Assembly (NCBI GenBank): GCA_017437945.1
Contig: JAFRWP010000002.1
Location: 1,272 to 65,271 of the forward strand
Direction of reading: 5' to 3'
From: Candidatus Saccharimonadota bacterium
GTDB lineage: Bacteria > Patescibacteriota > Saccharimonadia > Saccharimonadales > Saccharimonadaceae
DNA length: 64,000 nt
Shown: piece by piece, positions 1 through 64,000 of the stretch
Layout of the letters: each line of letters starts with the position of its first letter
Position numbering within the stretch: position 1 is the stretch's first letter
The notes under the pieces: generated by a model
The model's input: only the letters and a program-made list of their open reading frames with translations
The model's database searches: none
What the model was told of the DNA's origin: nothing
Translations under genes and position numbers: made by a program

Positions 1-12
1 GACGCTACCGCG

Positions 13-915
13 TTGTCGGTTTTCGTTTATTTGATGATCGGTCTTGTTTCGCTCCTCGCTATTGAAAAAGTCCGCAATGAGAAAAACCGCAAAATTAAAA
101 TTCTGTCCTATATTTGCTCTGGCATTGGCCTACTATTCACGATTGGCTATGTTTTGACCTTCATCCCGGTTCCGAAAGTCTCTGAATTGATGGAGCGCGT
201 CTATCGTTTCCGCGAACTCTACAATGTCGAGATTAATGTTAAACTCTTAGCCGGCCTCGCGTCATATGCTTTGGCTGCATTAGCTACCTGCGCCACCATC
301 ATTAACGCCTGGATTCTCGACTGGAAGAATAACAAAAAGCCATTCATCACAATGGCTATTGCCGTATCCTTTGCGGCAGAGTTTATTATGGTGATGTCGC
401 CATACAGTCCGCTCCGCTCCGCATTTTACAGCGTCATGTTTGCCTTGTGCGCAATCGCCGCACTTCTTTATCAATGCATGGAAGCCAAAACTCGCATCTT
501 TCCAATCGCGCTTATCGTTCTTGGCTGCGTCAACTTCTATTTTGCCCTCATGTATGCGCTGTTCTATGTCCTGTATTGCTGCATCCTGAAACCGAAAGAC
601 AAAGACAAATATCGCGTCGACTTGCTAGTCTTCATGATAACGCTCGGCCTTTATGCGCTCGCCAATTATGGCATGATGGTCTACAAATATTACGTCAACA
701 AGCAGATATACGATCAAAACGTCGAACGCATTTTAGAGTTCAAGAATAGCTCGCCGGAGTGCGAAGAAGTCTGCGTCGTGTTCTTGGTTCAGCCAAGATA
801 TGGGGAATATGGTTTTACTGGATTTGCTGGCATTGATTGGATCGAAGAGGCCGTAGTCGATTACTATGAATTGCCAGAAAACGTCGATTTTGAATATGAG
901 GAGGTCACCGAATAA
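13..915 (+). CDS. polytopic integral membrane protein, probably 5'-truncated by the window edge (candidate GT-C-type transferase part; function inferred only)
   Basis: The reading frame is open back to nt 1. The protein has about 8 hydrophobic helices followed by an acidic soluble tail. Its stop overlaps the rfbA start (TAATG at 913-917), so it is the first visible gene of the sugar operon. Confidence 0.5.
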   Translation: MSVFVYLMIGLVSLLAIEKVRNEKNRKIKILSYICSGIGLLFTIGYVLTFIPVPKVSELMERVYRFRELYNVEINVKLLAGLASYALAALATCATIINAWILDWKNNKKPFITMAIAVSFAAEFIMVMSPYSPLRSAFYSVMFALCAIAALLYQCMEAKTRIFPIALIVLGCVNFYFALMYALFYVLYCCILKPKDKDKYRVDLLVFMITLGLYALANYGMMVYKYYVNKQIYDQNVERILEFKNSSPECEEVCVVFLVQPRYGEYGFTGFAGIDWIEEAVVDYYELPENVDFEYEEVTE

Positions 916-1790
916 TGAAAGGTATCATTTTAGCTGGCGGTAAGGGCACCCGTCTATATCCAATTACCAAATCTACATCCAAGCAGCTTTTGCCGATTTA
1001 CGACAAGCCGATGATTTATTATTCGCTTTCGACGCTTTTGCTCGCCGACATTAAAGAAATCCTGATTATCTGCATGCCACGCGATCTCGAAGCATATCAG
1101 AATGTACTTGGGGACGGTAGCCGCTTCGGTATTCGCATTGAATACGCTCTTCAGGAAGAAGCTCGTGGCCTCGCCGACGCTTTCTTGATTGGCGAAAAGT
1201 TCATTGGTAAAGATTCCGTCTGTCTCGCGCTCGGTGACAATATCTTCTACGGCAACGGCATGACCGGCATCCTCGCCGAAGCTAAAAGTATGCTCAAAGG
1301 CGCCGTCATTTTTGGCTATCGCGTTGCCGATCCACGCGAATACGGTGTCGTTGAATTCGACAAAAATCATCATGCCATTTCGCTTGAAGAAAAACCTCAG
1401 AATCCAAAATCTGACTATGCTATTCCGGGTCTATATTTCTACAACAACGACGTCGTTGAAATCGCCAAGCAGGTCAAACCAAGCGCCCGCGGCGAGCTCG
1501 AAATCACTACCGTCAACAATATGTACCTCGAAAGAGATCAGCTCGACGTCAGCATCCTTCCGCGCGGCATTGCCTGGTTAGATACCGGCAACCCAAAGAA
1601 CTTGCTTGAGGCTAGCATGTTCATCCAAACCATTCAGGCCCGCCAGAATCAGTATGTTGGCTGCCCAGAAGAGGTCGCTTATCGTCGTGGCTTCATTACC
1701 GCCGACAAGCTTAAGAAAATCGGCGAAGAACTTCAGAAAACCGACTACGGCAAATATCTTATCAGTATCGCCACGGAGAAAAAGCAATGA
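915..1790 (+). CDS. rfbA: glucose-1-phosphate thymidylyltransferase (RmlA)
   Basis: The N-terminus MKGIILAGGKGTRLYPIT..SKQLLPIYDKPMIYY is the classic RmlA signature. The 291-aa length fits, and a GAGGAGG SD lies upstream. Confidence 0.95.
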   Translation: MKGIILAGGKGTRLYPITKSTSKQLLPIYDKPMIYYSLSTLLLADIKEILIICMPRDLEAYQNVLGDGSRFGIRIEYALQEEARGLADAFLIGEKFIGKDSVCLALGDNIFYGNGMTGILAEAKSMLKGAVIFGYRVADPREYGVVEFDKNHHAISLEEKPQNPKSDYAIPGLYFYNNDVVEIAKQVKPSARGELEITTVNNMYLERDQLDVSILPRGIAWLDTGNPKNLLEASMFIQTIQARQNQYVGCPEEVAYRRGFITADKLKKIGEELQKTDYGKYLISIATEKKQ

Positions 1791-3949
1791 AATATTTAGT
1801 CACGGGTGGCGCCGGTTTCATCGGCTGCAACTATCTTCATTATGTAGTCGAGAAATACCCAGATGATTTCTTTTATTGCCTCGATAGCTTAACTTATGCT
1901 GGTAACTACAACTCCATTGCTGATCTCGAAAAATATCATAACTATCGTTTCATCAAAGGTGATATTCGGGATAAAGATTTTATTGACTCACTATTCGACG
2001 CCGAACGTTTCGACGTGGTAGTAAACTTCGCCGCCGAAAGCCATGTCGATAATTCCATCAAGAATCCTAACATTTTTGCCGAGACGAACATCCTTGGCGT
2101 ATTAAATCTGCTTAACGCCTCGCGCAAAATTCACATCAAACGCTTCCATCAGGTTTCGACTGACGAAGTCTACGGCGATTTATCATACGATGCGCCGGAC
2201 AAATTCTTTACCGAAGACACTCCGCTCCACGCTTCGAGTCCATATTCTGCTTCCAAAGCTAGCGCCGACCTTGAAGTAATGGCTTATGCGCGCACCTTCA
2301 AGCTACCAGTCACTATTTCGCGCTGCTCGAATAACTACGGTCCATACCAGTTCCCAGAAAAGCTCATCCCGGTCATTATTAAAAAAGCTCTTCACGACGA
2401 ACCGGTGCCGGTCTATGGCCAAGGCCTCAACATTCGCGACTGGATTTATGTTAAAGATCACTGCATTGGTGTCGATGAAGTAGTCCGCCACGGCAAAGTT
2501 GGCGAAGTATATAATCTCGGCGGCCGTTCTGAGCGCCACAATATCGACGTCGTAAAAGCCATCTTGAAGCATCTCGGCAAACCAGAATCGCTGATTTCAT
2601 TTGTCGAAGATCGTCCTGGCCATGATTTGCGCTACGCTATTGACTGTACTAAGGCCGAGAAAGAACTTGGCTGGAAGCAGTCTCACGTCTTCGAGGAATG
2701 CCTTGGCGAAACCATCGATTGGTATCTCGCGCATCAAGATTGGCTCGAAAACATCGAGAGCGGGGAATACCGCAATGCCTACCAGCCGAAGAAAATTGCT
2801 ATTATCGGCGCGAACGAATTCCAGAATAAACTCATCGTTAAAGCCCGCGCCAAAGGTTACGAAACTCACGTTTTTGCCTGGGCGGCCGGCGATATCGGCG
2901 AACGCACGGCGGATCATTTTTACCCAATCAGCATCACCGAAAAAGATACCATCCTGCAAAAATGCAAAGAAATCGGCGTCAGCGGTGTTTGCTCTATCGC
3001 CTCGGATTTAGCTTCGATTACGGTCAACTACGTCGCTGACGGGCTCAAACTTCCGGCTAACCCACTTTCCATCACCGACTGGTGCACGAACAAATACCTC
3101 ATGCGCGAGAAACTCCAAGAATCCGGCATCGAGGTCCCGCATTTTGTCAAAATCTCTTCTGAAAAAGATTATTCCAAAGTAAACGAGCTCAAGCTTCCGT
3201 TCATTATTAAGCCGACCGATCGCTCTGGCTCGCGCGGTATTTACAAAATCACAAACAAATCTCAAATTAAATCTGCGCTCGACAGTGCGCGCAGCGAATC
3301 GTTTGAGAAAAGCGCCATCGCCGAAGAATTCATTGAGGGCAATGAATATAGCTGTGAATTTATTTCACAAAACGGCAAACATCATTTCCTCGCGATTACA
3401 AAGAAGTATACTACCGGCGCTCCACATTTCATCGAAACTGGCCACGCCGAACCATCTGATTTGACTGACGAGCAGGCCGTAACGGTACTTAAAACCATCG
3501 AAAAAGCGCTTGACGCTCTTGGCATCCAAAATGGGGCCAGCCACTCTGAGTTCAAAGTCCAGCCAAACGGCAAAATTGGCATCATTGAAATTGGCGCCCG
3601 TATGGGCGGCGACTGCATCGGTTCTGACTTAGTGCGCATTTCGACTGGTTTTGATTTCGTTGGCGCCGTAATTGATGTCGCTACTGGGGCATCTATTGAT
3701 GATGACCTCCAGAAATGCGGCACCAGAAATCTCGCTCTCATCAAATTTCTTTTCAATTCCGACGACATTAACTTGGTTACTAAAGTTATGAAGGAAAACC
3801 CGGACGAAGTATTTTATTGTAGTGAATTCAATACTGGCATCACGGAAGTTACCGACAGTAGCAACCGCCTCGGCTTCGTCATCTTTGATATTGATACTCG
3901 CCAAAAATTTGAAGCCCTAAAGAAGGAGCTATTTAATGAAAACCACTAA
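1787..3949 (+). CDS. rfbB: dTDP-glucose 4,6-dehydratase (RmlB, aa 1-~335) fused to an ATP-grasp ligase domain (aa ~337-720)
   Basis: The N-terminal half has GGAGFIG, SPYSASKASADL (YxxxK) and PGHDLRYAID, all RmlB motifs. The C-terminal half has an ATP-grasp layout (KYLMREKL..PFIIKPTDRSGSRGI..EEFIEGNEYSCEF..IIEIGARMGGD). It is one uninterrupted 720-aa frame, with an ATGA overlap with rfbA. Confidence 0.85.
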   Translation: MKYLVTGGAGFIGCNYLHYVVEKYPDDFFYCLDSLTYAGNYNSIADLEKYHNYRFIKGDIRDKDFIDSLFDAERFDVVVNFAAESHVDNSIKNPNIFAETNILGVLNLLNASRKIHIKRFHQVSTDEVYGDLSYDAPDKFFTEDTPLHASSPYSASKASADLEVMAYARTFKLPVTISRCSNNYGPYQFPEKLIPVIIKKALHDEPVPVYGQGLNIRDWIYVKDHCIGVDEVVRHGKVGEVYNLGGRSERHNIDVVKAILKHLGKPESLISFVEDRPGHDLRYAIDCTKAEKELGWKQSHVFEECLGETIDWYLAHQDWLENIESGEYRNAYQPKKIAIIGANEFQNKLIVKARAKGYETHVFAWAAGDIGERTADHFYPISITEKDTILQKCKEIGVSGVCSIASDLASITVNYVADGLKLPANPLSITDWCTNKYLMREKLQESGIEVPHFVKISSEKDYSKVNELKLPFIIKPTDRSGSRGIYKITNKSQIKSALDSARSESFEKSAIAEEFIEGNEYSCEFISQNGKHHFLAITKKYTTGAPHFIETGHAEPSDLTDEQAVTVLKTIEKALDALGIQNGASHSEFKVQPNGKIGIIEIGARMGGDCIGSDLVRISTGFDFVGAVIDVATGASIDDDLQKCGTRNLALIKFLFNSDDINLVTKVMKENPDEVFYCSEFNTGITEVTDSSNRLGFVIFDIDTRQKFEALKKELFNENH

Positions 3950-4880
3950 AAAAATCTCAGTCGTAATTCCGGTTTACGGCTGTCGTGGCGCTCTGGTTGA
4001 ACTTTGCGAACGCCTTAACAAATCACTCAAAAAAATTACTGATTCTTACGAGATCATCCTCGTCAATGATGGTTGTCCGCAAAACTCTTGGGAGTCAATT
4101 GTCGAAATCTGCAAAGACGACAAGCGCGTCAAAGGCATCGAACTATCACGCAACTTTGGCCAGATGAAGGCCATTCTTGCTGGTCTAGACAATGCCACCG
4201 GTGATTATGTCGTCGTGATGGACTGCGACTTGCAAGATCGCCCAGAAGAAATTGAAAATCTCTACAAAAAGCTCGAAGAGGGATACGATGTAGTTTTTGC
4301 CAAACGTGTTTCGCGCAAGGATAAAAAACGCAAAATCTTCATCGCCAAACTCTTCTATAAGATTTATGGTTTGGCCGCTGGCGTTAAATACGATCCGGAA
4401 CTTTGCAACTTCAGCATTATGCGCCGCAACGTGGTTGATGCTTATTGCAGCATGCGGGAAGAGCATCGCGCTTTCGTAATGTATGTGCAGTGGCTCGGCT
4501 TCAAGCAGGCTACGCTTCCGGTTGAACATTCCGAGCGCAAAGAAGGCAAGAGCTCTTATAGCCTTCGCCGCCGCATCAAGCTCGCCACCGAAATTCTCCT
4601 TTCGCAGTCCGATAAATTCTTGAAGTTTATCGCCATCGCCGGTTTGATTATCAGTCTCCTTTCATTTATTGCCATCATCGCCATCATCATCGTGCATCTC
4701 TTCATTTACCCGCAGCTTTCTGGCTGGGTCAGCACAATCTGCATGATTTGCCTAATGAGTGGTTTGAATATTTTCGTGGTGGGTATCGCCGGTCTTTATA
4801 TCGGCAAAATTTTCATTCAGGTTAAAGAGCGTCCGCTTTATATAATTCGTACAACCCTAAACGAGGAGGAGAAAAAATGA
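3936..4880 (+). CDS. family 2 glycosyltransferase, polyprenyl-phosphate sugar transferase type (ArnC/GtrB/CsbB-like)
   Basis: GT2 motifs are present (ISVVIPVYG, VNDGCPQNSW, DCDLQDRPEE), plus two C-terminal TM helices. An AAGGAG SD precedes the start, and the gene overlaps the upstream gene by 14 nt. Confidence 0.85.
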   Translation: MKTTKKISVVIPVYGCRGALVELCERLNKSLKKITDSYEIILVNDGCPQNSWESIVEICKDDKRVKGIELSRNFGQMKAILAGLDNATGDYVVVMDCDLQDRPEEIENLYKKLEEGYDVVFAKRVSRKDKKRKIFIAKLFYKIYGLAAGVKYDPELCNFSIMRRNVVDAYCSMREEHRAFVMYVQWLGFKQATLPVEHSERKEGKSSYSLRRRIKLATEILLSQSDKFLKFIAIAGLIISLLSFIAIIAIIIVHLFIYPQLSGWVSTICMICLMSGLNIFVVGIAGLYIGKIFIQVKERPLYIIRTTLNEEEKK

Positions 4881-5860
4881 AGAAAATAATTGTATTTGGT
4901 GCAACTGGCAATCTTGGCTCATATTGTATCGACTATCTTCTTGAAAACTTGGACCTCAAAAAATATGAAGTCATCGCAACTGGCCGTCGTTCGCAAAAAG
5001 ATAGCGGCATTACCAAAATTCCATACGTTCAGGTCGACATTACGAATAAAGCCGATTTCGAAAAGCTCCCACAAAAAGATGTTTATGCCGTGATCGATTT
5101 TGCCGGCGCTCTCCCAGCCTATGTCAATTATACCGATGAAGATTACATTAAAATCAACATTAACGGCACACTCAATATCTGTGAATATTGCCGCAAATCT
5201 GGCGCTGATCGTATTGTCTTTACTCAGACTTGGGCCGACCTCAACGGCTACCTCAAAGAGGGTAAACCACTCAAAGCTGATTTGCCGCGCAAGCCAATTC
5301 TAACCGGCGACCATGCGGTCTATTGCATCACCAAATGTGCAGCCGTCGATCTATTAGCTCACTATCGCGCTGAATACGGCATTCGTGATTTCGTTTTCCG
5401 TTTGCCGAACATTTATCTCTACGCTCCAACCAAGTACTACTACGTAAATGGCGAGCAAAAGAAAATTGGCTATCGCTACATGATCGATCGCGCCATCAAA
5501 GGCGAGCCAATTGAATGTTGGGGCGATCCAAAAGCTGGCAAAGATATCGTTTATGTCAAAGACCTTTGCGGCATGATTTTCGCTGCATTATTCGTTGATC
5601 GCGAATCCGGCATCTATAACGTCGGCACCGGTGTTAAGACCAGCATGGAAGACCAAATTAAAGGCTTTATTAAAGTCTTTTCGCCAAAAGGTCATCCATC
5701 CGAGATTGTTTACCGTCCAGAGAAACCAAGTTGCGACCAATTCGTGATGGATATTAGCAACATCAAGAGCGAACTCGGCTACACGCCAAAGTACGATTAT
5801 ATTTCTTACTTGAAAGACTATAAGAAAGAGATGGAAAAAGACCAAAAGGAGGGCAAATGA
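4877..5860 (+). CDS. NAD-dependent epimerase/dehydratase family SDR (nucleotide-sugar modifying)
   Basis: It has a GATGNLGSY Rossmann motif and a YCITK (YxxxK) catalytic motif. The start overlaps the upstream gene as ATGA. Confidence 0.8.
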   Translation: MKKIIVFGATGNLGSYCIDYLLENLDLKKYEVIATGRRSQKDSGITKIPYVQVDITNKADFEKLPQKDVYAVIDFAGALPAYVNYTDEDYIKININGTLNICEYCRKSGADRIVFTQTWADLNGYLKEGKPLKADLPRKPILTGDHAVYCITKCAAVDLLAHYRAEYGIRDFVFRLPNIYLYAPTKYYYVNGEQKKIGYRYMIDRAIKGEPIECWGDPKAGKDIVYVKDLCGMIFAALFVDRESGIYNVGTGVKTSMEDQIKGFIKVFSPKGHPSEIVYRPEKPSCDQFVMDISNIKSELGYTPKYDYISYLKDYKKEMEKDQKEGK

Positions 5861-6993
5861 TTAATTTTACCGAGCCATCGATAACCGATCTCGAGAAAAA
5901 ATACGCACTCGATGCGCTCGAGCATGGTTACCTTTCCGGTGACAAGAAATACACTAAGCTATGTACGGAATGGTTCAACGCCAAAGGTTACAAGAATTTT
6001 CTCTTAACCACTTCTGGCAGCTCCGCGCTCGAACTTGGCGCTTTGCTAACCAAGATTGCGCCGGGCGATGAATTTATCGTACCGTCGTTCACTTTTTCCT
6101 CGACTGCGAACGCCTTCATGCTGCGTGGCGCCAAGCCGATATTTGCCGAAATTGAACCTGGCACCATGAATATCGATGCCGATAAAATTGAAGCGCTCAT
6201 TACCGATAAAACCAAAGCTATCGTACCCGTCGACTACGCTGGTGTTTCTTGCGACATGGATAAAATCATGGTCATTGCCAAGAAACACAATCTCTTCGTC
6301 GTCGAGGATGCCGCCCAGGCCGTTGGTAGCTTTTACAAAGACGAGCCATGTGGTCTGCGTGCCGACATCGCCTGCTTCAGCTTCCACGAAACCAAGAACT
6401 ATTGCATGGGCGAAGGCGGCGCTGTCTACATCAAAGACGACGAGCTGATGACCGAGGCAGAAATTATCCGCGAAAAGGGCACCAATCGCAAACAATTCCT
6501 CAATGGTCTCGTGGATAAATATTCTTGGTATAAAATCGGTTCATCGCTTTTGCCATCCGACTTGCTCGCTGCTGTACTGTACGGGCAACTCGAACGCTTT
6601 GATGAAATCATGGAAAAGCGTCTTCACCTCTGGAATTATTACTATAATTCCTTTGAGAAACTTGAAAAAGCTGGTTGCATCACCCGCCCGACTGTTCCAT
6701 CCTACGCCAAAATTAACGGTCACTTATTCTATATCTTGCTCAGTGACATCGCGGAACGTAACGCTATGCTCGACTACCTCCGCGCCCATGAAGTTGGTGC
6801 TACTTTCCATTACGTACCGCTTCATAGCGCGCCGCTTGGTCTCGAATATGGCTATAAGGAAGGCGATTTGCCGATTACGGAAGAGTACGCTGGTCGTTTA
6901 CTGCGCCTACCATTGCATTTCAATATGACAGACGAAGATGCGGCGACGGTCGTAAAAAAGGTGGAAGAATTCTTCAATGGCAAAAACGACTAA
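5857..6993 (+). CDS. wecE: DegT/DnrJ/EryC1-family PLP aminotransferase, dTDP-4-keto-6-deoxyhexose 4-aminotransferase (WecE type)
   Basis: Similarity to E. coli WecE runs along the whole length as I remember that sequence (PSFTFSSTANAF, KHNLFVVEDAAQ, FSFHETKNY, IREKGTNR, DKYSWYKIGSS, LLRLPLH). Confidence 0.88.
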   Translation: MINFTEPSITDLEKKYALDALEHGYLSGDKKYTKLCTEWFNAKGYKNFLLTTSGSSALELGALLTKIAPGDEFIVPSFTFSSTANAFMLRGAKPIFAEIEPGTMNIDADKIEALITDKTKAIVPVDYAGVSCDMDKIMVIAKKHNLFVVEDAAQAVGSFYKDEPCGLRADIACFSFHETKNYCMGEGGAVYIKDDELMTEAEIIREKGTNRKQFLNGLVDKYSWYKIGSSLLPSDLLAAVLYGQLERFDEIMEKRLHLWNYYYNSFEKLEKAGCITRPTVPSYAKINGHLFYILLSDIAERNAMLDYLRAHEVGATFHYVPLHSAPLGLEYGYKEGDLPITEEYAGRLLRLPLHFNMTDEDAATVVKKVEEFFNGKND

Positions 6994-7426
6994 GACTAAA
7001 TCTAAACCGGCTAAGGCCGAATCGACGCCTGCGCCAGAAAAACCTACTTCGGCCAAAAAGAAACTTTCTGGCTACGTCATTCTCCATATCGCGATCTTCA
7101 TTTTGTCGCTCGCCTCACTCTGTTCTAAGAAAGCCTCGACTTACGACTTTATGTCGTGGGGCTTCGTCCTGTTTTACGGCGGCGTCATTGCGGCACTCTT
7201 CGTGTACGCCATCATCTGGCAACAAGCTCTTAAGCGCATGCCGCTGGTGGTCGCATTCGCCAATAAAGTTGCCACACTCTTTTGGAGTTTGATTTACGGC
7301 GTCCTGCTATTTGGCGAAGGTATTCGTCCGAATATGATCATTGGCATTCTAATCGTTGTTGTTGGCGTCATTCTCGTGGTCAGCAGTGAAGTCGAGAAGA
7401 AGGGGGTAGACGATGGAAAGCGGTAA
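6977..7426 (+). CDS. small multi-TM membrane protein, ArnE/ArnF (SMR/EamA-half)-like flippase subunit candidate, with a Lys-rich N-terminal tail
   Basis: 149 aa. A K/T/P-rich first 35 aa is followed by about 4 TM helices. The gene overlaps wecE by 17 nt and has an AAGGTGGA SD. Confidence 0.6.
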   Translation: MAKTTKTKSKPAKAESTPAPEKPTSAKKKLSGYVILHIAIFILSLASLCSKKASTYDFMSWGFVLFYGGVIAALFVYAIIWQQALKRMPLVVAFANKVATLFWSLIYGVLLFGEGIRPNMIIGILIVVVGVILVVSSEVEKKGVDDGKR

Positions 7427-7763
7427 AGTCATTCTTTATGCCGGCATTTACCTTGTTGGCGTCATTATCTCGGCATTTTCGCAAATCTTGCTCAAAAAAT
7501 CTGCCAATAGCGGCGAGAAATCAATCATCAAGCAATACCTCAACGTGCGCGTCATTTCAGCCTATGCAATGTTCTTTGGCGCCACGCTGCTATCAATTTA
7601 CGCTTACAAAGTTATTCCGATTACCCTCGGCGCCATTTTGGGCACGCTCGAGTATGGTCTTGTGGCTATTCTCGGCCATTTCCTACTCAAAGAAGAACTG
7701 CGCCAAAAGCAAATTCTCGGCCTGATTATCATCATCGCCGGCATCATTTGCTACTCAATCTAA
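7413..7763 (+). CDS. small 4-TM membrane protein, second ArnE/ArnF-like flippase subunit candidate
   Basis: 116 aa with four hydrophobic helices. It overlaps the previous gene by 14 nt and is the last gene before the terminator. Confidence 0.6.
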   Translation: MESGKVILYAGIYLVGVIISAFSQILLKKSANSGEKSIIKQYLNVRVISAYAMFFGATLLSIYAYKVIPITLGAILGTLEYGLVAILGHFLLKEELRQKQILGLIIIIAGIICYSI

Positions 7764-7770
7764 AACCACA

Positions 7771-7799
7771 AAAAATATCCCCGGAAGGGGATATTTTTT
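7771..7799. terminator. bidirectional intrinsic terminator
   Basis: AAAAATATCCCC-GGAA-GGGGATATTTTTT: an 8-bp GC-rich stem with an A-run on one side and a T-run on the other, between convergent transcription units. Confidence 0.85.
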
Positions 7800-7801
7800 A
7801 A

Positions 7802-7909
7802 TTAGCGACCATCTTTTAAGCTGTAGTGTTTGCGCTTTTCGCTGTGCTTGTGATTGTTGTTGCGATTAAGCTTGGCTTTTGCAACAATCTTTTTAATCTT
7901 GCGAGCCAT
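7802..7909 (-). CDS. unlisted 35-aa very basic small ORF (MARKIKKIVAKAKLNRNNNHKHSEKRKHYSLKDGR)
   Basis: Its ATG lies 2 nt after the rpmE2 stop, and its stop lies 2 nt before the terminator hairpin. It is below the ORF-track length cutoff, and I could not assign a family. Confidence 0.4.
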   Translation of the reverse strand: MARKIKKIVAKAKLNRNNNHKHSEKRKHYSLKDGR

Positions 7910-7911
7910 AA

Positions 7912-8241
7912 CTACTTATCTTCCTTTGCGGCCTTCTTGGCAGCTTCTTTCTTTGCTTTGGCAGCTTTGTTGCCGAGCTGAGCTTTGAGAGCAGCAGCTT
8001 TCTTAGCACGAGCCTTGAAGCGGTCAACGCGACCCTCAGTATCGATAATCTTCTCTTCGCCAGTGAAGAATGGGTGAGAAGCACTAGAAATTTGCATCTT
8101 TACGAGTGGGTACTCTTTTCCATCCGTCCACTTGATGGTTTCGTCCGACTTTGCAGTAGAGCGGGTCAAAAAGGAAAACTTAGCCTGCTCATCGGCGAAC
8201 ACTACAAAGCGGTAATCTTTAGGTTGGATTGATGTTTTCAT
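7912..8241 (-). CDS. rpmE2: 50S ribosomal protein L31 type B (no Zn cysteines) with a Lys/Ala-rich C-terminal tail
   Basis: [36 protein letters not shown] matches the L31B pattern. I take the start as the ATG at 8241, because the upstream TTG at 8253 lies inside the TGATATAAT -10 box. Confidence 0.9.
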
Positions 8242-8325
8242 AATTACAGCCAATTATATCAGATAATTCACCTTAAGTAAAGTGTGCTAAAATAACGGTA
8301 GATAAATAAGGATAAGCATTTTTGT

Positions 8326-10116
8326 ATGAATTCCGATGATCGAGATTATGGCATTGGTGCCGAGGCTGCTCATCAGGCAGACTCGATTCAAAAACAGATG
8401 GCTGCCGAAGCTATCGCCGATGCACCAGCACAGCCAGAGGTGGACAACTCTATCATGGCTGGCATAAAGACCGATGAGGAGATGAAGCCTTTCGGTGACA
8501 TCATTAATGAGAGCACCCCAGACAAAGATACGGGTGCGCTTGTGTCAGATTTGGAATTAGAAAAACCTCAAAAGGAAAAAGAACCGAAAAAGAAAGGTAA
8601 ACTCGTCATCATTTGCGTCATTGCCGTTCTTGTTTTAGGTGTGGCGGGTGTAGCCGCTTGGCTCATGTTGTCTAATACAGCATCGAACGAACAGGGTGGT
8701 GCTAAGGCAGATCCTCAGAGCAAAGCTTTCTTCGTTGAAGGCGAGGACGGCGATGCCTCTTATGCTATCTACAACGATAAAGGCGAAAAGCTAACGGACT
8801 ATTCATACGTCAAAGAGAGCGACTTTAACGTCAGTGGATACGCGATTGTCAGAAAGATCAATCAGGATGCTCAGGGGCTTGTTGCTAACACTGGGAAACT
8901 CTCGGTAGCATTTGGTGAATTTGAGACTATTTCTGAATTCGGGCCATTTTATATAATCACCAAGCGTGATGCTGATACATACCTTACGGACGGCTCAGGT
9001 GACATCCTTATGAGAGTCCTAGACGTAAAGAACGAGAATCACCTTTACTATGTATTTGATGGCGAAAAGTCATATATCTTTGACAAGAATGGTGAAAAAG
9101 TCTTCGAAACCGAAGGGAAATCGTCCATTCCGAAGCCAACTTCATTGGGTAAAGTTATTTGTCTAAACTACAAAGAAACCGCCTGCTTTAGTGTTGAGAC
9201 TGGCGACAAGCTATTCTCCTTCAAGACCGACAAAAAGTTAACCAATAACTCAATTTCGGACAACCTTCAGTGCGCCACTTTCTATGACGAAAAGAGTCAT
9301 AGATATACCTATAATAGCGTTACGGGCGCCTTAAGGGATATCGGTCCTGAGACTACAATCCTAGCGCTTCAGCATAAGAACGACATTGGCTGTTTCTTCA
9401 TTAAAACCGATGATTATGTCATGGGTTCAGATGGTGTTAAACTTGCCATCTCGAACGGCAAAACAATCCTCGTAAGCTCTGCCCAAATCGTAGTTCGTGA
9501 TGCGGATCATTTCGCATATTATCAATACAAAGAAGATGGCGGTCATACCTACACGATGCGCTCCGGTGGTGATACGAAGAGATATGATACTGGTATTGAT
9601 GAAGTGACCATTTCGGCCACAAATAAAATGATTGGCATATCCTATGGCGGAAAGCTGTATATCTACGAGGATGGCCCAGATCCGGTTTACATCATTGAAG
9701 ATAAATACATTCAGGCCTCTTCGATGAGTGAAATGAACGAGTACGGCAACTTTTCGACCTATAATTATGTCGTTAACAAAGATAAAGGCGTTCTCTATCG
9801 TAGCCCGAGCCGCTTATATGTATCTGAGAAAAATGGTTACTTTGTGGTTCGCGAAAGCCTTAAAGATAACGGCGGATATGCTGGCGTACTAAATGCCAAG
9901 GGTGAAGTAATTATCACCGAAGATACCTATACGACCATCAAGTTCGCCGGTGATTTCTTCATTGCGGTTAAAGACGATAGCTACTCACTGCTAGATGGCG
10001 AAGGCAAAGTGTTGCTTGAGAAATACGACAGTATCAGTGTGCTTGATTCGCATATTGAAGCCCTCAAGGGCGGGAAGACCGAATACTACACGCTCGATAT
10101 GAAGAAGATTAAATAG
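8326..10116 (+). CDS. single-pass membrane-anchored protein with a WG-repeat-like extracellular repeats region
   Basis: The N-terminus is acidic/Lys-rich, followed by one TM helix (LVIICVIAVLVLGVAGVAAWLML). After that come recurring ~35-aa units of the form G.AIV....G(L)V...GK.V...Y. The function is unknown. Confidence 0.65.
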   Translation: MNSDDRDYGIGAEAAHQADSIQKQMAAEAIADAPAQPEVDNSIMAGIKTDEEMKPFGDIINESTPDKDTGALVSDLELEKPQKEKEPKKKGKLVIICVIAVLVLGVAGVAAWLMLSNTASNEQGGAKADPQSKAFFVEGEDGDASYAIYNDKGEKLTDYSYVKESDFNVSGYAIVRKINQDAQGLVANTGKLSVAFGEFETISEFGPFYIITKRDADTYLTDGSGDILMRVLDVKNENHLYYVFDGEKSYIFDKNGEKVFETEGKSSIPKPTSLGKVICLNYKETACFSVETGDKLFSFKTDKKLTNNSISDNLQCATFYDEKSHRYTYNSVTGALRDIGPETTILALQHKNDIGCFFIKTDDYVMGSDGVKLAISNGKTILVSSAQIVVRDADHFAYYQYKEDGGHTYTMRSGGDTKRYDTGIDEVTISATNKMIGISYGGKLYIYEDGPDPVYIIEDKYIQASSMSEMNEYGNFSTYNYVVNKDKGVLYRSPSRLYVSEKNGYFVVRESLKDNGGYAGVLNAKGEVIITEDTYTTIKFAGDFFIAVKDDSYSLLDGEGKVLLEKYDSISVLDSHIEALKGGKTEYYTLDMKKIK

Positions 10117-10120
10117 CATC

Positions 10121-10147
10121 AAAAATCCCCCGGCTGGGGGATTTTTT
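10121..10147. terminator. bidirectional intrinsic terminator
   Basis: AAAAATCCCCC-GGCT-GGGGGATTTTTT, between convergent genes. Confidence 0.85.
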
Positions 10148-10505
10148 ATTTGTCGCGTTTATATAATTTGCGGGTAATATCTTCTAGTACCTGCGTGCCA
10201 TTCTCAAGTTGATAGTAGTGGCGCACGTAAAAGATTACGGTCACCAGGAAAATCAACGTCACTACGCCCGTGCAGCCTTTCATGATGCCACTATAGATGT
10301 CGTTTGGCAGCATTAGCATTAGAGCCAAGAATAGGATAAAGAAAATAATCATGAACAGGGCAAAGAAAAAGGTCACAATCAGATGAATTAGGCGTTCGTG
10401 CTGGAACTGCTGTGTCATCGTCTTATGGTAATCTATCAATTCCGCTGTCGGATGTGCGGATTCTTTCTCGATATATTTAATGTAATTGCGTAATTTCTTA
10501 TCCAT
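10146..10505 (-). CDS. hypothetical 2-TM membrane protein (119 aa)
   Basis: I moved the start to the ATG at 10505 (MDKKLRNY...). The 66 nt upstream in the ORF-track call contain a terminator hairpin and a TGTTATAAT box 6 nt before this ATG. Confidence 0.65.
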   Translation of the reverse strand: MDKKLRNYIKYIEKESAHPTAELIDYHKTMTQQFQHERLIHLIVTFFFALFMIIFFILFLALMLMLPNDIYSGIMKGCTGVVTLIFLVTVIFYVRHYYQLENGTQVLEDITRKLYKRDK

Positions 10506-10520
10506 AAGCTCATTATAACA

Positions 10521-10548
10521 AAAAAGCGGCCCGGATTTTTCCGGGCCA
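10521..10548 (-). terminator. intrinsic terminator of the 10568-11134 gene
   Basis: Read on the minus strand: GGCCCGG-AAAAAT-CCGGGCC followed by GCTTTTTT. Confidence 0.75.
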
Positions 10549-10567
10549 AAGTTTGATATTTCTTGGC

Positions 10568-11134
10568 TCATCTAGGCATCATGCCGGCAGGGGGTTTGTC
10601 CGCCGGAGCTTCCGCTCCCGTAGGGGCGTCACCTTCTGCAGGGGTCTCATCGTCGGCTGATTCTTCGCCTTCGATGGGCGTATCAACTTCCGCTTCCGGC
10701 GTCGCATCATTCTCGTCCGTCACCGGCTCGTCTACGCAATCACCGAAATCATCCGGCGGCCTTACTTCAACGGTGACTGATCCGCCGACCTCCCTGTAAT
10801 TATTCGTGTCCTCGGGGTCGACATAATGGTCGCCGATTGCTTCGACTCCGCATTCGATGGCGTCATCGAGGTGAGCTATGTCCCTTTTTGCGATCAGTAT
10901 TTTAGCCCGTGTTTCGTAGTAATCCGACCGGCTCTGCAGGCTGGTGACGCGGTCGCGCCATCTGAACTCTCTGGCGTTGACCAGCTGCCTCTTTGCGAGA
11001 TTCTTCAGATAGCTCAACCTGTTCCTGCGATTTTCTCTCAGTAGGACGTTTGCGCCCAGCAATTCCAGCTCATTTTTATAGCCGGAATCAAAGTGCAATT
11101 CCTCTTCGTGTCTGGCTTTTTCGGACGTAGACAA
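10568..11134 (-). CDS. hypothetical protein, Arg-rich helical N-half and highly acidic Pro/Asp/Glu-rich C-half
   Basis: A TTG start at 11134 is preceded by AGGAGGTG with 7-nt spacing. This stretch is visibly richer in G+C than its neighbours. I recognise no family. Confidence 0.55.
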   Translation of the reverse strand: MSTSEKARHEEELHFDSGYKNELELLGANVLLRENRRNRLSYLKNLAKRQLVNAREFRWRDRVTSLQSRSDYYETRAKILIAKRDIAHLDDAIECGVEAIGDHYVDPEDTNNYREVGGSVTVEVRPPDDFGDCVDEPVTDENDATPEAEVDTPIEGEESADDETPAEGDAPTGAEAPADKPPAGMMPR

Positions 11135-11216
11135 TAGAAAACACCTCCTATATAAATATGAGTCATACAGAAATGAGAAAAAACGTGCCTGCGCCAAAGA
11201 CGCAAGTATACATATT

Positions 11217-11245
11217 ATTATATCATACTTGAGCTTAAAAGTCAA
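11217..11245 (-). promoter_or_regulatory. sigma70-type promoter (TTGACT-17-TATAAT) for the 10568-11134 gene
   Basis: Consensus hexamers with a 17-nt spacer. It is 25/29 identical to the promoter at 27308-27336. Confidence 0.6.
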
Positions 11246-11319
11246 TGATACCGGTCGTCGTGGCCGATTTTTTGGGCCAAAATCAGCGTTCAAGAGGGTA
11301 TGTTGTAAAATATACAATG

Positions 11320-11375
11320 ACACTAGATATAGCGTAAAAATACTATTGACTACGCTATATATAGCGTTCTATAAT
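11320..11375 (+). promoter_or_regulatory. two NrdR-box-like 16-bp palindromes overlapping a TTGACT/TATAAT promoter
   Basis: Box 1 is ACACTAGATATAGCGT (11320-11335). Box 2 is ACGCTATATATAGCGT (11352-11367), a perfect palindrome lying between the -35 (11346-11351) and the -10 (11370-11375). Start-to-start spacing of the boxes is 32 bp. Confidence 0.7.
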
Positions 11376-11382
11376 CATAAGC

Positions 11383-11820
11383 ATGAAGAACATCATCTAT
11401 TTCAACAAAGAAGACTCTGAAAAATTTGACTTTGACCGTTTCAAAAAATCTTTGAACGATTACGCCAAGGTTCCAGAAGCCGATATTAAGGCTGCTCTCA
11501 AAGAGCTTGATAATTACGAAAATCTTCATGTTAGCCGTCTCGTTGAGACCGGCGCGCTCCTCATCGCTAAAAATGGTTCGGAAGCGGCCGCCAAGAAGTA
11601 TTTCGACGCCCACAACCAGTATTTTGGCGAGAAGTTTGAGCGCCTTCGTCGCATCACTGGCTATCTCGTCGGTACACTCGATCGCTGGAACGATGGCAAG
11701 AAGGCTGAAGAAGCCGCTCGCGTCAAACATTCCGTCAATTCCTGCATTGACGATGAGACTCGTGCCAAGCGCCTTGAGCAGCAAGCACTCGCCCATAATA
11801 TCGCCTACAACGCTGCCTAG
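11383..11820 (+). CDS. stand-alone small protein with an NrdD-type C-terminal glycyl-radical motif
   Basis: RLRRITGYLVGTLDRWNDGKKAEEAARVKH resembles the class III RNR glycyl-radical segment (R-x-x-G-Y-L ... W-N-x-G-K-x-x-E ... R-x-x-H). It has no Zn-ribbon cysteines and no RNR barrel. The ATG lies 7 nt after the -10 box. Confidence 0.65.
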   Translation: MKNIIYFNKEDSEKFDFDRFKKSLNDYAKVPEADIKAALKELDNYENLHVSRLVETGALLIAKNGSEAAAKKYFDAHNQYFGEKFERLRRITGYLVGTLDRWNDGKKAEEAARVKHSVNSCIDDETRAKRLEQQALAHNIAYNAA

Positions 11821-11888
11821 ATTAAGCATAAGCGTCTATCTCTTAAAGATTACTAGTCACACCACCAGAAGAATGGTAAAATGGTGAT

Positions 11889-13190
11889 ATGTTAGATATT
11901 AATTTCATCCGAGCGAATCGGCAGAAAGTCGAGGACGCCATTCATAACAAGGCTTATGAAATTGACCTCGATGAGATTCTCAAGCTCGATGACGAGCGTA
12001 AGGAATTATCTCAGAAAATCGACGCATTGCGCCAAGAGCGTAATCAAATTTCCGCTAAGATGAAGGGTGGCAAGCCTGATAAGGCTTTGATCGAACGCGG
12101 CAAGGAACTGAAGGTGGAACTTTCCGAACTCGAGTCCAAGCTTTCAGAAGTCGAACCAGAATATATTGCCAAGCTCAAAACCGTTCCGAACGTCCCAGAA
12201 GATGACGTTCCAGTTGGTCTTACCGAAGACGATAACCAAGTCGCCGAAGTATGTGGCGAGCCAACCAAATTCAAATTTACGCCAAAGAATCATTTCGAAA
12301 TCGGCCAAGCTCGTGGCTGGATCGATAAAGAGCGTGCCGCCAAGGTTTCCGGCGCTCGCTTCGCCTACATCAAGGGCGATATGGTCAAGCTGCAGATGGC
12401 GATTGTTAACTTCGTCATGAATAGTCTTTCCGACGAGAAAGTTATCAAAGAAATCATTGAGAAAAACAAGCTCGAAGGCCTCTCTACGAAGCCATTTACG
12501 CTTGTGTTACCTCCACTTATGCTTCGCACCGAGATGTATGACGCTATGGACCGCCTCGAACCACGTGAAGATCGCTACAAGATTGAAGGCGAAGAGCTTT
12601 GGCTTCAGGGTAGCGCTGAGCACGTTCTCGGTTCCATGCACCAGGGTGAAATTTTTGCCGAAGCAGAACTTCCAGTTCGCTACTTAGGTTATGCCACTTC
12701 CTTCCGCCAAGAGGCCGGTACTTACGGCAAAGACATGGAGGGGATTATCCGTATGCACCAGTTCGACAAGCTCGAAATGGAAAGCTTCTCTACGAAAGAG
12801 ACCAGCCGCAAAGAGCATGAATTATTCGTTGCCATCCAGCGCTGGCTCATTGAACAACTCGATCTTCCATATCGCGTAATTCGCAAATGTACCTTTGATA
12901 TTGGTAAACCAGATGCCCGCGGTATTGATATGGAAGTTTGGCTCCCAGGCCAAAACAAATACCGTGAAACGCATACAGCGGATTATATGACTGATTATCA
13001 ATCACGCCGTCTCAATACGCGCGTTCGCCGTGACAGTGGCGACGTAGAGCTCGTTCACACCAACGATGCCACCGCGTTTGCGCTCGGACGTATCATGATT
13101 GCAGTAATTGAAAACTATCAAAACGAAGACATGACGATTCGTGTCCCAGAAGTTTTGCGTAAGTATATGGATGGAAAGGAGACCATATAA
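11889..13190 (+). CDS. serS: seryl-tRNA synthetase
   Basis: It has an N-terminal coiled-coil arm and class II motifs (FRQEAG, GRIMIAVIENYQ). Length 433 aa. Confidence 0.95.
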   Translation: MLDINFIRANRQKVEDAIHNKAYEIDLDEILKLDDERKELSQKIDALRQERNQISAKMKGGKPDKALIERGKELKVELSELESKLSEVEPEYIAKLKTVPNVPEDDVPVGLTEDDNQVAEVCGEPTKFKFTPKNHFEIGQARGWIDKERAAKVSGARFAYIKGDMVKLQMAIVNFVMNSLSDEKVIKEIIEKNKLEGLSTKPFTLVLPPLMLRTEMYDAMDRLEPREDRYKIEGEELWLQGSAEHVLGSMHQGEIFAEAELPVRYLGYATSFRQEAGTYGKDMEGIIRMHQFDKLEMESFSTKETSRKEHELFVAIQRWLIEQLDLPYRVIRKCTFDIGKPDARGIDMEVWLPGQNKYRETHTADYMTDYQSRRLNTRVRRDSGDVELVHTNDATAFALGRIMIAVIENYQNEDMTIRVPEVLRKYMDGKETI

Positions 13191-13191
13191 A

Positions 13192-13548
13192 ATGATTGAA
13201 AATATAGATATTAGCGGCTCTAATTATAAAGTCGAAGAAAGCTTCCAAAAGTATGTCCAAAAGCGCATCGGGAAGCTCGATCGCTATCTTCCACGCCAGA
13301 ACCGCAAAGATCTCGTTGCTAAGGTGGTCGTTACCCAGGTAAACCGTGACCATGGCAACAAGTATGAAATTTCTGCAACACTTGATATTCCTGGAGGCAA
13401 AGTTTTGAATGCTAAGGAAGAATGTTCCAACACTTTTGCTGGCGTCGATATCCTCGAGGCTAAGCTCATGGGCCAAATTCGCCGCTTCAAGACTGAAAAA
13501 ACTAACTACGACAAGAAAGGATTTCTCAAGCGCCTTATTAAGAAATAA
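13192..13548 (+). CDS. hpf: ribosome hibernation promoting factor / RaiA family (short form)
   Basis: MIENIDISGSNYKVEESFQKYVQKRIGKLDRYL is the typical HPF N-terminus. I take the start as the ATG at 13192, behind an AAAGGAG SD, not the 13141 call. Confidence 0.85.
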   Translation: MIENIDISGSNYKVEESFQKYVQKRIGKLDRYLPRQNRKDLVAKVVVTQVNRDHGNKYEISATLDIPGGKVLNAKEECSNTFAGVDILEAKLMGQIRRFKTEKTNYDKKGFLKRLIKK

Positions 13549-13570
13549 AGTCGCGTGATATACTAATACG

Positions 13571-16501
13571 ATGAAAGAGAAGAGGTCCGAGAAAAAACAG
13601 AGGGTGGCTGAAAAACCAAAACACGCAGACGAAAAGGTTTCAAAGGAGAAAAAAGCTCCAAAAGAAAAGAAACCTACTGATAAACTTGCCGATAAATCCG
13701 GCTTGACCATTTTCTTGCAGCATATTTTTGGCGATGCACAGAAGAAGACTCTTCGCCGTCTCGAGAAGCGCGTAGCAGAAATCAACAAGCTCGCGCCAAA
13801 GTACGCCGACATGAGCAACAAGGAGCTCCAGGAGCAGACCGAAAAGCTCAAGAAGCGCCTCGAGAAAGCCCAGAAGCAAGTTCTCGCTGCTAAGGCAGTT
13901 GAAAAATTGAAAGAAGAAAAGGCTAAATCTAAGAAGAAAGACGACGAGCCTGAAGATAAGAAGCCAAAGAAAGTCGAAAAGAAAGAGCAAAAAATCGCCG
14001 AGGCCAACCGCGCGCTCGACCAGATTCTGCCAGATGCTTTCGCGCTCGTTCGCGAGGCTAGCGATCGCGTCCTCAAGCTTCGTCCATTTGATGTCCAGCT
14101 AATTGGTGGTATCGTTCTTCACGAAGGCAACGTCGCCGAGATGAAGACCGGTGAAGGTAAGACTCTCGTCGCAACTTTGCCAGTCTACCTTAATGCTTTG
14201 ACTGGTCGTGGTGTTCATGTCGTGACGGTTAACGATTACCTCGCACAGCGCGACGCCGGCTGGATGGGTAAGCTTTATGATTTCTTAGGCCTATCCGTTG
14301 GCGTCATTATTAACGAGGCCAGCTTCAAATATGACCGTGATTATACTAACGAAGATCATGACGATGAGCGCATGCGCCATCTTAAACCATGCACCCGCAA
14401 GGAAGCTTATCTCTGCGATGTTACCTATGGTACCAACAACGAGTTCGGCTTCGATTACCTCCGCGATAACATGGTCAAGGATGCCCAGTATCTGCGCCAG
14501 CGCGAACTTAACTTCGCCATCGTCGATGAGGTCGACTCCATCTTAATCGATGAAGCCCGTACGCCGTTGATTATTTCCGCTCCAGCTGGTGATAACCCAG
14601 AGAGCTACTACCAGTTCGCTAAGGTTTGCTCTCAGCTCGGCGAAAACGATTATATCGTCGACGAAAAACGCCGCACCGTTACTCTTACCGAAGAAGGTGT
14701 CGAGAAAGTTCAGAAGATTCTTGGTGTAGACACGCTCTATACTACCGAGAATACTCGCATTGTTTACCACCTTGAGCAGGCTCTCCGTGCTCAAACGCTA
14801 TTCCATCGCGATAAAGATTACGTCGTCACCAATTCTGGCGAAGTTCTCATCGTTGACGAGCACACTGGCCGTTTGATGCAGGGTCGCCGCTACAACGAAG
14901 GTCTCCATCAGGCCATCGAAGCCAAGGAAGGTGTCCAGGTTCGCGAAGAGTCTATGACCCTCGCTACCATTTCCTTCCAGAACTTCTTCCGTCTCTACAA
15001 CAAGCTTTCCGGTATGACTGGTACGGCATTCACTGAGGCAGAAGAGTTCCAGCAGATTTATGCTCTTGATGTAATTCAAATTCCACCAAACAAGAAGATT
15101 ATCCGTGTCGATAAAGACGATCTTATCTATCGCACTGAGGCTGCTAAGCTTAAAGCTATTGCCGCTGAGGTCAAGAAGTACCACGAGAAAGGTCAACCTG
15201 TGCTCGTCGGTTCTGATTCGATCGCCAACAACGAACGTATTGCAGCTTATCTTGAAAAGGAAGGCATCCCATTCGAGCTCTTGAACGCTAAGAACAACGA
15301 GCGTGAGGCTGCCATCATCGAGAAAGCCGGCGAAAAGGGTGCAGTCACCCTCGCCACCAACATGGCTGGTCGTGGTACCGATATTAAGCTCGCTAAAGGT
15401 GTTGCTAAACTCGGCGGTCTCGTTGTCATTGGTACCGCCCGTCATGATTCTCGCCGCGTTGATAACCAGCTCCGTGGTCGTGGTGGCCGCCAGGGCGATC
15501 CTGGTACCACTCAGTTCTTCGTATCCTGCGAAGACGACCTCATGCGCATCTTCCAGGGTGACCGCATCAGCATGCTTATGAAGCGCCTCGGCATTGATGA
15601 CGATATGCCAATTCGCAACAAATCCGTCAGCAAGACGCTCGAGCAAGCTCAGAAGCGCATCGAAGGTTTCAACTTCGATTCCCGCAAGAACGTTGTTCAG
15701 TACGATAACGTCATTAACCGTCACCGCAAAGTCGTCTACACGATGCGTCGCAAGATTCTCGAAGGCGATAATATCCGCCCAGAGATCTCTCGCCTCTATA
15801 AAGATGAAATTGCCGAGCTCGTTCAGTTTAGCTCTCGCGTAAACAAGAAATTCAACGACAACTTCAAGCGTGTCTTCGATCTCGATGATGATCTCATTGA
15901 TACCATTGGTCTCATGCGCAAAGAGAAAGATCGCTACAAGCTCGCTCTCTCCGCTGTCGAAGAAATGTATCATGACAAAGAGATGGAATTTGGCGAGGAA
16001 ACCATGCGCAAGATTGAGCGCGAAGTTTACCTCAACGTTCTCGATACTCTTTGGATGCAGCACCTAGAAAACATGCAGCATCTCCGCGAGGGTATCCACT
16101 GGCGCTCAGTTGGCCAGCGTGATCCACTCGTAGAGTACCGCTCTGAATCCCAGAAGCTCTTCGATGGTCTCCAGCGCACGCTCCGTGAGGAAGTTATGCA
16201 TATCCTCCTCAGCATCCGTCAGCAAGATGTTGCCGAAGTTTCTGACGATAAATACGATACTGAGCTCACCAAGATGGCCGAAGGTGCCACCGAAAAGGGC
16301 GTGAACGAAATTTCCGCCGGCGAGAAGAATCTCGACAACGAATTCTCTAAAGATGAACATGGCATTACTAAGGAAACCGAACGCGTACCGGCTGCGGCAA
16401 CTCGTACCGGTGGCAAGAACACCAATCGCAATGCTAAGCGCAATCAAGCACGTAAGAGCAAGAAAAAAGCTCGCCAAAACAAGAAACGCGCTCGTCGCTA
16501 G
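13571..16501 (+). CDS. secA: preprotein translocase ATPase SecA with Lys/Glu-rich N-terminal extension and insertion, and a basic C-tail lacking the Zn finger
   Basis: Conserved blocks are present: FDVQLIGGIVLHEGNVAEMKTGEGKTLV, DEVDSILIDEARTPLIIS and TNMAGRGTDI. A TGATATACT box lies 6 nt before the ATG. Confidence 0.95.
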   Translation: MKEKRSEKKQRVAEKPKHADEKVSKEKKAPKEKKPTDKLADKSGLTIFLQHIFGDAQKKTLRRLEKRVAEINKLAPKYADMSNKELQEQTEKLKKRLEKAQKQVLAAKAVEKLKEEKAKSKKKDDEPEDKKPKKVEKKEQKIAEANRALDQILPDAFALVREASDRVLKLRPFDVQLIGGIVLHEGNVAEMKTGEGKTLVATLPVYLNALTGRGVHVVTVNDYLAQRDAGWMGKLYDFLGLSVGVIINEASFKYDRDYTNEDHDDERMRHLKPCTRKEAYLCDVTYGTNNEFGFDYLRDNMVKDAQYLRQRELNFAIVDEVDSILIDEARTPLIISAPAGDNPESYYQFAKVCSQLGENDYIVDEKRRTVTLTEEGVEKVQKILGVDTLYTTENTRIVYHLEQALRAQTLFHRDKDYVVTNSGEVLIVDEHTGRLMQGRRYNEGLHQAIEAKEGVQVREESMTLATISFQNFFRLYNKLSGMTGTAFTEAEEFQQIYALDVIQIPPNKKIIRVDKDDLIYRTEAAKLKAIAAEVKKYHEKGQPVLVGSDSIANNERIAAYLEKEGIPFELLNAKNNEREAAIIEKAGEKGAVTLATNMAGRGTDIKLAKGVAKLGGLVVIGTARHDSRRVDNQLRGRGGRQGDPGTTQFFVSCEDDLMRIFQGDRISMLMKRLGIDDDMPIRNKSVSKTLEQAQKRIEGFNFDSRKNVVQYDNVINRHRKVVYTMRRKILEGDNIRPEISRLYKDEIAELVQFSSRVNKKFNDNFKRVFDLDDDLIDTIGLMRKEKDRYKLALSAVEEMYHDKEMEFGEETMRKIEREVYLNVLDTLWMQHLENMQHLREGIHWRSVGQRDPLVEYRSESQKLFDGLQRTLREEVMHILLSIRQQDVAEVSDDKYDTELTKMAEGATEKGVNEISAGEKNLDNEFSKDEHGITKETERVPAAATRTGGKNTNRNAKRNQARKSKKKARQNKKRARR

Positions 16502-16513
16502 AATCAAACAATC

Positions 16514-16539
16514 AGAACGCGGTCGAAAGGCCGCGTTCT
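16514..16539 (+). terminator. strong hairpin after secA (11-bp stem, GAAA loop, no U-tract)
   Basis: AGAACGCGGTC-GAAA-GGCCGCGTTCT. Terminator function is uncertain because no T-run follows. Confidence 0.45.
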
Positions 16540-16565
16540 AGATTCGGCCTAAACATAAGAATTAT

Positions 16566-17843
16566 ATGAAACACTCAATCGAAGAAGTTCAACTAAAGAG
16601 CGGAGCCAGCGGCCTCCTGATTGACGCGCCAAACTCTGGTGTAGTTAATATGAAGATTATTTTCCGCGCCGGCAATAAATTCGTCCGCAAGCCAGAAATC
16701 TATGAGGTCGCCCATCTGATGGAGCACATGGCCTTTGGCTCTAACGCTGAATACCGTGACGAACAAGCTTACGAATCCGAATTCACCAAAAACGGCGCCT
16801 ATCATAATGCTTGGACCTCTGATTGCTTTATTGCCTACGAGGCTGAATGTGCCGATTTCGAATGGGAACGCATTTTGGCGCTCGAGGAACTCGCCGTCGC
16901 TAAGCCACGCTTCAATGAGGACGAGTTGAACAGCGAAAAGGGCAACGTCCGCTCTGAGCTCACCGGCTATCAGAACGATTATTCGCGCTTAATCTGGCCA
17001 AAGCTCCAGCAGGAACTTGGTGAGAAAGTTTTGACTTACGGTGAACGCCTCAAGACTATCAACAATATTGAGCTTAAAGATGTCCGCGAACACCATCGCC
17101 GCACTCATACGGCGCAGAATATGCAGTTTATCATCACCGGCAACCTTCGTGGTCGCAAGCGCAAGATCATAAATATGCTTGAAAACTGGGACTTAAAGCC
17201 AGGCGAAAAGTCTGACATTCCGCTCAGTGCCTTTGTTGGTGCCGACCCAGTCCTAATCCGTCGCAAAGACGCTTCGAATATGTCTTTCGGCTTTTCTTTC
17301 ATCACCCCGCGTGCGCTTGAACCAAAAGAGCAGTACGCTATGAGCTGCCTCAACCATATCCTGAATGGCACCATGAGTAGCAAAATCTTTGGCACCGCTC
17401 GCAAGCGCGGCATCGTTTACGGTATGGGCTCTACGACCGACAGTGATAAGTGGAGTAGCGCCTGGGACTTTGATGGGGAAGTAAACTCCGAAAATGCCGC
17501 CGAACTCTTTGATTTGATTGCTATTGTGCTCGCCAAAGTTATTAATGGCGATATTAGCGAAGCCGACATTAACGCCGCCAAGCAATATGCGCTCGGCCGT
17601 CATCAGATGCTTGCGCAGACCGCCGATCAGATTAGTAACTATTATCTTCGTGATTACATTACTACTGGTACTTACGAGCCGATGGTCGAGGCACCAAAGA
17701 TGATCGATGCCATCGATAAGAGCACCATTGTCATTCTTGCTCGCGAGTTTATGCAATCGGGCATCTCCGGCCTTGCCGCTGTTAGCAATATGAATAAAGC
17801 CGTCCTTGACGAGCTATGGTCGCGCGTTCTTGGCGCTATCTGA
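16566..17843 (+). CDS. M16 (pitrilysin/insulinase) family zinc peptidase
   Basis: HLMEHMAF contains the inverted HxxEH zinc motif. The 425-aa length fits a two-domain M16 protein. Confidence 0.85.
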   Translation: MKHSIEEVQLKSGASGLLIDAPNSGVVNMKIIFRAGNKFVRKPEIYEVAHLMEHMAFGSNAEYRDEQAYESEFTKNGAYHNAWTSDCFIAYEAECADFEWERILALEELAVAKPRFNEDELNSEKGNVRSELTGYQNDYSRLIWPKLQQELGEKVLTYGERLKTINNIELKDVREHHRRTHTAQNMQFIITGNLRGRKRKIINMLENWDLKPGEKSDIPLSAFVGADPVLIRRKDASNMSFGFSFITPRALEPKEQYAMSCLNHILNGTMSSKIFGTARKRGIVYGMGSTTDSDKWSSAWDFDGEVNSENAAELFDLIAIVLAKVINGDISEADINAAKQYALGRHQMLAQTADQISNYYLRDYITTGTYEPMVEAPKMIDAIDKSTIVILAREFMQSGISGLAAVSNMNKAVLDELWSRVLGAI

Positions 17844-17856
17844 TATAATCAGATTA

Positions 17857-18429
17857 ATGGATAATAAAGACATAAAATTAGTTGCCGTTGTTGGGATGTG
17901 CGGCAGCGGTAAATCTACGGCCGTAGATTACTTAACTGAGCGCAACATTCCGAAAGTATATTTTGGCGGTGTTGTTTTGAATGCTGTTAAAGAAGCTGGA
18001 CTTGAAATCAATGAAGAAAACGAAAAGATGATTCGCGAAAGCTTGCGCGAGAAAGAGGGCAAGGATTTCATCGTCAATCGTGTTATTGAGAGTACTAAGA
18101 AGCTTATCGAGGCTGGCCAAAAACGCATCGTACTTGATGGGTTATATACTTGGACTGAATATAAAATTCTCCGCAAAGAGTTTCCGAACGAAATGACCGT
18201 CGTGGCCGTGGTCACTCCGAAGGCTCTTCGTCGCGAACGTCTTGCAAATCGTCCTGTACGTCCGCTTACGGCCGCCGAGGTAGCTGAGCGCGATCGCAGT
18301 GAAATTGAGAACCTCGAAAAAGGTGGCCCAATTGCTATCGCCGATTACTATGTAGACAACTCCGGCACCATTGAAGAATTCCACGAAAGCTTCGGTGCAC
18401 TTATGAAGAAAATTGGTTTCATCGACTAA
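17857..18429 (+). CDS. P-loop nucleotide kinase-like protein (dephospho-CoA kinase / dNMP kinase-like fold)
   Basis: It has a Walker A motif, VVGMCGSGKST. I take the start as the ATG at 17857, 7 nt after TGATATAAT. The substrate cannot be determined from the sequence. Confidence 0.55.
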   Translation: MDNKDIKLVAVVGMCGSGKSTAVDYLTERNIPKVYFGGVVLNAVKEAGLEINEENEKMIRESLREKEGKDFIVNRVIESTKKLIEAGQKRIVLDGLYTWTEYKILRKEFPNEMTVVAVVTPKALRRERLANRPVRPLTAAEVAERDRSEIENLEKGGPIAIADYYVDNSGTIEEFHESFGALMKKIGFID

Positions 18430-18430
18430 T

Positions 18431-19012
18431 ATGAAAGATTACCAAATTCCAACCCGTGAGACCGACATTATTGTTGCCGAACTCCAAAAAACTGCCGACA
18501 TTGCCGGCGACGTTGTGGAGTTTGGCTGCTATGCTGGCGACACTTCTGTAATTCTTGCCGCCGAGCTCAAAAACAATCCTGACAAATGGCTCTATCTTTA
18601 TGATTCTTTTGAAGGTCTACCAGAAAAGACTGCCGCCGACGAGGCGCCGCAGGGCTGGCGATTTCAAGCTGGCGAATTGCGCGTCTCTGAAGACACGGTA
18701 GCACACAAATTTAAGAAGCTTAGTCTTCCGGATCCGGTTATTAAGAAGGCTTGGTTCAATGAATTGACTGACGACGATTTGCCGTCTAGCATCTCTTTCG
18801 CACTGCTTGATGGCGATTTCTATGAATCCATCAAGGTCAGCCTCGAAAAAGTTGTTCCGCGTCTGAATCCAGGTGGCATAATTGTTGTTCACGATTACCG
18901 TAACCCGGCTCTTCCAGGCAGCGCCAAAGCCGTCAATGAATTCATGGATGCGCATGCCGACGAATACGATTTTCGTCTCGCAGCCACCTTGGCTATTTTA
19001 GTAAAAAAGTAA
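18431..19012 (+). CDS. TylF/MycF-family class I SAM-dependent O-methyltransferase
   Basis: VVEFGCYAGDTS and LDGDFYESIKVSLEKVVPRLNPGGIIVVHDY match TylF-family motifs. Confidence 0.75.
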   Translation: MKDYQIPTRETDIIVAELQKTADIAGDVVEFGCYAGDTSVILAAELKNNPDKWLYLYDSFEGLPEKTAADEAPQGWRFQAGELRVSEDTVAHKFKKLSLPDPVIKKAWFNELTDDDLPSSISFALLDGDFYESIKVSLEKVVPRLNPGGIIVVHDYRNPALPGSAKAVNEFMDAHADEYDFRLAATLAILVKK

Positions 19013-19660
19013 TCGAATTACCCAAATTATTAATAAGTGCGCCGGGAAGAAAACGTATCCGGCGTATTTTGGTAGGCGGTGGCCTTTTTTGCCATTATAA
19101 AGTGCTAGCGGGACGAATGCGACAATTGACCATAGCTGGAGTGGCCAATTGATTACGGCCGCTAGTACCCCCATCGATATGGTCAGACTAACGGCCAGTG
19201 CGGCATAGTAAAGCACTTTTTCTTTCTGTAAGTATTTCCGACAGAAGTAGAACAATACCAGGAGTAATACTGCCGAGAATCCATAATCAACCTGAAATGC
19301 GCTGCCAGCAGCTATCAAAAACGGTACACAAATCCACCAGTAACCCCTCTTCTCGAGGCAGAGCATAGCCGCAAACCCCAAGATGAAGCCGAATAATATA
19401 TTATGGGTGCTATCAAACCCCATCTGCACACCCAACAATAAGTACGGGATGTCGGCTAGTAGTGCGCAGATTGCTAGTCTCAAGAAATATTTCTGCCGCG
19501 ACTTTGTATGAAGAAAGCCCTCGACGATTCCCATAGCAAATAGCGGCATCGCTATTCTGCCAATAATTCGGGCCCAATCTGGGTCGCCGAGTAGGTATAG
19601 GCCAACATGATCAATCGTCATGCAAATTATTGCGATAATCTGTAAAATCGCTGATGTCAT
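18998..19660 (-). CDS. TraX-family membrane protein
   Basis: LQIIAIICMTIDHVGLYL is a typical TraX N-terminus, and the protein is multi-TM. Its 3' end overlaps the convergent methyltransferase gene by 15 nt. Confidence 0.7.
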   Translation of the reverse strand: MTSAILQIIAIICMTIDHVGLYLLGDPDWARIIGRIAMPLFAMGIVEGFLHTKSRQKYFLRLAICALLADIPYLLLGVQMGFDSTHNILFGFILGFAAMLCLEKRGYWWICVPFLIAAGSAFQVDYGFSAVLLLVLFYFCRKYLQKEKVLYYAALAVSLTISMGVLAAVINWPLQLWSIVAFVPLALYNGKKGHRLPKYAGYVFFPAHLLIIWVIRLLFY

Positions 19661-19682
19661 ATGTCTCTATCTTAGCATAAGA

Positions 19683-19711
19683 TTGACATAAGCATAATTT
19701 TGTGCTATAAT
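19683..19711 (+). promoter_or_regulatory. consensus sigma70 promoter TTGACA-17-TATAAT
   Basis: Both hexamers are perfect with a 17-nt spacer. It lies 50 nt upstream of the small ORF at 19762. Confidence 0.65.
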
Positions 19712-19761
19712 TAAAAGGTTGGATGCCTGCATCTAAAGAACCTGGAAAGGAGTTGAAGAAT

Positions 19762-19896
19762 ATGGAACGGTTCGCCAAGATATTTATGGTTGTTTTCTGG
19801 TCTTTCGCTGCAATTCTCTACGGTATCTTATTTATCGCCGGTCTTCCTTTCGAGGTGCTCGCGAAGTCTTTTGACGACGAAGGATACCGCGATTAA
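19762..19896 (+). CDS. unlisted 44-aa hydrophobic small protein
   Basis: An AAAGGAG SD lies 8 nt upstream. The sequence MERFAKIFMVVFWSFAAILYGILFIAGLPFEVLAKSFDDEGYRD has one or two TM segments. Confidence 0.45.
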   Translation: MERFAKIFMVVFWSFAAILYGILFIAGLPFEVLAKSFDDEGYRD

Positions 19897-19981
19897 GGAG
19901 GAAAAATAATGAAAACTGTCAAAAATATCTCTTCCTGAGTCTATTTGCCTTCGTCTGTGCGGTTTTTTCGTCAACTCCATC

Positions 19982-20011
19982 GCCTCACTCTTGCGCAGAG
20001 CGAGGCTTTTT
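19982..20011 (+). terminator. intrinsic terminator
   Basis: GCCTCACTCT-TGCGC-AGAGCGAGGC followed by TTTTT. Confidence 0.7.
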
Positions 20012-20098
20012 CTTGTCTTATAAACAAAATTATGTTACTATACAGAGCGATTCCGTTGGCCGAAAGGTCAAATAGTTCTTTAAAGGAGTGTGAATTGA

Positions 20099-20524
20099 AT
20101 GAAGACGGAATTCCCTGAATGGTACACTAAAGATCTCGAAGAAGTCGCAGCAGCCAAGAAGCGCCTCGGAGAATCAAAACTTCCCATCCTGATTTACTAT
20201 GCTATTGACCCTCTGCAGTTTTCCGGCGATGGCCGCCCGATGTATTATCACCGGCGAATCTACTATTTCCCGGACGTCGATACAGTAAAGGAAGACGTCC
20301 AGTTTACCAACAACGGCCATACCACGGACAATGTTCTTCCTGGCACCGTCAATTTGGCTCAGGCCCTCGCGAAATACGCTTTCGGCGAAAAACCTATCGA
20401 GATCGCCAAGTCGGTCAGCGAAAATATCAAAGCTACCATCGACCACATGATGGCTTCCGACAACGTTGGCTCCTGGGAGCAGTTGGGTATGTATCTGCTT
20501 GCCTACTACAACCTGTCCAAATAA
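20099..20524 (+). CDS. hypothetical soluble protein (141 aa)
   Basis: It has an AAAGGAG SD and its own terminator. I recognise no family. Confidence 0.55.
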   Translation: MKTEFPEWYTKDLEEVAAAKKRLGESKLPILIYYAIDPLQFSGDGRPMYYHRRIYYFPDVDTVKEDVQFTNNGHTTDNVLPGTVNLAQALAKYAFGEKPIEIAKSVSENIKATIDHMMASDNVGSWEQLGMYLLAYYNLSK

Positions 20525-20542
20525 TCTCACCCCGTATCCCGT

Positions 20543-20568
20543 CCCGCCCACCCGGCGGGGCATTTTTT
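20543..20568 (+). terminator. intrinsic terminator
   Basis: CCCGCC-CACCC-GGCGGG followed by GCATTTTTT. Confidence 0.75.
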
Positions 20569-20595
20569 ATTGCTAAAAATCTTTTTTACCCCTGT

Positions 20596-20670
20596 TTAGC
20601 AAACTTGACAGCCGAGTGCTAACGCGCTACAATACAAGCATAGTTAGCACTCACACGGTGCGAGTGCTAA
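20596..20670 (+). promoter_or_regulatory. dnaK promoter with two CIRCE (HrcA) operators
   Basis: A perfect CIRCE, TTAGCACTC-N9-GAGTGCTAA, lies at 20644-20670. An imperfect copy, TTAGCAAAC-N9-GAGTGCTAA, lies at 20596-20622 and overlaps the -35 TTGACA (20605-20610). The -10 is TACAAT (20628-20633). Confidence 0.9.
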
Positions 20671-20709
20671 AACATAAATTCGTATTTAATCAAGGAGGAT
20701 AAATCCAAC

Positions 20710-22608
20710 ATGAGTAAAATTATCGGCATCGACCTCGGTACGACGAACTCAGCATTCGCCTACATGGTCGCCGGCAAACCAGAAGTAATCACTAACAGCG
20801 AGGGCGACCGTACAACTCCGTCGGTCGTTGCTATTACAAAGAAGGGTGATCGTCTCGTCGGTAAAGTTGCTCAACGCCAGCGCGTTACCAATCCAGAAAA
20901 CACCATTTACGGCATTAAGCGTCTCATCGGCCGTAAGTATGATGACAAGGAAGTCCAGGACGATATGGATATCTTGCCATATAAGATTGTTCGCAAGGGT
21001 GAAGCTGTTGCTGTAAAAATGGGCGACAAAGAATACACTCCGGAAGAAATTTCTGCTATGGTCCTTTCAAAAATTAAGGCCGATGCCGAAGCTTATCTTG
21101 GCGACAAGGTAACCGAGGCTGTCATTACCGTCCCTGCCTATTTCGACGATTCTCAGCGCCAAGCTACTAAAGATGCCGGTAAAATTGCTGGCCTCGAAGT
21201 AAAGCGTATCGTTCCAGAACCAACCGCCGCGGCTTTGGCTTACGGTATTGATAAGAAGGAAGACGAGAAAATCGTAGTCTTCGACCTTGGTGGTGGTACC
21301 TTTGATGTTTCCGTCCTCGAACTCGGTGATGGTGTCCTCGAAGTGAAAGCTACTAACGGTGATACCCACCTTGGTGGTGAAGACTTCGATAATAAAATTG
21401 TTGACTACATTCTCGATGATTTCAAGAAAGAGAATGGCATTGATCTGCGAAAAGATGCTGCCGCGATGCAGCGCATTAAAGACGAAGCTGAGAAAGCCAA
21501 GAAGGAACTCAGCTCCGCTACTGAAACTGAAATTAACCTTCCATACATCACCGCTGATGCTGATGGTCCAAAGCACCTCGAACTCACGCTTACTCGCGCT
21601 AAGCTCGAAGAACTCGTTGAGCCACTTCTTGATCGCCTTGATGGCCCAGTTAAGAAAGCCCTCGAAGATGCCCATCTCAGCACTTCCGATATCGCTGACG
21701 TCGTTATGGTTGGCGGTATGACTCGCATGCCAGCTGTTGTAGAGCGTGCTAAGAAACTCTTCGGCAAAGACCCAATGCAGGGCGTGAACCCAGATGAGGT
21801 CGTTGCTGTTGGTGCTGCTATTCAGGGCGGCGTGCTCGCTGGCGACGTGAAGGACGTTCTCCTTCTCGATGTCACTCCACTTACCCTTGGTATCGAAACC
21901 ATGGGTGGCGTGCGCACTCCACTTATTGATCGCAACACTACGATTCCTACCAGCCGCTCAGAAGTCTTTAGTACTGCGTCCGATAACCAGCCACAGGTAG
22001 AAATCAATGTTCTTCAAGGTGAACGTGAATTTGCTCGCGATAACAAATCTCTCGGTAAGTTCATCCTCGATGGCATCGCTCCAGCTCCACGTGGTATTCC
22101 ACAGATTGAAGTTACCTTTAACCTCGATGCCAACGGTATTTTGAATGTTACCGCAAAGGATAAAGGCACTGGCAAAGAGCAGAGCATTACAATTCAGAAC
22201 TCTGGCAACATGAGCAAGGCCGATATCGAAAAGGCTCAGCGTGAAGCTGAGGCTCATGCCGCCGAAGATAAGAGCAAGAAGGAAGCTGTCGAAGCTAAGA
22301 ACCATCTTGAGAACGCGATTTATCAGGCCGAGAAGATGCCAGATGAATACAAAGACAAGATTTCTGACGAAGATAAAGACAAGATTAAAGAAGCCGTCAA
22401 AGAAGCTAAAGAATCCCTCGAGAAAGACGGGGAAAATAAAGAGAAGCTCGAAGAGGCCGCCAAGAAGCTCAATGATGCTATCATGCCAATCGGCGCTAAG
22501 ATGTACCAGCAAGCTTCTGCCGACGCCAAGTCTGAGGACAAGAAGGAAGATTCTTCCAATAGCAAATCCGACGATGGCACCGTCGAAGGCGAAGTTGTAG
22601 ATAAATAA
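20710..22608 (+). CDS. dnaK: molecular chaperone DnaK (Hsp70)
   Basis: [20 protein letters not shown] and the C-terminal substrate-binding and lid regions are present. AAGGAGG SD. Confidence 0.97.
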
Positions 22609-22622
22609 TCTCGACTAAAAAG

Positions 22623-22655
22623 AAAAGGGGCAGCTGATTAAAGCTGCCCCTTTTT
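22623..22655 (+). terminator. intrinsic terminator after dnaK
   Basis: AAAAGGGGCAGC-loop-GCTGCCCCTTTTT. Confidence 0.85.
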
Positions 22656-22723
22656 GTCTCAATGACAACTTCACTACTCATGAAAAATACGTAACGGTTA
22701 AAATCTGTTAAACTATAAGCAGT

Positions 22724-23815
22724 ATGGATACGACAGCAATTATTATTTTGGTGGTCGCAGTCGTGGTTATCATGGCTATGTTTTTCTATTTCACTCACCA
22801 AATCTCAAAATTAACTGAAAAAATGAGCGACAAAGTCGACAAAGAAAATCGTCGCACTCAGGACAAAATTGATCAGATGAACGAAGCCGTTAATCGCAAG
22901 ATTGATTTTAATAACTCACGCGTTCAAGAATCAATCACTAATCAGCTCAATGAATCCGGCCGCCAGATGCGCGACAGCAAGCGTGCTATCGCTGAAATTT
23001 CTGCTCGCTTAGCGACCATTACTGAGACCAACAAGCACGTCGAATCGGTTGCTGACGAACTTAAAACTCTTCAGGCCGTGCTTCAGAACCCAAAGCAACG
23101 TGGCGTTTTCGGTGAATACTATCTCGATACTGTTCTCGGCAATGTTCTTCCGGTCGGCTCTTATGATTTGCAGTACAAATTCAAAGATGGCGAGATTGTG
23201 GATGCGGTCGTTTACCTCGATAAGGGTAAAATACTTCCGATTGACTCCAAATTCTCGCTCGAAAATTACAACCGCATGGTTGCCGCGAAAGATAAAACCG
23301 AACGCGAGGCCTATGCCAAAAAGGTGCGCGACGACCTCAAGGGGCGCATTGACGAAACTTCCAAATATATTCGCCCAGCAGAGAAGACCATGGAGTTTGC
23401 ATTCATGTTTATTCCTTCTGAGAGTCTCTACTATGATCTCCTTATTAATAAAGTTGGCGGCTCAGCCAGTGAACGCGATCTTATCGAATATGCCTATCGT
23501 GACAAAAAAGTCATTGTCACTAGCCCGACCAGTTTCATGGCTTATCTCCAGACAATCTTGCAGGGACTTCGCAGCCTCGAAATCGAAAAAGACACCGCCG
23601 AAATTCAGGCTCGCGTCGCCAAGCTCGGTACGCATATCAATAACTTTGATACTTACATGAGCAAGCTTGGTAGCTCGCTTGGCACAACCGTAAACCATTA
23701 CAATACCGCCTACAAAACCCTCGCCCAAATCGACAAAGATGTTGTAAAAATTACATCAAAAGGTGAGACTAAAATCGAAGTCAAACAAATTGACGCCCCA
23801 CAAATCGAAAACTAA
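22724..23815 (+). CDS. rmuC: DNA recombination protein RmuC
   Basis: It has an N-terminal TM helix and a coiled coil, followed by QRGVFGEYYL and LPIDSKFSLENY, which are RmuC-type motifs. Confidence 0.85.
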   Translation: MDTTAIIILVVAVVVIMAMFFYFTHQISKLTEKMSDKVDKENRRTQDKIDQMNEAVNRKIDFNNSRVQESITNQLNESGRQMRDSKRAIAEISARLATITETNKHVESVADELKTLQAVLQNPKQRGVFGEYYLDTVLGNVLPVGSYDLQYKFKDGEIVDAVVYLDKGKILPIDSKFSLENYNRMVAAKDKTEREAYAKKVRDDLKGRIDETSKYIRPAEKTMEFAFMFIPSESLYYDLLINKVGGSASERDLIEYAYRDKKVIVTSPTSFMAYLQTILQGLRSLEIEKDTAEIQARVAKLGTHINNFDTYMSKLGSSLGTTVNHYNTAYKTLAQIDKDVVKITSKGETKIEVKQIDAPQIEN

Positions 23816-24459
23816 AAGAATCGAATTTTTGTAAACGGCCAGATTCTTGAAACAACTGGTCCAACCACGCGACAATACGGAATTGTGCCGAGACCATTAC
23901 GCGAATCATAGGAATTTTGGCCTACGCGGTTATCGCCCGAAACGAACAATTCTCCTTCTGGTACGATCATGTTTACGCTGCCAGAAATATCTTTTTTTGG
24001 TCCGTCTTCATCAGACTTGCGCGTATCTAAATCAGGATTAAAACCTTCTGGATGCTCATCGTTGAAGACGGTTAACTCGCCGTTAGCCACCAGTACGCGT
24101 TCGCCCGGGAAAGCAATCACGCGCTTGATAATGTATTGATCAATTACTGCGGAATTTGCTTCGCAGTTAGTCATAGAAGTATTGCCGCCATTGGCGAATA
24201 CAATTACTTGGCCGCGTTCTGGTACATATTCTTCGCCATTAAAATGAGCAATGCTGACCGGTACACGGTTTACAATGACACGTTCGCCGTCATGGAAAGT
24301 ATTTTCCATACTGCCACCAACGACGTTATAACTACGGAAAATAAAACTGTTTAAGATAAAAGCACCCAGTGCTACGGCGCCCACAAAGGCCAAAAAGCTC
24401 AAAATATCTTTGAGAGCTGGATATTTTTGTGCAAATGTCGGTTTTGGCTTTGTCTCCAT
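23812..24459 (-). CDS. lepB: signal peptidase I
   Basis: VVGGSMENTF (catalytic Ser) and SGDNRVGQNSYDSR are S26 boxes. A TGTTAAAAT box lies 7 nt before the ATG. Confidence 0.9.
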   Translation of the reverse strand: METKPKPTFAQKYPALKDILSFLAFVGAVALGAFILNSFIFRSYNVVGGSMENTFHDGERVIVNRVPVSIAHFNGEEYVPERGQVIVFANGGNTSMTNCEANSAVIDQYIIKRVIAFPGERVLVANGELTVFNDEHPEGFNPDLDTRKSDEDGPKKDISGSVNMIVPEGELFVSGDNRVGQNSYDSRNGLGTIPYCRVVGPVVSRIWPFTKIRFF

Positions 24460-24518
24460 AGACTATATTTTAACATAAGTGGCGAGAATGGGGTGTCCGT
24501 GTTAAAATAAATAGAGTC

Positions 24519-25313
24519 ATGGCAGATTTTGTAATGATCCGCAAGGGGCGCAATGCCCTCAGTTCTCTGACGCATATCATCTTAAATATCGCGTTGGCGC
24601 TTATTTCGACTGCTCTTACTGTCATTAGCGGTAACTGGGTTTTTGGCGTCTTGCTAGTCCTTTTGTCGAAATGGCGTGTCGTTGCCGTGCGTCCGCGTTA
24701 TTGGTGGCTCAACATTAAGTCGAATCTTGTCGATTTTACAGTTGGCCTTAGCCTTGTTTTGCTAGTCTATCTATCTGGCACCGAGAATGGTCTTAATCTT
24801 TGGCATATCATTCTCACTGTAATTTATGCCGTCTGGCTAGTTGTGATTAAGCCACGTAGCGAAACCGTCATGGCCGAAGTACAGTCGCTCTTTGCAGTGT
24901 TCTTTGGCACTTTCACGGCCGCCATCATTGCTTCTAACGTTGATCCAATCGTTGGCGTCGTAGTTTGCTTCATTATTGGTTTTGGCGCCAGCCGCCACGT
25001 TTTGGTCCAGGGGGAAGAGCACGATTATACGCTTACAACATTTATCTTTGGACTTATGCTTGCGGAGCTTAGCTGGATTTTCTATCATTGGGCCATCGTC
25101 TATAACGTGCGCATCTTTGATTCCGTTATGGTCGTGCCACAATTACCGCTTGCTGCCACGACGATGTTCTTTGTACTGGCACGTGGCTACAAGTCCGCCG
25201 TTCGCCATGATGGCAAAATTCGTGTAGATGATATCGCACTACCAGCATTATTTTCAGCTTTGCTTATGGTAGTGATGATATTCTTATTTTCAAGTGCAAG
25301 TTTCAACATCTAA
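24519..25313 (+). CDS. hypothetical polytopic membrane protein
   Basis: 264 aa with about 7 hydrophobic helices. I recognise no family. Confidence 0.55.
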   Translation: MADFVMIRKGRNALSSLTHIILNIALALISTALTVISGNWVFGVLLVLLSKWRVVAVRPRYWWLNIKSNLVDFTVGLSLVLLVYLSGTENGLNLWHIILTVIYAVWLVVIKPRSETVMAEVQSLFAVFFGTFTAAIIASNVDPIVGVVVCFIIGFGASRHVLVQGEEHDYTLTTFIFGLMLAELSWIFYHWAIVYNVRIFDSVMVVPQLPLAATTMFFVLARGYKSAVRHDGKIRVDDIALPALFSALLMVVMIFLFSSASFNI

Positions 25314-25328
25314 TGGAAAGGAGTATTG

Positions 25329-26591
25329 ATGGAGAGTGGGACTTCAACAAATTCAACAAACACGCACGACTGGCGCAATTATCGTTCCAGTAGTGCTGCG
25401 GCACCACACACTGGATCGGCCGATAACTATATACCAAACACCGAACGTCGCGAACGTCATCGCGATGCTGGCGGCGCTGCACTCGGCTTGGCTATTTTTA
25501 GTTTGCTAGTCGGTATTGCCGGTATAGTCTTCGGCGTACTCGCTTTTGTTTACGTTGTAAAAGGGCAAAATGAGCCAGCTCCGCTCGTAAGCCCAGATGG
25601 CTATTACGCTGGCAATTCTACTGAATTCGAAGAGACCTCCATCGCTGGTATTGCCAACAAAGTTACTCCTGCCGTCGTCTCCATTGTTTCTTCCGTTTAT
25701 TCCACCAATTACTTTGGTTATGGCAGCACTAGTCAGGCGGCTGGTACTGGCATGATTGTGACTAAAGATGGCTACATCCTTACGAACAAGCACGTCATTG
25801 ATGGCGCCACCGATATTAAGGTAATTACTGATGCCGGTGATACTTACGAAGATGTTGAAGTAGTCGGCACCGACCCACTCAATGATGTCGCTTACCTCAA
25901 AATTAATGGCGTAGATAATCTACCAACTGTCACTTTGGGCGACTCTAAAACCATCGCCGTTGGCCAGCCGGTATTAGCTATCGGCAACGCTCTTGGCGCC
26001 TATCAAAACTCCGTCACTCAGGGCATCATTAGTGGTACTGGTCGCGAAGTTGCCGCTGGCGATGCTAACGGTCGTAATGTTGAATATTTGACCGATATGC
26101 TTCAGACCGATGCTGCAATTAACCCAGGTAACTCTGGCGGTCCACTCGTAAATGCTGCCGGCGACGTTATCGGCATCAATACCGCAGTCGCGGGTGATGC
26201 GAATGGCCTTGGTTTTGCCATTCCAATTTCCGCCACCAAAGGCATGCTAAATAACATTATTAAAAACAACAAAGCTGAACGCGCCTATATCGGTGTATCA
26301 TACGTCTCCATCACTCCTGAAGTAGCAAAAGAATACAATCTGTCCGTTAATCACGGTGCCTATGTCAAGAGCACAAATGGCTCGAGCGCTGTCGTCAAAG
26401 GTAGTCCAGCCGAAAAAGCCGGAATCAAAGATGGCGATATTATTAGTAAAGTTGGCAACGTCGAGGTTGGCCGCGCCGGTTCGGTTTCTACGCTAGTTGG
26501 CGAGTACATGTCTGGCGATACGGTCCAGTTTACGATTCTTCGCGACGGTGAAGAGAAAATTATCAACGTTACACTTGGCTCATACAAATAA
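25329..26591 (+). CDS. htrA: HtrA/DegP-family serine protease with a PDZ domain, membrane anchored
   Basis: Trypsin-like S1C motifs are present (TNKHVI, DVAYLK, GNSGGPL), with a C-terminal PDZ domain. I take the ATG at 25329, behind GGAAAGGAG. Confidence 0.9.
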   Translation: MESGTSTNSTNTHDWRNYRSSSAAAPHTGSADNYIPNTERRERHRDAGGAALGLAIFSLLVGIAGIVFGVLAFVYVVKGQNEPAPLVSPDGYYAGNSTEFEETSIAGIANKVTPAVVSIVSSVYSTNYFGYGSTSQAAGTGMIVTKDGYILTNKHVIDGATDIKVITDAGDTYEDVEVVGTDPLNDVAYLKINGVDNLPTVTLGDSKTIAVGQPVLAIGNALGAYQNSVTQGIISGTGREVAAGDANGRNVEYLTDMLQTDAAINPGNSGGPLVNAAGDVIGINTAVAGDANGLGFAIPISATKGMLNNIIKNNKAERAYIGVSYVSITPEVAKEYNLSVNHGAYVKSTNGSSAVVKGSPAEKAGIKDGDIISKVGNVEVGRAGSVSTLVGEYMSGDTVQFTILRDGEEKIINVTLGSYK

Positions 26592-26619
26592 AAAACGGGC
26601 CGCGTGATAAACGTGGCCC
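26591..26619 (-). terminator. intrinsic terminator (U-tract on the minus strand) for the 26668-27234 gene; may also stop htrA read-through
   Basis: Read on the minus strand: GGGCCACG-loop-CGCGGCCC followed by GTTTTTT. Confidence 0.65.
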
Positions 26620-26667
26620 TGAGGGGATATAAGAACGGATTTGGTACAGGTCGTTCTTTTCTTCCTC

Positions 26668-27234
26668 CTATACCTTTTCCGATTCTCTCAGTTCTTCGAT
26701 GATTTGGTTGATTAGATCAGTTGATTCGTCAATTTCTGTGCTGAGTCTTTCGAATGGTTTTTGCGCAGCGCTTGCGTTGTCGACGCAATCGACCGCCTGT
26801 CGATAATCCGTAGCCGCATCTAGTAACTCTAGGAATGCGCCCAACATGAATGAACACATCGTAAGATATTGAGTTAGTCCAGCGGCGAAAGAAGAAACGG
26901 TCTCCAACTCGTCATTCTTCTTTTTAAGGTCACCTTTTAGTCCTTCAATTGTTTTTGACTTTTTATCCAGGACCCTTCGTATGTTTTTGTTCGACCTCGA
27001 CATCAGCTCATAGTTTTTTACCAATTCGTAAATTATTGAGCTTGGTATATCGACAATCGTGCGTTCCTCCGGGGGTTTATCTTTTGTCGCCTCCTGTTCT
27101 TTTAAGTATCTTCGGAGCAGCCGTGTTTTTAGCACGCCATTTTCCGTAATAGGAACTTCTTGAACCTGATCTTGGCCAAGACTACGGCATCGTTGTGAAT
27201 TCCTAACCGTAATCGTGTGCACATCGGTCTTCAA
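26668..27234 (-). CDS. hypothetical helical protein (188 aa)
   Basis: A TTG start at 27234 is preceded by GAGGAGGTG with 6-nt spacing. It has its own promoter at 27308-27336. I recognise no family. Confidence 0.55.
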   Translation of the reverse strand: MKTDVHTITVRNSQRCRSLGQDQVQEVPITENGVLKTRLLRRYLKEQEATKDKPPEERTIVDIPSSIIYELVKNYELMSRSNKNIRRVLDKKSKTIEGLKGDLKKKNDELETVSSFAAGLTQYLTMCSFMLGAFLELLDAATDYRQAVDCVDNASAAQKPFERLSTEIDESTDLINQIIEELRESEKV

Positions 27235-27307
27235 CTAAAACACCTCCTCGTAAAGTGCATTATCTTCCTGCACGCCAAAAAAGCGCCTGAAGCAGGCAGA
27301 TAATACT

Positions 27308-27336
27308 ATTATAGCACACTTCAGCTAAAAAGTCAA
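27308..27336 (-). promoter_or_regulatory. sigma70 promoter TTGACT-17-TATAAT followed by a ~65-nt hairpin-containing leader
   Basis: Consensus hexamers. The leader 27261-27302 can form a long imperfect hairpin around a U6 run. Confidence 0.6.
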
Positions 27337-27344
27337 GAAATAGT

Positions 27345-30300
27345 TTATCGCTCTCCAGTATACCAGCTCGGAATGGAAGCCTCCGGAACATGGAAAAATG
27401 CGCGTGTCATATCGGAAACGCCAGACACGTCCCAGTTCTCAATTTGTGATGGCGACATCAAAGAACTCGTATTATAGAACATGGCGCCCATTTTCTTCAA
27501 ATTGGATATATTCCAACCACTAATACCACTAATATCTCTAAGAGAAAAGGTCCAATAGAACATACCAGACATGTCGGTTACGCTAGATACATCCCAATTA
27601 CTTAATGCATCTAGATTGGTTAGGCTACCATTACCATTTTTTCCGCGGAACATTGAGGACATATTTTTAACCTTTGATACATCCCAGTTCCTTAGGCCAT
27701 CAATATTAGCTAAAGAAACTGTATAGGCAAATGCATAATTCATATCAGTTACCTTTGACGTATTCCAATTTCTCAACGCATTGACATCAGTGATTTTAGT
27801 CTCGGCGAATGCATTGGATAAAGACGTCACATTTCCAGTATTCCAATTACTGAGCCCGTCAATATTAGTCAGTTGCGTAGCACAGCTAAACAAATATCGC
27901 ATGTCTGTAACATTGCCCGTATCCCAATTACTCGCGCCATCAGCGTTGGTAAGGCTTGACGCGTAATAGAACATACTAGCCATAGTCGTAACATTACTTG
28001 TGTCCCAACCGCTAGCGGCATCGATATTAGTCAAGCTTCCTGAGTTCTTAAACATACTAGACATATCTGTCACGCTTTCCGTATTCCAATTACTCGCCCC
28101 GTTGATATTAGCTAATTGTCTGGTATTGTAGAACATAGCATACATTGATTTGACTTTTCCTGTATCCCAACTACTTAAAGAGTCAATATTGGTAATAATA
28201 GTGCTGCTGAACATGCTCGACATATCAGTGACCTTACTGGTATCCCAACTGCTCAGACCACTAATGTCGGATAATGAACTTGCATTAGAGAATGCGCGCG
28301 TCAAGCCGGTTAAGTTACTTGTATTCCAGTTAGCTGCACCATTTAGATTCGTTAAGACACTGGCGCCTTCGAACATCGCCCCCATATCCGTCACATTGCT
28401 CGTATTCCAGTTGCTCAATGCGTCGATATCCGTAATCATTGTCGAGGTGAACATATAACCCATTTTTGTTACGCTGCTAGTATTCCAGCTTCTTACGCCG
28501 TTAATATCTGCCAAGCTATTTGCGCCTCCAAACATATATGACATATCATTTACATTACTCGTATTCCAGCCGCTTAAGCTGTTTATGTTCGTAATCGATG
28601 ATGCTGAGCGGAACATATCAGACATGTTTGTCACGTTTCCGGTATCCCAGTTGCTTACGCCATTAATATCAATTAAATGGTTTGCGTTGTTGAACATATA
28701 AGACATGGATGTTACATTCTTGGTGTCCCAAGGACTCAACGCATCAATATTAGTCAAACTTGTATCATTATTGAACATATAAGACATATTAGTCACGTTT
28801 CCAGTATCCCAGTTACTCGCCCCATCGATATTGGTTAAGCTAGAAGCGTCATAGAACATGCTACTCATATTAGTCACGTTTCCAGTATCCCAGTTGCTTG
28901 CACCATTAATATTCACCAAGCTAGAAGCGTCATAGAACATGCTACTCATATTAGTCACGTTTCCAGTATCCCAGTTACTCGCCCCATCGATATTGGTTAA
29001 GCTAGAAGCGCCATAGAACATGCCATACATATTAGTCACGTTTCCGGTATCCCAGTTGCTCGCACCGTTGATATTAATGAGCTTATCTGACCAATAGAAC
29101 ATAAGCGACATATCAGTTACCTTGCTTGTATCCCAATCAGAAATGGCATCAATATTTGTCAAATCGTTCATGCCATAGAGAATTGAGCCATAGAACATGC
29201 TACTCATATTAGTCACGTTTCCGGTATCCCAGTTGCTCGCACCGTCAATGTTGCTTAAGTTGTCATTATACATGAACATGGACCCCATATTTGTCACTTT
29301 GCTAGTGTCCCAATTGCTTAAGGCGTCGATGTTTGTAATATTCCTCGCGCCGAGGAACATACTGCCCATTGTTTCTACATTGCTAGTATTCCATTTGGCC
29401 AAAGCGTCGAGATTGGTAATTTGATTAGTTCGCATAGCGCCACCACTGTGAAATAGCGATCGCATATCCGTAACATTTGAAACATCCCAATCGACTAATC
29501 CAGAAATATCGGCTAAATTCTTTGTACCGTAGAACATTTGCGACACGTTGGTTACTCTAGAAGTCTTAACTTTACTCGCGAAATCTAAATCCGTAATGCC
29601 GTCAAAACCATAAAACATATTTGCGGAATTAGTATTTAAATAAATATCTTCGGCATCAGTATATAAATACAGTGTGCCATTATCAAACCAGGCGTAAATC
29701 GGCAAATCAGAGTTAGGCGCCGACAATTGATTATTGCTATTATTTGTATCTATGTCGGTATTGATGGTGTCGGTCCAAGTGATTTTTGTTACGGTGGTAT
29801 TAGAGGCATTATAAGAGTAAGTGGATTGTCCGGAAAGCCTTTTCATTTTTACGTTTACGCTATTACCTGAATCAAACGTCGCCACGGCGCGCTGGTGCAT
29901 AATTCCGTCTAGGGATTTAGATATATTGGGTCTTGTCCAAACAGCGCGAATGTAAACATCCTCCTCTGGCATTCTGAAATAGTCGTCGTTAATATAATTA
30001 ATTCCGTAATTTTCTATCTTCCAACCCTTGAAGTTATATCCCTGGCAGGATAACTGATTGTTTTGGAATTCTACGGTAGTGTAGACCGTATGATTGCGCG
30101 TATCCGGGACGGTTCCTTGGACTTCACAACCGTCTGGCGCATTGGCGTTATATATTACGGCATATTTATCTCTCAATACAGGTGTCTTATAACTATCAAT
30201 TATCTCTCCTGGCACTTCTTCGATATTGGATGTAATAATCTCGTGGAAATTAGTTGGCAACAAAAGAACATCGTCCGAGCTATTTATATAATTAGTCTTA

Positions 30301-31352
30301 AGGAGCAAATCGATCGTGAGCGTGGCTTTTTGGCCCGAACGGTATAACCCACTTATATCCCATAAAACTGACCAGTTTTCGCTGTCGACTTCGATGCCAT
30401 TGCCGTAAGTTCCGATAGATGCCGAAATAGCATTGGCTAAATCTTCGTTGCTTATATGTCCTTCATTATCAGGGATACCTAACTGCCAATAAGTAGTATC
30501 AATATAGTCGACTATTGTAAAACTATTATAAACGTACGGCACTACTGTTGCCATAAAAAGAACATTATTTAATGACTCCATGCTAGCCAAATACTGATTA
30601 TCGGAAACGCGTTTAATAGGTTCGTAAATCACGTCACCCATTTCATATTGGATGCCAGTTACCGTCGCATATGGATGTAAAGATTTAATTAACTGATATT
30701 GGGCTACCTCGTTTGGGACCTCTTCGTTTGGAAAACCGTCCGTTAGAAAGAGCAATATTAATTCCGTGTCGTCCTGTTTTTGGTAGCCGTCCAGCACCTC
30801 TAATGCTTTTATTAAGCCTTGATTATAGTTTGTCGTGCCAGTCGTGCTGATATCATTTATATAATTAATCATTTGGTTCTTATCATCAGTAAAGCCTGAC
30901 ACAACCTGTGCATCCGTACCGAAAGTCACTAAAGCTACGCGGTTACCTTGGTCACTCAATAAGACATTTACTAAATCCGTAGAATCTTCTTTTACTTGCC
31001 TTATCTTATTTCCCATCATTGATCCGGACTGGTCGATAATTAATAAAACATCAAGGTGCGTCGTGTCATTATATTTCGCAACCGATTCAACCTCGAATGT
31101 CACCCGCGCTTTACCGGTACCTATCCATTTAGCAGACTTTGTAATCTTCCAAGAACCCGGATCGTTATTAGCAAAGTTACTATGCTGAGAGCTAATCTCT
31201 ACGGACGGTACTGGCACATCGGCAGCTTGCGCTTTTAGGAATAATGAAATCGCGAAAGATACCACAAAACCAACAAACAAAAACATCGCAACAAAAACCT
31301 TGCGATGCGAATGGAATCCAAACTGACGTTTATTTTTGTGGAAAAATAACAT
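27345..31352 (-). CDS. giant secreted/surface protein: signal peptide + vWA domain + Listeria-Bacteroides (Flg_new-type) repeat + ~26 DUF285/BspA-type 26-27-aa repeats
   Basis: The N-terminus has a basic n-region, a hydrophobic core and AQA. A vWA MIDAS motif is present (DVLLIIDQSGSM ... LFLTDG). GYNFKGW is a typical Flg_new-type segment. The protein then has 26 copies of the W(D/N)TS.VT.M..MF... unit. Confidence 0.85.
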   Translation of the reverse strand: MLFFHKNKRQFGFHSHRKVFVAMFLFVGFVVSFAISLFLKAQAADVPVPSVEISSQHSNFANNDPGSWKITKSAKWIGTGKARVTFEVESVAKYNDTTHLDVLLIIDQSGSMMGNKIRQVKEDSTDLVNVLLSDQGNRVALVTFGTDAQVVSGFTDDKNQMINYINDISTTGTTNYNQGLIKALEVLDGYQKQDDTELILLFLTDGFPNEEVPNEVAQYQLIKSLHPYATVTGIQYEMGDVIYEPIKRVSDNQYLASMESLNNVLFMATVVPYVYNSFTIVDYIDTTYWQLGIPDNEGHISNEDLANAISASIGTYGNGIEVDSENWSVLWDISGLYRSGQKATLTIDLLLKTNYINSSDDVLLLPTNFHEIITSNIEEVPGEIIDSYKTPVLRDKYAVIYNANAPDGCEVQGTVPDTRNHTVYTTVEFQNNQLSCQGYNFKGWKIENYGINYINDDYFRMPEEDVYIRAVWTRPNISKSLDGIMHQRAVATFDSGNSVNVKMKRLSGQSTYSYNASNTTVTKITWTDTINTDIDTNNSNNQLSAPNSDLPIYAWFDNGTLYLYTDAEDIYLNTNSANMFYGFDGITDLDFASKVKTSRVTNVSQMFYGTKNLADISGLVDWDVSNVTDMRSLFHSGGAMRTNQITNLDALAKWNTSNVETMGSMFLGARNITNIDALSNWDTSKVTNMGSMFMYNDNLSNIDGASNWDTGNVTNMSSMFYGSILYGMNDLTNIDAISDWDTSKVTDMSLMFYWSDKLININGASNWDTGNVTNMYGMFYGASSLTNIDGASNWDTGNVTNMSSMFYDASSLVNINGASNWDTGNVTNMSSMFYDASSLTNIDGASNWDTGNVTNMSYMFNNDTSLTNIDALSPWDTKNVTSMSYMFNNANHLIDINGVSNWDTGNVTNMSDMFRSASSITNINSLSGWNTSNVNDMSYMFGGANSLADINGVRSWNTSSVTKMGYMFTSTMITDIDALSNWNTSNVTDMGAMFEGASVLTNLNGAANWNTSNLTGLTRAFSNASSLSDISGLSSWDTSKVTDMSSMFSSTIITNIDSLSSWDTGKVKSMYAMFYNTRQLANINGASNWNTESVTDMSSMFKNSGSLTNIDAASGWDTSNVTTMASMFYYASSLTNADGASNWDTGNVTDMRYLFSCATQLTNIDGLSNWNTGNVTSLSNAFAETKITDVNALRNWNTSKVTDMNYAFAYTVSLANIDGLRNWDVSKVKNMSSMFRGKNGNGSLTNLDALSNWDVSSVTDMSGMFYWTFSLRDISGISGWNISNLKKMGAMFYNTSSLMSPSQIENWDVSGVSDMTRAFFHVPEASIPSWYTGER
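27393..29590 (-). repeat. coding tandem array of ~81-nt (27-aa) DUF285-type repeats
   Basis: There are 26-27 successive units. Units at 28785-28865, 28866-28946, 28947-29027 and 29028-29108 share 30-77 identical nucleotides. Confidence 0.85.
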
Positions 31353-31544
31353 TTTTGTATTGGTGTTTTATTTTTAGTGTTTATTTTCCACAATCCACTG
31401 CCTCGATTTAAGCATAACAGGGAAGAAAAGTCAAGTGCTAAACGAAAAACATCTAGCGTAATCTGGAAATATATGTTAAAATAACCAAGTAATTAATTTT
31501 AATGAATCAGCCTCTATATAAAAGAGGCGAAGGAGAAGGTTCAA

Positions 31545-32246
31545 ATGCCTGCAAAAGCAGATATTAAGGAGCTTCTTGCTGCCGGCGCACATTTTGGTCA
31601 CAAGACCAGCCGCTGGCATCCAAAGATGGCCCCATACATCCACAGCAAGCGCCAAGGCGCTCATATTATTAATCTCGAAAAGACTGTTGAATGTCTCGAC
31701 GAGGCTCTTCCAAAGATGACCGAGCTTACCTCTAAGGGCAAAAAAGTCCTCTTTGTTGGCACCAAAAAACAACTCAAAGACGTCGTCAAAGAGACGGCCG
31801 AATCTATCGACATGCCATATGTCACGGTTCGTTGGGTTGGCGGTATGCTCACTAACGTTGAAACCGTTAACAAGCAGATTCGCAAGCTCAAAGATCTCGA
31901 GCGCCGCATGGCTTCTGGCGAACTCGAAAAACGCTACAGCAAGCTCGAAGTTCAGCGCTTCCAAGAAGAAATCGATCTTCTCAACGAACGCTATGGTGGT
32001 ATCAAAAATATGACCGAACAGCCAGTTGCTGTTATCGTCACTGATGCTATCCAGGACAAGAATGCTATCAAAGAAGCTAAGACTCTCAATATTCCAGTTT
32101 TCGCTATCTGCGATACGAATACCGACCCAAGTGTTGTTGACTATCCAATTCCAGCCAACGATGACGCTATCAAGTCCGTCAAACTTATTCTCGACTATTT
32201 TGTCGCCGCTATCAAAGACGGCAAAGCTAAAGTTGCAAAGAATTAA
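31545..32246 (+). CDS. rpsB: 30S ribosomal protein S2
   Basis: LLAAGAHFGHKTSRWHPKM is the typical S2 N-terminus. AAGGAGAAGG SD. Confidence 0.95.
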   Translation: MPAKADIKELLAAGAHFGHKTSRWHPKMAPYIHSKRQGAHIINLEKTVECLDEALPKMTELTSKGKKVLFVGTKKQLKDVVKETAESIDMPYVTVRWVGGMLTNVETVNKQIRKLKDLERRMASGELEKRYSKLEVQRFQEEIDLLNERYGGIKNMTEQPVAVIVTDAIQDKNAIKEAKTLNIPVFAICDTNTDPSVVDYPIPANDDAIKSVKLILDYFVAAIKDGKAKVAKN

Positions 32247-32266
32247 ATTAAACAGGAGTTTTTAAA

Positions 32267-32899
32267 ATGGCAGAAAAATCTGCAAAAGAAGTAGCCGGCG
32301 AGGCAAAAGCAATCAGCATTGAACTCATCAAGAAGCTCAAAGAGCTTTCTGGCGTTGGTTTAACCGATGCAAAGAACGCTCTTATCGAAGCTAAAGGTGA
32401 TTTCGATAAAGCTCTCGCTGCTATGCGCAAAAAAGGTCTTACGAAGGCTGAAAAGCGTGGCGACCGCGAAACTCGCGAAGGCGTTATCGAATCCTACATT
32501 CATGATGGCCGTCTTGGCGCTATCGTTGAGGTCAACTGCGAAACTTCTTTCGTAGCTAAGACCGACGAATTCAAGACTCTTGCCCACAACATTGCTATGC
32601 AAGTCGCTTCCATGAACCCACAATGGGTTTCCGAAGATGAAATTCCAGCTGACAAAATGAAAGAAGCTCGCGAAGAGGCAGAAAAGTCTCTTACCGGCAA
32701 AGAGCCAGCAGATCGCAAAGAGCAAATCATTGCATCCAAGGTTTCCAAAGCTTTCGCCGATCGCGTACTCTTGAATCAGTCTTATATCTTTGACGAAAAC
32801 AAGACTGTCGCTGAATACATCAAGGATACGATTGCAAAAACTGGTGAAAACATCACCGTTAAGCAGTTCAAGCGCATCGAGCTTGGCGTTACTGAGTAA
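32267..32899 (+). CDS. tsf: translation elongation factor Ts (short form)
   Basis: IKKLKELSGVGLTDAKNALIEAKGDFDKALAAMRKKG is a UBA-like EF-Ts N-terminus. The gene immediately follows rpsB. Confidence 0.93.
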   Translation: MAEKSAKEVAGEAKAISIELIKKLKELSGVGLTDAKNALIEAKGDFDKALAAMRKKGLTKAEKRGDRETREGVIESYIHDGRLGAIVEVNCETSFVAKTDEFKTLAHNIAMQVASMNPQWVSEDEIPADKMKEAREEAEKSLTGKEPADRKEQIIASKVSKAFADRVLLNQSYIFDENKTVAEYIKDTIAKTGENITVKQFKRIELGVTE

Positions 32900-32911
32900 T
32901 TAGGGCTCATC

Positions 32912-32942
32912 AAAAATCTCCGCACAATTGCGGAGATTTTTT
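32912..32942. terminator. bidirectional intrinsic terminator
   Basis: AAAAATCTCCGC-ACAATT-GCGGAGATTTTTT. Confidence 0.85.
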
Positions 32943-32943
32943 G

Positions 32944-33690
32944 TTAGATTTGACTTAATATTTTTCCGGCCGAATCATGGATTACCAAATCTGCTACATT
33001 ATCGAAATCGGTCGTATCACGGTTGATAACGACAATATATTTTCCATCAAATCGACGCGGTAATGCGGCAGCTGGATAAACCGCCAGGGAAGTACCGCAT
33101 ACTATCAGACAATCTGCTTCCGCTATCCATTTTTCCGCTTGCATCCAGGCGTCCTCCGGCAATTCTTCGCCATACAAAACTACGTCCGGTCGCACCATAT
33201 CGTTGCATTTTTCGCATCGCGGCACGGCGCGTTCGTGCTCAAAAATATAATCTCCATCATACTCCGCACCGCATGCTACACAATGACATTTTTGCGTCGT
33301 CCCATGCAGCTCTACGACATTTTTGCTGCCGGCTTTTTGATGAAGTCCGTCGATGTTTTGTGTTATTACGCCAAGCAATTTGCCGTCTTTTTCCCACTCG
33401 ACCAGTTTCTTGTGCGCCGGATTTGGTTCGCATTTGCGCGCATCAAGTTTTTGGCGATAATATTCGAAAAAGACTTTTGGCTCATCGAATAAACAATTGT
33501 CGGACAGCAAATATTCTGGCGAATAATCGTCAAAACGCACGTCGTGCTGATTATATAAGCCATCCTTGCTGCGGAAATCTGGTATTCCGCTTTCCGTCGA
33601 AACGCCGGCGCCACCAAAGAAAACAATTTTATTGCTATCTGCGATGATCTCTTTTAATCTCGCAATTTGGTCGTCGGTTTCTGTGCTCAT
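32944..33690 (-). CDS. cobB: NAD-dependent protein deacylase, Sir2 family
   Basis: GAGVSTESGIPDFRS, the CxxC...CxxC zinc module and the VINRD motif are present. The ATG at 33690 overlaps the upstream stop as ATGA. Confidence 0.85.
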   Translation of the reverse strand: MSTETDDQIARLKEIIADSNKIVFFGGAGVSTESGIPDFRSKDGLYNQHDVRFDDYSPEYLLSDNCLFDEPKVFFEYYRQKLDARKCEPNPAHKKLVEWEKDGKLLGVITQNIDGLHQKAGSKNVVELHGTTQKCHCVACGAEYDGDYIFEHERAVPRCEKCNDMVRPDVVLYGEELPEDAWMQAEKWIAEADCLIVCGTSLAVYPAAALPRRFDGKYIVVINRDTTDFDNVADLVIHDSAGKILSQI

Positions 33691-34478
33691 TTTTTCTTTC
33701 TGAGATATACGGCCCAATATATTACACCTACGAATAGTGCGCCGCCAATTATATTACCAATTGTTACTGGCAGTAAATTAGCGCCAAGGAAATTACCTAC
33801 ATTAAGTGCTGCATCCGCACCGCCGCTGAGCATATTTTGGAATAAACCGGCTGAAATATAATACATGTTTGCTACGCTATGCTCGAAACCGCATAGCACG
33901 AACATCATAATCGGGAAGAAGAGGCCGGCAATTTTGCCACCAACGGTTTTAGCCGCAAACGAAATCCAGACCGCAATACAGACTAGAAAATTGCACAAGA
34001 CGCCTTTTAGTACAGCATCCCAAAACGGTAAACTGCATTTTGCGACGGCAGTCGAAACGATCGAAGCGCCAACTCCGCCACCAAACATATCTCCTGTATG
34101 CGAGAAAACAACCGCGGCGGCAACTAGAATCCCTCCGACTAAATTTCCTAGGTATACAATCCCCCAACTTTTTAGGAGCTGCTTTAAATTAATCTTTTTT
34201 TCAATGAACGGAATAATTAATAGGCAATTTCCCGTAAACAACTCACTACCCGCTAGCAGAACCATTGCTAGACCGCCCGGAAAAACCATTGCGCCGAGTA
34301 ATTTGCCAATCGCTGCCCATGGCGCACCTGCGCCAGCAACGGTTGATGCTATGCCGCCGATAGCAATAAAAGCTCCCGCCATCACGCCGAGCAGGAACAT
34401 TTTTCCAGCCGTTAGAGATACTTTGCCCACGCCTATTTTTATATAATTCTTCGCGACTTCCGCCGGCGAATTTAGCAT
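33687..34478 (-). CDS. formate/nitrite transporter (FNT) family channel
   Basis: The FNT fold signature is present (GKMFLLGVMAGAFIAIGG, ELFTGN, GNLVGG). I chose the start at MLNSP because it has a GAGG SD. Confidence 0.85.
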   Translation of the reverse strand: MLNSPAEVAKNYIKIGVGKVSLTAGKMFLLGVMAGAFIAIGGIASTVAGAGAPWAAIGKLLGAMVFPGGLAMVLLAGSELFTGNCLLIIPFIEKKINLKQLLKSWGIVYLGNLVGGILVAAAVVFSHTGDMFGGGVGASIVSTAVAKCSLPFWDAVLKGVLCNFLVCIAVWISFAAKTVGGKIAGLFFPIMMFVLCGFEHSVANMYYISAGLFQNMLSGGADAALNVGNFLGANLLPVTIGNIIGGALFVGVIYWAVYLRKKK

Positions 34479-34595
34479 TGTTACCTCACTCATATACCCT
34501 AAGCATATCACCTCTTGACAAAAATGCCAAAATATATTATTCTGATAGTATAGGCCTTGGGAGGGCCTAAGTATTTTGAAACGGGGGATGAGAAT

Positions 34596-35261
34596 GTGAG
34601 CAGGGAAAACGAGAAAACGCTGGAAGTCTACAACCGATTGGCAAGCTATTACATTAGTAATCGATCACGGAAGCACGGCGAAGAGCCGGCCAAATACGCC
34701 GCGAAGTGCGAGCAGAAAAAGCGTCGCATGACATGGTATATGGAAGGAATGTCGCGCAACCCGTCGGTATTGGAAATCGGTTCCGGCGCCGGCGATGACG
34801 TTCCGATGCTTAGGGAGCTCGGATGTCGTGTTCAGCCCAGTGACGGGGCGCAGGCCTTTGTTGACATATTACAAAACAAGGGATACTCTCCGATGTTACT
34901 GGATGTTTCCAAAAAAAACCAAATCAGCGGATTCTACGACATGATTTACGCGAACCATGTATTTATTCATATGACGGAGGGGGACCTTTATCGCATTATG
35001 CCCAAAATCTACGGTTCGCTGCGGCCAAAAGGCCGGTTCATCTTCAACGTCGGCAATATAGACGCTGAAGGAGGACGCAAAAGCGGCTGGATTGATCTGC
35101 CTGGTTTCCACCATCTGGGTGCTGACCGCTATTTCCAGTACTGGAAGAACACCGCTATCATCACACTCGTCGAGAACAACGGCTTCGTCGTCGATAAATA
35201 CCAAGTTTATGGCGGAGAAGACCACCGGCGCTGGATCGAAATCTGCGCCAAAAAGACATAA
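34596..35261 (+). CDS. class I SAM-dependent methyltransferase
   Basis: Motif I is VLEIGSGAGDD. The start is uncertain: I take GTG 34596 after GGGGGA, because the ORF-track TTG at 34557 lies inside a leader hairpin (AGGCC-TTGGGAG-GGCCT). Confidence 0.6.
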   Translation: MSRENEKTLEVYNRLASYYISNRSRKHGEEPAKYAAKCEQKKRRMTWYMEGMSRNPSVLEIGSGAGDDVPMLRELGCRVQPSDGAQAFVDILQNKGYSPMLLDVSKKNQISGFYDMIYANHVFIHMTEGDLYRIMPKIYGSLRPKGRFIFNVGNIDAEGGRKSGWIDLPGFHHLGADRYFQYWKNTAIITLVENNGFVVDKYQVYGGEDHRRWIEICAKKT

Positions 35262-35277
35262 CCCCATCAAAACGCGT

Positions 35278-35301
35278 GCCACCCTACAAGGGTGGCTTTT
35301 T
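35278..35301 (+). terminator. intrinsic terminator
   Basis: GCCACCC-TACAA-GGGTGGC followed by TTTTT. Confidence 0.85.
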
Positions 35302-35333
35302 CTTTGTTATAATACTCTCAAATCGGAGGAGCT

Positions 35334-35579
35334 ATGCGTAAAGTTCGCATCAATCATATTTATCAGCATTACAAAGGCGATAAATACATCGTTTTGGGTG
35401 TCGGAAAGCATTCTGAAACCCTAGAAGAACATGTTATTTATCGAGCACTTTATGGCGACGGTCAAATCTGGGTTCGTCCAATGAATTTATTTATTGATGA
35501 AATCGATCATCAAAAACACCCTGAAATTAAACAGAAATACCGCTTCAAAGAATTACACATCAAAAGTGTCGCGCACTAA
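35334..35579 (+). CDS. DUF1653 family protein
   Basis: YQHYKGDKYIVLGVGKHSETLEEHVIYRALYGDGQIWVRP matches the DUF1653 core as I remember it. Confidence 0.7.
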   Translation: MRKVRINHIYQHYKGDKYIVLGVGKHSETLEEHVIYRALYGDGQIWVRPMNLFIDEIDHQKHPEIKQKYRFKELHIKSVAH

Positions 35580-36197
35580 GCCATCAACTTTACTGCGTTC
35601 TATTACTTCGCGTACATTCGCATTTGTTGGCGAGACGCCTTTTTTCTGCATTTGTTTGCCAATTTTGCGACCAATCATTGATTCTTCTTCGGAAAAAACA
35701 CAGCCACAATATTTTTGCATATATAATCCAACGCGTCGCGCTTCGTCTTGGCCTTCGCGCCAACCTTCGCGAAAATCGCGGTATACAAATTCCAATCCAT
35801 ATTCTGCAGCGAGTTCTTGCATCAACTTTGCGATAAAATCATGTTTCTGGTAGATGCTATATAGCAGCGTCGTTGAAATCGCATCAAAACCATTATTTTT
35901 CGCATACTCACAAGCTGCGCGTAAACGTTTTGGATAACAATAGTCAACGCAACGTGTAGTTAATTTGTCGGAAACATTTTTGCAGAATTCATCCAATCCA
36001 TATGCGTCGTCGAGCTGTAAATCTACGTTGACGGTTTTCGCATATTCAATCAAGCAATCACGTCGCGCTTTGTATTCTGCGTATGGATGAATATTTGGAT
36101 TAAACCAATACAATGTCGGCTCAATGCCTTCCGTGCGTAGGGACTTAATGCAATAAACACTGCAAGGCGCGCAGCATGTATGTAGTAATAATTTCAT
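35553..36197 (-). CDS. queH: epoxyqueuosine reductase QueH (DUF208)
   Basis: LLLHTCCAPCS and GLYMQKYCGC are the QueH cysteine motifs. A TGATATAAT box lies 6 nt before the ATG at 36197. Confidence 0.85.
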   Translation of the reverse strand: MKLLLHTCCAPCSVYCIKSLRTEGIEPTLYWFNPNIHPYAEYKARRDCLIEYAKTVNVDLQLDDAYGLDEFCKNVSDKLTTRCVDYCYPKRLRAACEYAKNNGFDAISTTLLYSIYQKHDFIAKLMQELAAEYGLEFVYRDFREGWREGQDEARRVGLYMQKYCGCVFSEEESMIGRKIGKQMQKKGVSPTNANVREVIERSKVDGLVRDTFDV

Positions 36198-36214
36198 GCC
36201 CACATTATATCAAT

Positions 36215-36249
36215 AAAAAATATCCCCCGCAGCCAGTGGGGGATATTTT
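36215..36249 (-). terminator. intrinsic terminator of the aquaporin-like gene
   Basis: A 9-bp stem, ATATCCCCC/GGGGGATAT, is flanked by A and T runs. Both neighbouring genes are on the minus strand. Confidence 0.8.
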
Positions 36250-36264
36250 GTTGTTTCCGTTTTA

Positions 36265-37284
36265 TTAGTTTGCGTATTCTTGGCCAGAAAGTTTGGAGGC
36301 GATATCGGAAAGATAGAAACCGATAATACCACCGATGATTGGGAAGATTACGTAAGTAACCATCATTGGCATGAGCGCGCCCATTAATGCATCGAAGCCT
36401 TCTGCGGTTGCTGGGAGCAAGCCATACATGAGGGCGGAAGCTGGATTCATAATGAATACGTTATCGCTTGGAATGCCAAGGTAGTTAGAGCTGATAATTA
36501 CTGCGAATACCATTGCAATAAATACGCCAGTACCTACAATCGCGGCAAATGTATAAACACCACGTTTGTAGTTAAGCGCACGTGCAAAGAAGAATGCAAG
36601 AATGATTGCGCCAGCAAATTCGAGCATCGTGATTGGCCAGAAGAAGCTAAAGCCTTCGGTCGTTGCTGCGAGATCACTTGCCGCAGTAAGGGCAGGAAGT
36701 GAAGTGGAGGCAGCATCGATATTACCAGAAGCAAGACCAGCTTGGTAGAAGCCGTTAACGATGATGAATGCGAACCATGCACCTAGAATCTGCGCAACGA
36801 TATATAGAATACCGCGGATTGCAGAAACGCGGCGGCTAGCCATCATACCAGCAGTAATGATTGGGTTGAGATGTGCGCCGGAAAGCTTAAATACGGCTGC
36901 GGTGACACCAATGTAACCAAAAATCATATAAAGTGGGTTGAATAAGCCGAGTGTTAATGCGATGCCGGTGATAAGACCAGTACCAACAATCTCAGCGATG
37001 ATAGCACCGATGATTTTTGTATCTTTAAAAATTGTTAAAATGTTTTCTTTTGAATCGCCTTTACGTGCGAAGAATTCTTTAACTGGATGTGACTTTTCCA
37101 CCTTGGACACAATTACAGTTTTTTCGGCTTCTACCTCGGACTTATCTGCTTTGGTAGTTACCTTTTTGGTAGTTTTGGCTGCGACAGACTTTGCTGTTTT
37201 GGCTTTAGCGCTTGCTGTTTTCGGCTTCACGGAAGCTTTCTTTGCAGCAGACTTTTTAGCCGTTTTAGGCTTACTAGTTGCCAT
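36265..37284 (-). CDS. MIP/aquaporin-family channel with a ~75-aa Lys/Ala-rich N-terminal extension
   Basis: SGAHLNPIIT (NPI in place of the first NPA) and MNPASAL (second NPA) are present in a 6-TM layout. AAGGAGGAG SD. Confidence 0.75.
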   Translation of the reverse strand: MATSKPKTAKKSAAKKASVKPKTASAKAKTAKSVAAKTTKKVTTKADKSEVEAEKTVIVSKVEKSHPVKEFFARKGDSKENILTIFKDTKIIGAIIAEIVGTGLITGIALTLGLFNPLYMIFGYIGVTAAVFKLSGAHLNPIITAGMMASRRVSAIRGILYIVAQILGAWFAFIIVNGFYQAGLASGNIDAASTSLPALTAASDLAATTEGFSFFWPITMLEFAGAIILAFFFARALNYKRGVYTFAAIVGTGVFIAMVFAVIISSNYLGIPSDNVFIMNPASALMYGLLPATAEGFDALMGALMPMMVTYVIFPIIGGIIGFYLSDIASKLSGQEYAN

Positions 37285-37356
37285 TTCTCCTCCTTTTAAA
37301 GAAATATATGTTTTTATATTAGCATAATAACTAAGAAAAATGCTACAATTTACCCT

Positions 37357-37599
37357 ATGGGAATTTTAGTTGAAAAAGACGAAGAAAAATCTCAATTACA
37401 AGAACGCATCGCGGCTGACTTACGCGAACGCGCATACCGCACATCGCAAAATGGCGGCGATGATGACGATGATGTGGATTTAGAAGAAGATTCTGTATAT
37501 ATAGAAGGCACGCACAAATCGCGTGGCTCTGCAATTTTCTGGATTGTTTTAGTAGTTTTGGCGTTAATTGCGCTTGGCATTATTTTCTTCTTGAAATAA
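37357..37599 (+). CDS. small acidic tail-anchored membrane protein (80 aa)
   Basis: A TGCTACAAT box lies 7 nt before the ATG. It has a poly-Asp stretch and one C-terminal TM helix. Confidence 0.5.
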   Translation: MGILVEKDEEKSQLQERIAADLRERAYRTSQNGGDDDDDVDLEEDSVYIEGTHKSRGSAIFWIVLVVLALIALGIIFFLK

Positions 37600-37655
37600 T
37601 TCTTAGATTTGCCGCTAGAATGGCAACCATATCTGTTTTTATATGGTAAAATAAT

Positions 37656-38624
37656 ATGTATATGTCAACAGTAGCGGAGTTAAAAGCTGAGCTCAAAAAG
37701 CTCAATGCTGAATATGCCAAAATCAAGGACGTGCCGGCCGAAAAACGTGCCGATTTTGGTAAAGAACTCAATACCAAAAAACAAGCGATTATGCAAAAGA
37801 TCGCTGATGCCGAAGCGGCGGCAGAAAATGATTCTGTATTGCCAATCGACATTACGGCCCCATGCGATATTAATGCTAAGCAACCAGAGTTTTTGACAGC
37901 AGATTTTGGTAGCAAGCATCCACTTATGACCGAACTTGATCGCGTCATTAGCATTTATCAAAGTATGGGTTTTGATATTATGGAATCTCGCCAGCTCGAC
38001 GATGAATTTCATATGTTTGACAGTCTCAACTTTGCCAAAGGTCATCCTGCTCGCGACGGTTATGATACTTTCCGTACCGAAGAAGGTTTTATCCCGCCTG
38101 CCCATACCAGCACGATGCAACATCGCGTTCTAAAAACTTACAAGCACAAATTGGACGAGGGCAGTGCAATCGCAGTAGCGGTTCCAGGTCGCGTTTATCG
38201 CAATGAAGACGTGGACGTTACGCACGAACATACATTTTATCAGTGCGAAGGCGTTTATGTTTCTAGAACTTGCACGCTCGGCAATATGCTTGGCATTCTC
38301 CGCGAATTCTTCGAAAAATATTACGGCCAAAAATTAAACATCAAAACTCAACCAGGATATTTCCCATTTACGGAACCATCACTTGAATTCTTAATCGAAA
38401 AGCCAAAAGTTCTTGGCGGCAAGGGCGGCGATTGGCTTGAAATGCTCGGTTGCGGCATGATTCATCCGAATGTCCTAAAAATGGCTGGCATCGACCCGAA
38501 CGAATATCAAGGCTTTGCGTGGGGTGGCGGCATCGATCGCCTCGTCATGCTACGTTACGGCCTTGGCGATGTCCGCTACTTTGAATCCGCGAAACTTGAT
38601 TTTCTTAAGGAGTTCACATGTTAA
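37656..38624 (+). CDS. pheS: phenylalanyl-tRNA synthetase alpha subunit
   Basis: Class II motifs are present (FRTEEGFIPPAHTS, GRVYRNE, GFAWGGGIDRL). The start may instead be the second ATG at 37662, given TGGTAAAAT at 37644-37652. Confidence 0.93.
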   Translation: MYMSTVAELKAELKKLNAEYAKIKDVPAEKRADFGKELNTKKQAIMQKIADAEAAAENDSVLPIDITAPCDINAKQPEFLTADFGSKHPLMTELDRVISIYQSMGFDIMESRQLDDEFHMFDSLNFAKGHPARDGYDTFRTEEGFIPPAHTSTMQHRVLKTYKHKLDEGSAIAVAVPGRVYRNEDVDVTHEHTFYQCEGVYVSRTCTLGNMLGILREFFEKYYGQKLNIKTQPGYFPFTEPSLEFLIEKPKVLGGKGGDWLEMLGCGMIHPNVLKMAGIDPNEYQGFAWGGGIDRLVMLRYGLGDVRYFESAKLDFLKEFTC

Positions 38625-41056
38625 TTTCATTAAATTGGCTTAAACGCGGCCTTGACGAAATAACCATTTCTGACGACGAATTAATTCGTTTAATTGGTGC
38701 TCGTCTCGTTGAGGTTGAAGATGTTTATGATCAGACCAAAAAATACGAAAAAATTTACGCCGTAAAAGTGATTTCTGCCGAACCAATTGATGGCACTCAT
38801 CTTTCACTTTGCAAAATCGATGATGGTGGCGTTGCTGATAAAGTCGAGCGTGATAAAGACGGCTACATTCAAGTCATGTGTGGTGCGCCAAATGTTCATG
38901 AAGGCATGTATGCAGTTTGGATTGCTCCGGGCGCAATTGTTCCTTCGACTTTTGGCACCAATGAGCCGTTCGAGATCGGCATGCGTAAAATGCTTAAAAA
39001 ATATGACAGCTACGGCATGATGGCTGGTGCTGACGAGCTCGATTTTGGTGATGACCATACCGGTATTGTTGAATTGAATCCGGCCGAGGTTCATCATCCA
39101 GGTGAATGCATTTTCCACCTATTCTTAGATTTGCGCGACAAAATTCTTGATATCGAGAACAAATCTCTCACGCATCGCCCAGATACTTTTGGTATTCTTG
39201 GTTTCCGCCGTGAGGTAGCTGGTATTTTGGGGCAAAAACATATTTCTCCAGACTGGCTGATGGATCCAGAGCCAAATTTCGACAATGATCCTTCTATCAA
39301 ACTCGACATCAAAATTGATGAAGAGCTTTGCCCGCGCTACACGGCAATCGTGCTAGAAGTAAAACCAGACTGGCCGAAGAAATACCTAAACAATAACGAT
39401 ACATTATTGGCTCGTTCCGGCATGCGACCAATCGATCCGATTGTTGATTTAACAAATATTTGCATGCTCGGTTTCGGACAACCACTTCATGCGTTTGATT
39501 ACGATAAATTTGTCAAAGTTGGTGGCACTAATACGCCAAAAATTATTGTCCGTGCAGCCAAAAAAGACGAAAAACTTACGCTGCTGGATGGTAATGAGAT
39601 TACGATGAATCCTGACGATATTGTGATTACGAGCAACGATGTTCCAGTCGCTCTCGCTGGTGCTATGGGCGGCGCCAATACGGCCATCGACAAAGATACG
39701 AAGCGCGTCATTCTCGAATCGGCAACCTTCAGCCTTTATAATCTCCGTAAAACTCAGATGGCGCATGGCATCTTCTCGGAAGCCATTACCCGCTTTACAA
39801 AAGGCCAACCAACCGGACAGACCCTTCCAGTCGCACTTCGTTTTACTGAATCGGCTGCACCATATTTGAAGCCTCTCGCATTGTTTGATAGTCAAACCGA
39901 AGAGCCTGCTCCGATTAAAGTAAATTTGTCGCTTTCGCAAATCAATGGTTTGCTTGGTACTAATTTCTCCGATGAAGAAGTTAAGCAAATCCTTGAAAAC
40001 GTCGAATTTTCAGTCAAACTTGGCGAGCATATTACTGTAACCGTACCATTCTGGCGCACCGATATTCACATTCCAGAAGATGTAATTGAGGAAGTGGGAC
40101 GTTTATCCGGTTTCGATAATATCAAACCAGTTTTGCCGCTCCATGCTACTTCTGATCCGAATCCTATGTTCGGACTCAAAACGCAAATTCGCAACCACTT
40201 GGCTGCTTGCGGCGCAAATGAAGTACTAACCTACTCGTTTGTCCATGGCGATCTCATGAAGAAAGTCGGACAAAATCCAGATAATTCATACAAAATCGTC
40301 AATTCGATTTCGCCAGAACTTCAACATATTCGCCAGACGATTGTGCCAAGTCTACTAGACAAGACATATGGCAATATTCGCGCTGGCCACGATAAGTTTG
40401 CGTTATTTGAAATGAATCAAGTCTATCCACGCACGAATGGTATGGATCAGGACGGTGTTCCGGAGAATAATTATAATCTCGGCTTCGTATATGCAGACGC
40501 TGGCAACAAAACGAATTATTATACAGCTAAGAAATATCTTGAAAACCTACTTCAAGCCCTAGGCGTTAGCTACGAGCTAAAAGCATTTGAAGCAGCCAAA
40601 GACGAGACGAACGCATATTATGAGCCAAAACGTTCAGCCACAATTTATGCCGACAATCAAGTTATTGGATATATTGGCGAGATAAAAGGTCATGTCGTTC
40701 GCGAATTCAAACTTGCCGTGGGCACGGCCGCATTTGAGCTCGACCTGAAGCTGATTCTTGAAAAGGCGGAGGGTGCAATGCACAAAGATTTCCGCGTCAG
40801 TCAGTATCCATCTGTATCTCGCGATGTTACTTTGACTGTTCCGCTTGAAACTGAATACATTTCGCTTGAAAAACAAATCCGTGGATTGTTTGAGCTTCGC
40901 AACTATATTTATAAACTAAATTGCACTTCTATTTACCAAGCCGATGGCGCTAAAACCAAAAACGTTAGCTTCCATCTTGATTTCGCTAATCCAAATAAAA
41001 CTTTGGAGAAAGACGAAATTAACGTTATAATGGCAGAAGTGGAATCTATTAAGTAA
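38618..41056 (+). CDS. pheT: phenylalanyl-tRNA synthetase beta subunit
   Basis: 812 aa with B3/4, B5 and FDX-ACB regions recognisable. It overlaps pheS by 7 nt behind an AAGGAG SD. Confidence 0.93.
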   Translation: MLISLNWLKRGLDEITISDDELIRLIGARLVEVEDVYDQTKKYEKIYAVKVISAEPIDGTHLSLCKIDDGGVADKVERDKDGYIQVMCGAPNVHEGMYAVWIAPGAIVPSTFGTNEPFEIGMRKMLKKYDSYGMMAGADELDFGDDHTGIVELNPAEVHHPGECIFHLFLDLRDKILDIENKSLTHRPDTFGILGFRREVAGILGQKHISPDWLMDPEPNFDNDPSIKLDIKIDEELCPRYTAIVLEVKPDWPKKYLNNNDTLLARSGMRPIDPIVDLTNICMLGFGQPLHAFDYDKFVKVGGTNTPKIIVRAAKKDEKLTLLDGNEITMNPDDIVITSNDVPVALAGAMGGANTAIDKDTKRVILESATFSLYNLRKTQMAHGIFSEAITRFTKGQPTGQTLPVALRFTESAAPYLKPLALFDSQTEEPAPIKVNLSLSQINGLLGTNFSDEEVKQILENVEFSVKLGEHITVTVPFWRTDIHIPEDVIEEVGRLSGFDNIKPVLPLHATSDPNPMFGLKTQIRNHLAACGANEVLTYSFVHGDLMKKVGQNPDNSYKIVNSISPELQHIRQTIVPSLLDKTYGNIRAGHDKFALFEMNQVYPRTNGMDQDGVPENNYNLGFVYADAGNKTNYYTAKKYLENLLQALGVSYELKAFEAAKDETNAYYEPKRSATIYADNQVIGYIGEIKGHVVREFKLAVGTAAFELDLKLILEKAEGAMHKDFRVSQYPSVSRDVTLTVPLETEYISLEKQIRGLFELRNYIYKLNCTSIYQADGAKTKNVSFHLDFANPNKTLEKDEINVIMAEVESIK

Positions 41057-41078
41057 CTGGGTGGCAATTGGAGGTAAT

Positions 41079-41801
41079 ATGATACAAAATGAAGAAAAAA
41101 AGACGTCACCAAAGCAGCGTATTATTATAATTTTGATTGCTATTTTTATGCTTGGATCAACCTTTGCGCTATATGCAGGGATTGTTTTGAATTACAGCAA
41201 CAATAACGATCAAACTATCTCAAAAACAGAGAAGCAGGCTCGCTTCGAAGAGCTATATGATGAGTATGAAAAGCAAATCGATGCTCAGGCCGCTGAATTG
41301 TCGAGCAAATATTTCGAAGAATTTTCACAATATAAAAATCGCGTAAGAAGCTTCAACCGTGAAGGCGTAGATCTACTCAAAGTCAATGATCTCAAAGTTG
41401 GCACCGGCCGCGAAATTGAGTCCGCTGAAGATACTGACTATGCCGCATATTACATCGGTTGGATTTCCGACGAGACGGTCTTCGATTCGTCATTTGATAA
41501 CATTAGCAACCCAACCGCACTTAAAGAACCACTCTTTGGTTCAACTAGTATGATTCAGGGCTGGCTAGACGGTATAGCCCGCTCCACTGAGGATGATGGC
41601 ACTGTTAACTGGTCTGGTATGCGCATCGGTGGCGTTCGCGAAATTACCATTCCGTCTGCTTTAGCTTACGGCGAGACGGAACAGGGGGATATTCCGGCGA
41701 ATAGCCCACTCAAATTCGTTGTGATGTTGATCGAGAAGCCAACCGAAATTGAACCATCGGAAGAACTCTCGCGGCTCTATGACGAATTGATGAATATGTA
41801 A
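41079..41801 (+). CDS. membrane-anchored FKBP-type peptidyl-prolyl cis-trans isomerase
   Basis: An N-terminal TM helix is followed by an FKBP core (YYIGWISDETVFDSSFD, GWLDGI, GGVREITIPSALAYG). I take the ATG at 41079, behind GGAGG. Confidence 0.8.
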   Translation: MIQNEEKKTSPKQRIIIILIAIFMLGSTFALYAGIVLNYSNNNDQTISKTEKQARFEELYDEYEKQIDAQAAELSSKYFEEFSQYKNRVRSFNREGVDLLKVNDLKVGTGREIESAEDTDYAAYYIGWISDETVFDSSFDNISNPTALKEPLFGSTSMIQGWLDGIARSTEDDGTVNWSGMRIGGVREITIPSALAYGETEQGDIPANSPLKFVVMLIEKPTEIEPSEELSRLYDELMNM

Positions 41802-41805
41802 TTGT

Positions 41806-43158
41806 ATGGAACAAAACTTTTTCTTCTACGACCTCGAAACATCGGGGTTAAATCCGCGCACTGACCGCATCATGCAGTTTGCGGGGTGGCGTACCGATAT
41901 GGATTTAAATCCAATCGGCGATCCAGTTAATCTACTCGTCAAAATGAACGAGGATACGCTGCCGAGCCCTTATGCGGTGATGGTTACAAAAATCACGCCG
42001 CAATCAACCCTGCAAGATGGATTTACGGAAGCAGAGTTTTGCAAATACATAACTGATGAAATCTTTACCCCTGGAACCATTGCGGTAGGTTTTAATTCCG
42101 TTCGTTTTGATGATGAGTTTATGCGCAACATTTTTTGGCGCTGTTTTTACGATCCTTATGAGTGGCAATGGAAAGATGGACGTAGCAAGTGGGACTTGCT
42201 CGACGTTGTCCGCATGACGCGCGCACTGCGTCCGGAAGGCATTAATTGGCCATTCACGCCTGACGGTAAAGCCACGAATCGTCTCGAACTCATGACGAAA
42301 GAGAATAATATCGCCCACGAGCATGCCCATGATGCGTTATCGGATGTTGAGGCGCTTATTTCGGTTACTCGGCTAATTAAAGAAAAACAGCCGCAATTAT
42401 ATAATTGGTTATTTAAGCTACGCGATAAGAAAGCCGTTCAACAACTAGTAAACCTAGAAAAACCGGCCCCGTTTGTCTATTCTTCTGGCCGCTATGAGAG
42501 TGAATATAACAAAACTACCGTTGCTTATCCTATCGCCCCAGCCAAAAACGGCAATGTGCTCGTATTTGATTTGCGCTACAACCTTGATGAACTTCTTGCG
42601 CAGGAAGAGCCGAAATTTTTCCCGGTCGTAAAAGAAATGAAATATAATCACTGTCCTGCCGTCGCGCCATTGGGTGTGTTGGAGCAGGGAGATGGCTGGC
42701 AAAAAATAGGTCTCGATAAAACTCAGATAGAGAAGAATCTGAAAGTATTACTTGCTCATCCTGATTTTATTGAACAAATGCGAACCGAAAACGAAGAAAG
42801 GGAAGAGTTCCCGCCGGCCGTTGATCCGGAATCGGCATTATACGATGGTTTTCTAGATAATAACGATAAAACTCGTTGTGCGGCGGTCCGAAAAGCTTCC
42901 TTAAACGACCTCGCTGACTTCCATCCAGATTTTCACGATCCGCGTTTGCCTGATTTATTGTTGCATTATAAAGCGCGTAACTTTGAACGCGCGTTGACGG
43001 AATCAGAACGATCGAAGTGGGAAGAATATCGTATGGGGCGTATTAAAGCTATGCAGAACCAATATATTCGCGACATACAACGACTTGCCGCTGAAGGCAA
43101 AGACTCGTTCATACTTGAAGAGCTACAGCTTTGGTATCAATCCATATTGCCTTATTAA
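41806..43158 (+). CDS. sbcB: exodeoxyribonuclease I
   Basis: FFFYDLETSGL, NSVRFDDEFMRNIFWRCFYDPYEW, RPEGINWP and HYKARNF mirror E. coli SbcB blocks. Confidence 0.9.
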   Translation: MEQNFFFYDLETSGLNPRTDRIMQFAGWRTDMDLNPIGDPVNLLVKMNEDTLPSPYAVMVTKITPQSTLQDGFTEAEFCKYITDEIFTPGTIAVGFNSVRFDDEFMRNIFWRCFYDPYEWQWKDGRSKWDLLDVVRMTRALRPEGINWPFTPDGKATNRLELMTKENNIAHEHAHDALSDVEALISVTRLIKEKQPQLYNWLFKLRDKKAVQQLVNLEKPAPFVYSSGRYESEYNKTTVAYPIAPAKNGNVLVFDLRYNLDELLAQEEPKFFPVVKEMKYNHCPAVAPLGVLEQGDGWQKIGLDKTQIEKNLKVLLAHPDFIEQMRTENEEREEFPPAVDPESALYDGFLDNNDKTRCAAVRKASLNDLADFHPDFHDPRLPDLLLHYKARNFERALTESERSKWEEYRMGRIKAMQNQYIRDIQRLAAEGKDSFILEELQLWYQSILPY

Positions 43159-43221
43159 AAAGTTGCAAAAAACAAAACGCTAAAGTTTTCATTCGTGGCT
43201 TACGGCCGGTATAATTAATGT

Positions 43222-45069
43222 ATGCAATTGCTGATTGGTATAAACACGCTGAGGTTTTTTGCGATTATATTAATCATCATTTACCATCTCTTCAAAACCA
43301 TTCTTCCGGGCGGTTTTATAGCTGTAGAAATCTTCTTTACGATTTCAGGTTTTCTGATTTTTTCGAAACTAGTGAACGAATTTGCCACTAACGGAAAAAT
43401 TAAATATTGGAATTTTGTTCGCAGGCGTCTTGCGCGCTTATTGCCTGGATTAATTGCTTGTATTTTACTAACTCTATTCCTCAGCTTTTTAGTGAATCCG
43501 GATGTAGTGGCGGGGATGAGGTTGAATGCTTTATCTGCACTCACTTTCACGACTAATATCAAAGAACTTATTACGGGTGGCGCTTATGAGAATACAATTG
43601 CGCCGAATTTATTTGAACACACTTGGTTCTTGGCGCTAGAGATGCAATTTTATCTTATTGCGCCAATTATCGTGTCATTAATTATGGGTTCAGCTAAAAA
43701 GACGCGCACAGGAGCCAAAATACTTCTGGGCGTTCTGGCGGCGTTAGGTGTTTTCTCGGCAGCATTAATGGCTATTTACGGCGGCGTATTTAATATGCAA
43801 GATCGTGCATACTTCGCAATCGACTCGCACTTATTTGCCTTTTGCCTAGGAGGCGTGTTGGCCGTATTTAGTTATCTCGTACCTCGTACTCCGCGCACCA
43901 AAAAGTCGATTCCTGCGATTGATGTAATTGCCGGTTTAGTGATCATTACGATTTTGGCGGCCAAGCTTACTTTTAGCGATCCGTTGACGTATATTTTTGG
44001 ATTGTCGTTTGTGGGGGTATTAACGACCATGATACTGTTCTGCATTATTAAGCTTCAGCCAAATGCGCACGTTCGCTATCGCTCAAATACTAATGTAGCA
44101 ATACGTATTACGGAAAAACTTGGTGCCTACTCTTATGGATTGTATTTATTCCATTGGCCGCTGTATCTCCTATTCCCAAACATTCTGCCGTATAATTTTG
44201 AGCCATGTATTGCTATAGCACTTACTATAGTAATCAGCGTTCTGGCGACACATTTTGTTTTAAAGTATCTTGATGCAAATAGAATTCAAGCAAGATTCTT
44301 AAAATCATCAAAGTATCGTAGCGCCGTTGCCGTAATTGGTTTTATATTGCTCATACCAGCTGCATTAGCATTGGTTCGAGCCCCAAAAGTTTCCAGTATT
44401 TCCGAACAACTAAGTTCAATCATGGAGCAAGAGGGTGAGCAATTAGTCGCGGCGAGCGTGGACTACATCGGCGCCGCTGATGCGCTAGCTCAGACACGTA
44501 AAGCATTGATATATCAATTAGACATCGAGGCTAATCATAACGCTCCTGCGGCTCCACAGGACGCGTCGCGCGCAGCATCTAGTGCCAGTACAGCACAAGT
44601 ACTAGTAATCGGAGATTCTGTCACTCTTGGAGCTAAGCCGGCCCTAGAATCGACTATTAGTAGCGCTTACGTCGATGCCGTCGAGTCGCGCGGCATTTGG
44701 GCGGCCAGGAATATTTTGGCGAATTATGCCGCTGCAGGACGCCTACCGGACGTAATCGTAATTAGTCTTATCACGAACGAATATCCAATTAGTGATAGTC
44801 TGCTACAGGGCATAGTTGATGTGGCTGGGCCTGGACACTACTTTGTATTTGTCACCGGATACGCTGGCCCTAAGCAGCCCCGTGAAAGCCAAAATGCCAT
44901 TCTAAAAAACTATGTCAACCACCATGATCGAATATATCTCGCCGATTGGTGGGAGATATCTCACAATAACTGGTCGCTTATGTATGCTGATCATATTCAT
45001 CTAAACCCAGAAGGTCGTGCCGCTTATGCTAGATTAATCAACGATGTTATCAGGAGTATTAGAAGATGA
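43222..45069 (+). CDS. acyltransferase-3 family membrane O-acyltransferase fused to an SGNH hydrolase domain (OatA/OafA-like)
   Basis: The N-terminal half is a ~10-TM AT3 domain. The C-terminal half has VLVIGDSV (the GDS block) and DHIHLN (the DxxH block). Confidence 0.8.
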   Translation: MQLLIGINTLRFFAIILIIIYHLFKTILPGGFIAVEIFFTISGFLIFSKLVNEFATNGKIKYWNFVRRRLARLLPGLIACILLTLFLSFLVNPDVVAGMRLNALSALTFTTNIKELITGGAYENTIAPNLFEHTWFLALEMQFYLIAPIIVSLIMGSAKKTRTGAKILLGVLAALGVFSAALMAIYGGVFNMQDRAYFAIDSHLFAFCLGGVLAVFSYLVPRTPRTKKSIPAIDVIAGLVIITILAAKLTFSDPLTYIFGLSFVGVLTTMILFCIIKLQPNAHVRYRSNTNVAIRITEKLGAYSYGLYLFHWPLYLLFPNILPYNFEPCIAIALTIVISVLATHFVLKYLDANRIQARFLKSSKYRSAVAVIGFILLIPAALALVRAPKVSSISEQLSSIMEQEGEQLVAASVDYIGAADALAQTRKALIYQLDIEANHNAPAAPQDASRAASSASTAQVLVIGDSVTLGAKPALESTISSAYVDAVESRGIWAARNILANYAAAGRLPDVIVISLITNEYPISDSLLQGIVDVAGPGHYFVFVTGYAGPKQPRESQNAILKNYVNHHDRIYLADWWEISHNNWSLMYADHIHLNPEGRAAYARLINDVIRSIRR

Positions 45070-45791
45070 ATAACTCCAAGCGTGTAATAAAATATCGCAT
45101 CTTAGTTATAGGTTTAGTGCTATTATTCTTGGTGGTCGAGTCGATAATTCTAAACTATGCCAAATTTGAATACGATCATGAGCAAAGTAGATATACCGCC
45201 GAAGAATTATCGATTAAACTATCAATGATTAGTCTAGCCCTGCAATCTGGCGATAAGGCTGCATATACTCAGGCGGTTTCCGATTATCGCTCAAATCTTG
45301 ATGTGTTTGAAAAGAATCATTACATTAAAGTAAAAGCCTCAGATTTGCTGCATCGCCTCAAAGATTACAGCGGAATCCTTCTGGAGGATTCTGAATTCAT
45401 TACAAAATTAATGGAACTTCGCATGGCTATAGCGACCATCTCGAATGTGTCTATTGCTGCCCAGTCTGAAGAGATTGACGCTATTAAGGTATATGATATT
45501 GTCCAAAATTACACGAATTTCCGCAATGGTCTTGAGAACTTCGAGGCGCCAGAGCTTGCCGAACTTGTTAAGACTCTTACAGCCATGAGCAACGATGTCA
45601 TTCAGGTAGCAGAAAAATCGGCAGTTTGTATTAGCATCTGTCCAGACTCAACTTTATCGGAAAAACAGAAGGCTATCGAAGATGTAGCTTCTCGCTACAG
45701 TGACGACCTAGCAAAACTTAGCGCTGCCGCCTCTGAAAAGTACAACCCTAATCAATTAATTCTCGACTTGAATAGCTACAGCGGGCTATAA
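45066..45791 (+). CDS. hypothetical membrane-anchored helical protein
   Basis: It overlaps the acyltransferase gene as ATGA. One N-terminal TM helix is followed by a helical ectodomain. Confidence 0.5.
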   Translation: MNNSKRVIKYRILVIGLVLLFLVVESIILNYAKFEYDHEQSRYTAEELSIKLSMISLALQSGDKAAYTQAVSDYRSNLDVFEKNHYIKVKASDLLHRLKDYSGILLEDSEFITKLMELRMAIATISNVSIAAQSEEIDAIKVYDIVQNYTNFRNGLENFEAPELAELVKTLTAMSNDVIQVAEKSAVCISICPDSTLSEKQKAIEDVASRYSDDLAKLSAAASEKYNPNQLILDLNSYSGL

Positions 45792-45798
45792 TAAAGTT

Positions 45799-46584
45799 AT
45801 GCATAAAATTCTTTTTCCGGAAGCCTACAACGAGTTCATCCAAGCAGCCGTAGCACGCTTGCGCGCTAGGGGTGAATGCGAACCAATCGTTGAGCTTTGT
45901 GATTTACCAAAAGCTTGCAAAATGTTACAGGATGGCGAAGTTGACGGCATGGTAGCTGGCATAGATTTGCCTTCACGCGATGTAATTCTGGCCTGTCGCG
46001 ATTCGCTCGGCCTCGAAGGTCCAGAGTTAACTCCTGGAGAAAAACGCACATTCTCGAGCCTATTCGTCGCTAGATTTCCGGATGGACGCGAAATAATCAT
46101 CGGTGACGGTGCGACTTGCAAGAATCCGACCGAAATGCAGCTAGCTGATATAGTAGAACTTATTTATGGCGCAGCCGTTCGTATCCTCGGTGAGGAACCA
46201 CGCGTAGCGATGCTATCGTTCTCAACATTAGGTTCTGGCGGCTCCGATCCATCTATTGATAAAATCCGTGATGCCATTTCACTGGTTCACTCTCGTCGCC
46301 CAGACATAGATATCGATGGCGAAATGCAGCTTGATGCAGCCGTTAATGACCGCATTGGCCGAAAGAAGGCGCCAAAATCAACTGTCGCAGGTAGAGCAAA
46401 CGTTTTAATCGTCCCAGATATTAATTCTGGCAACATTCTTTACAAAGCGCTTGAACAGTTCGGCAATGCCCATATAGCTGGCCCGATCTTACTTGGTTTT
46501 AAGAAACCAGTAGCCGATCTTTCGCGTGGTTCAAGCATCGAAGACATAGAATTTACCGCCGATTGTCTAAACAAGTTAATCTAA
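45799..46584 (+). CDS. pta: phosphate acetyl/butyryl transferase (short PTA_PTB domain protein)
   Basis: GDGATCKNPT, IDGEMQLDAA, VPDINSGNILYKAL and SRGSSIEDI are Pta motifs. At 261 aa it is shorter than typical Pta proteins. Confidence 0.75.
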   Translation: MHKILFPEAYNEFIQAAVARLRARGECEPIVELCDLPKACKMLQDGEVDGMVAGIDLPSRDVILACRDSLGLEGPELTPGEKRTFSSLFVARFPDGREIIIGDGATCKNPTEMQLADIVELIYGAAVRILGEEPRVAMLSFSTLGSGGSDPSIDKIRDAISLVHSRRPDIDIDGEMQLDAAVNDRIGRKKAPKSTVAGRANVLIVPDINSGNILYKALEQFGNAHIAGPILLGFKKPVADLSRGSSIEDIEFTADCLNKLI

Positions 46585-46615
46585 AAAATAACCCCTTCGC
46601 GGGGTTATTTTTTTT
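46583..46615. terminator. bidirectional intrinsic terminator
   Basis: AAAAAATAACCCC-TTCGC-GGGGTTATTTTTTTT, between convergent genes. Confidence 0.85.
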
Positions 46616-47876
46616 AATCTATCTTTTCAATCGTGATAGCTTCCGGCTTTGGCAAAGTTGCCGATTCTCCGGCTTTTGCTTCCGGGTCAACACGTAGGCG
46701 CATATCGCGAATCACATTCATGAAGTACTGAAATGCATCAAATGGCGAATCATATGGCGAGAAATAAGCATGCACGCCGCCATCGTTGAAGTACTTGGTG
46801 CACATATAATACGGATGGTCAGATGTCTGGAGGTGGCGCCAATCCTCGATCAATTTCTTGTCGCCGGTAGCCAGAACCTTGTCTTTTAGCTCATATAGCG
46901 CCTTCATAGCTTCGTGCTGGATAGAGTTGCCGAGCCAAGCCGATAAATCGCGCTCAGTGTCCGCCCAGGTGACCGTCCAAGGAACAGATATTTCTCCGGC
47001 CGGTTCGATATTATCGCAAGCTTCAGAGAGAGTCATAAAGCTCGTTCCGTCAATCTCGTCCCAACGGCGAATAAATTCATCGAAGAAGCCAAAAATACCA
47101 GTATCTTTCCAAATATTTTCCCCAAAAGTTTCAAAATCCATGAAAAGGTTAACAATCGGACCTTCTTCTGTTGCTTTTGATACCCAATTGGTGAATTTTT
47201 CGGCAGTTAGAGGCCATTCGTTCCAAGTCTTATCAGGGAAGCGGAAGGCTATGTCGTCTGATAAGTTGTAGTTTTTCATGAGGAGCTTAATATTTGAGCA
47301 TCCTTCTGGGCGATATACTGCATTCGGTGTGCGGCTACCGAGAATTTTATCCCAGCCCTCAGCAAGAATACCCTTAAAACCATATTCGTCCGCCCAATGT
47401 GCTAGGTCGTTATTGTAGGAAAATTCCGTATTGCGGAAGACTTTCGTTTCTAATCCAAACAACTCGCGAATCTTATTTTGATGCATACGTACTTGTTCTT
47501 CAAACTCGGCTTTGTCGAAGAAGAAGGCGAGGGAATGATAGTAAGTTTCGCTTGCGATCTCCATGCGTCCAGTTTTAGCCAGGCGCTGTAGAGTTACGAT
47601 TAGATCGGGTGCCCATTTTTGAGCTTGTTCAATAAAGGTACCGGTAATCGAAATAGAAAACTTGAATCCAGGATAATCGACGAGGCATTTCTCTAGCTTA
47701 GCGAGCATTGGACGGTAGGATTTTTCGGTAACTTTCTTGAAGATACGTTCGTTATTTGGCCCAGCATACCAATCTTTCTCTGTCCAATAATCGTGGTCGT
47801 GTCCGACAGAAAAAATACTGTATTGCTTTATGCGCAATGGCTGGTGCATATGCAAATACAGCACTACTGATTTCAT
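46614..47876 (-). CDS. glycoside hydrolase family 57 protein (alpha-glucan active)
   Basis: LYLHMHQPLR is a GH57-type N-terminus and the 420-aa length fits. A GGAGGAGG SD lies directly after the stop of the upstream GT4 gene. Confidence 0.8.
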   Translation of the reverse strand: MKSVVLYLHMHQPLRIKQYSIFSVGHDHDYWTEKDWYAGPNNERIFKKVTEKSYRPMLAKLEKCLVDYPGFKFSISITGTFIEQAQKWAPDLIVTLQRLAKTGRMEIASETYYHSLAFFFDKAEFEEQVRMHQNKIRELFGLETKVFRNTEFSYNNDLAHWADEYGFKGILAEGWDKILGSRTPNAVYRPEGCSNIKLLMKNYNLSDDIAFRFPDKTWNEWPLTAEKFTNWVSKATEEGPIVNLFMDFETFGENIWKDTGIFGFFDEFIRRWDEIDGTSFMTLSEACDNIEPAGEISVPWTVTWADTERDLSAWLGNSIQHEAMKALYELKDKVLATGDKKLIEDWRHLQTSDHPYYMCTKYFNDGGVHAYFSPYDSPFDAFQYFMNVIRDMRLRVDPEAKAGESATLPKPEAITIEKID

Positions 47877-47896
47877 AATAGCTAAACCTCCTCCGT

Positions 47897-49126
47897 TTAG
47901 AATCTGTTGCGTCGATTCCTACTTACTTCATCATATACTTCGAGACACTTCTTCGCAACATCATCCCAAGATATGCGAGCGTATTCTCGACGGATACCAC
48001 CCTTCAATATTTCCGTTAATGCTGGACTTTCAGCGATATTCACCAAAGCGCTAGCAAGCTTATCTTCATCCCAGAAGTCGTAGCGAACAATCGAGCGGAG
48101 CACTTCGCCGACACCAGACTGCTTTGTGATAATCAAAGCATTGCCATGGTGTGCAGCCTCAAGGGCGGTAAGCCCAAATGGCTCAGATACGGAGCTCATT
48201 ACGAAAACATCTGAAATGCTATAGATATCGCGTAGCTGTTTGCCACGAATGAAGCCGGTAAAGATGACGTTCGAGGAAATACCGAGCTCGGCGGACATAC
48301 GCATTAATTCTTCACGCTGTTCACCATCACCAGCAAAGAGAAACACCATCTTTGGATGAATGCTGATAGCGCGTGCGGCTGCGCGCATCATGTGGGCAAG
48401 ACCCTTCTGAAGCGTGAAGCGACCAACTGTTGAGACGACTGTGTAACCCTTGCTCTTGAGACCTTCTAGGTACTGGTAGCTAGAACCATCGTACTGATAA
48501 TCATCGTCTGGAATATTGAAGCCATTGTAAGCTACATCAATCTTATCGGCTGGGATGCCATACTTCTCGACAATGATGCGCTTTGTAGCTTCACTAACTG
48601 CAATAATTTTGTCCGCCCAGAGCAAACCTTCGTATTCAATCTGATGGATTAGTGGGTTGCCGCCATTTTCGCCGCCACGATCGAACTCCGTTGCGTGGAC
48701 GTGGGCAACTAGCGGAATGCCGAAATTCTTCTTTGCGAGAATACCAGCCTCATAGGTCAACCAGTCGTGGGCATGCACTACATCTGGCTTGAACTGCATC
48801 AGATAGCGTTCAACGAAACGTATGTAATTCTTCTGAATGTCGCGAATGGATACTAGGCCTTCACAGTTAGCTTCAGGAAAAATCTGTTTTTCAATATTCT
48901 TCGACTCATAAGAACCGTTGCTAGCACCACCATAGCGGAACAATGGATCAACGTGAGTTGCTGAAAGGACATTCATGTAGTCAAAATGATGATCGGATTC
49001 ATATGGAACCACGAAATCGATGTCTGCTCCCATCTTGGCTAGTGCCTTTGAGAGGTTCAAACATGCTACCCCTAGACCGCCGCTGTTATGTGGGGGTAGC
49101 TCCCATCCTAACATCAATATTTTCAT
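47897..49126 (-). CDS. GT4-family glycosyltransferase, glycogen/alpha-glucan synthase-like
   Basis: MKILMLGWELPPHNSGGLGVA is a typical N-terminus, and the GT-B C-terminal motif SVSEPFGLTALEA is present. Confidence 0.8.
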   Translation of the reverse strand: MKILMLGWELPPHNSGGLGVACLNLSKALAKMGADIDFVVPYESDHHFDYMNVLSATHVDPLFRYGGASNGSYESKNIEKQIFPEANCEGLVSIRDIQKNYIRFVERYLMQFKPDVVHAHDWLTYEAGILAKKNFGIPLVAHVHATEFDRGGENGGNPLIHQIEYEGLLWADKIIAVSEATKRIIVEKYGIPADKIDVAYNGFNIPDDDYQYDGSSYQYLEGLKSKGYTVVSTVGRFTLQKGLAHMMRAAARAISIHPKMVFLFAGDGEQREELMRMSAELGISSNVIFTGFIRGKQLRDIYSISDVFVMSSVSEPFGLTALEAAHHGNALIITKQSGVGEVLRSIVRYDFWDEDKLASALVNIAESPALTEILKGGIRREYARISWDDVAKKCLEVYDEVSRNRRNRF

Positions 49127-49213
49127 CTAATATCTAGTATAGCACTTATGCTTCGTGGCGCAAGCAAAAAAGCATAATTTTTTTGATTTTTTGTTATCAT
49201 AGGGACAGAAACT

Positions 49214-49735
49214 ATGACTATGAAACATATGGCCAAAAAAACAACTAAAAATTCTAAAGATACAACCTCTAAACATGTAAAAAATACACAAACGGGGGTA
49301 GAGCCAAAAGCGGCATTCACAATTCGATGGTATCATATCGCCGCTACGGTTGGAGTGATTGTTTTGGTGGTCGCTGCGTTAGTCGTTGTTGTTTATAAGC
49401 TCGATCCATCCATCATCACTAGCCGATATACGCTTAAGTATTCAGTTGGTTGTACAACATCATTTTCTGGCCGCGTTGAAGATCTAAATCATCACTATCG
49501 GTATGCAGGCGTTAGTAATGGCTCAATGGTCGGCAAAAATGGCCAAACCACGAACGCCAACGAGGCATACTTAAAAATCATCGAGCTCGGCAATGATCGC
49601 GTCAAAATCGAAGAACGCGACTATGAGACTGGCGAGTGGGAAGAGCAGACGGTCAAATACGGCGACGAAGAGGTTGTGATTACTCAAACCGCCCCTGATT
49701 GCATGCCAGGTATTACCTACACAATAAACAAATAA
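49214..49735 (+). CDS. hypothetical membrane-anchored protein
   Basis: It has a Lys/Thr-rich N-terminus, one TM helix and a ~110-aa ectodomain. Confidence 0.5.
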   Translation: MTMKHMAKKTTKNSKDTTSKHVKNTQTGVEPKAAFTIRWYHIAATVGVIVLVVAALVVVVYKLDPSIITSRYTLKYSVGCTTSFSGRVEDLNHHYRYAGVSNGSMVGKNGQTTNANEAYLKIIELGNDRVKIEERDYETGEWEEQTVKYGDEEVVITQTAPDCMPGITYTINK

Positions 49736-49762
49736 AAAGTCAATAGCAGACATACTATTGAC
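49734..49762 (-). terminator. hairpin terminator of the ABC operon (U-tract on the minus strand)
   Basis: GTCAATAG-N8-CTATTGAC, with a T-run on the minus-strand side. Confidence 0.6.
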
Positions 49763-49786
49763 AAAATAAGAATTAATGTTGAAATA

Positions 49787-50512
49787 TTATTGGCTTATCT
49801 TTTCGAGCAGCTGATTATATTGATTTGTTAGCCATGTCGTTTTGAATACTACTACATCGCCGTCTAAGTGCCAGGACCCATTATTTGACTTTAGAAAATT
49901 GATAACTTCTGCATATGCGTCGCATTTTTTCTGCATTGAAGCGACGTAGTTTAGGTAGTCCTGCTTCATCTCTTGATCTTCGTACAATTCAGCTACCTGT
50001 TCTTCGAATAGCTCCTCATAATAATCACCAATGTATCCTGCCAGATACTTGAATGCCTCTTCTCGCGAGAACAGTGTATTGGCGGCTTCTTTTATAATGG
50101 CTAGATACTTTCGCATCTCTGTAATGGCCTCGAGCGATTTTTTAAAATCTGGCTGTTCTTCTTCGATTAACTCTTTTGTGATCCCGTTTTTAAAGACAGC
50201 CTCTTCTTCTGTGGTTTGTGCCATGAAATAAGGCATGAAGATATCATATATATAATCTTTTGAGGCTTTCTCGACTAAGCCATATTTGCCATCACTATAT
50301 GTTTTTTCGGCTAATTCATTAATTACCGAGAAATCAACTTCATCGGCGATAAACGCATCGCGGTATTGCGTCATCGCGGCTACATAAGTAGCTTCTTGCG
50401 TGTTTGTGCTGATAATCGACACGACCATCATCACTACGAAACAAATAATCAGCGTGCCAACAACATAAAACACACCATGCAAAAACTTCTTCATATCTAA
50501 ATTATAGCGCAA
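49787..50512 (-). CDS. hypothetical membrane-anchored helical protein co-transcribed with the ABC exporter
   Basis: It overlaps the upstream ABC gene by 11 nt. It has one N-terminal TM helix and an acidic helical ectodomain. Confidence 0.5.
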   Translation of the reverse strand: MRYNLDMKKFLHGVFYVVGTLIICFVVMMVVSIISTNTQEATYVAAMTQYRDAFIADEVDFSVINELAEKTYSDGKYGLVEKASKDYIYDIFMPYFMAQTTEEEAVFKNGITKELIEEEQPDFKKSLEAITEMRKYLAIIKEAANTLFSREEAFKYLAGYIGDYYEELFEEQVAELYEDQEMKQDYLNYVASMQKKCDAYAEVINFLKSNNGSWHLDGDVVVFKTTWLTNQYNQLLEKISQ

Positions 50513-52520
50513 ACTGGGAGTTATATAGATCGGCGTAGAAGCCGTTTTTAGCCATCAATTCTTTATGATTGCCCGACTCGACGATATTGCCCTCATTCAT
50601 GACTAAAATAAGATCAGCGTTCTTAATTGTGGATAAGCGGTGCGCAATAATAAATGATGTGCGACCTTCCATTAACTTATCCATTGCTTTTTGGACCAGT
50701 TCCTCGGTACGCGTATCGACGTTGGATGTTGCCTCGTCCAGAATTAGGAATGGCGCATCCTCAATCATGCCGCGCGCGATTGTAATCAGCTGCTTTTGGC
50801 CAGCCGAAATTGAATCGCTCTCAGCTATATCCGTATTTAAGCCCTTTGGCAGGGTTTTAATAAAGTGACTGAGGCCCACAGTATCACAAACCTTCATTAT
50901 TTCCGCATCCGTAATTGGGCCGTTATTGTAGATGATATTATCGCGCATTGTGCCACTAAACATCCACGTGTCTTGTAATACCATCGTAAATAAGGAATGG
51001 ATTTCTTCGCGCGTCATAGTTTTCGTAGAGACACCATCGATGCGGATGTCGCCAGAATTAATGTCGTAGAATTTCATCAGCAGGTTCACCATCGTGGTTT
51101 TTCCGGCGCCGGTTGGTCCAACTATTGCGATCTTTTGACCGGCCTTCGCTTTGGCGGAGAAATCCTTGATGATAGTCTTACCATCGTCGTATCCAAAGCG
51201 TACGTGATCAAACTCGATATCTCCACGGATTGTTTTCTTATTAATGTGGGCAGTTAAGCCTTTCTCACTTGGCATTTCCTCTTCGTCGAGGAATTCAAAA
51301 ACTCGTTCACTCGATGCTGCCGCTGGCTGTAGGCCTCCGACAGCCTGAGCAATTCGCGAAAGCGGAGAAGAGAACAGGCGTGCGTATAAAATGAACGCCA
51401 CAATCACGCCGAAACTAATCGCGCCATTCATCGTAAGAAGCGCCCCAACTACACAAACTGCGACATAGCCGAAATTACCTATAAACGCCATGAATGGGTG
51501 CATTAAACCGGACAAGAACTGGCTACGCTGATTGGCTGTATGAATCTTTTTATTTATGACATCAAACTTACGGTCAGCCGTCTCTTTGCCGCCATATACT
51601 TTTACGACGGCAATACCAGAATAAACCTCTTCGATATGGGAATTCATTTTTCCGAGTTCTACTTGGCGATCGGTAAAGTATTTTTGAGATTTTTTGAGAA
51701 TAATTGCCACGAAAATGAAACCAAATAAGCTTGAGCCAATTGCAACAACTGCTAACATCCAGTTTGTCACGAGCATCATTACGGCTGCGCCGAGCAATAA
51801 TGACCCTTCACCGATGATTGTCCCGAATGAATTATCGAGACTACTTGCGACGGAGTCGACATCATTTGTGATGCGTGAAAGCACATCGCCGATCTGGTGC
51901 TTATCGAAATATTTCAGTGGCAATCGATTTATCTTTCGAGAAATGCGATTGCGCAAATTGCGCGCAAATCCCGCCGTAACGCGCGCCATAATAAAACCTT
52001 CAATATATTCCATAATTGCAGAGAGAAGATATATCGCTGCCATCATAAAGGCTAAATTGCGAATCAGTACATAATTCATTTCTGGTGCAATTAGTTTTTG
52101 AATCGAAGTAGGCAACTTACCAATTTCGGCATAGATATCTTTAGCTTTTGATTCATCAACTGTACCATTCTCGGATAATTGCAGTTGTATTCTCTGCATA
52201 GCCTCAATGAACAGCTTCTTGTCTTCGGCGCTAACTTTTTCGCCGTCAATGATGCTATTCTCAGTTGGTTCTTGCAGAATGATGGTTGATACTCTTGCGA
52301 TTTTTTCGCGGTCAAGCATTAATCCTGAGGATATTTCGTCCGTGATATCAGCAAGTCTCTCTGGCGCAATTACGGATAAGATCGAGCCACCGAGTGACAT
52401 TACTATCGCGATTGCGATTAAAATATAAAAGCCCTTCATCTCGCGTAGCATACGTCGAATTGCTGCGCCAAAATTTTTTGCTTTTTCGTCGCCTTTGCTA
52501 TGTCTACCACCGTTAAACAT
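50502..52520 (-). CDS. ABC exporter permease/ATPase fusion (type IV exporter half-transporter) with a ~95-aa insertion between TM1 and TM2
   Basis: Walker A GPTGAGKTT, signature ISAGQKQ and Walker B FLILDEATS are present, with a 6-TM N-terminal domain. Confidence 0.9.
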   Translation of the reverse strand: MFNGGRHSKGDEKAKNFGAAIRRMLREMKGFYILIAIAIVMSLGGSILSVIAPERLADITDEISSGLMLDREKIARVSTIILQEPTENSIIDGEKVSAEDKKLFIEAMQRIQLQLSENGTVDESKAKDIYAEIGKLPTSIQKLIAPEMNYVLIRNLAFMMAAIYLLSAIMEYIEGFIMARVTAGFARNLRNRISRKINRLPLKYFDKHQIGDVLSRITNDVDSVASSLDNSFGTIIGEGSLLLGAAVMMLVTNWMLAVVAIGSSLFGFIFVAIILKKSQKYFTDRQVELGKMNSHIEEVYSGIAVVKVYGGKETADRKFDVINKKIHTANQRSQFLSGLMHPFMAFIGNFGYVAVCVVGALLTMNGAISFGVIVAFILYARLFSSPLSRIAQAVGGLQPAAASSERVFEFLDEEEMPSEKGLTAHINKKTIRGDIEFDHVRFGYDDGKTIIKDFSAKAKAGQKIAIVGPTGAGKTTMVNLLMKFYDINSGDIRIDGVSTKTMTREEIHSLFTMVLQDTWMFSGTMRDNIIYNNGPITDAEIMKVCDTVGLSHFIKTLPKGLNTDIAESDSISAGQKQLITIARGMIEDAPFLILDEATSNVDTRTEELVQKAMDKLMEGRTSFIIAHRLSTIKNADLILVMNEGNIVESGNHKELMAKNGFYADLYNSQFAL

Positions 52521-54270
52521 TGAGTTCCTCCTTTGTTAACTGTGACAAAGCTATTTCTTTATATACTTCACAATTTTTCATCAATTCTTTATGTGTGCCC
52601 ATGCCAACGCATACGCCTTTATCAAGTACCAAGATTTTATCGGCATGCATAATGGTGCCAATACGTTGCGCAACAATTAGACTCGTAGCATCCTTAGTAT
52701 ATTCACGTAAAGCCTGGCGCAAGGCGGCATCGGTTTTATAATCCAAAGCCGAGAACGAATCGTCGAATATATAGATTTCTGGATCGCGCGCAATTGCGCG
52801 GGCAATAGCGAGGCGCTGTTTTTGTCCACCGGATATATTTGTGCCAGATTGTGCGATTGGCGAGTTGTACTGTTTTTCGAGCTTTTCTACGAAGTGCTTA
52901 GCTTGAGCAACCTGGGCAGCTTTTTGAATATGACGCTCAGACGGTTTGCCCTTGCCGCTATCGCCGTAAGAGATATTGCTCGCTACCGTACCATTAAAGA
53001 TAACTGCTTTTTGTGGCACGTAACCGAGTTTTCGATGCAGGGCTTTCTGCTTATAATCCTTCACGTTTATTCCGTCAACAAATATTGCTCCATCCGTAAC
53101 ATCATAAAAACGCGGTACCAAGTTAATTAATGTTGATTTGCCAGAGCCGGTTGAACCAATAAACGCTACGGTCTCGCCGCGTTCAGCCTTGAATGAAATA
53201 TTCTTTAATAGATATTCTTCTGCATCCGGGTATTTAAATGAAACGTTGCGGAATTCAACCGTACCGGTTTCAGCGGTCTCCTCGTCGAAACTACCGTCCT
53301 TAATCGTAATCTCTTCGTCTAAGACTTCATTAATACGCTCCGCTGATACCTGAGCGCGTGGAATAATCATGAAAATCATAGCCACCATTAAGAAACTAAA
53401 GATTACGTGCATAGCGTAGGACGAGAACACAACCATGTCGCTGAAGAGATTTAATTTATCGGACATAATGGAATTGCCGATTAAATATGCGCCAAGTACA
53501 TAAATAACTAAAGTGATACCATTCATAACCAGATACATCATTGGCGACATTACGCTAAGAACTCGGTCGACGAAACGCGTAATATCGGCCAGTTCAGTAT
53601 TGCTTTTGTCGAATTTGTGCTCTTGATACTTTTCGGCGTTGAATGCATGCACGACACGGATGCCCGTGAGATTCTCTCGTGAAACGCCGTTCAATTTATC
53701 GGTTAATTTCTGGATTACCTTAAACCTAGGAATCACAATCATCATAATCGTGATAACGGTCGCCAACAAAATTACGACCGCAACACCGGTGGCAGTACTC
53801 CATTCCCAGCTTTTACCCTGAATTTTTACTATTGCCCAGATTGCGCTAAGTGGCGCACGAATAAGCATATTGGCCCCCATCGTAATCGCCATGCGTGCCT
53901 GGGTAATATCATTAGTGGTACGTGTGATAAGGGAAGCGGTTGAGAATTTTTTAATCTCATTCATGCTGAGCTGTTCAACTTTATCAAATATCTTTTTACG
54001 AACGATAAAAGAGAAGTCGGCCCCAATATGCGAAACGAACCAACCGGCGATGATTACTGAAATCAAACTACCGAGCGCGCAAAGCAACATCATGCCACCA
54101 TTTTGAAGTATTTCGCCCATCTCGCTACCCTCAGTCTGCACTAGTTTAGTAATTGCGGACATATACTCTGGCATCTTCAGTTCTAGGCCAACTTGTCCAG
54201 CGATGAAAAACACCGCGAGGGCCATAAAAAGATAATCTTTTTTATTTAAGGTTTTGAGAAGTTTAAACAT
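52513..54270 (-). CDS. ABC exporter permease/ATPase fusion, partner half-transporter
   Basis: Walker A GSTGSGKST, signature ISGGQKQR and Walker B IYIFDDSFS are present. It overlaps the downstream partner gene by 8 nt. Confidence 0.9.
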   Translation of the reverse strand: MFKLLKTLNKKDYLFMALAVFFIAGQVGLELKMPEYMSAITKLVQTEGSEMGEILQNGGMMLLCALGSLISVIIAGWFVSHIGADFSFIVRKKIFDKVEQLSMNEIKKFSTASLITRTTNDITQARMAITMGANMLIRAPLSAIWAIVKIQGKSWEWSTATGVAVVILLATVITIMMIVIPRFKVIQKLTDKLNGVSRENLTGIRVVHAFNAEKYQEHKFDKSNTELADITRFVDRVLSVMSPMMYLVMNGITLVIYVLGAYLIGNSIMSDKLNLFSDMVVFSSYAMHVIFSFLMVAMIFMIIPRAQVSAERINEVLDEEITIKDGSFDEETAETGTVEFRNVSFKYPDAEEYLLKNISFKAERGETVAFIGSTGSGKSTLINLVPRFYDVTDGAIFVDGINVKDYKQKALHRKLGYVPQKAVIFNGTVASNISYGDSGKGKPSERHIQKAAQVAQAKHFVEKLEKQYNSPIAQSGTNISGGQKQRLAIARAIARDPEIYIFDDSFSALDYKTDAALRQALREYTKDATSLIVAQRIGTIMHADKILVLDKGVCVGMGTHKELMKNCEVYKEIALSQLTKEELNV

Positions 54271-54327
54271 AATTAATTATTTAAGTATAACAATTATTGC
54301 GGTCTTTTTCTAGTAGGGAACAGCGAT

Positions 54328-54742
54328 AAAAAAATGCCCCGGTCCGCTAATGGAACCGAGGCTGTATAAGGCTCCGCTGCAACACGTTGGGTTGCCGCAG
54401 CGGAGCCAGAGAAAGAGAGTAGTGGTAGTAAACGTGTGAGTTTGATCCTGATATTGATTCGGTAACTAGACGCTGGCTTTGCTCGCAGTGGGTTGAATCG
54501 AGTTTGAGTCTTTGGACGTTCTAGGTAGCCTTCCATCTACCCGGAGGTGCACTTGTGAACTGAACAAGAACTGAACTGACTAGACTGTGAACAGTGACTA
54601 ATGATTTACTATGTCTGCTATTGTATAAAACATCATTGCCGAGCTACCACACTCTCTTTACTCTCAAAGAACATAAGGCTGCGGGGCGGGCTGATTGCCA
54701 CTTTCGTGGTCGATCGCGCATATAGCACTCCGCAGCACGACT
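54328..54742 (-). ncRNA. candidate structured non-coding RNA (~415 nt), family unknown
   Basis: On the minus strand there is a promoter TTGCAT (54771-54776)-17-TACAAT (54748-54753). A 10-bp GC-rich hairpin (54336-54362) followed by U7 acts as terminator. A 19-bp long-range helix pairs 54644-54665 with 54408-54428. An 11-bp hairpin pairs 54397-54407 with 54370-54380, and there is a CCAC-GAAA-GUGG tetraloop hairpin. No ORF in the region has an SD. Confidence 0.45.
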
Positions 54743-54818
54743 CACTCATTGTATATCATATTAATTGTCTATGCAAGCATAAGAAATAACGTCGCATGCT
54801 ATTATATATATAACTGTC

Positions 54819-55319
54819 ATGAAAATGGATTTTGCTAATTTTAACTTTGCGCCGTTTATCGTCTTTATCGTCCTCGGTCTAATATTGGTCATAGCGATTG
54901 AAAAAATCGGCAGTTCGGCTGCCGGTGGCGGCGGAGGTAGCACGCATTTTGGTGGTGGCAGCAGTGAAGACAAAGATGCCGCAGAAAATCTCGTCCAATT
55001 TGTTTCGAACAAAACCGCAAACGTCACTAATGCCGCTCGCAATCGTCGTCAGCGCGAAAGTTCTCAGCGTAACCTTATTCGCCAAATTAAAATCGCTGGC
55101 TTAATTGCCGGCTTTGGTATTATTGTGGCCTTGTCGTCATTATTTGGACTGTTTGACGCCGCCGGTCAAGAAATCGATAGTGATAATGTAATTACAATAA
55201 TCCTTCCTGCTGCCGGTCTAATTATGGGTATCGTATTTTCAATCGCGTTCTCCATTCGATTCTTCCAGCTCAAGCATACCTATGAGCTCTACTATGGTTC
55301 CATTATAGGCAAGAAATAA
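54819..55319 (+). CDS. hypothetical membrane protein with a Gly-rich linker
   Basis: It has 3 TM segments and a GSSAAGGGGGSTHFGGGSS loop. Confidence 0.5.
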   Translation: MKMDFANFNFAPFIVFIVLGLILVIAIEKIGSSAAGGGGGSTHFGGGSSEDKDAAENLVQFVSNKTANVTNAARNRRQRESSQRNLIRQIKIAGLIAGFGIIVALSSLFGLFDAAGQEIDSDNVITIILPAAGLIMGIVFSIAFSIRFFQLKHTYELYYGSIIGKK

Positions 55320-55343
55320 TGCTATACTTATATCATAAATAGT

Positions 55344-55826
55344 ATGAAGGCGGTGCTTAATCGAAGGATAATCTGTCTACAAACGCTGTTTGTCTCGACG
55401 GGGCTAGTTTTTGCGACTGCTACAATTCTTTTTTCGATTGCACATTTTGAATCACCAGATGAATATTTCTCGAGTTTTTCTGGCTCTGTTTGGGACATTA
55501 TCGCCGCGCTGACGCCGATTTTTACTGGCTTAATGGCGTTAATTTATCTCGTGCCAATGTTTATTGGTTTTACCTTGTCAAAATTTTCAGCGCAACTATT
55601 CGAATTCCTATCGTTCATCAGTCGCGCATCCATCTATTTTCCGCTCGCGCCAGGAATAATCCTGTTGGTCGTCTATTTGGTCTGCGCAATGGTGTTTGAT
55701 TCGAATCTGCTCCTACCTGCGAGCGCAAACCTAGAAGACATCTGCGCATATATTTTTACAATTCTGTTATATGTGGCAGCAATATTGATGTTTATTTCCT
55801 TCAAGCTCGCGCGAAAACTGAGATAA
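55344..55826 (+). CDS. hypothetical polytopic membrane protein
   Basis: 160 aa with about 5 TM helices. Confidence 0.5.
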   Translation: MKAVLNRRIICLQTLFVSTGLVFATATILFSIAHFESPDEYFSSFSGSVWDIIAALTPIFTGLMALIYLVPMFIGFTLSKFSAQLFEFLSFISRASIYFPLAPGIILLVVYLVCAMVFDSNLLLPASANLEDICAYIFTILLYVAAILMFISFKLARKLR

Positions 55827-55853
55827 AAAATAACGCCCCTCGGGGCGTTATTT
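55825..55853. terminator. bidirectional intrinsic terminator
   Basis: AAAAAATAACGCCCC-TC-GGGGCGTTATTT. Confidence 0.8.
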
Positions 55854-55862
55854 AAAAGTTAT

Positions 55863-56327
55863 TTATTTGAGTGAGATAAGAACTTTTAGAAGCGCATCGA
55901 TTAAGTTGTTCTTGCGCAATAATTCGCTTTGAAGCTTGAAGATTTCGCGGGAACTATCATCAATTTCATCTTCGGAACCGTTCTCGATGTGCTGATCCTG
56001 AAGCTTATCAATGCGAAGAATGATACCATTGCGCTCTTTGCGGACGTTGATTAAGCGTTCGCGAGTTTCATTGAAGTAACCTTCATATTCTTGGTTATTC
56101 TCTGGAGCTGGTGCCGGTGCAGGTGCCGGAGCTGGTGCTGGAGCATCTTCCTGTGGCATTGCTGGTGGCATGTCGCCAGCGGCATCATTATTTGGTAGTG
56201 GGCTAGGGAAGCCTTCAGGATTATTGCGTTCTGGAGCTTCCTGCTCAGCATTATTGCCGTCACCATCAAAGAAACGCTGATGTGGATGCGGCGTATTGTC
56301 TTGACTCATTGGATTAAATTGATTCAT
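55863..56327 (-). CDS. hypothetical protein with a Pro-rich N-half, an (AP)7 repeat and a C-terminal coiled coil
   Basis: The APAPAPAPAPAPAP stretch is encoded at 56104-56145. Confidence 0.55.
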   Translation of the reverse strand: MNQFNPMSQDNTPHPHQRFFDGDGNNAEQEAPERNNPEGFPSPLPNNDAAGDMPPAMPQEDAPAPAPAPAPAPAPENNQEYEGYFNETRERLINVRKERNGIILRIDKLQDQHIENGSEDEIDDSSREIFKLQSELLRKNNLIDALLKVLISLK

Positions 56328-56391
56328 TTCTCACCCTTTTATGATTTTGTCTGCTATAATTTTAACATAAGTTAAATGAGAATTGGAAAAA

Positions 56392-56943
56392 ATGGCGGGC
56401 AAAAAAGCTAAAAAACGCGAAAAAACTGCAGTTTTAAGAGTACACAAAAACGAAAAAATCGCACACAATCTTCGTATGACTGGTATTGTAATGATGATTG
56501 CCAGCACTTTTATGATTACTGTGCCATTTATGTATCGTGGTATATACAACTTTGTAGCAAACAATACTGACATGCCACGCGTTAACGGGGCTATCACTGG
56601 CGGTATCATGGCAGGTGTATTATTTGCGCTCGTCTACTGTTTGCTTGGCTTATACGTATTTAAAGCGGGCGAAGAAGGTACTTTTATCACGAAAGGTTTG
56701 ACCGTTATTAATAACGCCATTGTAGTTTTAGCTGTCATTGCTGCAATTTTTATGTTCCTGCCAATCCCAGATCAAACGTTTGCTTACGCCATGGATCTCT
56801 TCACTCATCCATCGATTAAGATTCCTACCGGAATTATTCCTATGGGTATTCTTACGCTAGTTGATATGGCCTGTATTATTGGCCTCACTGGCGCGGTGGC
56901 TGTTATAGATGACATTTGCGTCTTCAAAAAGGGCAAGAAATAA
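56392..56943 (+). CDS. hypothetical polytopic membrane protein
   Basis: The basic N-terminus MAGKKAKKREK is followed by about 5 TM helices. A TGCTATAAT box lies at 56352-56360. Confidence 0.5.
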   Translation: MAGKKAKKREKTAVLRVHKNEKIAHNLRMTGIVMMIASTFMITVPFMYRGIYNFVANNTDMPRVNGAITGGIMAGVLFALVYCLLGLYVFKAGEEGTFITKGLTVINNAIVVLAVIAAIFMFLPIPDQTFAYAMDLFTHPSIKIPTGIIPMGILTLVDMACIIGLTGAVAVIDDICVFKKGKK

Positions 56944-56952
56944 TTAGCATTT

Positions 56953-56981
56953 AAAAAGTCTCCACATCATGGAGACTTTTT
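56953..56981. terminator. bidirectional intrinsic terminator
   Basis: AAAAAGTCTCC-ACATCAT-GGAGACTTTTT. Confidence 0.85.
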
Positions 56982-56995
56982 GTCGCACAAAAAAA

Positions 56996-57071
56996 TGGCA
57001 GGGGCGGCAAGACTCGAACTCGCGACACCTGGTTTTGGAGACCAGTGCTCTACCAACTGAGCTACGCCCCT
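56996..57071 (-). tRNA. tRNA-Trp (anticodon CCA), 76 nt with encoded 3' CCA
   Basis: The minus-strand sequence AGGGGCGTAGCTCAGTTGGTAGAGCACTGGTCTCCAAAACCAGGTGTCGCGAGTTCGAGTCTTGCCGCCCCTGCCA folds as a cloverleaf. The acceptor stem has 7 bp and the anticodon loop is CTCCAAA. Confidence 0.95.
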
Positions 57072-57121
57072 ACGGCTCCGCTTATTATAACATATTCGCC
57101 TTCATGTTAAAATAAAGGAGT

Positions 57122-58105
57122 ATGTACGAAAAATTCACAGATTTTATTAAAGACAAACAGAGTATTTGCGTAATTCAGGCCGAAAACCCAGACGGCGACT
57201 CTCTCGGCGCTGCGCTCGCACTTGAGGAGGCTCTCGCTGGAAAGGATGTCCAGCTTTATTGTCCGGTTGATATTCCTAAATATATGCACTACTTCGAAGG
57301 ATGGAGCAGGGTAGAGATAGAATTTCCGTATCGTGCCGATGGATATATTATTGTCGATACGGCCAGTTCGACGCTGCTATCCAAGCTCTTGGATGACGGC
57401 GCAATCCGCAATTGCCTCTATTCTGCTCCAGTGCTCGTCATTGACCATCATGAGACTGAGGCTGACTTGGATTTCAGCTATGACAGTATTATAGAGACGA
57501 CATCGAGCTGCTGCTCACTATTGTATAAGATTTTTAAAGATCAAAATGTTGAAATTAGTCCACTTTGCGCCGAGAATCTTGTCTACGGTATCTTTTCCGA
57601 TACGCTTGGCTTAGTTTCTCCAAGCACGACTCCTGATGATTATCTTGCGGTAGCGGATTTGATGAATAGGGGCGCTCAAATCGCCGACATGGAAGAGCGT
57701 CGTCGCGAGTATATGAAGAAATCTCCGCGCATTCTTGACTACAAGGCTGATCTCATCAAGCGCATTGAGTATCATCTTGATGGAAAGCTTGCTACCGTAC
57801 ATATCCCTTTTGAAGATATTCAAGAATTCTCCGATGAATACAACCCGAACGTCTTGATTTTGGAAGAACTACGCCTAGTAGAAGGAGTTGAAGTTGCGGT
57901 TGCCATTAAAACTTACCCAGACGGCAAACTTACAGGCAAAATTCGCGCTAGCCAACCGATTGCGGACCAAGTTGCAGGCTATTTTGGCGGTGGCGGCCAT
58001 CCTTATGCGGCCGGTTTTCGTACCTATGATACGACTTATGAGGAAGCTGTGAATGATTTAATTGGCGCAACTATGGATGCGCTCGATAATATTCCGCAAA
58101 ATTAG
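57122..58105 (+). CDS. nrnA: DHH/DHHA1 phosphoesterase, NrnA-like nanoRNase/pAp phosphatase
   Basis: NPDGDSLGAALAL, VIDHHET (the DHH motif) and GGGGHPYAAGF (the DHHA1 GGGH motif) are present. Confidence 0.8.
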   Translation: MYEKFTDFIKDKQSICVIQAENPDGDSLGAALALEEALAGKDVQLYCPVDIPKYMHYFEGWSRVEIEFPYRADGYIIVDTASSTLLSKLLDDGAIRNCLYSAPVLVIDHHETEADLDFSYDSIIETTSSCCSLLYKIFKDQNVEISPLCAENLVYGIFSDTLGLVSPSTTPDDYLAVADLMNRGAQIADMEERRREYMKKSPRILDYKADLIKRIEYHLDGKLATVHIPFEDIQEFSDEYNPNVLILEELRLVEGVEVAVAIKTYPDGKLTGKIRASQPIADQVAGYFGGGGHPYAAGFRTYDTTYEEAVNDLIGATMDALDNIPQN

Positions 58106-58129
58106 TTAAGCTTATGCTAAAATATAGTC

Positions 58130-59077
58130 ATGCACATGCATGGGTTGGGCGTAAGCACCGAAAAAATAAAAAACCAAATTGATTTCTGCGACTATCTTTC
58201 GGTTGCTCAGATTTTTTTGAAAGATAATTTTTTACTTTCTCGCCCTCTTAGTTTTTCTGATATAAAACCGCGTCTTCTTGGTCACTGGGGCTCATGCCCG
58301 GGCATTAATATTGCCTACGCCAACATCAAAGCGCGTTTTCCGGTAGCTGATTTTATCCTCGGACCAGGCCATGGATTCCCGGCCCTTCAGGCTAACCTTT
58401 TCTATGACGGCACACTTTTGGAGCATTATCCAGATGCAACTCCGAATCTTCATGGTATCGAATATATCTGTAAGAATTTCTCTTGGCCATATGGTTTTCC
58501 ATCCCATTCCAATCCGGCAACCCCAGGCGTAATAGCCGAGGGCGGTGAGCTTGGCTATTCTTTGGCCAGCGCGTATGGCGTTGCGCTTGGTCGTCCAGAG
58601 CGCACAGTAGCTGTCTTGATTGGTGACGGCGAGCTTGAGACCGCGACAGCGCTAGCCAGCTTGAATCTCAATAGACTACTTAATTCCGAAAACAACGGTT
58701 GGGTTATTCCGATTTTGCACCTAAATGGTTACAAAATTTCTGCACCAACAATCTACGGTCGTAGCAGTGAGCGCGAGCTTCTTCAGATGTTTCGCGGCTT
58801 TGGCTTTAATCCGATTATTGTCGACGGTACCCGCACGGATGAATTCCAGCTTGCACTAGCAAATATTGATCGAAATAGTTTCATTATTATGAAAACGCCA
58901 AAAGGATATGGCTGTCCGCCAGAGCTTGATGGAATTAAGCTTGAAGGCAACTGCGCGTCACATCAAGTTCCACTGCCGAAGGCAAAAACCGACGAGAAAC
59001 AGCTAAAGATGCTAGAAGAATGGTTAAAATCATATAACTTTAAGGAGCTCTACGATGAATTTACCAAACGCGGTTGA
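58130..59077 (+). CDS. xfp: xylulose-5-P/fructose-6-P phosphoketolase, N-terminal (XFP_N, TPP-binding) segment
   Basis: KPRLLGHWGSCPG, GPGHGFPA, EGGELGYSL, IGDGELETA and ILHLNGYKI match Xfp blocks. The frame ends at 59077, inside the natural inter-domain linker. Confidence 0.8.
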   Translation: MHMHGLGVSTEKIKNQIDFCDYLSVAQIFLKDNFLLSRPLSFSDIKPRLLGHWGSCPGINIAYANIKARFPVADFILGPGHGFPALQANLFYDGTLLEHYPDATPNLHGIEYICKNFSWPYGFPSHSNPATPGVIAEGGELGYSLASAYGVALGRPERTVAVLIGDGELETATALASLNLNRLLNSENNGWVIPILHLNGYKISAPTIYGRSSERELLQMFRGFGFNPIIVDGTRTDEFQLALANIDRNSFIIMKTPKGYGCPPELDGIKLEGNCASHQVPLPKAKTDEKQLKMLEEWLKSYNFKELYDEFTKRG

Positions 59078-60230
59078 AAATCCAGGTTCAGAAAAATACT
59101 CCCTCGCTAAAGTATTCGGCGAAGCTCTCCGCAATGAAATGCGTGCGCATGATGATTTTTATTTCTTTTCGCCAGACGAAACAACTTCTAATCGGCTAGC
59201 AGCGGTTTATGAGACAACGGACCGGGCTTGGATACGTAAAACTGAACCGTGGGATAAAAATCTTGCTCCAGATGGCCGCGTCGTCGAATTACTTTCCGAA
59301 AATACCCTGTTTGCCGTAATGGCTGCGCATATTTTGAGCGGCGGGCGCGGTTGTATGACCTCGTACGAATCGTTTTTGCCCGTGGTCTCATCGCAATTTG
59401 ACCAGCACCTTAAATTCCTCAAGCAGAGCAAGGAAGTCGAGTGGCGCCCGCGCGTCAATGCCCTGAATATACTTTCTACTTCTTGTTGGGAGCGCCAGGA
59501 TCATAATGGTTATACGCATCAGAATCCTTCAATTATTTCCAGCTTGCTGGCAAAACCATCAAATTTGGCGAACTGTTTATTCCCAGTCGATGATGTAGCT
59601 GCAGCTGCCGCGTGGGAATTTATGACCCGCACAAAAGATGTTGTAAATCTTACAACGTTTAATAAGATTGAACAGCCGCGCTGGATCGACATTAACCATG
59701 CTAGATTCCAACTTACGAATGGTGGTGCCTCTATCTTTGGCTTCGCTTCTGATGATAACCCAGAAGTAGTCGTAGCCGCTGCCGGCGATATTCAAACGAA
59801 TGAAGCTATCGAGGCCATTCGTTTAGCTAAGCAGCTCGCTCCAGATCCCCGTATTCGTTTCGTGGGCATTGCCGCCCTCTCTTATGGCGCAATCGGCACC
59901 ACGGAAAATAAACTCAAACCAAGCGACTTTAACGATTATTTCACGACCGACAAACCGATCATTATTAATTTCCATGGTTATGCTGAAACTATGCGCGCAA
60001 TTATGTATCATTATGCTGACCCCCGCCGCGTCGATGTTCATGGTTACGACGATCAAGGCTCGACCACGACGCCACTAGACGAGCTCGCACGCAACCGCTG
60101 CTCCCGCTATGACCTTGCAAACAATATCCTTGAGCGCGCCGGCCGCTACGACTTTGCTCATTTCTTTGAAGACAAATTGCTTGAAAATGCCCACTATGCC
60201 AACATGTATGGCGTAGACAATAATCTCTAG
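59055..60230 (+). CDS. xfp: phosphoketolase, central + C-terminal segment (separate frame)
   Basis: FSPDETTSNRL, SYESFLPVV, QDHNGYTHQNP and HGYDDQGSTTTP match Xfp blocks. The ATG is preceded by AAGGAG with 7-nt spacing, and the gene overlaps the previous frame by 23 nt. Confidence 0.8.
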   Translation: MNLPNAVENPGSEKYSLAKVFGEALRNEMRAHDDFYFFSPDETTSNRLAAVYETTDRAWIRKTEPWDKNLAPDGRVVELLSENTLFAVMAAHILSGGRGCMTSYESFLPVVSSQFDQHLKFLKQSKEVEWRPRVNALNILSTSCWERQDHNGYTHQNPSIISSLLAKPSNLANCLFPVDDVAAAAAWEFMTRTKDVVNLTTFNKIEQPRWIDINHARFQLTNGGASIFGFASDDNPEVVVAAAGDIQTNEAIEAIRLAKQLAPDPRIRFVGIAALSYGAIGTTENKLKPSDFNDYFTTDKPIIINFHGYAETMRAIMYHYADPRRVDVHGYDDQGSTTTPLDELARNRCSRYDLANNILERAGRYDFAHFFEDKLLENAHYANMYGVDNNL

Positions 60231-60264
60231 AGACAAAGCCCTTCTAAGGTGTTATAATGCTCTC

Positions 60265-61452
60265 ATGAGCAAATTAATTCTTATTACGAACCCAGGTAGC
60301 GCCAGCCGCAAATACGCCCTTTATGACGGCGAAGAACTTATGGCGCAGTTCCACTTTGAGTACGAAGGCAAAAGTGTTGTCTGTACTATTAATGATGTCG
60401 ATGATGGTAAAAAGAAAATTAAGCCAGGCATTAAAGATCTAAATGAAGCTATCCGTATTTTGCCGAAAATTCTTGCCGACGAGCAATATGTCACTGGTCA
60501 GCATAAGCTTGCAGCTGTAGTTGTTCGTATTGTTGCTCCAGGCGATTACTTTACTGAAGATCATATTGTGGATGAAGAATACATGAAGCAATTGAAGATT
60601 GCCGAAAAACGCAATCCTGTCCACGTTCCAACCACTGCCAATGAAATCCGCGGTATTCGCGAATGTTTCAAAGACGTTAAAATTATTTCCGTTTCTGACT
60701 CCGCTTTCCACTGGGAAAAGCCAGATACCTACAAATATTACAGCTTCGATACTGAGCTCGCTGATGAATTTGAAATCAAGCGCTACGGTTTCCATGGCCT
60801 AAGCTATGCTTTCATCTCTCGCTATATGAAAGAGCAGGGCATCCTTCCAGAAAAGCTTGTTGCCATGCACCTTGGTTCTGGTTCTAGCGTTTCTGCTATT
60901 TTGAATGGTAAAGCTATGGATAACTCCATGGGCTACACCCCACTTGAAGGCCTTGCCATGAGCACCCGCGTTGGTACCATTGATGCCGCCGCAGCACTTA
61001 GCCTCAAGAAAGCCCTCAAGATTACTACCGATGAAGAATTTTTGCTCTATCTCAACAAAAAATGCGGTCTCCTTGGTCTTTCTGGTGTATCCGATGATAT
61101 GCGCGAAGTAATCAAGGCTCGCGATGAGGGTAATCTCCGTGCCGCAACCGCACACTCTATCTTCGTCTATCGCATCCAGAGCTATGTTGGCCAAATGGCT
61201 GCTACGCTCGGCGGCGTCGACGCCTTAGTTTTCGCCGGCACTATCGGCGAGCGCTCCGAAGAAATTCGTCGCTTTGTTGCCCAGAAGATGGGTTACCTTG
61301 GTTTTCGTCTTGATGAAGAGAAGAATGCTAACCCGGAGTTTACTGGTCGCCATGCGCTTATCTCCGCTACGGACAGTAAGCCAATTTACATTGTCTTCAC
61401 TGACGAGACCGCACAGATGATCTATCGTGCACAGAAATTCTTAGAAGAATAA
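60265..61452 (+). CDS. ackA: acetate kinase
   Basis: ILITNPGSASRKYAL, RYGFHGLSY and FAGTIGERS are acetate kinase motifs. A TGTTATAAT box lies 6 nt before the ATG. Confidence 0.93.
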   Translation: MSKLILITNPGSASRKYALYDGEELMAQFHFEYEGKSVVCTINDVDDGKKKIKPGIKDLNEAIRILPKILADEQYVTGQHKLAAVVVRIVAPGDYFTEDHIVDEEYMKQLKIAEKRNPVHVPTTANEIRGIRECFKDVKIISVSDSAFHWEKPDTYKYYSFDTELADEFEIKRYGFHGLSYAFISRYMKEQGILPEKLVAMHLGSGSSVSAILNGKAMDNSMGYTPLEGLAMSTRVGTIDAAAALSLKKALKITTDEEFLLYLNKKCGLLGLSGVSDDMREVIKARDEGNLRAATAHSIFVYRIQSYVGQMAATLGGVDALVFAGTIGERSEEIRRFVAQKMGYLGFRLDEEKNANPEFTGRHALISATDSKPIYIVFTDETAQMIYRAQKFLEE

Positions 61453-61465
61453 AAAACGTAAAGAG

Positions 61466-61488
61466 GAGCCCCACTGGGGCTCTTTTTT
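61466..61488 (+). terminator. intrinsic terminator after ackA
   Basis: GAGCCCC-ACT-GGGGCTC followed by TTTTTT. Confidence 0.85.
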
Positions 61489-61502
61489 GCTACACTAATT
61501 AT

Positions 61503-63884
61503 ATGGAGAGATTTTTTGATTATTTCACGCCGACGCACTATGATCTCGATTTAAAAATCGATGATGCGAAAACAAAGATCAATGGTGTAGTCGTAATTAA
61601 CGGCGAAGCTAAGACTGAAACTATTAAGCTTCACGCGGTCCGAATGGATATCAAATCCGTTTACCTTGACGGCGCTAAGTTTGAAAGTTTTACGCATGCT
61701 GATGTGGTATTGGCTCTAAAAGGTGTTTCTGTTGCCACGCACGAGATAAAAATCAAGTTTGTCTCTCAAATTAAACCGGACATGGAAGGTGCCTACCTTT
61801 CAACCTATGAGCATGACGGTGAAACGGAAAAGATGGTGGTTACCCAATTTGAGTCGCATTATGCTCGCGAATGTTTCCCGTGTGTCGATGAACCAATTGC
61901 GAAAGCAACCTTCTCTCTAAAACTGACCTCGATAGAAGAAGATACGCTTCTTTCGAATATGCCCGCGACCTTTACGACCGCCCAGGAAGGGCATAAAACG
62001 GTTGAATTTGCTGAAACTCCGCGCATGTCTACATACTTGCTCGCTTTTGTGGCTGGTAAGTTCTGCGCAAAGCGCACAGTCTCTCAGCACGGCGTAAAGA
62101 TAGCGGTATATGCTGGGCTAAATCAAAATATAAATGATCTTGATTACGCCGCCCAATTTGCGGCCGATGTGCTAGATTTTTACGACGATTGCTTCAAGAC
62201 TCCATTTCCGTTACCGAAAATGGACCTCGTAGCAGTGCCAGATTTTGAAGCTGGCGCTATGGAAAACTGGGGCCTCGTTACATTCCGCGAAATTGCACTT
62301 CTTGCCAACGAAAAATCATCGCTCGATACGAAGCAATATGTTGCCATCGTAATAGCGCACGAACTATCTCATATGTGGTTCGGTGATCTCGTTACAATGG
62401 CCTGGTGGGACGACCTTTGGCTCAATGAATCGTTCGCGAACATGATGGAAGTATATTCTACCGATAAAATTCGGCCAGAATTACGCGCCTGGGAAGATTT
62501 CTATCTCACGTCTATCGGCAGTTCTATCTCGCGCGATAGTTTGCCGGGCATTCAGCCGGTCCGCGTCGACGTAGCTAGCGTAGAGGATATTGCTAATCTA
62601 TTTGATGGTGCCATTGTATATGGGAAAGGCGCGCATCTTCTCCTAATGCTGATGCGTACGATTGGCGAAGAGGCTTTCTTCGCCGGTCTTGCCGATTATT
62701 TCGAAAAGCATAAATACGGCAACACGACTGCCGATGATCTTTGGAATGCGCTCACGCCGCATACTAGTTTTGACGTTAAGAAATTTATGACGCCATGGCT
62801 CACTCAATCCGGATTCCCGGTCGTTACTACGAACTTAAAGCAGCAACGTTTTTTGGTTACCGGCGAAACGGACGATACGAAATACCCGATTCGAGAGCTG
62901 CGTACGGATCTTTCTGGCCACTATATTATTAATTACACCGATGCCGAGCTGAATGAACAAATCAAAATAATCCGCACGATGAATAAAGAACAGAAACTGC
63001 GCCTGCTGATGGATCGTCGCATGTTGGCTAAAACCAACTATGTCGATTCTGCTTCGCTTTTGCCGCTTGTCAACGGCTTTAAAGATGAAACCGATTCTGC
63101 CGTTTGGGAGATTATCTCTGCCATCATTGCTGATTTAAAGATATTCTTCGATCAAAAAACCGAAGAGAAGAGCGAGTTTCAATCATTTGTCACCAAGCTC
63201 GCCATGCCGAATTATCGCCGATTAGGCCCAGTTGCGAAGCCGGATGATACTTATGACGATATTCAGCTTCGGTCGACCATCCTTGGCATGTTGCTATATG
63301 CCGATGATGAAGGCTATAAAAACGATATTAATAATATATATAAAGGCAAAAATATTGTTAATGTTGATGCCAACCTTCGTTGGGTGGTTGGCGCTACGCT
63401 GGTGCGCCAGTTTGCCGATATCGCCGCTAAATATTTCAAGATCTATCAAGAAACCCCAGATGCCGCTCTAAAGCGTGACCTTACGGACGCTATCACTAAT
63501 CTTCATGAGCATGACGTGGCCATAAAGTACCTCGAACATCTCAAAGATGGCACGATTCGCCCACAGGATCGCCTCATCTTCTTCCTCCGTCTTTTCCGAA
63601 ACCATATTATTAAAGACGAAGTATTGGATTGGATGTGTGCCAACTGGGATTGGCTTCGTCAAGAAGAAGGGGATAAGACCATCTCGGAATATCCGCGTTA
63701 TGTAGCTAACCTTATTCGCCGCCCAAATGAGGCAGAGAAGTATAAATCATTCTTCAATAAGTATCGCCATGAAACCATTCTTTCTCGCGATATTGCGGTT
63801 GGCATCTCCGAAATTGATGCCCGCATGAAGCTTATCGAAACCGATCGTCCGGGCGTATTCGCTATTCTGAAAACCTTATGCTAA
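61503..63884 (+). CDS. pepN: M1-family aminopeptidase N
   Basis: GAMENWG and HELSHMWFGDLVTMAWWDDLWLNESFA (HExxH-18-E) are present. Length 793 aa. Confidence 0.92.
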   Translation: MERFFDYFTPTHYDLDLKIDDAKTKINGVVVINGEAKTETIKLHAVRMDIKSVYLDGAKFESFTHADVVLALKGVSVATHEIKIKFVSQIKPDMEGAYLSTYEHDGETEKMVVTQFESHYARECFPCVDEPIAKATFSLKLTSIEEDTLLSNMPATFTTAQEGHKTVEFAETPRMSTYLLAFVAGKFCAKRTVSQHGVKIAVYAGLNQNINDLDYAAQFAADVLDFYDDCFKTPFPLPKMDLVAVPDFEAGAMENWGLVTFREIALLANEKSSLDTKQYVAIVIAHELSHMWFGDLVTMAWWDDLWLNESFANMMEVYSTDKIRPELRAWEDFYLTSIGSSISRDSLPGIQPVRVDVASVEDIANLFDGAIVYGKGAHLLLMLMRTIGEEAFFAGLADYFEKHKYGNTTADDLWNALTPHTSFDVKKFMTPWLTQSGFPVVTTNLKQQRFLVTGETDDTKYPIRELRTDLSGHYIINYTDAELNEQIKIIRTMNKEQKLRLLMDRRMLAKTNYVDSASLLPLVNGFKDETDSAVWEIISAIIADLKIFFDQKTEEKSEFQSFVTKLAMPNYRRLGPVAKPDDTYDDIQLRSTILGMLLYADDEGYKNDINNIYKGKNIVNVDANLRWVVGATLVRQFADIAAKYFKIYQETPDAALKRDLTDAITNLHEHDVAIKYLEHLKDGTIRPQDRLIFFLRLFRNHIIKDEVLDWMCANWDWLRQEEGDKTISEYPRYVANLIRRPNEAEKYKSFFNKYRHETILSRDIAVGISEIDARMKLIETDRPGVFAILKTLC

Positions 63885-63945
63885 TATATAGATATAAACC
63901 ATATTTATATATAAATATGCCGTCTTTTTTGAGTTATTTACCCCT

Positions 63946-63999
63946 AAAAACCCCAAAATCTTCAAAAAAAGTCAAAAATCTTTCAAAAAACCCTTGCAT
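63946..63999 (+). promoter_or_regulatory. five phased A-tracts ending in a -35-like TTGCAT at the window edge (possible UP-element/curved DNA of a strong promoter)
   Basis: A-tracts start at 63946, 63955, 63964, 63974 and 63985, with a mean spacing of about 10 bp. TTGCAT lies at 63994-63999. The downstream gene is outside the window. Confidence 0.3.
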
Positions 64000-64000
64000 T

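Follow-up and report, generated by a model that had tools for sequence, protein, structure and literature searches.

We consider it reasonably probable that the eight translationally coupled genes at positions 1–7763 of the forward strand of the window, the whole 64,000-nucleotide stretch of DNA analysed here, encode a self-contained three-component system of lipid-carrier extracytoplasmic glycosylation resembling Gtr and Arn, with a sugar made from dTDP-glucose and carried as an N-aminoacylated derivative of dTDP-Fuc4N. The operon is a variant of known surface-decoration systems, so far uncharacterised. The earlier note had read the locus as decorating an envelope polymer outside the membrane with a lipid-carried aminosugar, and the profile identities described below support that overall reading and refine it without overturning it. 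The checks proposed there turned out in its favor, and neither of the two outcomes named as refuting it was observed.

Every feature from which a unit of eight same-strand genes with overlapping or abutting starts and stops had been proposed is present in the sequence: a TAATG junction at 913–917, ATGA overlaps at 1787, 4877 and 5857, and longer overlaps of 14 nt at 3936, 17 nt at 6977 and 14 nt at 7413. Purine-rich motifs resembling Shine-Dalgarno sequences precede all of the internal starts (in gene order GAGGAGG, GGAG, AAGGAG, GAGGAGGAG, AAGGAGGG, GGTGGA and GAAGGGGG). The single hairpin behind the last gene is recovered by a terminator scan as a perfect 14-bp stem (14 pairs) with a 4-nt loop; it is probably bidirectional and also serves the convergent L31 gene. 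The ORF of gene 1, 1(13)–915, stays open to the first base of the window, its first 271 codons lying to the left, and the RmlB fusion occupies 1787–3949. In near-identical contigs a divergent methyltransferase gene and then an 82-bp intergenic region containing TGGTATAAT lie upstream of gene 1, and thus the operon begins at this gene and comprises eight genes. All eight products reach or exceed the gathering score of a Pfam family (even the gene 1 fragment in the window, at 30.8 against a cut-off of 27), so the ORFs are genes and not chance open frames. In this genome the operon forms an island amid housekeeping genes.

Features of the operon and its downstream flank (window coordinates).
Feature	Positions	Strand	Basis
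Gene 1, 3' part (304 codons), GtrC-type polytopic membrane glycosyltransferase (predicted)	1–915	+	PF19528 (DUF6056 / GT_STM0557_N)
rmlA, glucose-1-phosphate thymidylyltransferase	915–1790	+	TIGR01207, 442.9 bits vs cut-off 360.65; Pfam NTP_transferase 6e-72
RmlB domain, dTDP-glucose 4,6-dehydratase, aa 1–~334 of 720-aa fusion	1787–2788	+	TIGR01181
ATP-grasp ligase domain, aa ~335–720 of 720-aa RmlB fusion	2789–3949	+	Pfam ATP-grasp_4 1.3e-26
GT2 polyprenyl-phosphate glycosyltransferase (GtrB/ArnC/PgfS type), two C-terminal TM helices	3936–4880	+	PDB GtrB, ArnC matches
SDR2, extended SDR, predicted sugar-tailoring oxidoreductase or epimerase	4877–5860	+	Pfam Epimerase 2.5e-33
wecE-type PLP transaminase	5857–6993	+	NF008687, TIGR02379, PDB WecE
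Sm1, small 4-TM protein (EamA/SMR type), predicted flippase subunit	6977–7426	+	Pfam EamA 1.7e-6
Sm2, Sm1 paralogue, predicted second flippase subunit	7413–7763	+	Pfam EamA 7e-9
Intrinsic terminator	7769–7800	.	palindromic, G+C-cored hairpin; A/T runs (T-runs) on both sides
L31 gene, convergent to operon	7912–8253	-	

RmlA and RmlB, both named in the earlier note, pass their NCBIfam equivalog cut-offs, the RmlB domain scoring 452.6 bits against TIGR01181 (cut-off 365.1) over residues 2–323. These assignments are secure, and together the two activities would yield dTDP-4-keto-6-deoxy-D-glucose. The transaminase, previously described as of WecE/VioA type, exceeds the WecE equivalog cut-offs (518 bits against 375 for NF008687; 471.6 bits against 434.85 for TIGR02379) and matches the E. 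coli WecE structures (4piw, 1.9e-117). Its enzyme family is secure, and it is predicted to convert the 4-keto sugar to dTDP-4-amino-4,6-dideoxy-D-galactose (dTDP-Fuc4N). As had been noted, rmlC and rmlD are missing: tblastn finds no homologue of either in the whole 64-kb window. The RmlA, RmlB and WecE steps are orthologous to those of the ECA dTDP-Fuc4NAc pathway (RmlA/RmlB/WecE/WecD, WecF). Unlike that pathway, the operon lacks the Leloir transferase WecF as well as WecD, whose acetyltransferase domain has no counterpart in any of the eight products by Pfam and NCBIfam profiles; N-acylation would fall to an ATP-grasp enzyme, and the proposed delivery is through a monosaccharide-phosphate-undecaprenol, whereas the ECA sugar enters a repeat unit.

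The ATP-grasp domain fused to RmlB has L-amino-acid ligases as its closest solved structures (BL00235, 3vot, 3.1e-30; then BacD, 3e-14, and RizA). The ligase type and the fusion to RmlB make an amino acid the probable N-acyl substituent, which sharpens the earlier suggestion of a possibly N-acylated sugar, and the domain is predicted to be an N-aminoacyl ligase acting on dTDP-Fuc4N. It shares the ATP-grasp fold and sequence similarity with the L-amino-acid ligases (BL00235, BacD/YwfE, RizA) and with PurD-type enzymes, whose chemistry turns an amino-acid carboxylate into an acyl phosphate that an amine then attacks. By the same chemistry the domain would activate an amino-acid carboxylate and ligate it onto the 4-amino group, giving a dTDP-4-(aminoacyl)amino-4,6-dideoxyhexose, and the ligation would drive the transamination forward. 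Unlike in the L-amino-acid ligases, the nucleophile here is predicted to be a dTDP-sugar, acting through its 4-amino group. The RmlB fusion and the co-location with WecE point to this sugar amine and not to a second free L-amino acid, and in PurD a sugar amine plays the same role. The fusion is present in four Saccharibacteria-type assemblies, and in all non-Saccharibacteria loci the ligase is a standalone protein of ~370–385 aa. Orthologues elsewhere are fused to a second ligase of LAL type, a PALP enzyme or a hexapeptide acyltransferase, and Oscillospiraceae loci carry a second ATP-grasp gene in tandem. Members of the family always sit within glycan loci, and the names that databases give them are generic only.

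The GT2 enzyme aligns over its full length, both TM helices included (residues 234–252 and 268–286), with GtrB (5ekp, 1.4e-50) and ArnC (9hwj, 1.5e-48). It is 31% identical to E. coli ArnC and 31% identical to epsilon34 GtrB (5e-45), and it matches the GtrB-like PHROG at 1e-73. The proposed ArnC/GtrB/CsbB class with a C-terminal TM pair is thus secure, and the anchored protein groups apart from the soluble polymerising glycosyltransferases. Its scores lie below the equivalog cut-offs, both for its best NCBIfam match, PgfS (227 bits against 500), and for ArnC (185 bits against 529). The enzyme would load the sugar onto undecaprenyl phosphate at the inner membrane face; that the donor is a dTDP-sugar we infer from gene linkage only. 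To our knowledge, all biochemically characterised members of the GtrB/ArnC/PgfS/CsbB class use a UDP-sugar, so a dTDP donor would be unprecedented. The neighbouring SDR2 retains invariant GxxGxxG and TGDHxxYxxxK motifs, and no NCBIfam model scores above its cut-off (GalE, 54.7 bits against 262). In the PDB it resembles UDP-hexose 4-epimerases most, though distantly (for example 2p5u, 5.5e-19), a point against our preferred explanation, under which SDR2 may tailor the sugar by oxidoreduction or epimerisation.

Sm1, with four hydrophobic segments behind a K/T/P-rich N-terminal tail of ~28 aa, and Sm2 are EamA/SMR-type paralogues (hhalign of one against the other, 96.5%, E 8e-10) and are consistent with the small 4-TM ArnE/ArnF-type pair of the earlier note; neither belongs to an unrelated family. 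Profile similarity is to E. coli ArnE (94%, E 1e-7 for Sm1; 85%, E 7e-6 for Sm2), with 34% and 1% against ArnF for the Sm1 and Sm2 alignments. Both proteins fall far below the NCBIfam ArnE cut-off (22.5 bits against 92), and their likeness to ArnE is remote, no closer than common membership of the DMT/SMR superfamily, which counts against the favored reading. No operon product matches the GtrA family (PF04138). In related loci the two genes are always adjacent, and the proteins would form a half-size DMT heterodimer that flips the lipid-linked sugar in the manner of ArnE/ArnF.

The protein truncated at the left edge had been put forward as a candidate extracytoplasmic transferase of a GT-C type such as ArnT, YfhO or PMT_2. 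Its candidacy as the transferase stands, but as one of GtrC type; it is not ArnT, YfhO or PMT_2. Extension to the left recovers a full-length product of 575 aa (P0146), the last 304 residues of which are identical to the window translation, and this protein belongs to DUF6056 and is a homologue of Salmonella phage epsilon34 GtrC. The PF19528 match strengthens from 1.7e-7 for the window fragment to 3e-24 for a 503-aa fragment in locus L001. Precomputed Pfam hits name the family GT_STM0557_N, after STM0557, the third gene of the STM0557-0559 operon, which mediates glucose addition to the Salmonella O-antigen (PMC3688519). The family alignment matches epsilon34 GtrC at 96.7% in hhalign (E 4e-10), with aligned motifs that include the DD after TM1, GWS..Q and PGN..R; a near-invariant A37-D38-D39 follows TM1. 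RefSeq annotates epsilon34 GtrC itself, beside gtrA and gtrB, as a DUF6056 family protein. The AF2 model of gene 1 (pLDDT 90) is all-helical and polytopic. Its likeness to solved GT-C structures is weak, which counts against our explanation: a Foldseek search of the PDB places ArnT best at a TM-score of 0.33 (probability 0.93, E 0.07) and EmbB next at 0.25, none reaching E ≤ 1e-3, and an hmmsearch of the family alignment against the PDB returns no match. With these structural values and an hhalign probability of 0.3 against E. coli ArnT, an identification of gene 1 as ArnT was rejected. The DUF6056 protein would transfer the sugar to an envelope polymer outside the membrane; the likeliest acceptor is a wall polysaccharide that leaves the cell through an ABC transporter.

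Gut Firmicutes and Saccharibacteria MAGs carry this gene set again, in an order that is shuffled between lineages. Across 22 loci from different species, the ATP-grasp gene is accompanied by WecE in 17, GT2 in 16, Sm1 in 11, Sm2 in 9 and DUF6056 in 6. GT2 orthologues of at least 50% identity occur with WecE and ATP-grasp in every case, however the genes are arranged (L004, L007, L009, L010, L011, L020, L025). In L014 and L020 DUF6056 is replaced by a YfhO GT-C gene, which comes after Sm1-Sm2; such an exchange would be expected of an acceptor-specific third component. Six loci place the cassette beside genes for an ABC-2 transporter and polymerising glycosyltransferases (GT2-GT4). Acceptor polymer genes were not found adjoining the operon in this genome, which counts against the preferred reading.

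Comparison of the proposed pathway with the Arn system (ArnBCADTEF) reveals a shared logic: an SDR-fold enzyme makes a 4-keto sugar nucleotide, a DegT-family enzyme transaminates C4, and the sugar is N-acylated while still bound to its nucleotide. One protein in each system (ArnA; here RmlB~ATP-grasp) joins the keto-forming SDR domain to the N-acylating one, the steps on either side of the transaminase, a likeness of logic only. Both also have an ArnC-like GT2 for loading undecaprenyl phosphate, a pair of small DMT proteins, remotely related to ArnE in the operon, and a polytopic outer-side transferase. The proposed pathway departs from Arn in using dTDP instead of UDP and a 6-deoxyhexose instead of a pentose. 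Its acylating enzyme is an ATP-grasp ligase, probably for an amino acid, whereas Arn employs a formyltransferase; no formyltransferase domain occurs among the operon products, the bifunctional protein being RmlB (TIGR01181) plus ATP-grasp. The final transferase, of DUF6056/GtrC type, has no detectable sequence relation to ArnT, and the host, judged from its Saccharibacteria relatives, probably lacks an outer membrane and lipid A. Gtr systems (GtrA/GtrB/GtrC; STM0557-0559, epsilon34 gp20-22) share the GtrB-type GT2, a GtrC that falls in the Pfam family of gene 1 and the three-component logic. They differ in having a GtrA-family flippase where the operon has an ArnE/F-like pair, in drawing on UDP-glucose where it has its own dTDP-aminosugar pathway, and in residing in enterobacterial prophages and not in monoderm or CPR genomes. 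CsbB/GtcA/YfhO and PgfS/PgfM1 resemble the cassette in their GT2, in the YfhO component shared with two related loci and in decorating wall polymers or proteins outside the cell membrane. PgfM1 and PgfM2, unlike gene 1, are of YfhO type and not DUF6056, and in these systems UDP donors supply Glc, GlcNAc or GalNAc, with no ATP-grasp enzyme or aminotransferase.

A quite unlikely alternative is that the operon joins two modules, a Gtr/Pgf-like system working on UDP-hexose or UDP-HexNAc and a dTDP-Fuc4N-acyl pathway serving a cytoplasmic Leloir glycosyltransferase whose gene lies elsewhere; SDR2 could possibly then supply the UDP-sugar as a 4-epimerase, as PgfE does with PgfS. The rank of PgfS among the GT2 matches, the use of UDP-sugars by its structural relatives GtrB and ArnC, and the UDP-hexose 4-epimerases as nearest solved relatives of SDR2 all fit this alternative. 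WecE and ATP-grasp also occur in O-antigen-like loci (L021, also L008) that lack Sm1, Sm2 and DUF6056; without the lipid-carrier genes there, the pair is a separable module, which counts against our explanation. Against two modules stands the constant company of WecE and ATP-grasp that the close GT2 orthologues keep regardless of order, and L020 retains GT2, WecE, ATP-grasp, Sm1/2 and YfhO in the absence of SDR2, whose GalE score in this operon falls far under the cut-off. A cytoplasmic Leloir glycosyltransferase is absent from the conserved set across related loci and from the surroundings of the operon in this genome, nor was any other candidate user of a dTDP-sugar found there.

That the same machinery serves another acceptor, LTA-like polymers or Ser/Thr-rich regions of surface proteins and not a wall polysaccharide, is unlikely but deserves some weight. 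In Firmicutes, third components of the YfhO type add sugars to LTA or to Ser/Thr-rich stretches of proteins (bioRxiv 10.1101/2024.05.05.592596), and such proteins stand in for DUF6056 in two related cassettes; moreover, the operon does not sit beside polysaccharide genes in this genome. The characterised DUF6056 namesakes, STM0557-0559 and epsilon34 GtrC, belong instead to O-antigen polysaccharide systems, and the six loci with adjoining transporter and polymerising glycosyltransferase genes argue for a polysaccharide as well. It is highly improbable that the N-acyl group is a transient handle, removed after lipid transfer like the Arn formyl group, leaving a 4-amino sugar exposed with its amine free. 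The analogy with ArnA, ArnC and ArnD speaks for such a handle, as does the unfavorable equilibrium of the Arn aminotransferase. Yet no deformylase, deacetylase or peptidase gene is found in the cassette or the conserved set, an ArnD-type (polysaccharide-deacetylase) deacylase being absent from both, and ATP plus an amino acid would be a costly outlay for a temporary group. Related loci, furthermore, elaborate the acyl group with a second ligase, an N-acyltransferase or a methyltransferase, which argues for its retention.

More tentatively, it is quite possible that an uncharacterised envelope modification, very widespread among gut Firmicutes and Saccharibacteria, proceeds as follows: an ATP-grasp enzyme joins an amino acid to dTDP-Fuc4N, the first dTDP-using enzyme known in the GtrB/ArnC class loads the aminoacyl-aminosugar onto undecaprenyl phosphate, and a GtrC- or YfhO-type transferase attaches it on the outer side of the membrane. 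On that view RmlB~ATP-grasp would have arisen as ArnA's convergent counterpart. Should the alpha-amine of the amino acid also stay free, this system would constitute a third route to a cationic surface, besides Ara4N and D-alanylation.

The first eight ORFs of the window share one direction and had been read in the earlier note as a single unit with coupled junctions, a Shine-Dalgarno sequence at each internal start and one closing hairpin. These elements are all present: the junctions recur at the same positions, a purine-rich SD-like motif lies upstream of each start, and a perfect 14-bp stem flanked by T/A runs faces a convergent gene for ribosomal protein L31. Each of the eight products reaches the gathering score of a Pfam family, and these ORFs are therefore real genes. 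Gene 1 continues past the left edge, and an exact-sequence look-up identified its full-length product as the 575-aa protein P0146, the last 304 residues of which are identical to the window translation. In near-identical contigs a divergent methyltransferase gene lies upstream of gene 1, separated from it by 82 bp that include an extended -10 (TGGTATAAT). Given this divergent neighbor, the extended -10 and the full-length gene 1, the operon therefore comprises eight genes, of which gene 1 is the first.

Positions of the operon, its parts and other features discussed in the text
Contig	Position	Strand	Feature
Window	1-7763	+	Operon of eight genes
Window	913-917	+	TAATG junction
Window	1787, 4877, 5857	+	ATGA junctions
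Window	3936, 6977, 7413	+	Overlaps of 14, 17 and 14 nt, respectively
Window	915-1790	+	RmlA
Window	1787-3949	+	RmlB~ATP-grasp fusion, 720 aa
Window	3936-4880	+	GT2
Window	4877-5860	+	SDR2, extended SDR
Window	5857-6993	+	WecE-type transaminase
Window	6977-7065	+	N-terminal extension of Sm1
Window	7769-7800		Terminator hairpin
Window	8326-10116	+	ORF just downstream of operon
Window	10146-10571	-	ORF just downstream of operon
Window	10568-11323	-	ORF just downstream of operon
Window	27345-31352	-	VWA/DUF285 protein, 1335 aa
Window	43222-45069	+	Acyl_transf_3 membrane acyltransferase, 615 aa
Window	46614-49126	-	GH57 enzyme adjoining GT4/GT5 glycosyltransferase
Window	56996-57071	-	tRNA-Trp, anticodon CCA
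L001	5621-5648		Scaffold N-run in SDR2 gene
L006	12314-14358		SDR2-family gene with DegT-like gene
L011	7910-9998		SDR2-family gene with DegT-like gene
L014	1798-4518		YfhO-family gene, third-component position
L020	14603-17179		YfhO-family gene, third-component position
L013, L015, L017, L018, L026	~11100-12300 in each		Second ATP-grasp gene

In this genome the operon forms an island amid housekeeping genes (L31, SerRS, SecA, DnaK, PheST). The three ORFs just downstream lack a Pfam match, and one encodes a 596-aa product that is disordered over an N-terminal stretch, contains a single hydrophobic segment and has a large region at its C terminus. Elsewhere in the window, one gene product combines a VWA domain with some ten DUF285 repeats and probably belongs to the large surface or adhesin-type proteins. 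A membrane acyltransferase is possibly a surface-glycan O-acylation enzyme, for which no link to the operon is implied, and a GH57 enzyme lies beside a starch-synthase-like glycosyltransferase, a pairing that looks like alpha-glucan (glycogen-type) metabolism. The 64-kb window holds a single tRNA gene.

The sugar-nucleotide enzymes bear out their earlier assignments as RmlA, RmlB and a WecE-type transaminase. RmlA and the N-terminal 334 residues of the fusion protein (RmlB) pass their NCBIfam equivalog cut-offs, and the transaminase passes both WecE models, with structures of E. coli WecE matched at 2e-117. These three enzymes should therefore yield dTDP-4-amino-4,6-dideoxy-D-galactose (Fuc4N) as the nucleotide sugar. 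No homologue of rmlC or rmlD, which had been listed as absent, was found within the 64 kb.

The second SDR is more enigmatic. SDR2 retains intact GxxGxxG and YxxxK motifs, no NCBIfam model reaches its cut-off on this protein, and its relatives in the PDB are only distant and UDP-hexose 4-epimerase-like. Roles resembling those of GalE/PgfE, UDP-GlcA decarboxylase, tyvelose epimerase and SDR-type threonine dehydrogenase were considered, and none is favored. In two related loci, L006 and L011, a divergent SDR2-family member (28-32% identity, same invariant motifs) adjoins an extra DegT-like aminotransferase gene; this pairing hints at ring-hydroxyl oxidation by SDR2 and may be the sign of a pathway variant that makes a diamino sugar. 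An apparent disruption of the SDR2 gene in the public contig L001, where the gene caller reported a truncated 292-aa product, reflects an N-run and is an assembly artefact, neither a frameshift nor a mutation.

The C-terminal 386 residues of the fusion protein form an ATP-grasp domain whose closest solved structures are L-amino-acid ligases, namely BL00235 (3e-30), followed by BacD and RizA. Its family exceeds 7,283 clusters (90% identity) at E <= 1e-20, and the members carry generic database names only. An exhaustive search of 1.84 billion representatives showed the RmlB~ATP-grasp architecture in no further member of the best 150, which makes the fusion rare; within the examined loci only Saccharibacteria-type assemblies have it, the ATP-grasp being standalone in all others. 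In the representative library, one orthologue (P0205) has as its fusion partner an amino-acid-metabolism PLP enzyme of the PALP family and another (P0255) a hexapeptide acyltransferase, Rosetta-stone clues that hint at the acid substrate and at N-acylation of the product. A further protein, P0183, joins two ATP-grasps, the second half being a LAL-type ligase with a LAL_C2 domain. Related loci place further genes beside the ATP-grasp: hexapeptide acyltransferases, a methyltransferase and, in tandem, second ATP-grasp genes. In five loci the second gene immediately follows the first and is divergent from it (25-28% identity); a tandem or fused second ATP-grasp possibly builds a dipeptidyl side chain.

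We predict an aminoacyl ligase because the ATP-grasp resembles Lal-type enzymes, shares its loci with WecE and is fused to RmlB, and because of the fusion partners and neighbors of its orthologues. The most economical reading is that the ATP-grasp joins an amino acid onto dTDP-Fuc4N at the 4-amino group, and that other lineages then extend or N-acylate the added aminoacyl residue. An acyltransferase is absent from the present operon, and its product would keep a free amine if the acid, itself putative, were a neutral alpha-amino acid. Both E. coli O121 and S. dysenteriae 7 carry N-acetylglycyl-Qui4N. A literature search for dTDP-4-amino sugars as ATP-grasp substrates returned nothing relevant. 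Amino-acid addition by ATP-grasp amidoligases encoded in polysaccharide loci is, as a general idea, older (Iyer et al. 2009, cited in PMC12632600).

Previously read as an ArnC/GtrB-type enzyme, GT2 aligns over its whole length with GtrB (1.4e-50) and ArnC (1.5e-48), with 31% identity both to E. coli ArnC and to GtrB of phage epsilon34. It possesses two C-terminal TM helices and matches the PHROG 'GtrB-like O-antigen conversion' at 1e-73. These features thus identify GT2 as a polyprenyl-phosphate glycosyltransferase; it falls below the PgfS and ArnC equivalog cut-offs and so is an orthologue of neither. The last two products, proposed to be an ArnE/ArnF-type pair, are small EamA/SMR-type membrane proteins. 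Profile comparison of their family alignments shows Sm1 and Sm2 to be paralogous (96.5%) and relates them to E. coli ArnE (94% and 85%, respectively), ArnF being less similar. The N terminus of Sm1 in this genome is also extended by some 28 residues rich in K/T/P/S, an extension that is absent in most orthologues and partial in L004.

Pfam PF19528, named DUF6056 in the local library and GT_STM0557_N in precomputed matches, takes in both the left-edge fragment and its longer copies. STM0557-STM0559, the third gene of which, STM0557, names the Pfam family, mediates alpha-1,4 addition of glucose to O-antigen galactose in Salmonella Typhimurium (PMC3688519). A tblastn search of phage genomes with a full-length DUF6056 homologue found gp20 of Salmonella phage epsilon34, annotated as GtrC in GenBank and as a DUF6056 family protein in RefSeq, and encoded directly 3' of gtrA and gtrB. 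A 24-sequence DUF6056 alignment matches this GtrC by profile comparison (96.7% probability, E 4e-10), with a near-invariant DD after the first TM helix and the GWS..Q and PGN..R motifs aligned. The AF2 model is confident and polytopic (pLDDT 90, pTM 0.92), and by TM-score its best Foldseek match in the PDB is ArnT (0.33, probability 0.93), followed by EmbB, with nothing at E <= 1e-3. Sequence comparison with ArnT found no homology (hhalign probability 0.3), and a PDB profile search was empty even at E 10. The relation to solved GT-C enzymes is thus weak. Because the epsilon34 GtrC match is strong by profile while the GT-C relation is weak, we file the protein as GtrC-type and do not claim GT-C membership. 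The proposal that it is the candidate extracytoplasmic transferase stands, now refined to the GtrC type; no sequence-profile relation to ArnT supports the ArnT-like option.

Other comparisons with DUF6056 were less informative. Identity with S. mutans PgfM1/PgfM2 is ruled out, as these are unrelated YfhO-type proteins. PHROGs gave no match, and a literature search on DUF6056 function returned nothing relevant. The single strong structural match in a viral library, a 445-aa unnamed membrane protein of Oenococcus phage phiS13 (BFVD V5UQY6; TM 0.56/0.70, E 6e-10), gives DUF6056 no function; the phage has a Gram-positive host, and its protein may serve in lysogenic conversion as a transferase.

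A scan with the ATP-grasp domain, using one genome per species, yielded 48 loci. The closest, L004 and L025, are from two Candidatus Saccharibacteria MAGs and have identical gene order, 58-76% identity and the same fusion. In L025 the cassette lies within a wall-polysaccharide locus (ABC-2 transporter, GT2, GT4, bifunctional GT2-GT4, pyruvyl transferase), and by ORF clustering the matching flanking ORFs of L004 fall in the families of L025. The window's organism is probably a Saccharibacterium as well, judging from these closest syntenic loci and from the restriction of the fusion to MAGs so labelled. Gene-order comparison, suggested in the earlier note, shows that the cassette's families (RmlA, RmlB, ATP-grasp, GT2, SDR, WecE, Sm1, Sm2 and DUF6056) recur in shuffled order in Clostridium, Erysipelotrichaceae, Bacilli, Pseudobutyrivibrio, Mageeibacillus and a MAG labelled Muribaculaceae. 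When ORFs from 22 loci were clustered, the ATP-grasp was accompanied by WecE in 17, the polyprenyl-phosphate GT2 in 16, Sm1 in 11, Sm2 in nine, and DUF6056 and an ABC-2 transporter pair in six each; the conserved set contains no cytoplasmic Leloir glycosyltransferase. In L020 and L014 a YfhO-family (PF09586) GT-C gene, of 858 or 906 aa, follows Sm1-Sm2 in the usual place of DUF6056, which suggests that YfhO and DUF6056 are interchangeable, acceptor-specific third components. Cetobacterium (L021) and L008 encode WecE and the ATP-grasp without lipid-carrier genes, and this pair appears to be a separable sugar-making module.

These comparisons support and sharpen the original interpretation. RmlA and the RmlB domain would form the 4-keto sugar and WecE would transaminate it to dTDP-Fuc4N, both with secure family assignments; the ATP-grasp domain would then N-aminoacylate this product, and SDR2 may tailor the sugar. 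GT2, secure in its class, would move the sugar from its presumed dTDP donor to Und-P. By analogy and remote homology Sm1/Sm2 would flip the lipid-linked sugar, and DUF6056 would attach it outside the membrane to an envelope polymer, most likely a wall polysaccharide exported by an ABC transporter. A weak point of this model is that, to our knowledge, no characterized member of the GtrB/ArnC-type class uses a dTDP-sugar. In a two-module alternative, which we consider improbable, SDR2 would instead supply a UDP-sugar to GT2. The preferred single pathway through dTDP-Fuc4N works like the three-component Gtr, Arn and CsbB/YfhO systems and has homologous parts in common with each. In ArnA, too, a 4-keto-forming SDR-fold domain is joined to an N-acylating domain whose substrate comes from the transaminase acting in between. 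In contrast to these systems, the operon lacks GtrA, the ArnA formyltransferase, ArnD, ArnT and the UDP-sugar logic, and WecD and WecF are also absent. The cassette is abundant and mechanistically neat, though it extends known logic and all of its key chemistry is inferred.

Ara4N addition, D-alanylation and Gtr glucosylation control cationic-peptide resistance, phage adsorption and immune recognition. The cassette is spread across phyla in animal-gut metagenomes, yet its proteins have generic names only and a literature search found no paper on it. If the model is true, the lipid-linked sugar and the donor class of these polyprenyl-phosphate GT2 enzymes would both be new, a large ATP-grasp family would gain an enzymatic role, and the range of GtrC/DUF6056 proteins would widen to include monoderm and CPR bacteria. 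Saccharibacteria live attached to host bacteria, and for them such a dedicated decoration of the surface could matter for host attachment or for protection.

Follow-up and report, generated by a model that had tools for sequence, protein, structure and literature searches.

A probable structured RNA gene of rumen and gut Saccharibacteria with the element order of a 16S rRNA leader and trailer

Results

Location and limits of the RNA gene

The window, the whole stretch of 64,000 nucleotides that was analysed, carries on its minus strand at 54328–54776 a structured non-coding RNA gene of about 415 nt, very probably transcribed separately, which belongs to a lineage of rumen and gut Saccharibacteria. 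It lies directly upstream of the genes of an ABC exporter and on the same strand. All the features that an earlier note had listed for this locus were located on the minus strand. Its view of a structured RNA gene that stands alone between a promoter and a terminator of its own, and without a credible open reading frame (ORF), holds; the description of the RNA as an orphan, and the proposals that it might be a leader of the ABC operon or a MITE, are not supported.

The promoter consists of TTGCAT (54771–54776), a 17-nt spacer and TACAAT (54748–54753), as had been noted. The −35 region (54771–54783, minus strand) lies within a conserved block, CTTATGCTTGC (54773–54783), which in the form CTTATGCTTGC(A/G) is found at the equivalent position upstream of the homologous RNAs of three divergent groups (A, B and C), and a −10-like box occupies the equivalent position in all homologues. 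A generic promoter scan did not call it because TTGCAT agrees with TTGACA at only three of six positions. The promoter is nevertheless of the σ70 type and conserved; its sequence suggests that it is used, with transcription probably starting near 54741. At the other end, an intrinsic terminator (54328–54362, minus strand), found by a terminator scan and present in every homologue, pairs GCCTCGGTTC with GGACCGGGGC in a 10-bp stem with seven G-C pairs, closed by a 7-nt loop and followed by an A and seven U residues (AT7 in the DNA). Outside the RNA, a promoter scan located the promoter of the ABC operon, TAGAAA-17-TATACT with an extended TG (54284–54312, minus strand), which marks the boundary. 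The corresponding CTAGAAA...TATACT block precedes the ABC gene in RNA-bearing and RNA-free loci alike.

Fold and helices

The minimum free energy (MFE) of the fold is −139.1 kcal/mol, compared with −113.7 ± 5.6 kcal/mol for 100 dinucleotide shuffles, none of which was as good (z = −4.5). Members of groups A, B and C gave fold z-scores of −4.5, −3.6 and −4.4, respectively, with an architecture common to all. In the model, the RNA runs from a 5′ hairpin (P1) through a single-stranded boxA-like motif to a long interrupted helix (P2) that closes a variable domain, and then through a 3′ hairpin (P3) to the terminator.

The helices proposed previously are all recovered. P1 (54678–54736, minus strand), present in both the MFE and the centroid structure, pairs GCUGCGG (54730–54736) with CCGCAGC (54678–54684), encloses a CCAC-GAAA-GUGG hairpin (54698–54709) and occupies a boxB-like position, directly upstream of the boxA-like motif. 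P2, likewise found in the MFE and centroid structures, joins a 5′ strand, GAGAGUAAAGAGAGUGUGGUAG (54644–54665, minus strand), to the closing or “trailer” strand, CUACCACUACUCUCUUUCUCU (54408–54428, minus strand), with 16 modelled pairs and internal loops over about 19–22 bp; its 22-mer is unique in the window even when three mismatches are allowed (0 matches expected). P3 (54370–54407, minus strand) is built from perfect 11-nt arms (54370–54380 and 54397–54407), which the fold extends to a 15-bp stem with a ACCCAACG loop, and carries insertions of 60–75 nt in locus L083 and in groups B and C. A CCUUAU hexamer follows both hairpins (54673–54678 and 54366–54371), and the one after P3 is conserved.

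The central domain closed by P2 (54429–54643, minus strand; about 215 nt) varies strongly among members. In the window it contains, on the minus strand, GUUCA pentamer repeats (54556–54592), CCUCC (54543–54547), GCCAGCGU (54470–54477) and an invariant GUUACCGA (54459–54466). The enclosed domain measures 13–250 nt across members and is shrunk to a 13-nt loop in L084 and L037, and P1 is missing, and therefore dispensable, in L161–165. Both the central domain and P1 can thus be dispensed with in some members, and none of the possible “cargoes” is shared by all. Most group-A members have CCUCC, or something close to it, in the central domain, without its being invariant (UUCCUUC, UUCCUCU, or absent in L083), and ACCCAAC-type loops are found in P3 or the terminator. 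A search of the window for targets of (GUUCA)n and GUUACCGAAU gave nothing beyond chance. By eye, helices of the central domain covary (GAAAAA/UUUUUC versus AAUGU/ACAUU versus GGAUGU/ACGUCC, flanking GUGCC/GGCAC). A pseudoknot between the boxA region and a CCAAAG-like element of the central domain, attractive by eye, was discarded, its duplex energies being no better than those of shuffles.

Homologues and compensatory changes

About 20 homologous loci were found, so that the RNA is not the orphan that it had been taken for. Many independently assembled Saccharibacteria contigs carry the homologous RNA upstream of the ABC exporter orthologue, in the three sequence-divergent groups, and it was found here only in rumen and gut Saccharibacteria. 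The homologues were first spotted by eye and then through group-specific profiles; a search of the first 80 loci with the window RNA by nhmmer gave no match. Identity of the RNA between groups drops to noise (45–53%), compared with 74–80% for the adjacent gene. The RNA is missing from the ABC site in the orthologous loci of many close relatives, and in L037 a 744-aa ORF separates it from the ABC gene. The element has a single copy in the 64-kb window, where profile HMMs gave no other match, and its position is always syntenic. Viral contigs were also scanned: the 16 matches to GTTACCGA..CTACC..CTCTGGC are all unrelated coding sequence, 11 of them from one phage gene family, with about 20–40 expected by chance. 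In a search for an rrn operon of Saccharibacteria, the TM7-567 probe target had no match in viral contigs, and a generic 16S 5′ pattern picked out three contigs that lack the TM7-567 signature and whose leaders are Firmicutes-like and uninformative.

The helices are maintained by compensatory changes. In the group-A alignment of 11 sequences, only about seven of which are clearly distinct, 92.1% of cells are paired, compared with 39.5–51.3% when slid; the covariation score is 0.233 versus 0.151, and 20 pairs are changed on both sides versus 10.7 ± 2.1 in shuffles (0 of 500), controls that overstate independence because the sequences are related. Within P1, six of the seven pairs are changed on both sides across group A, including a double change from CG to UA between the close relatives L082 and L173. 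All five pairs of the middle segment of P2 and six of the nine inner pairs of P3 are likewise changed on both sides. P2 has unrelated sequences in different members, groups B and C included, with the pairing always kept (GAGAUGCCG/CGGCAUCUC, GAGGUGUCAUG/CAUGACACCUC and GGAUGAAGUGGAAUUG/CAAUCCACUUCAUCC). Homologues with compensatory base changes thus favour, among the options raised by the earlier note, a novel large structured non-coding RNA, and the loci very probably represent a real gene family of this kind.

Identities excluded

The RNA belongs to no curated Rfam family. Rfam 15 at the gathering score, run on the window and ten related loci, returned only tRNA and terminator-like noise, and relaxing the threshold to E ≤ 10 or E ≤ 0.05 for the region and for representatives of groups B, C and D added nothing else. 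The tmRNA, RNase P RNA, SRP RNA and 6S RNA had no match on either strand at the gathering score or at E ≤ 10. The earlier failure to see tmRNA ends is borne out by ARAGORN, which found no tmRNA and only tRNA-Trp, and the same applies to RNase P, SRP and T-box, for which there was nothing at the gathering score and, at E ≤ 10, no more than noise resembling terminators. A reading as 6S RNA was also dropped on anatomy, as was one as a divergent RNase P RNA, P4 strands being absent, and an essential housekeeping RNA is ruled out because L084 and L037 can do without the enclosed domain. No match to SSU, LSU or 5S rRNA was obtained in the window or related loci, nor any rRNA or other Rfam family inside the central domain. 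Since P2 encloses no rRNA, the locus cannot count as an rrn operon; it would either function as the flanks of one do or descend from them.

The 80-aa and 62-aa frames exist and, as had been judged, are not credible as genes, since they are not conserved. ORFs differ in frame, start and strand among members and run through the terminator, their similarities merely follow the conserved 3′ nucleotides, and a 1-nt indel between the near-identical L166 and L172 rearranges the set. A small protein-coding gene was accordingly rejected, no reading frame being conserved. A CsrA sponge (too few GGA sites), a retron (no reverse transcriptase) and a type I toxin-antitoxin system (no conserved peptide) were rejected as well. 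No description of the RNA was found in the literature.

Elements resembling those of a 16S rRNA leader

The single-stranded junction between P1 and P2 holds the boxA-like UGUUCUUUGAGA (54662–54673, minus strand), which agrees with the Escherichia coli rrn boxA UGCUCUUUAACA at nine of 12 positions and with GYTCTTTAANA at ten of 11. It is rare in the window and is predicted to be unpaired with a probability of 0.77, compared with an RNA mean of 0.38 (range 0.48–0.86). Groups A and B conserve the motif at this position; in group C the match is weaker, with a degenerate GUACCUAUAGA. For comparison, the boxA of Aquifex aeolicus is GGCUCCUUGGCA, and L013 unit 1 opens with GGCUCCUU, which coincides with the first eight nucleotides of that 12-mer. 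In boxA, NusB-S10 recognises a core of 8 nt. L013 unit 1 also shares a stretch of 13 nt, AGAUUGUCUGAUG, with the E. coli trailer (E = 0.024), which was set aside as not significant after 17 queries.

A few nucleotides further on, the 5′ strand of P2 contains GUGUGG (54647–54652), which is boxC-like when compared with the E. coli boxC UCUGUGUGGG, a consensus that may not extend beyond Enterobacteriaceae. A run of this type is confined to group A, in which GUGGUAGCU is invariant; none was seen in groups B and C.

Near the 3′ end of the central domain, CAGGAUCAAACUC (54438–54450, minus strand) is complementary at 13 of 13 positions to the 16S rRNA 5′ end GAGUUUGAUCCUG, a generic bacterial sequence and not the organism's own. 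When complementarity is summed over eight family members, the motif tops 4424 rRNA windows (90.5 versus 71.4 ± 2.9; z about 6.7). This ungapped scan was adopted after RNAduplex, which allows free internal loops, had given mixed z-scores against 16S nucleotides 1–45. Variants of CAGGAUCAAACUC among members are wobble-compatible, and group B shows only weak complementarity to 16S. In a 9-mer scan, a candidate second anti-16S site (GCCAGCGU, CCAGCGUUCA) was not conspicuous. CAGGAUCAAACUC would be the counterpart of the leader strand of helix h0 in pre-16S rRNA, and the E. coli leader has GUCAAACUU at the equivalent place. Only about 10–30 nt separate the h0-like strand from the closing strand of P2.

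For pre-16S rRNA, antitermination elements (boxB-boxA-boxC), a leader-trailer helix (hLT) and a helix h0 have been described (PMC10250234). The order of elements in the window, with the GUGUGG run as a possible boxC, is the one read in E. coli rrnA and set out in that paper: boxB, boxA, boxC within the leader-trailer helix, and the h0 strand.

Discussion

The family probably follows an rrn leader/trailer-type design. The explanation that we favour, with some confidence, is an independent non-coding RNA gene with the anatomy of a 16S leader plus trailer without rRNA, expressed as an rrn-type unit that is modified by Nus factors and processed by RNase III. Its nascent boxA, to judge from the sequence, would recruit NusB-S10 and other Nus factors, and the long untranslated transcript would then be made by an rrn-type, Rho-resistant elongation complex. 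The long helix may form like the leader-trailer helix of pre-rRNA and, by analogy, is a plausible RNase III substrate; the processed RNA would bear an unpartnered “h0” strand able to pair with nucleotides ~9–21 of the (pre-)16S rRNA. If this mechanism holds, the likeliest role would therefore be to act on, or titrate, the machinery of rRNA transcription, processing or assembly, and not to control the ABC exporter. That the RNA serves ribosome biogenesis, or titrates its machinery, is itself put forward tentatively.

The main rival, which we consider unlikely, is that a second rRNA operon has lost its rRNA genes by deletion and is decaying, the locus being what is left of it, a “solo” leader-trailer without a function of its own. 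The promoter, boxA and helices would then survive because the loss is recent or because a functional rrn operon restores them by gene conversion. The rrn-like anatomy fits a relic too. So do the absence or replacement of the element in many close relatives, the highly variable central domain with its almost complete deletion in L084 and L037, and the noise-level identity between groups next to a gene at 74–80%. However, three groups that have diverged beyond alignment still possess an intact promoter block, an intact terminator and all three helices, and double changes keep the pairs even between close relatives, with helices of the central domain covarying by eye as well. Saccharibacteria genomes measure only about 0.7–1 Mb, and streamlined genomes tend to delete useless DNA.

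A stronger form of the favoured, functional reading would make the RNA a trans-acting ribosome-biogenesis factor, a “leader in trans”. Its h0 strand would pair with 16S nucleotides ~9–21 while boxA and the helix engage Nus factors and RNase III, so as to set the timing of, or act as a check on, the folding of 16S helix 1 and the central pseudoknot. It would then be a bacterial functional analogue of the U3 snoRNA, or a growth-rate-coupled decoy that tunes rRNA synthesis in an ultra-small episymbiont. We regard this specific role as improbable.

It is also improbable that the gene encodes an ordinary trans-acting sRNA, which pairs with mRNAs through C- or pyrimidine-rich motifs (CCUCC, CCCAAC loops) and resembles rrn by coincidence. 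A free-standing gene with its own promoter and terminator, the rapid evolution of sequence on a conserved scaffold, the CCUCC or variant of most group-A members and the ACCCAAC-type loops would all suit such an RNA, but CCUCC is not invariant and the conserved single-stranded motifs had no complementary target in the window. Moreover, four rrn-leader features in the right order (a hairpin, boxA, an adjoining helix and a 13/13 16S complement before the closing strand) are unlikely by chance.

In the window, as in most homologous loci, the RNA immediately precedes the ABC genes on the same strand, a position that fits a cis-acting leader or attenuator that controls the exporter operon through conditional read-through of the terminator. 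This reading is largely refuted: the strong terminator is followed by the separate conserved ABC promoter, whether the RNA is present or not; many orthologous loci lack the RNA; the 744-aa gene of L037 intervenes. No alternative antiterminator pairing was seen on reading the aligned sequences by eye, and no riboswitch, T-box or other Rfam cis-regulatory element matched. A mobile repeat or a small protein-coding gene, to which the 21–22-nt imperfect inverted repeat flanking ~215 nt (the 21-bp terminal repeats of the supposed MITE) and ORFs of 62–80 aa had lent some colour, is refuted for practical purposes, since the repeat has one copy in the 64-kb window, always in synteny, with arms that change together between species as the strands of an RNA helix do and differ completely between groups, and since the ORFs shift in frame, start and strand and cross the terminator. 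The lack of a conserved frame, the single copy and the ABC operon's own promoter together therefore dispose of all three readings.

An rrn-like design in an independent gene bears on how its elements are viewed. boxA, the leader-trailer helix and helix h0 are usually treated as cis-acting parts of rRNA operons. A stand-alone gene that keeps all three without rRNA, under apparent selection, would raise the possibilities that such elements also help other long untranslated RNAs to be synthesised or kept stable, that they act in trans on ribosome assembly, or that they serve as decoys for Nus factors or RNase III. Saccharibacteria are reduced-genome episymbionts with few rRNA operons, and a conserved, presumably abundant, rRNA-linked RNA would be a useful entry point. 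For the cultivated Saccharibacterium TM7x, a preprint (10.1101/2022.03.25.485537) reports no small RNAs that have been validated. The RNAs described here are candidates for a new Rfam entry, and they explain the spurious “genes” of 95–123 aa, such as the ORFs of L001 and L012, that appear here in contigs derived from MAGs.

Comparison with known systems

ROOL, GOLLD, OLE and the raiA motif are large structured bacterial non-coding RNAs, all represented in Rfam. The present family resembles them in its length of hundreds of nucleotides, its covariation in several helices, its narrow phylogenetic range and its gut and rumen sources. Unlike them, it has a far less conserved primary sequence, modular domains that can be dispensed with and recognisable rrn-leader motifs, and it matched none of them even at E ≤ 10.

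In eukaryotes, the U3 snoRNA acts in trans by base-pairing with both the 5′ ETS and the beginning of the 18S rRNA, delaying formation of the central pseudoknot. The likeness is one of functional analogy only, in that a separately transcribed RNA bears a complement of the small-subunit rRNA 5′ end; homology and box C/D features are absent and trans pairing is hypothetical here, so that U3 offers a lead, not a classification.

boxA is also found outside rRNA operons, as in the 5′ UTR of suhB, where a boxA-like sequence likewise stands near the 5′ end of a non-rRNA transcript (PMC5725501). In the 5′ UTRs of γ-proteobacterial protein genes, boxA represses translation or promotes Rho termination, and the search for such sites did not consider non-coding RNAs (PMC5725501). 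In contrast to the suhB type, the whole transcript described here is non-coding and adds a leader-trailer-like helix and an anti-16S strand.

The closest counterpart is the leader and trailer of 16S rRNA in rrn operons. It differs in several respects from the present unit, which has no rRNA between the h0-like and closing strands, ends in its own intrinsic terminator after one further hairpin, and encloses a domain that can shrink to a 13-nt loop. The spacing from boxA to boxC is 9 nt here and 18–19 nt in Enterobacteriaceae, and P2, at about 19–22 bp, is shorter than the 25–40 bp of their leader-trailer helix (PMC10250234). The loss of P1 in L161–165 is compatible with the rrn model, because the role of rrn boxB is unclear and boxB is non-essential (PMC10250234). 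Both systems have a promoter, a hairpin, a boxA-type motif, a long helix, a structured leader, a complement of 16S nucleotides ~9–21 and a closing strand, in that succession. In both, the helix begins a few nucleotides after boxA and is kept by covariation rather than by sequence, and in group A it bears a boxC-like GUGUGG run in its 5′ strand, where the E. coli boxC also lies (PMC10250234). The earlier note, which had called the family not identifiable, overlooked this order of pre-16S leader and trailer elements, and it is the order that gives the locus a recognisable nearest relative.

The RNA gene and its fold

All the features listed in the earlier note were found again on the minus strand at 54328–54776. 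The predicted promoter consists of a -35 TTGCAT (54771–54776) and, after a 17-nt spacer, a -10 TACAAT (54748–54753), and a terminator scan returned an intrinsic terminator with a 10-bp G+C-rich stem and a U7 tail (54328–54362). The fold contains three named helices: the 5′ hairpin P1, a 7-bp helix (GCUGCGG/CCGCAGC, 54730–54736 with 54678–54684) around a CCAC-GAAA-GUGG hairpin; the long-range, interrupted helix P2 (54644–54665 with 54408–54428); and the 3′ hairpin P3, with perfect 11-nt arms, 15 bp when extended. CCUUAU is found 3′ of both the P1 and P3 hairpins. The minimum free energy (MFE) of the 421-nt RNA is -139.1 kcal/mol, against -113.7 ± 5.6 in dinucleotide shuffles (z -4.5), and every named helix is present in both the MFE and the centroid folds. 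The promoter is missing from the list of a generic promoter scan because TTGCAT agrees with TTGACA at only three of six positions; the case for this putative promoter rests on its conservation among homologous loci. No Rfam 15 family matched the RNA region at gathering score or E ≤ 10, and none matched the related sequences of groups B, C and D; ARAGORN found no tmRNA.

Related loci and covariation

The RNA had been described as an orphan, a claim that fails: units of the same build lie upstream of the ABC exporter orthologue in related loci (L numbers) on Saccharibacteria contigs. Plain nhmmer with the window RNA as query against the first 80 related loci returned no match; the homologues were first spotted by reading the gaps 5′ of the ABC orthologue and were sorted afterwards by profile searches, all of them coming from one Saccharibacteria clade reached via the ABC gene. 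Group A comprises the window (near-identical to L081), L082/L170/L173, L121, L083, L161–L165, L166/L172 and L171; group B, L003 (=L091/L174/L175), L007 (=L093), L084 and a truncated copy in L037; and group C, L085 (=L092), L001 and L012. The block CTTATGCTTGC(A/G) at -35, a -10 box and an intrinsic terminator are common to all units. RNA identity to the window is 58–70% within group A and falls to 45–53%, the noise level, between groups, whereas the adjacent ABC gene retains 74–80% in DNA; the primary sequence has therefore drifted fast while the design was kept.

Covariation was assessed on a MAFFT alignment of the 11 group-A sequences, on which RNAalifold returns P1, P2, P3 and the terminator, with compensatory change in 19 of its 49 pairs. 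The named structure (52 pairs) was also counted against 500 shuffles and against models with the 3′ partners slid by 1–3 columns. Standard pairs occupy 92.1% of cells, compared with 39.5–51.3% when slid. Both-side changes occur in 20 pairs (10.7 ± 2.1 in shuffles, 0/500) and the covariation score is 0.233 (0.151 ± 0.010, 0/500), although this shuffle control overstates independence because the sequences are few and related. The both-side changes affect 6/7 pairs of P1, 5/5 of mid P2 and 6/9 of inner P3, and a CG to UA double change in P1 separates the close relatives L082 and L173 (~15 differences). Across groups, P2 is built from unrelated sequences with pairing always kept: GAGAUGCCG/CGGCAUCUC in L003, GAGGUGUCAUG/CAUGACACCUC in L007, GAGACACUGCGG/CCACAGUAUCUC in L084 and GGAUGAAGUGGAAUUG/CAAUCCACUUCAUCC in L085; the folds of L003 (z -3.6) and L085 (z -4.4) show the same architecture. 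The slid control and these between-group replacements are the stronger covariation evidence. In the central domain, helices GUGCC/GGCAC with covarying flanks, GGCCCCCG/CGGGG-A-GCC and CAGCGU/ACGCUG were judged by eye. The locus very probably belongs to a real family of structured non-coding RNA genes.

In two further loci (L013:3229–4000 and L094:1730–2490) the ABC orthologue is 70% identical and is preceded by two non-coding units in tandem, each with its own promoter and terminator. Unit 1 contains GGCUCCUUUCAAUG, which begins with the same 8 nt as the A. aeolicus boxA 12-mer and precedes a long-range helix, GGAUAGUGGUC/GAUCACUAUCC; unit 2 carries GAUUCUUGGAG. These units may be distant paralogues or relatives of the family.

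A boxA-like motif and an anti-16S strand

The P1–P2 junction is the only 5′-side sequence conserved between groups, reading UGUUCUUUGAGA in the window, UGUUCUUUGGGA in L083, UGUACCUUGAGA in L121, AGCACCUUGGGA in L082, AGUUCAUUGGGA in L171, GGUUCCCUUUGAGA in L003, GGUUUCUUUCGAGG in L007 and UGUUCUCUUUUGAGA in L084. Judged by its sequence, this motif is like the boxA of rrn operons, which is UGCUCUUUAACA in E. coli rrnA, UGUUCUUUGAAAA in Firmicutes and GAACCUUGAAAA in cyanobacterial spacers. For gamma-proteobacteria, boxA has been searched for with the pattern GYTCTTTAANA (PMC5725501), and in the A. aeolicus boxA, GGCUCCUUGGCA, an 8-nt core is recognised by NusB-S10 (PMC3177189). The motif is predicted to be single-stranded (0.48–0.86, against RNA means of 0.35–0.44), and a degenerate family pattern occurs only three times in the window, counting both strands, the other two occurrences being within ORFs.

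Near the 3′ strand of P2, CAGGAUCAAACUC (54438–54450) is complementary at every position to GAGUUUGAUCCUG, the 5′ end of a generic bacterial 16S sequence. When the complementarity of eight family members was summed for each of the 4424 13-nt windows of E. coli 16S and 23S, with the generic 5′ end put in place of the 16S one, the 5′-end window ranked first (90.5; mean 71.4, sd 2.9) and the six best-ranked windows all overlapped this site. Variants of the strand are mostly wobble-compatible: L171 (UAGGGUCAAACUU) has three changes with the pair kept at each, L082 has CAGGAUUAAAC, and in L121 a single position is truly mismatched. In group C the strand is GAGCCAGGAUC, complementary to 16S nt 8–18, and group B has only GAGCCAGAAAC.

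Two other stretches recall 16S. GUUCA pentamer repeats, (C)AGUUCAGUUC..GUUCAGUUCA, lie at 54556–54592 of the window, with three perfect tandem copies in L082, L161 and L166 and a single copy, CCAGCGUUCA, in L083; this single copy is the complement of 16S nt ~27–36 (UGAACGCUGG). By sequence the repeats may represent a second anti-16S segment that has expanded, an idea to which a 9-mer scan gave no support. In L007:2185–2215 and L084:2165–2200 there are strings like the 16S 3′ end: in L007, CAUGACACCUCCUUUU makes up the 3′ strand of P2, and in group B the insertion in P3 contains GCUCUCACCUCCCAUCCUUUCC. Each of the two resembles the 16S 3′ terminus, GAUCACCUCCUUUCU; they might be left over from a deleted 16S or mimic an anti-Shine-Dalgarno sequence.

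Possible function and alternative readings

Promoter, terminator and fold are conserved across the family, which also carries a boxA-like motif, predicted to be unpaired, and a strand complementary to 16S. By analogy with rrn operons, boxA in the nascent RNA would nucleate a NusB-S10/NusA/NusG complex that would guard the long untranslated transcript against Rho. P2 (~19–22 bp) would form as the leader–trailer helix does and be a plausible RNase III substrate, and the released or full-length RNA would expose a strand able to pair with 16S, in the part later needed for helix 1 and the central pseudoknot. Such a mechanism leads us to favour an RNA that would interact with, or titrate, the machinery of rRNA transcription, processing or assembly; a role in ribosome biogenesis or as a decoy is nevertheless proposed only tentatively. 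In the main rival reading, which we consider unlikely, the locus would be what is left of a second rrn operon and would have no function; gene conversion might have kept it close to the true leader. A relic would fit the patchy distribution of the RNA and the fact that some of its domains are dispensable. Against it, promoter, terminator and compensated helices are intact in three groups that can no longer be aligned.

A leader of the ABC operon, as the earlier note had also suggested, was rejected. The minus-strand order is RNA, ABC-A (52513–54270), ABC-B and a 241-aa protein, with a divergently transcribed 166-aa membrane-protein gene upstream of the RNA. A separate promoter (TAGAAA-17-TATACT, extended TG) lies between the RNA terminator and the ABC start codon, and the block CTAGAAA...TATACT is found 5′ of the ABC gene in loci with and without the RNA; moreover, many orthologous ABC loci carry something else at the site, and in L037 a 744-aa ORF separates the RNA from the ABC gene. 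A MITE was rejected since the P2 22-mer arm occurs once in the window (three mismatches allowed), the site is always syntenic and the arms covary. A protein gene is dismissed because the ORFs (25–107 aa, several frames, both strands) have no conserved start, run through the terminator, show similarities that merely follow conserved 3′ nucleotides, and are reshuffled by a 1-nt indel between the near-identical L166 and L172. ORFs of 123 aa (L001:3605–3976) and 95 aa (L012:3626–3913) wholly within the group-C RNA are almost certainly spurious.

The 585-aa ABC exporter subunit downstream of the RNA matches proteins from rumen and gut MAGs of Candidatus Saccharibacteria at 82–100% identity, which places the window in a Saccharibacterium (TM7, Patescibacteria). 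Some loci lacking the RNA (L005:3514–4000, L006:1311–1782, L009, L010, L011, L088, L089, L002:3030–3430) have at the same site a small gene of ~45–60 aa that has a terminator of its own and a strong Shine-Dalgarno sequence, and whose product (for example MKKRYIVIGVVAAVAALLYAIGFILADEDSYDEDYPEHE) has a single hydrophobic helix and an acidic tail; in others a giant gene for a Cna_B-domain protein lies directly against the ABC promoter. What lies upstream of the exporter thus differs between loci, and the site is a variable hotspot. Group-B loci have a different ABC promoter, TGTTATAAT (L003:3870–3960, L007:2345–2430, L084:2365–2450), and a conserved ~90-nt 5′ UTR composed of GCUGAA, a hairpin with compensatory changes (CGGCCAUGAGCCG / UAACCGCAAUAGGUUA / CAGCUUCCAAGAGCUG) and AUGUACUGUUGGGGGAUCGGGAAAUUUUAUUUAGCAAAG. 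This UTR, for which Rfam returned no match, is a cis-regulatory candidate. A tRNA-Trp (CCA anticodon; 56996–57071, minus strand), ~2.2 kb upstream of the RNA gene, is the sole Rfam or ARAGORN match in the 64-kb window. At 58130–60230, two successive ORFs of 315 and 391 aa with a 23-nt overlap jointly resemble a single phosphoketolase, a reading that draws on the Pfam family XFP_N in the neighbouring gene in L174; the gene may be split or frameshifted here, or the assembly may be wrong.

Comparison with rrn operons

A literature search found no description of such an RNA, and a TM7x transcriptome preprint lists no validated small RNAs in TM7x (10.1101/2022.03.25.485537). In rrn operons the promoter is followed by the boxB hairpin, boxA, boxC, more leader helices, the h0 strand, 16S and the trailer strand; boxC lies within the 5′ strand of the long leader–trailer helix, and the h0 leader strand pairs with 16S nt 7–17 (PMC10250234). 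Compared with E. coli rrnA, the window RNA has P1, the boxA-like motif and the P2 5′ strand with GUGUGG in matching order, continuing 5′ to 3′ with a ~190-nt structured domain, CAGGAUCAAACUC, ten nucleotides and the P2 3′ strand. Unlike rrn operons, it holds no rRNA inside, according to Rfam, and in L084 and L037 the loop closed by P2 is just 13 nt, which makes the locus a 16S-less leader/trailer cassette whose conserved content is the scaffold itself and not a cargo. An rrn-type design is probable. The building blocks (boxA, leader–trailer helix and h0 strand) are already well known. As far as can be told, a conserved, free-standing transcription unit in which they persist with no rRNA present is new, and it is a candidate for a new RNA family.
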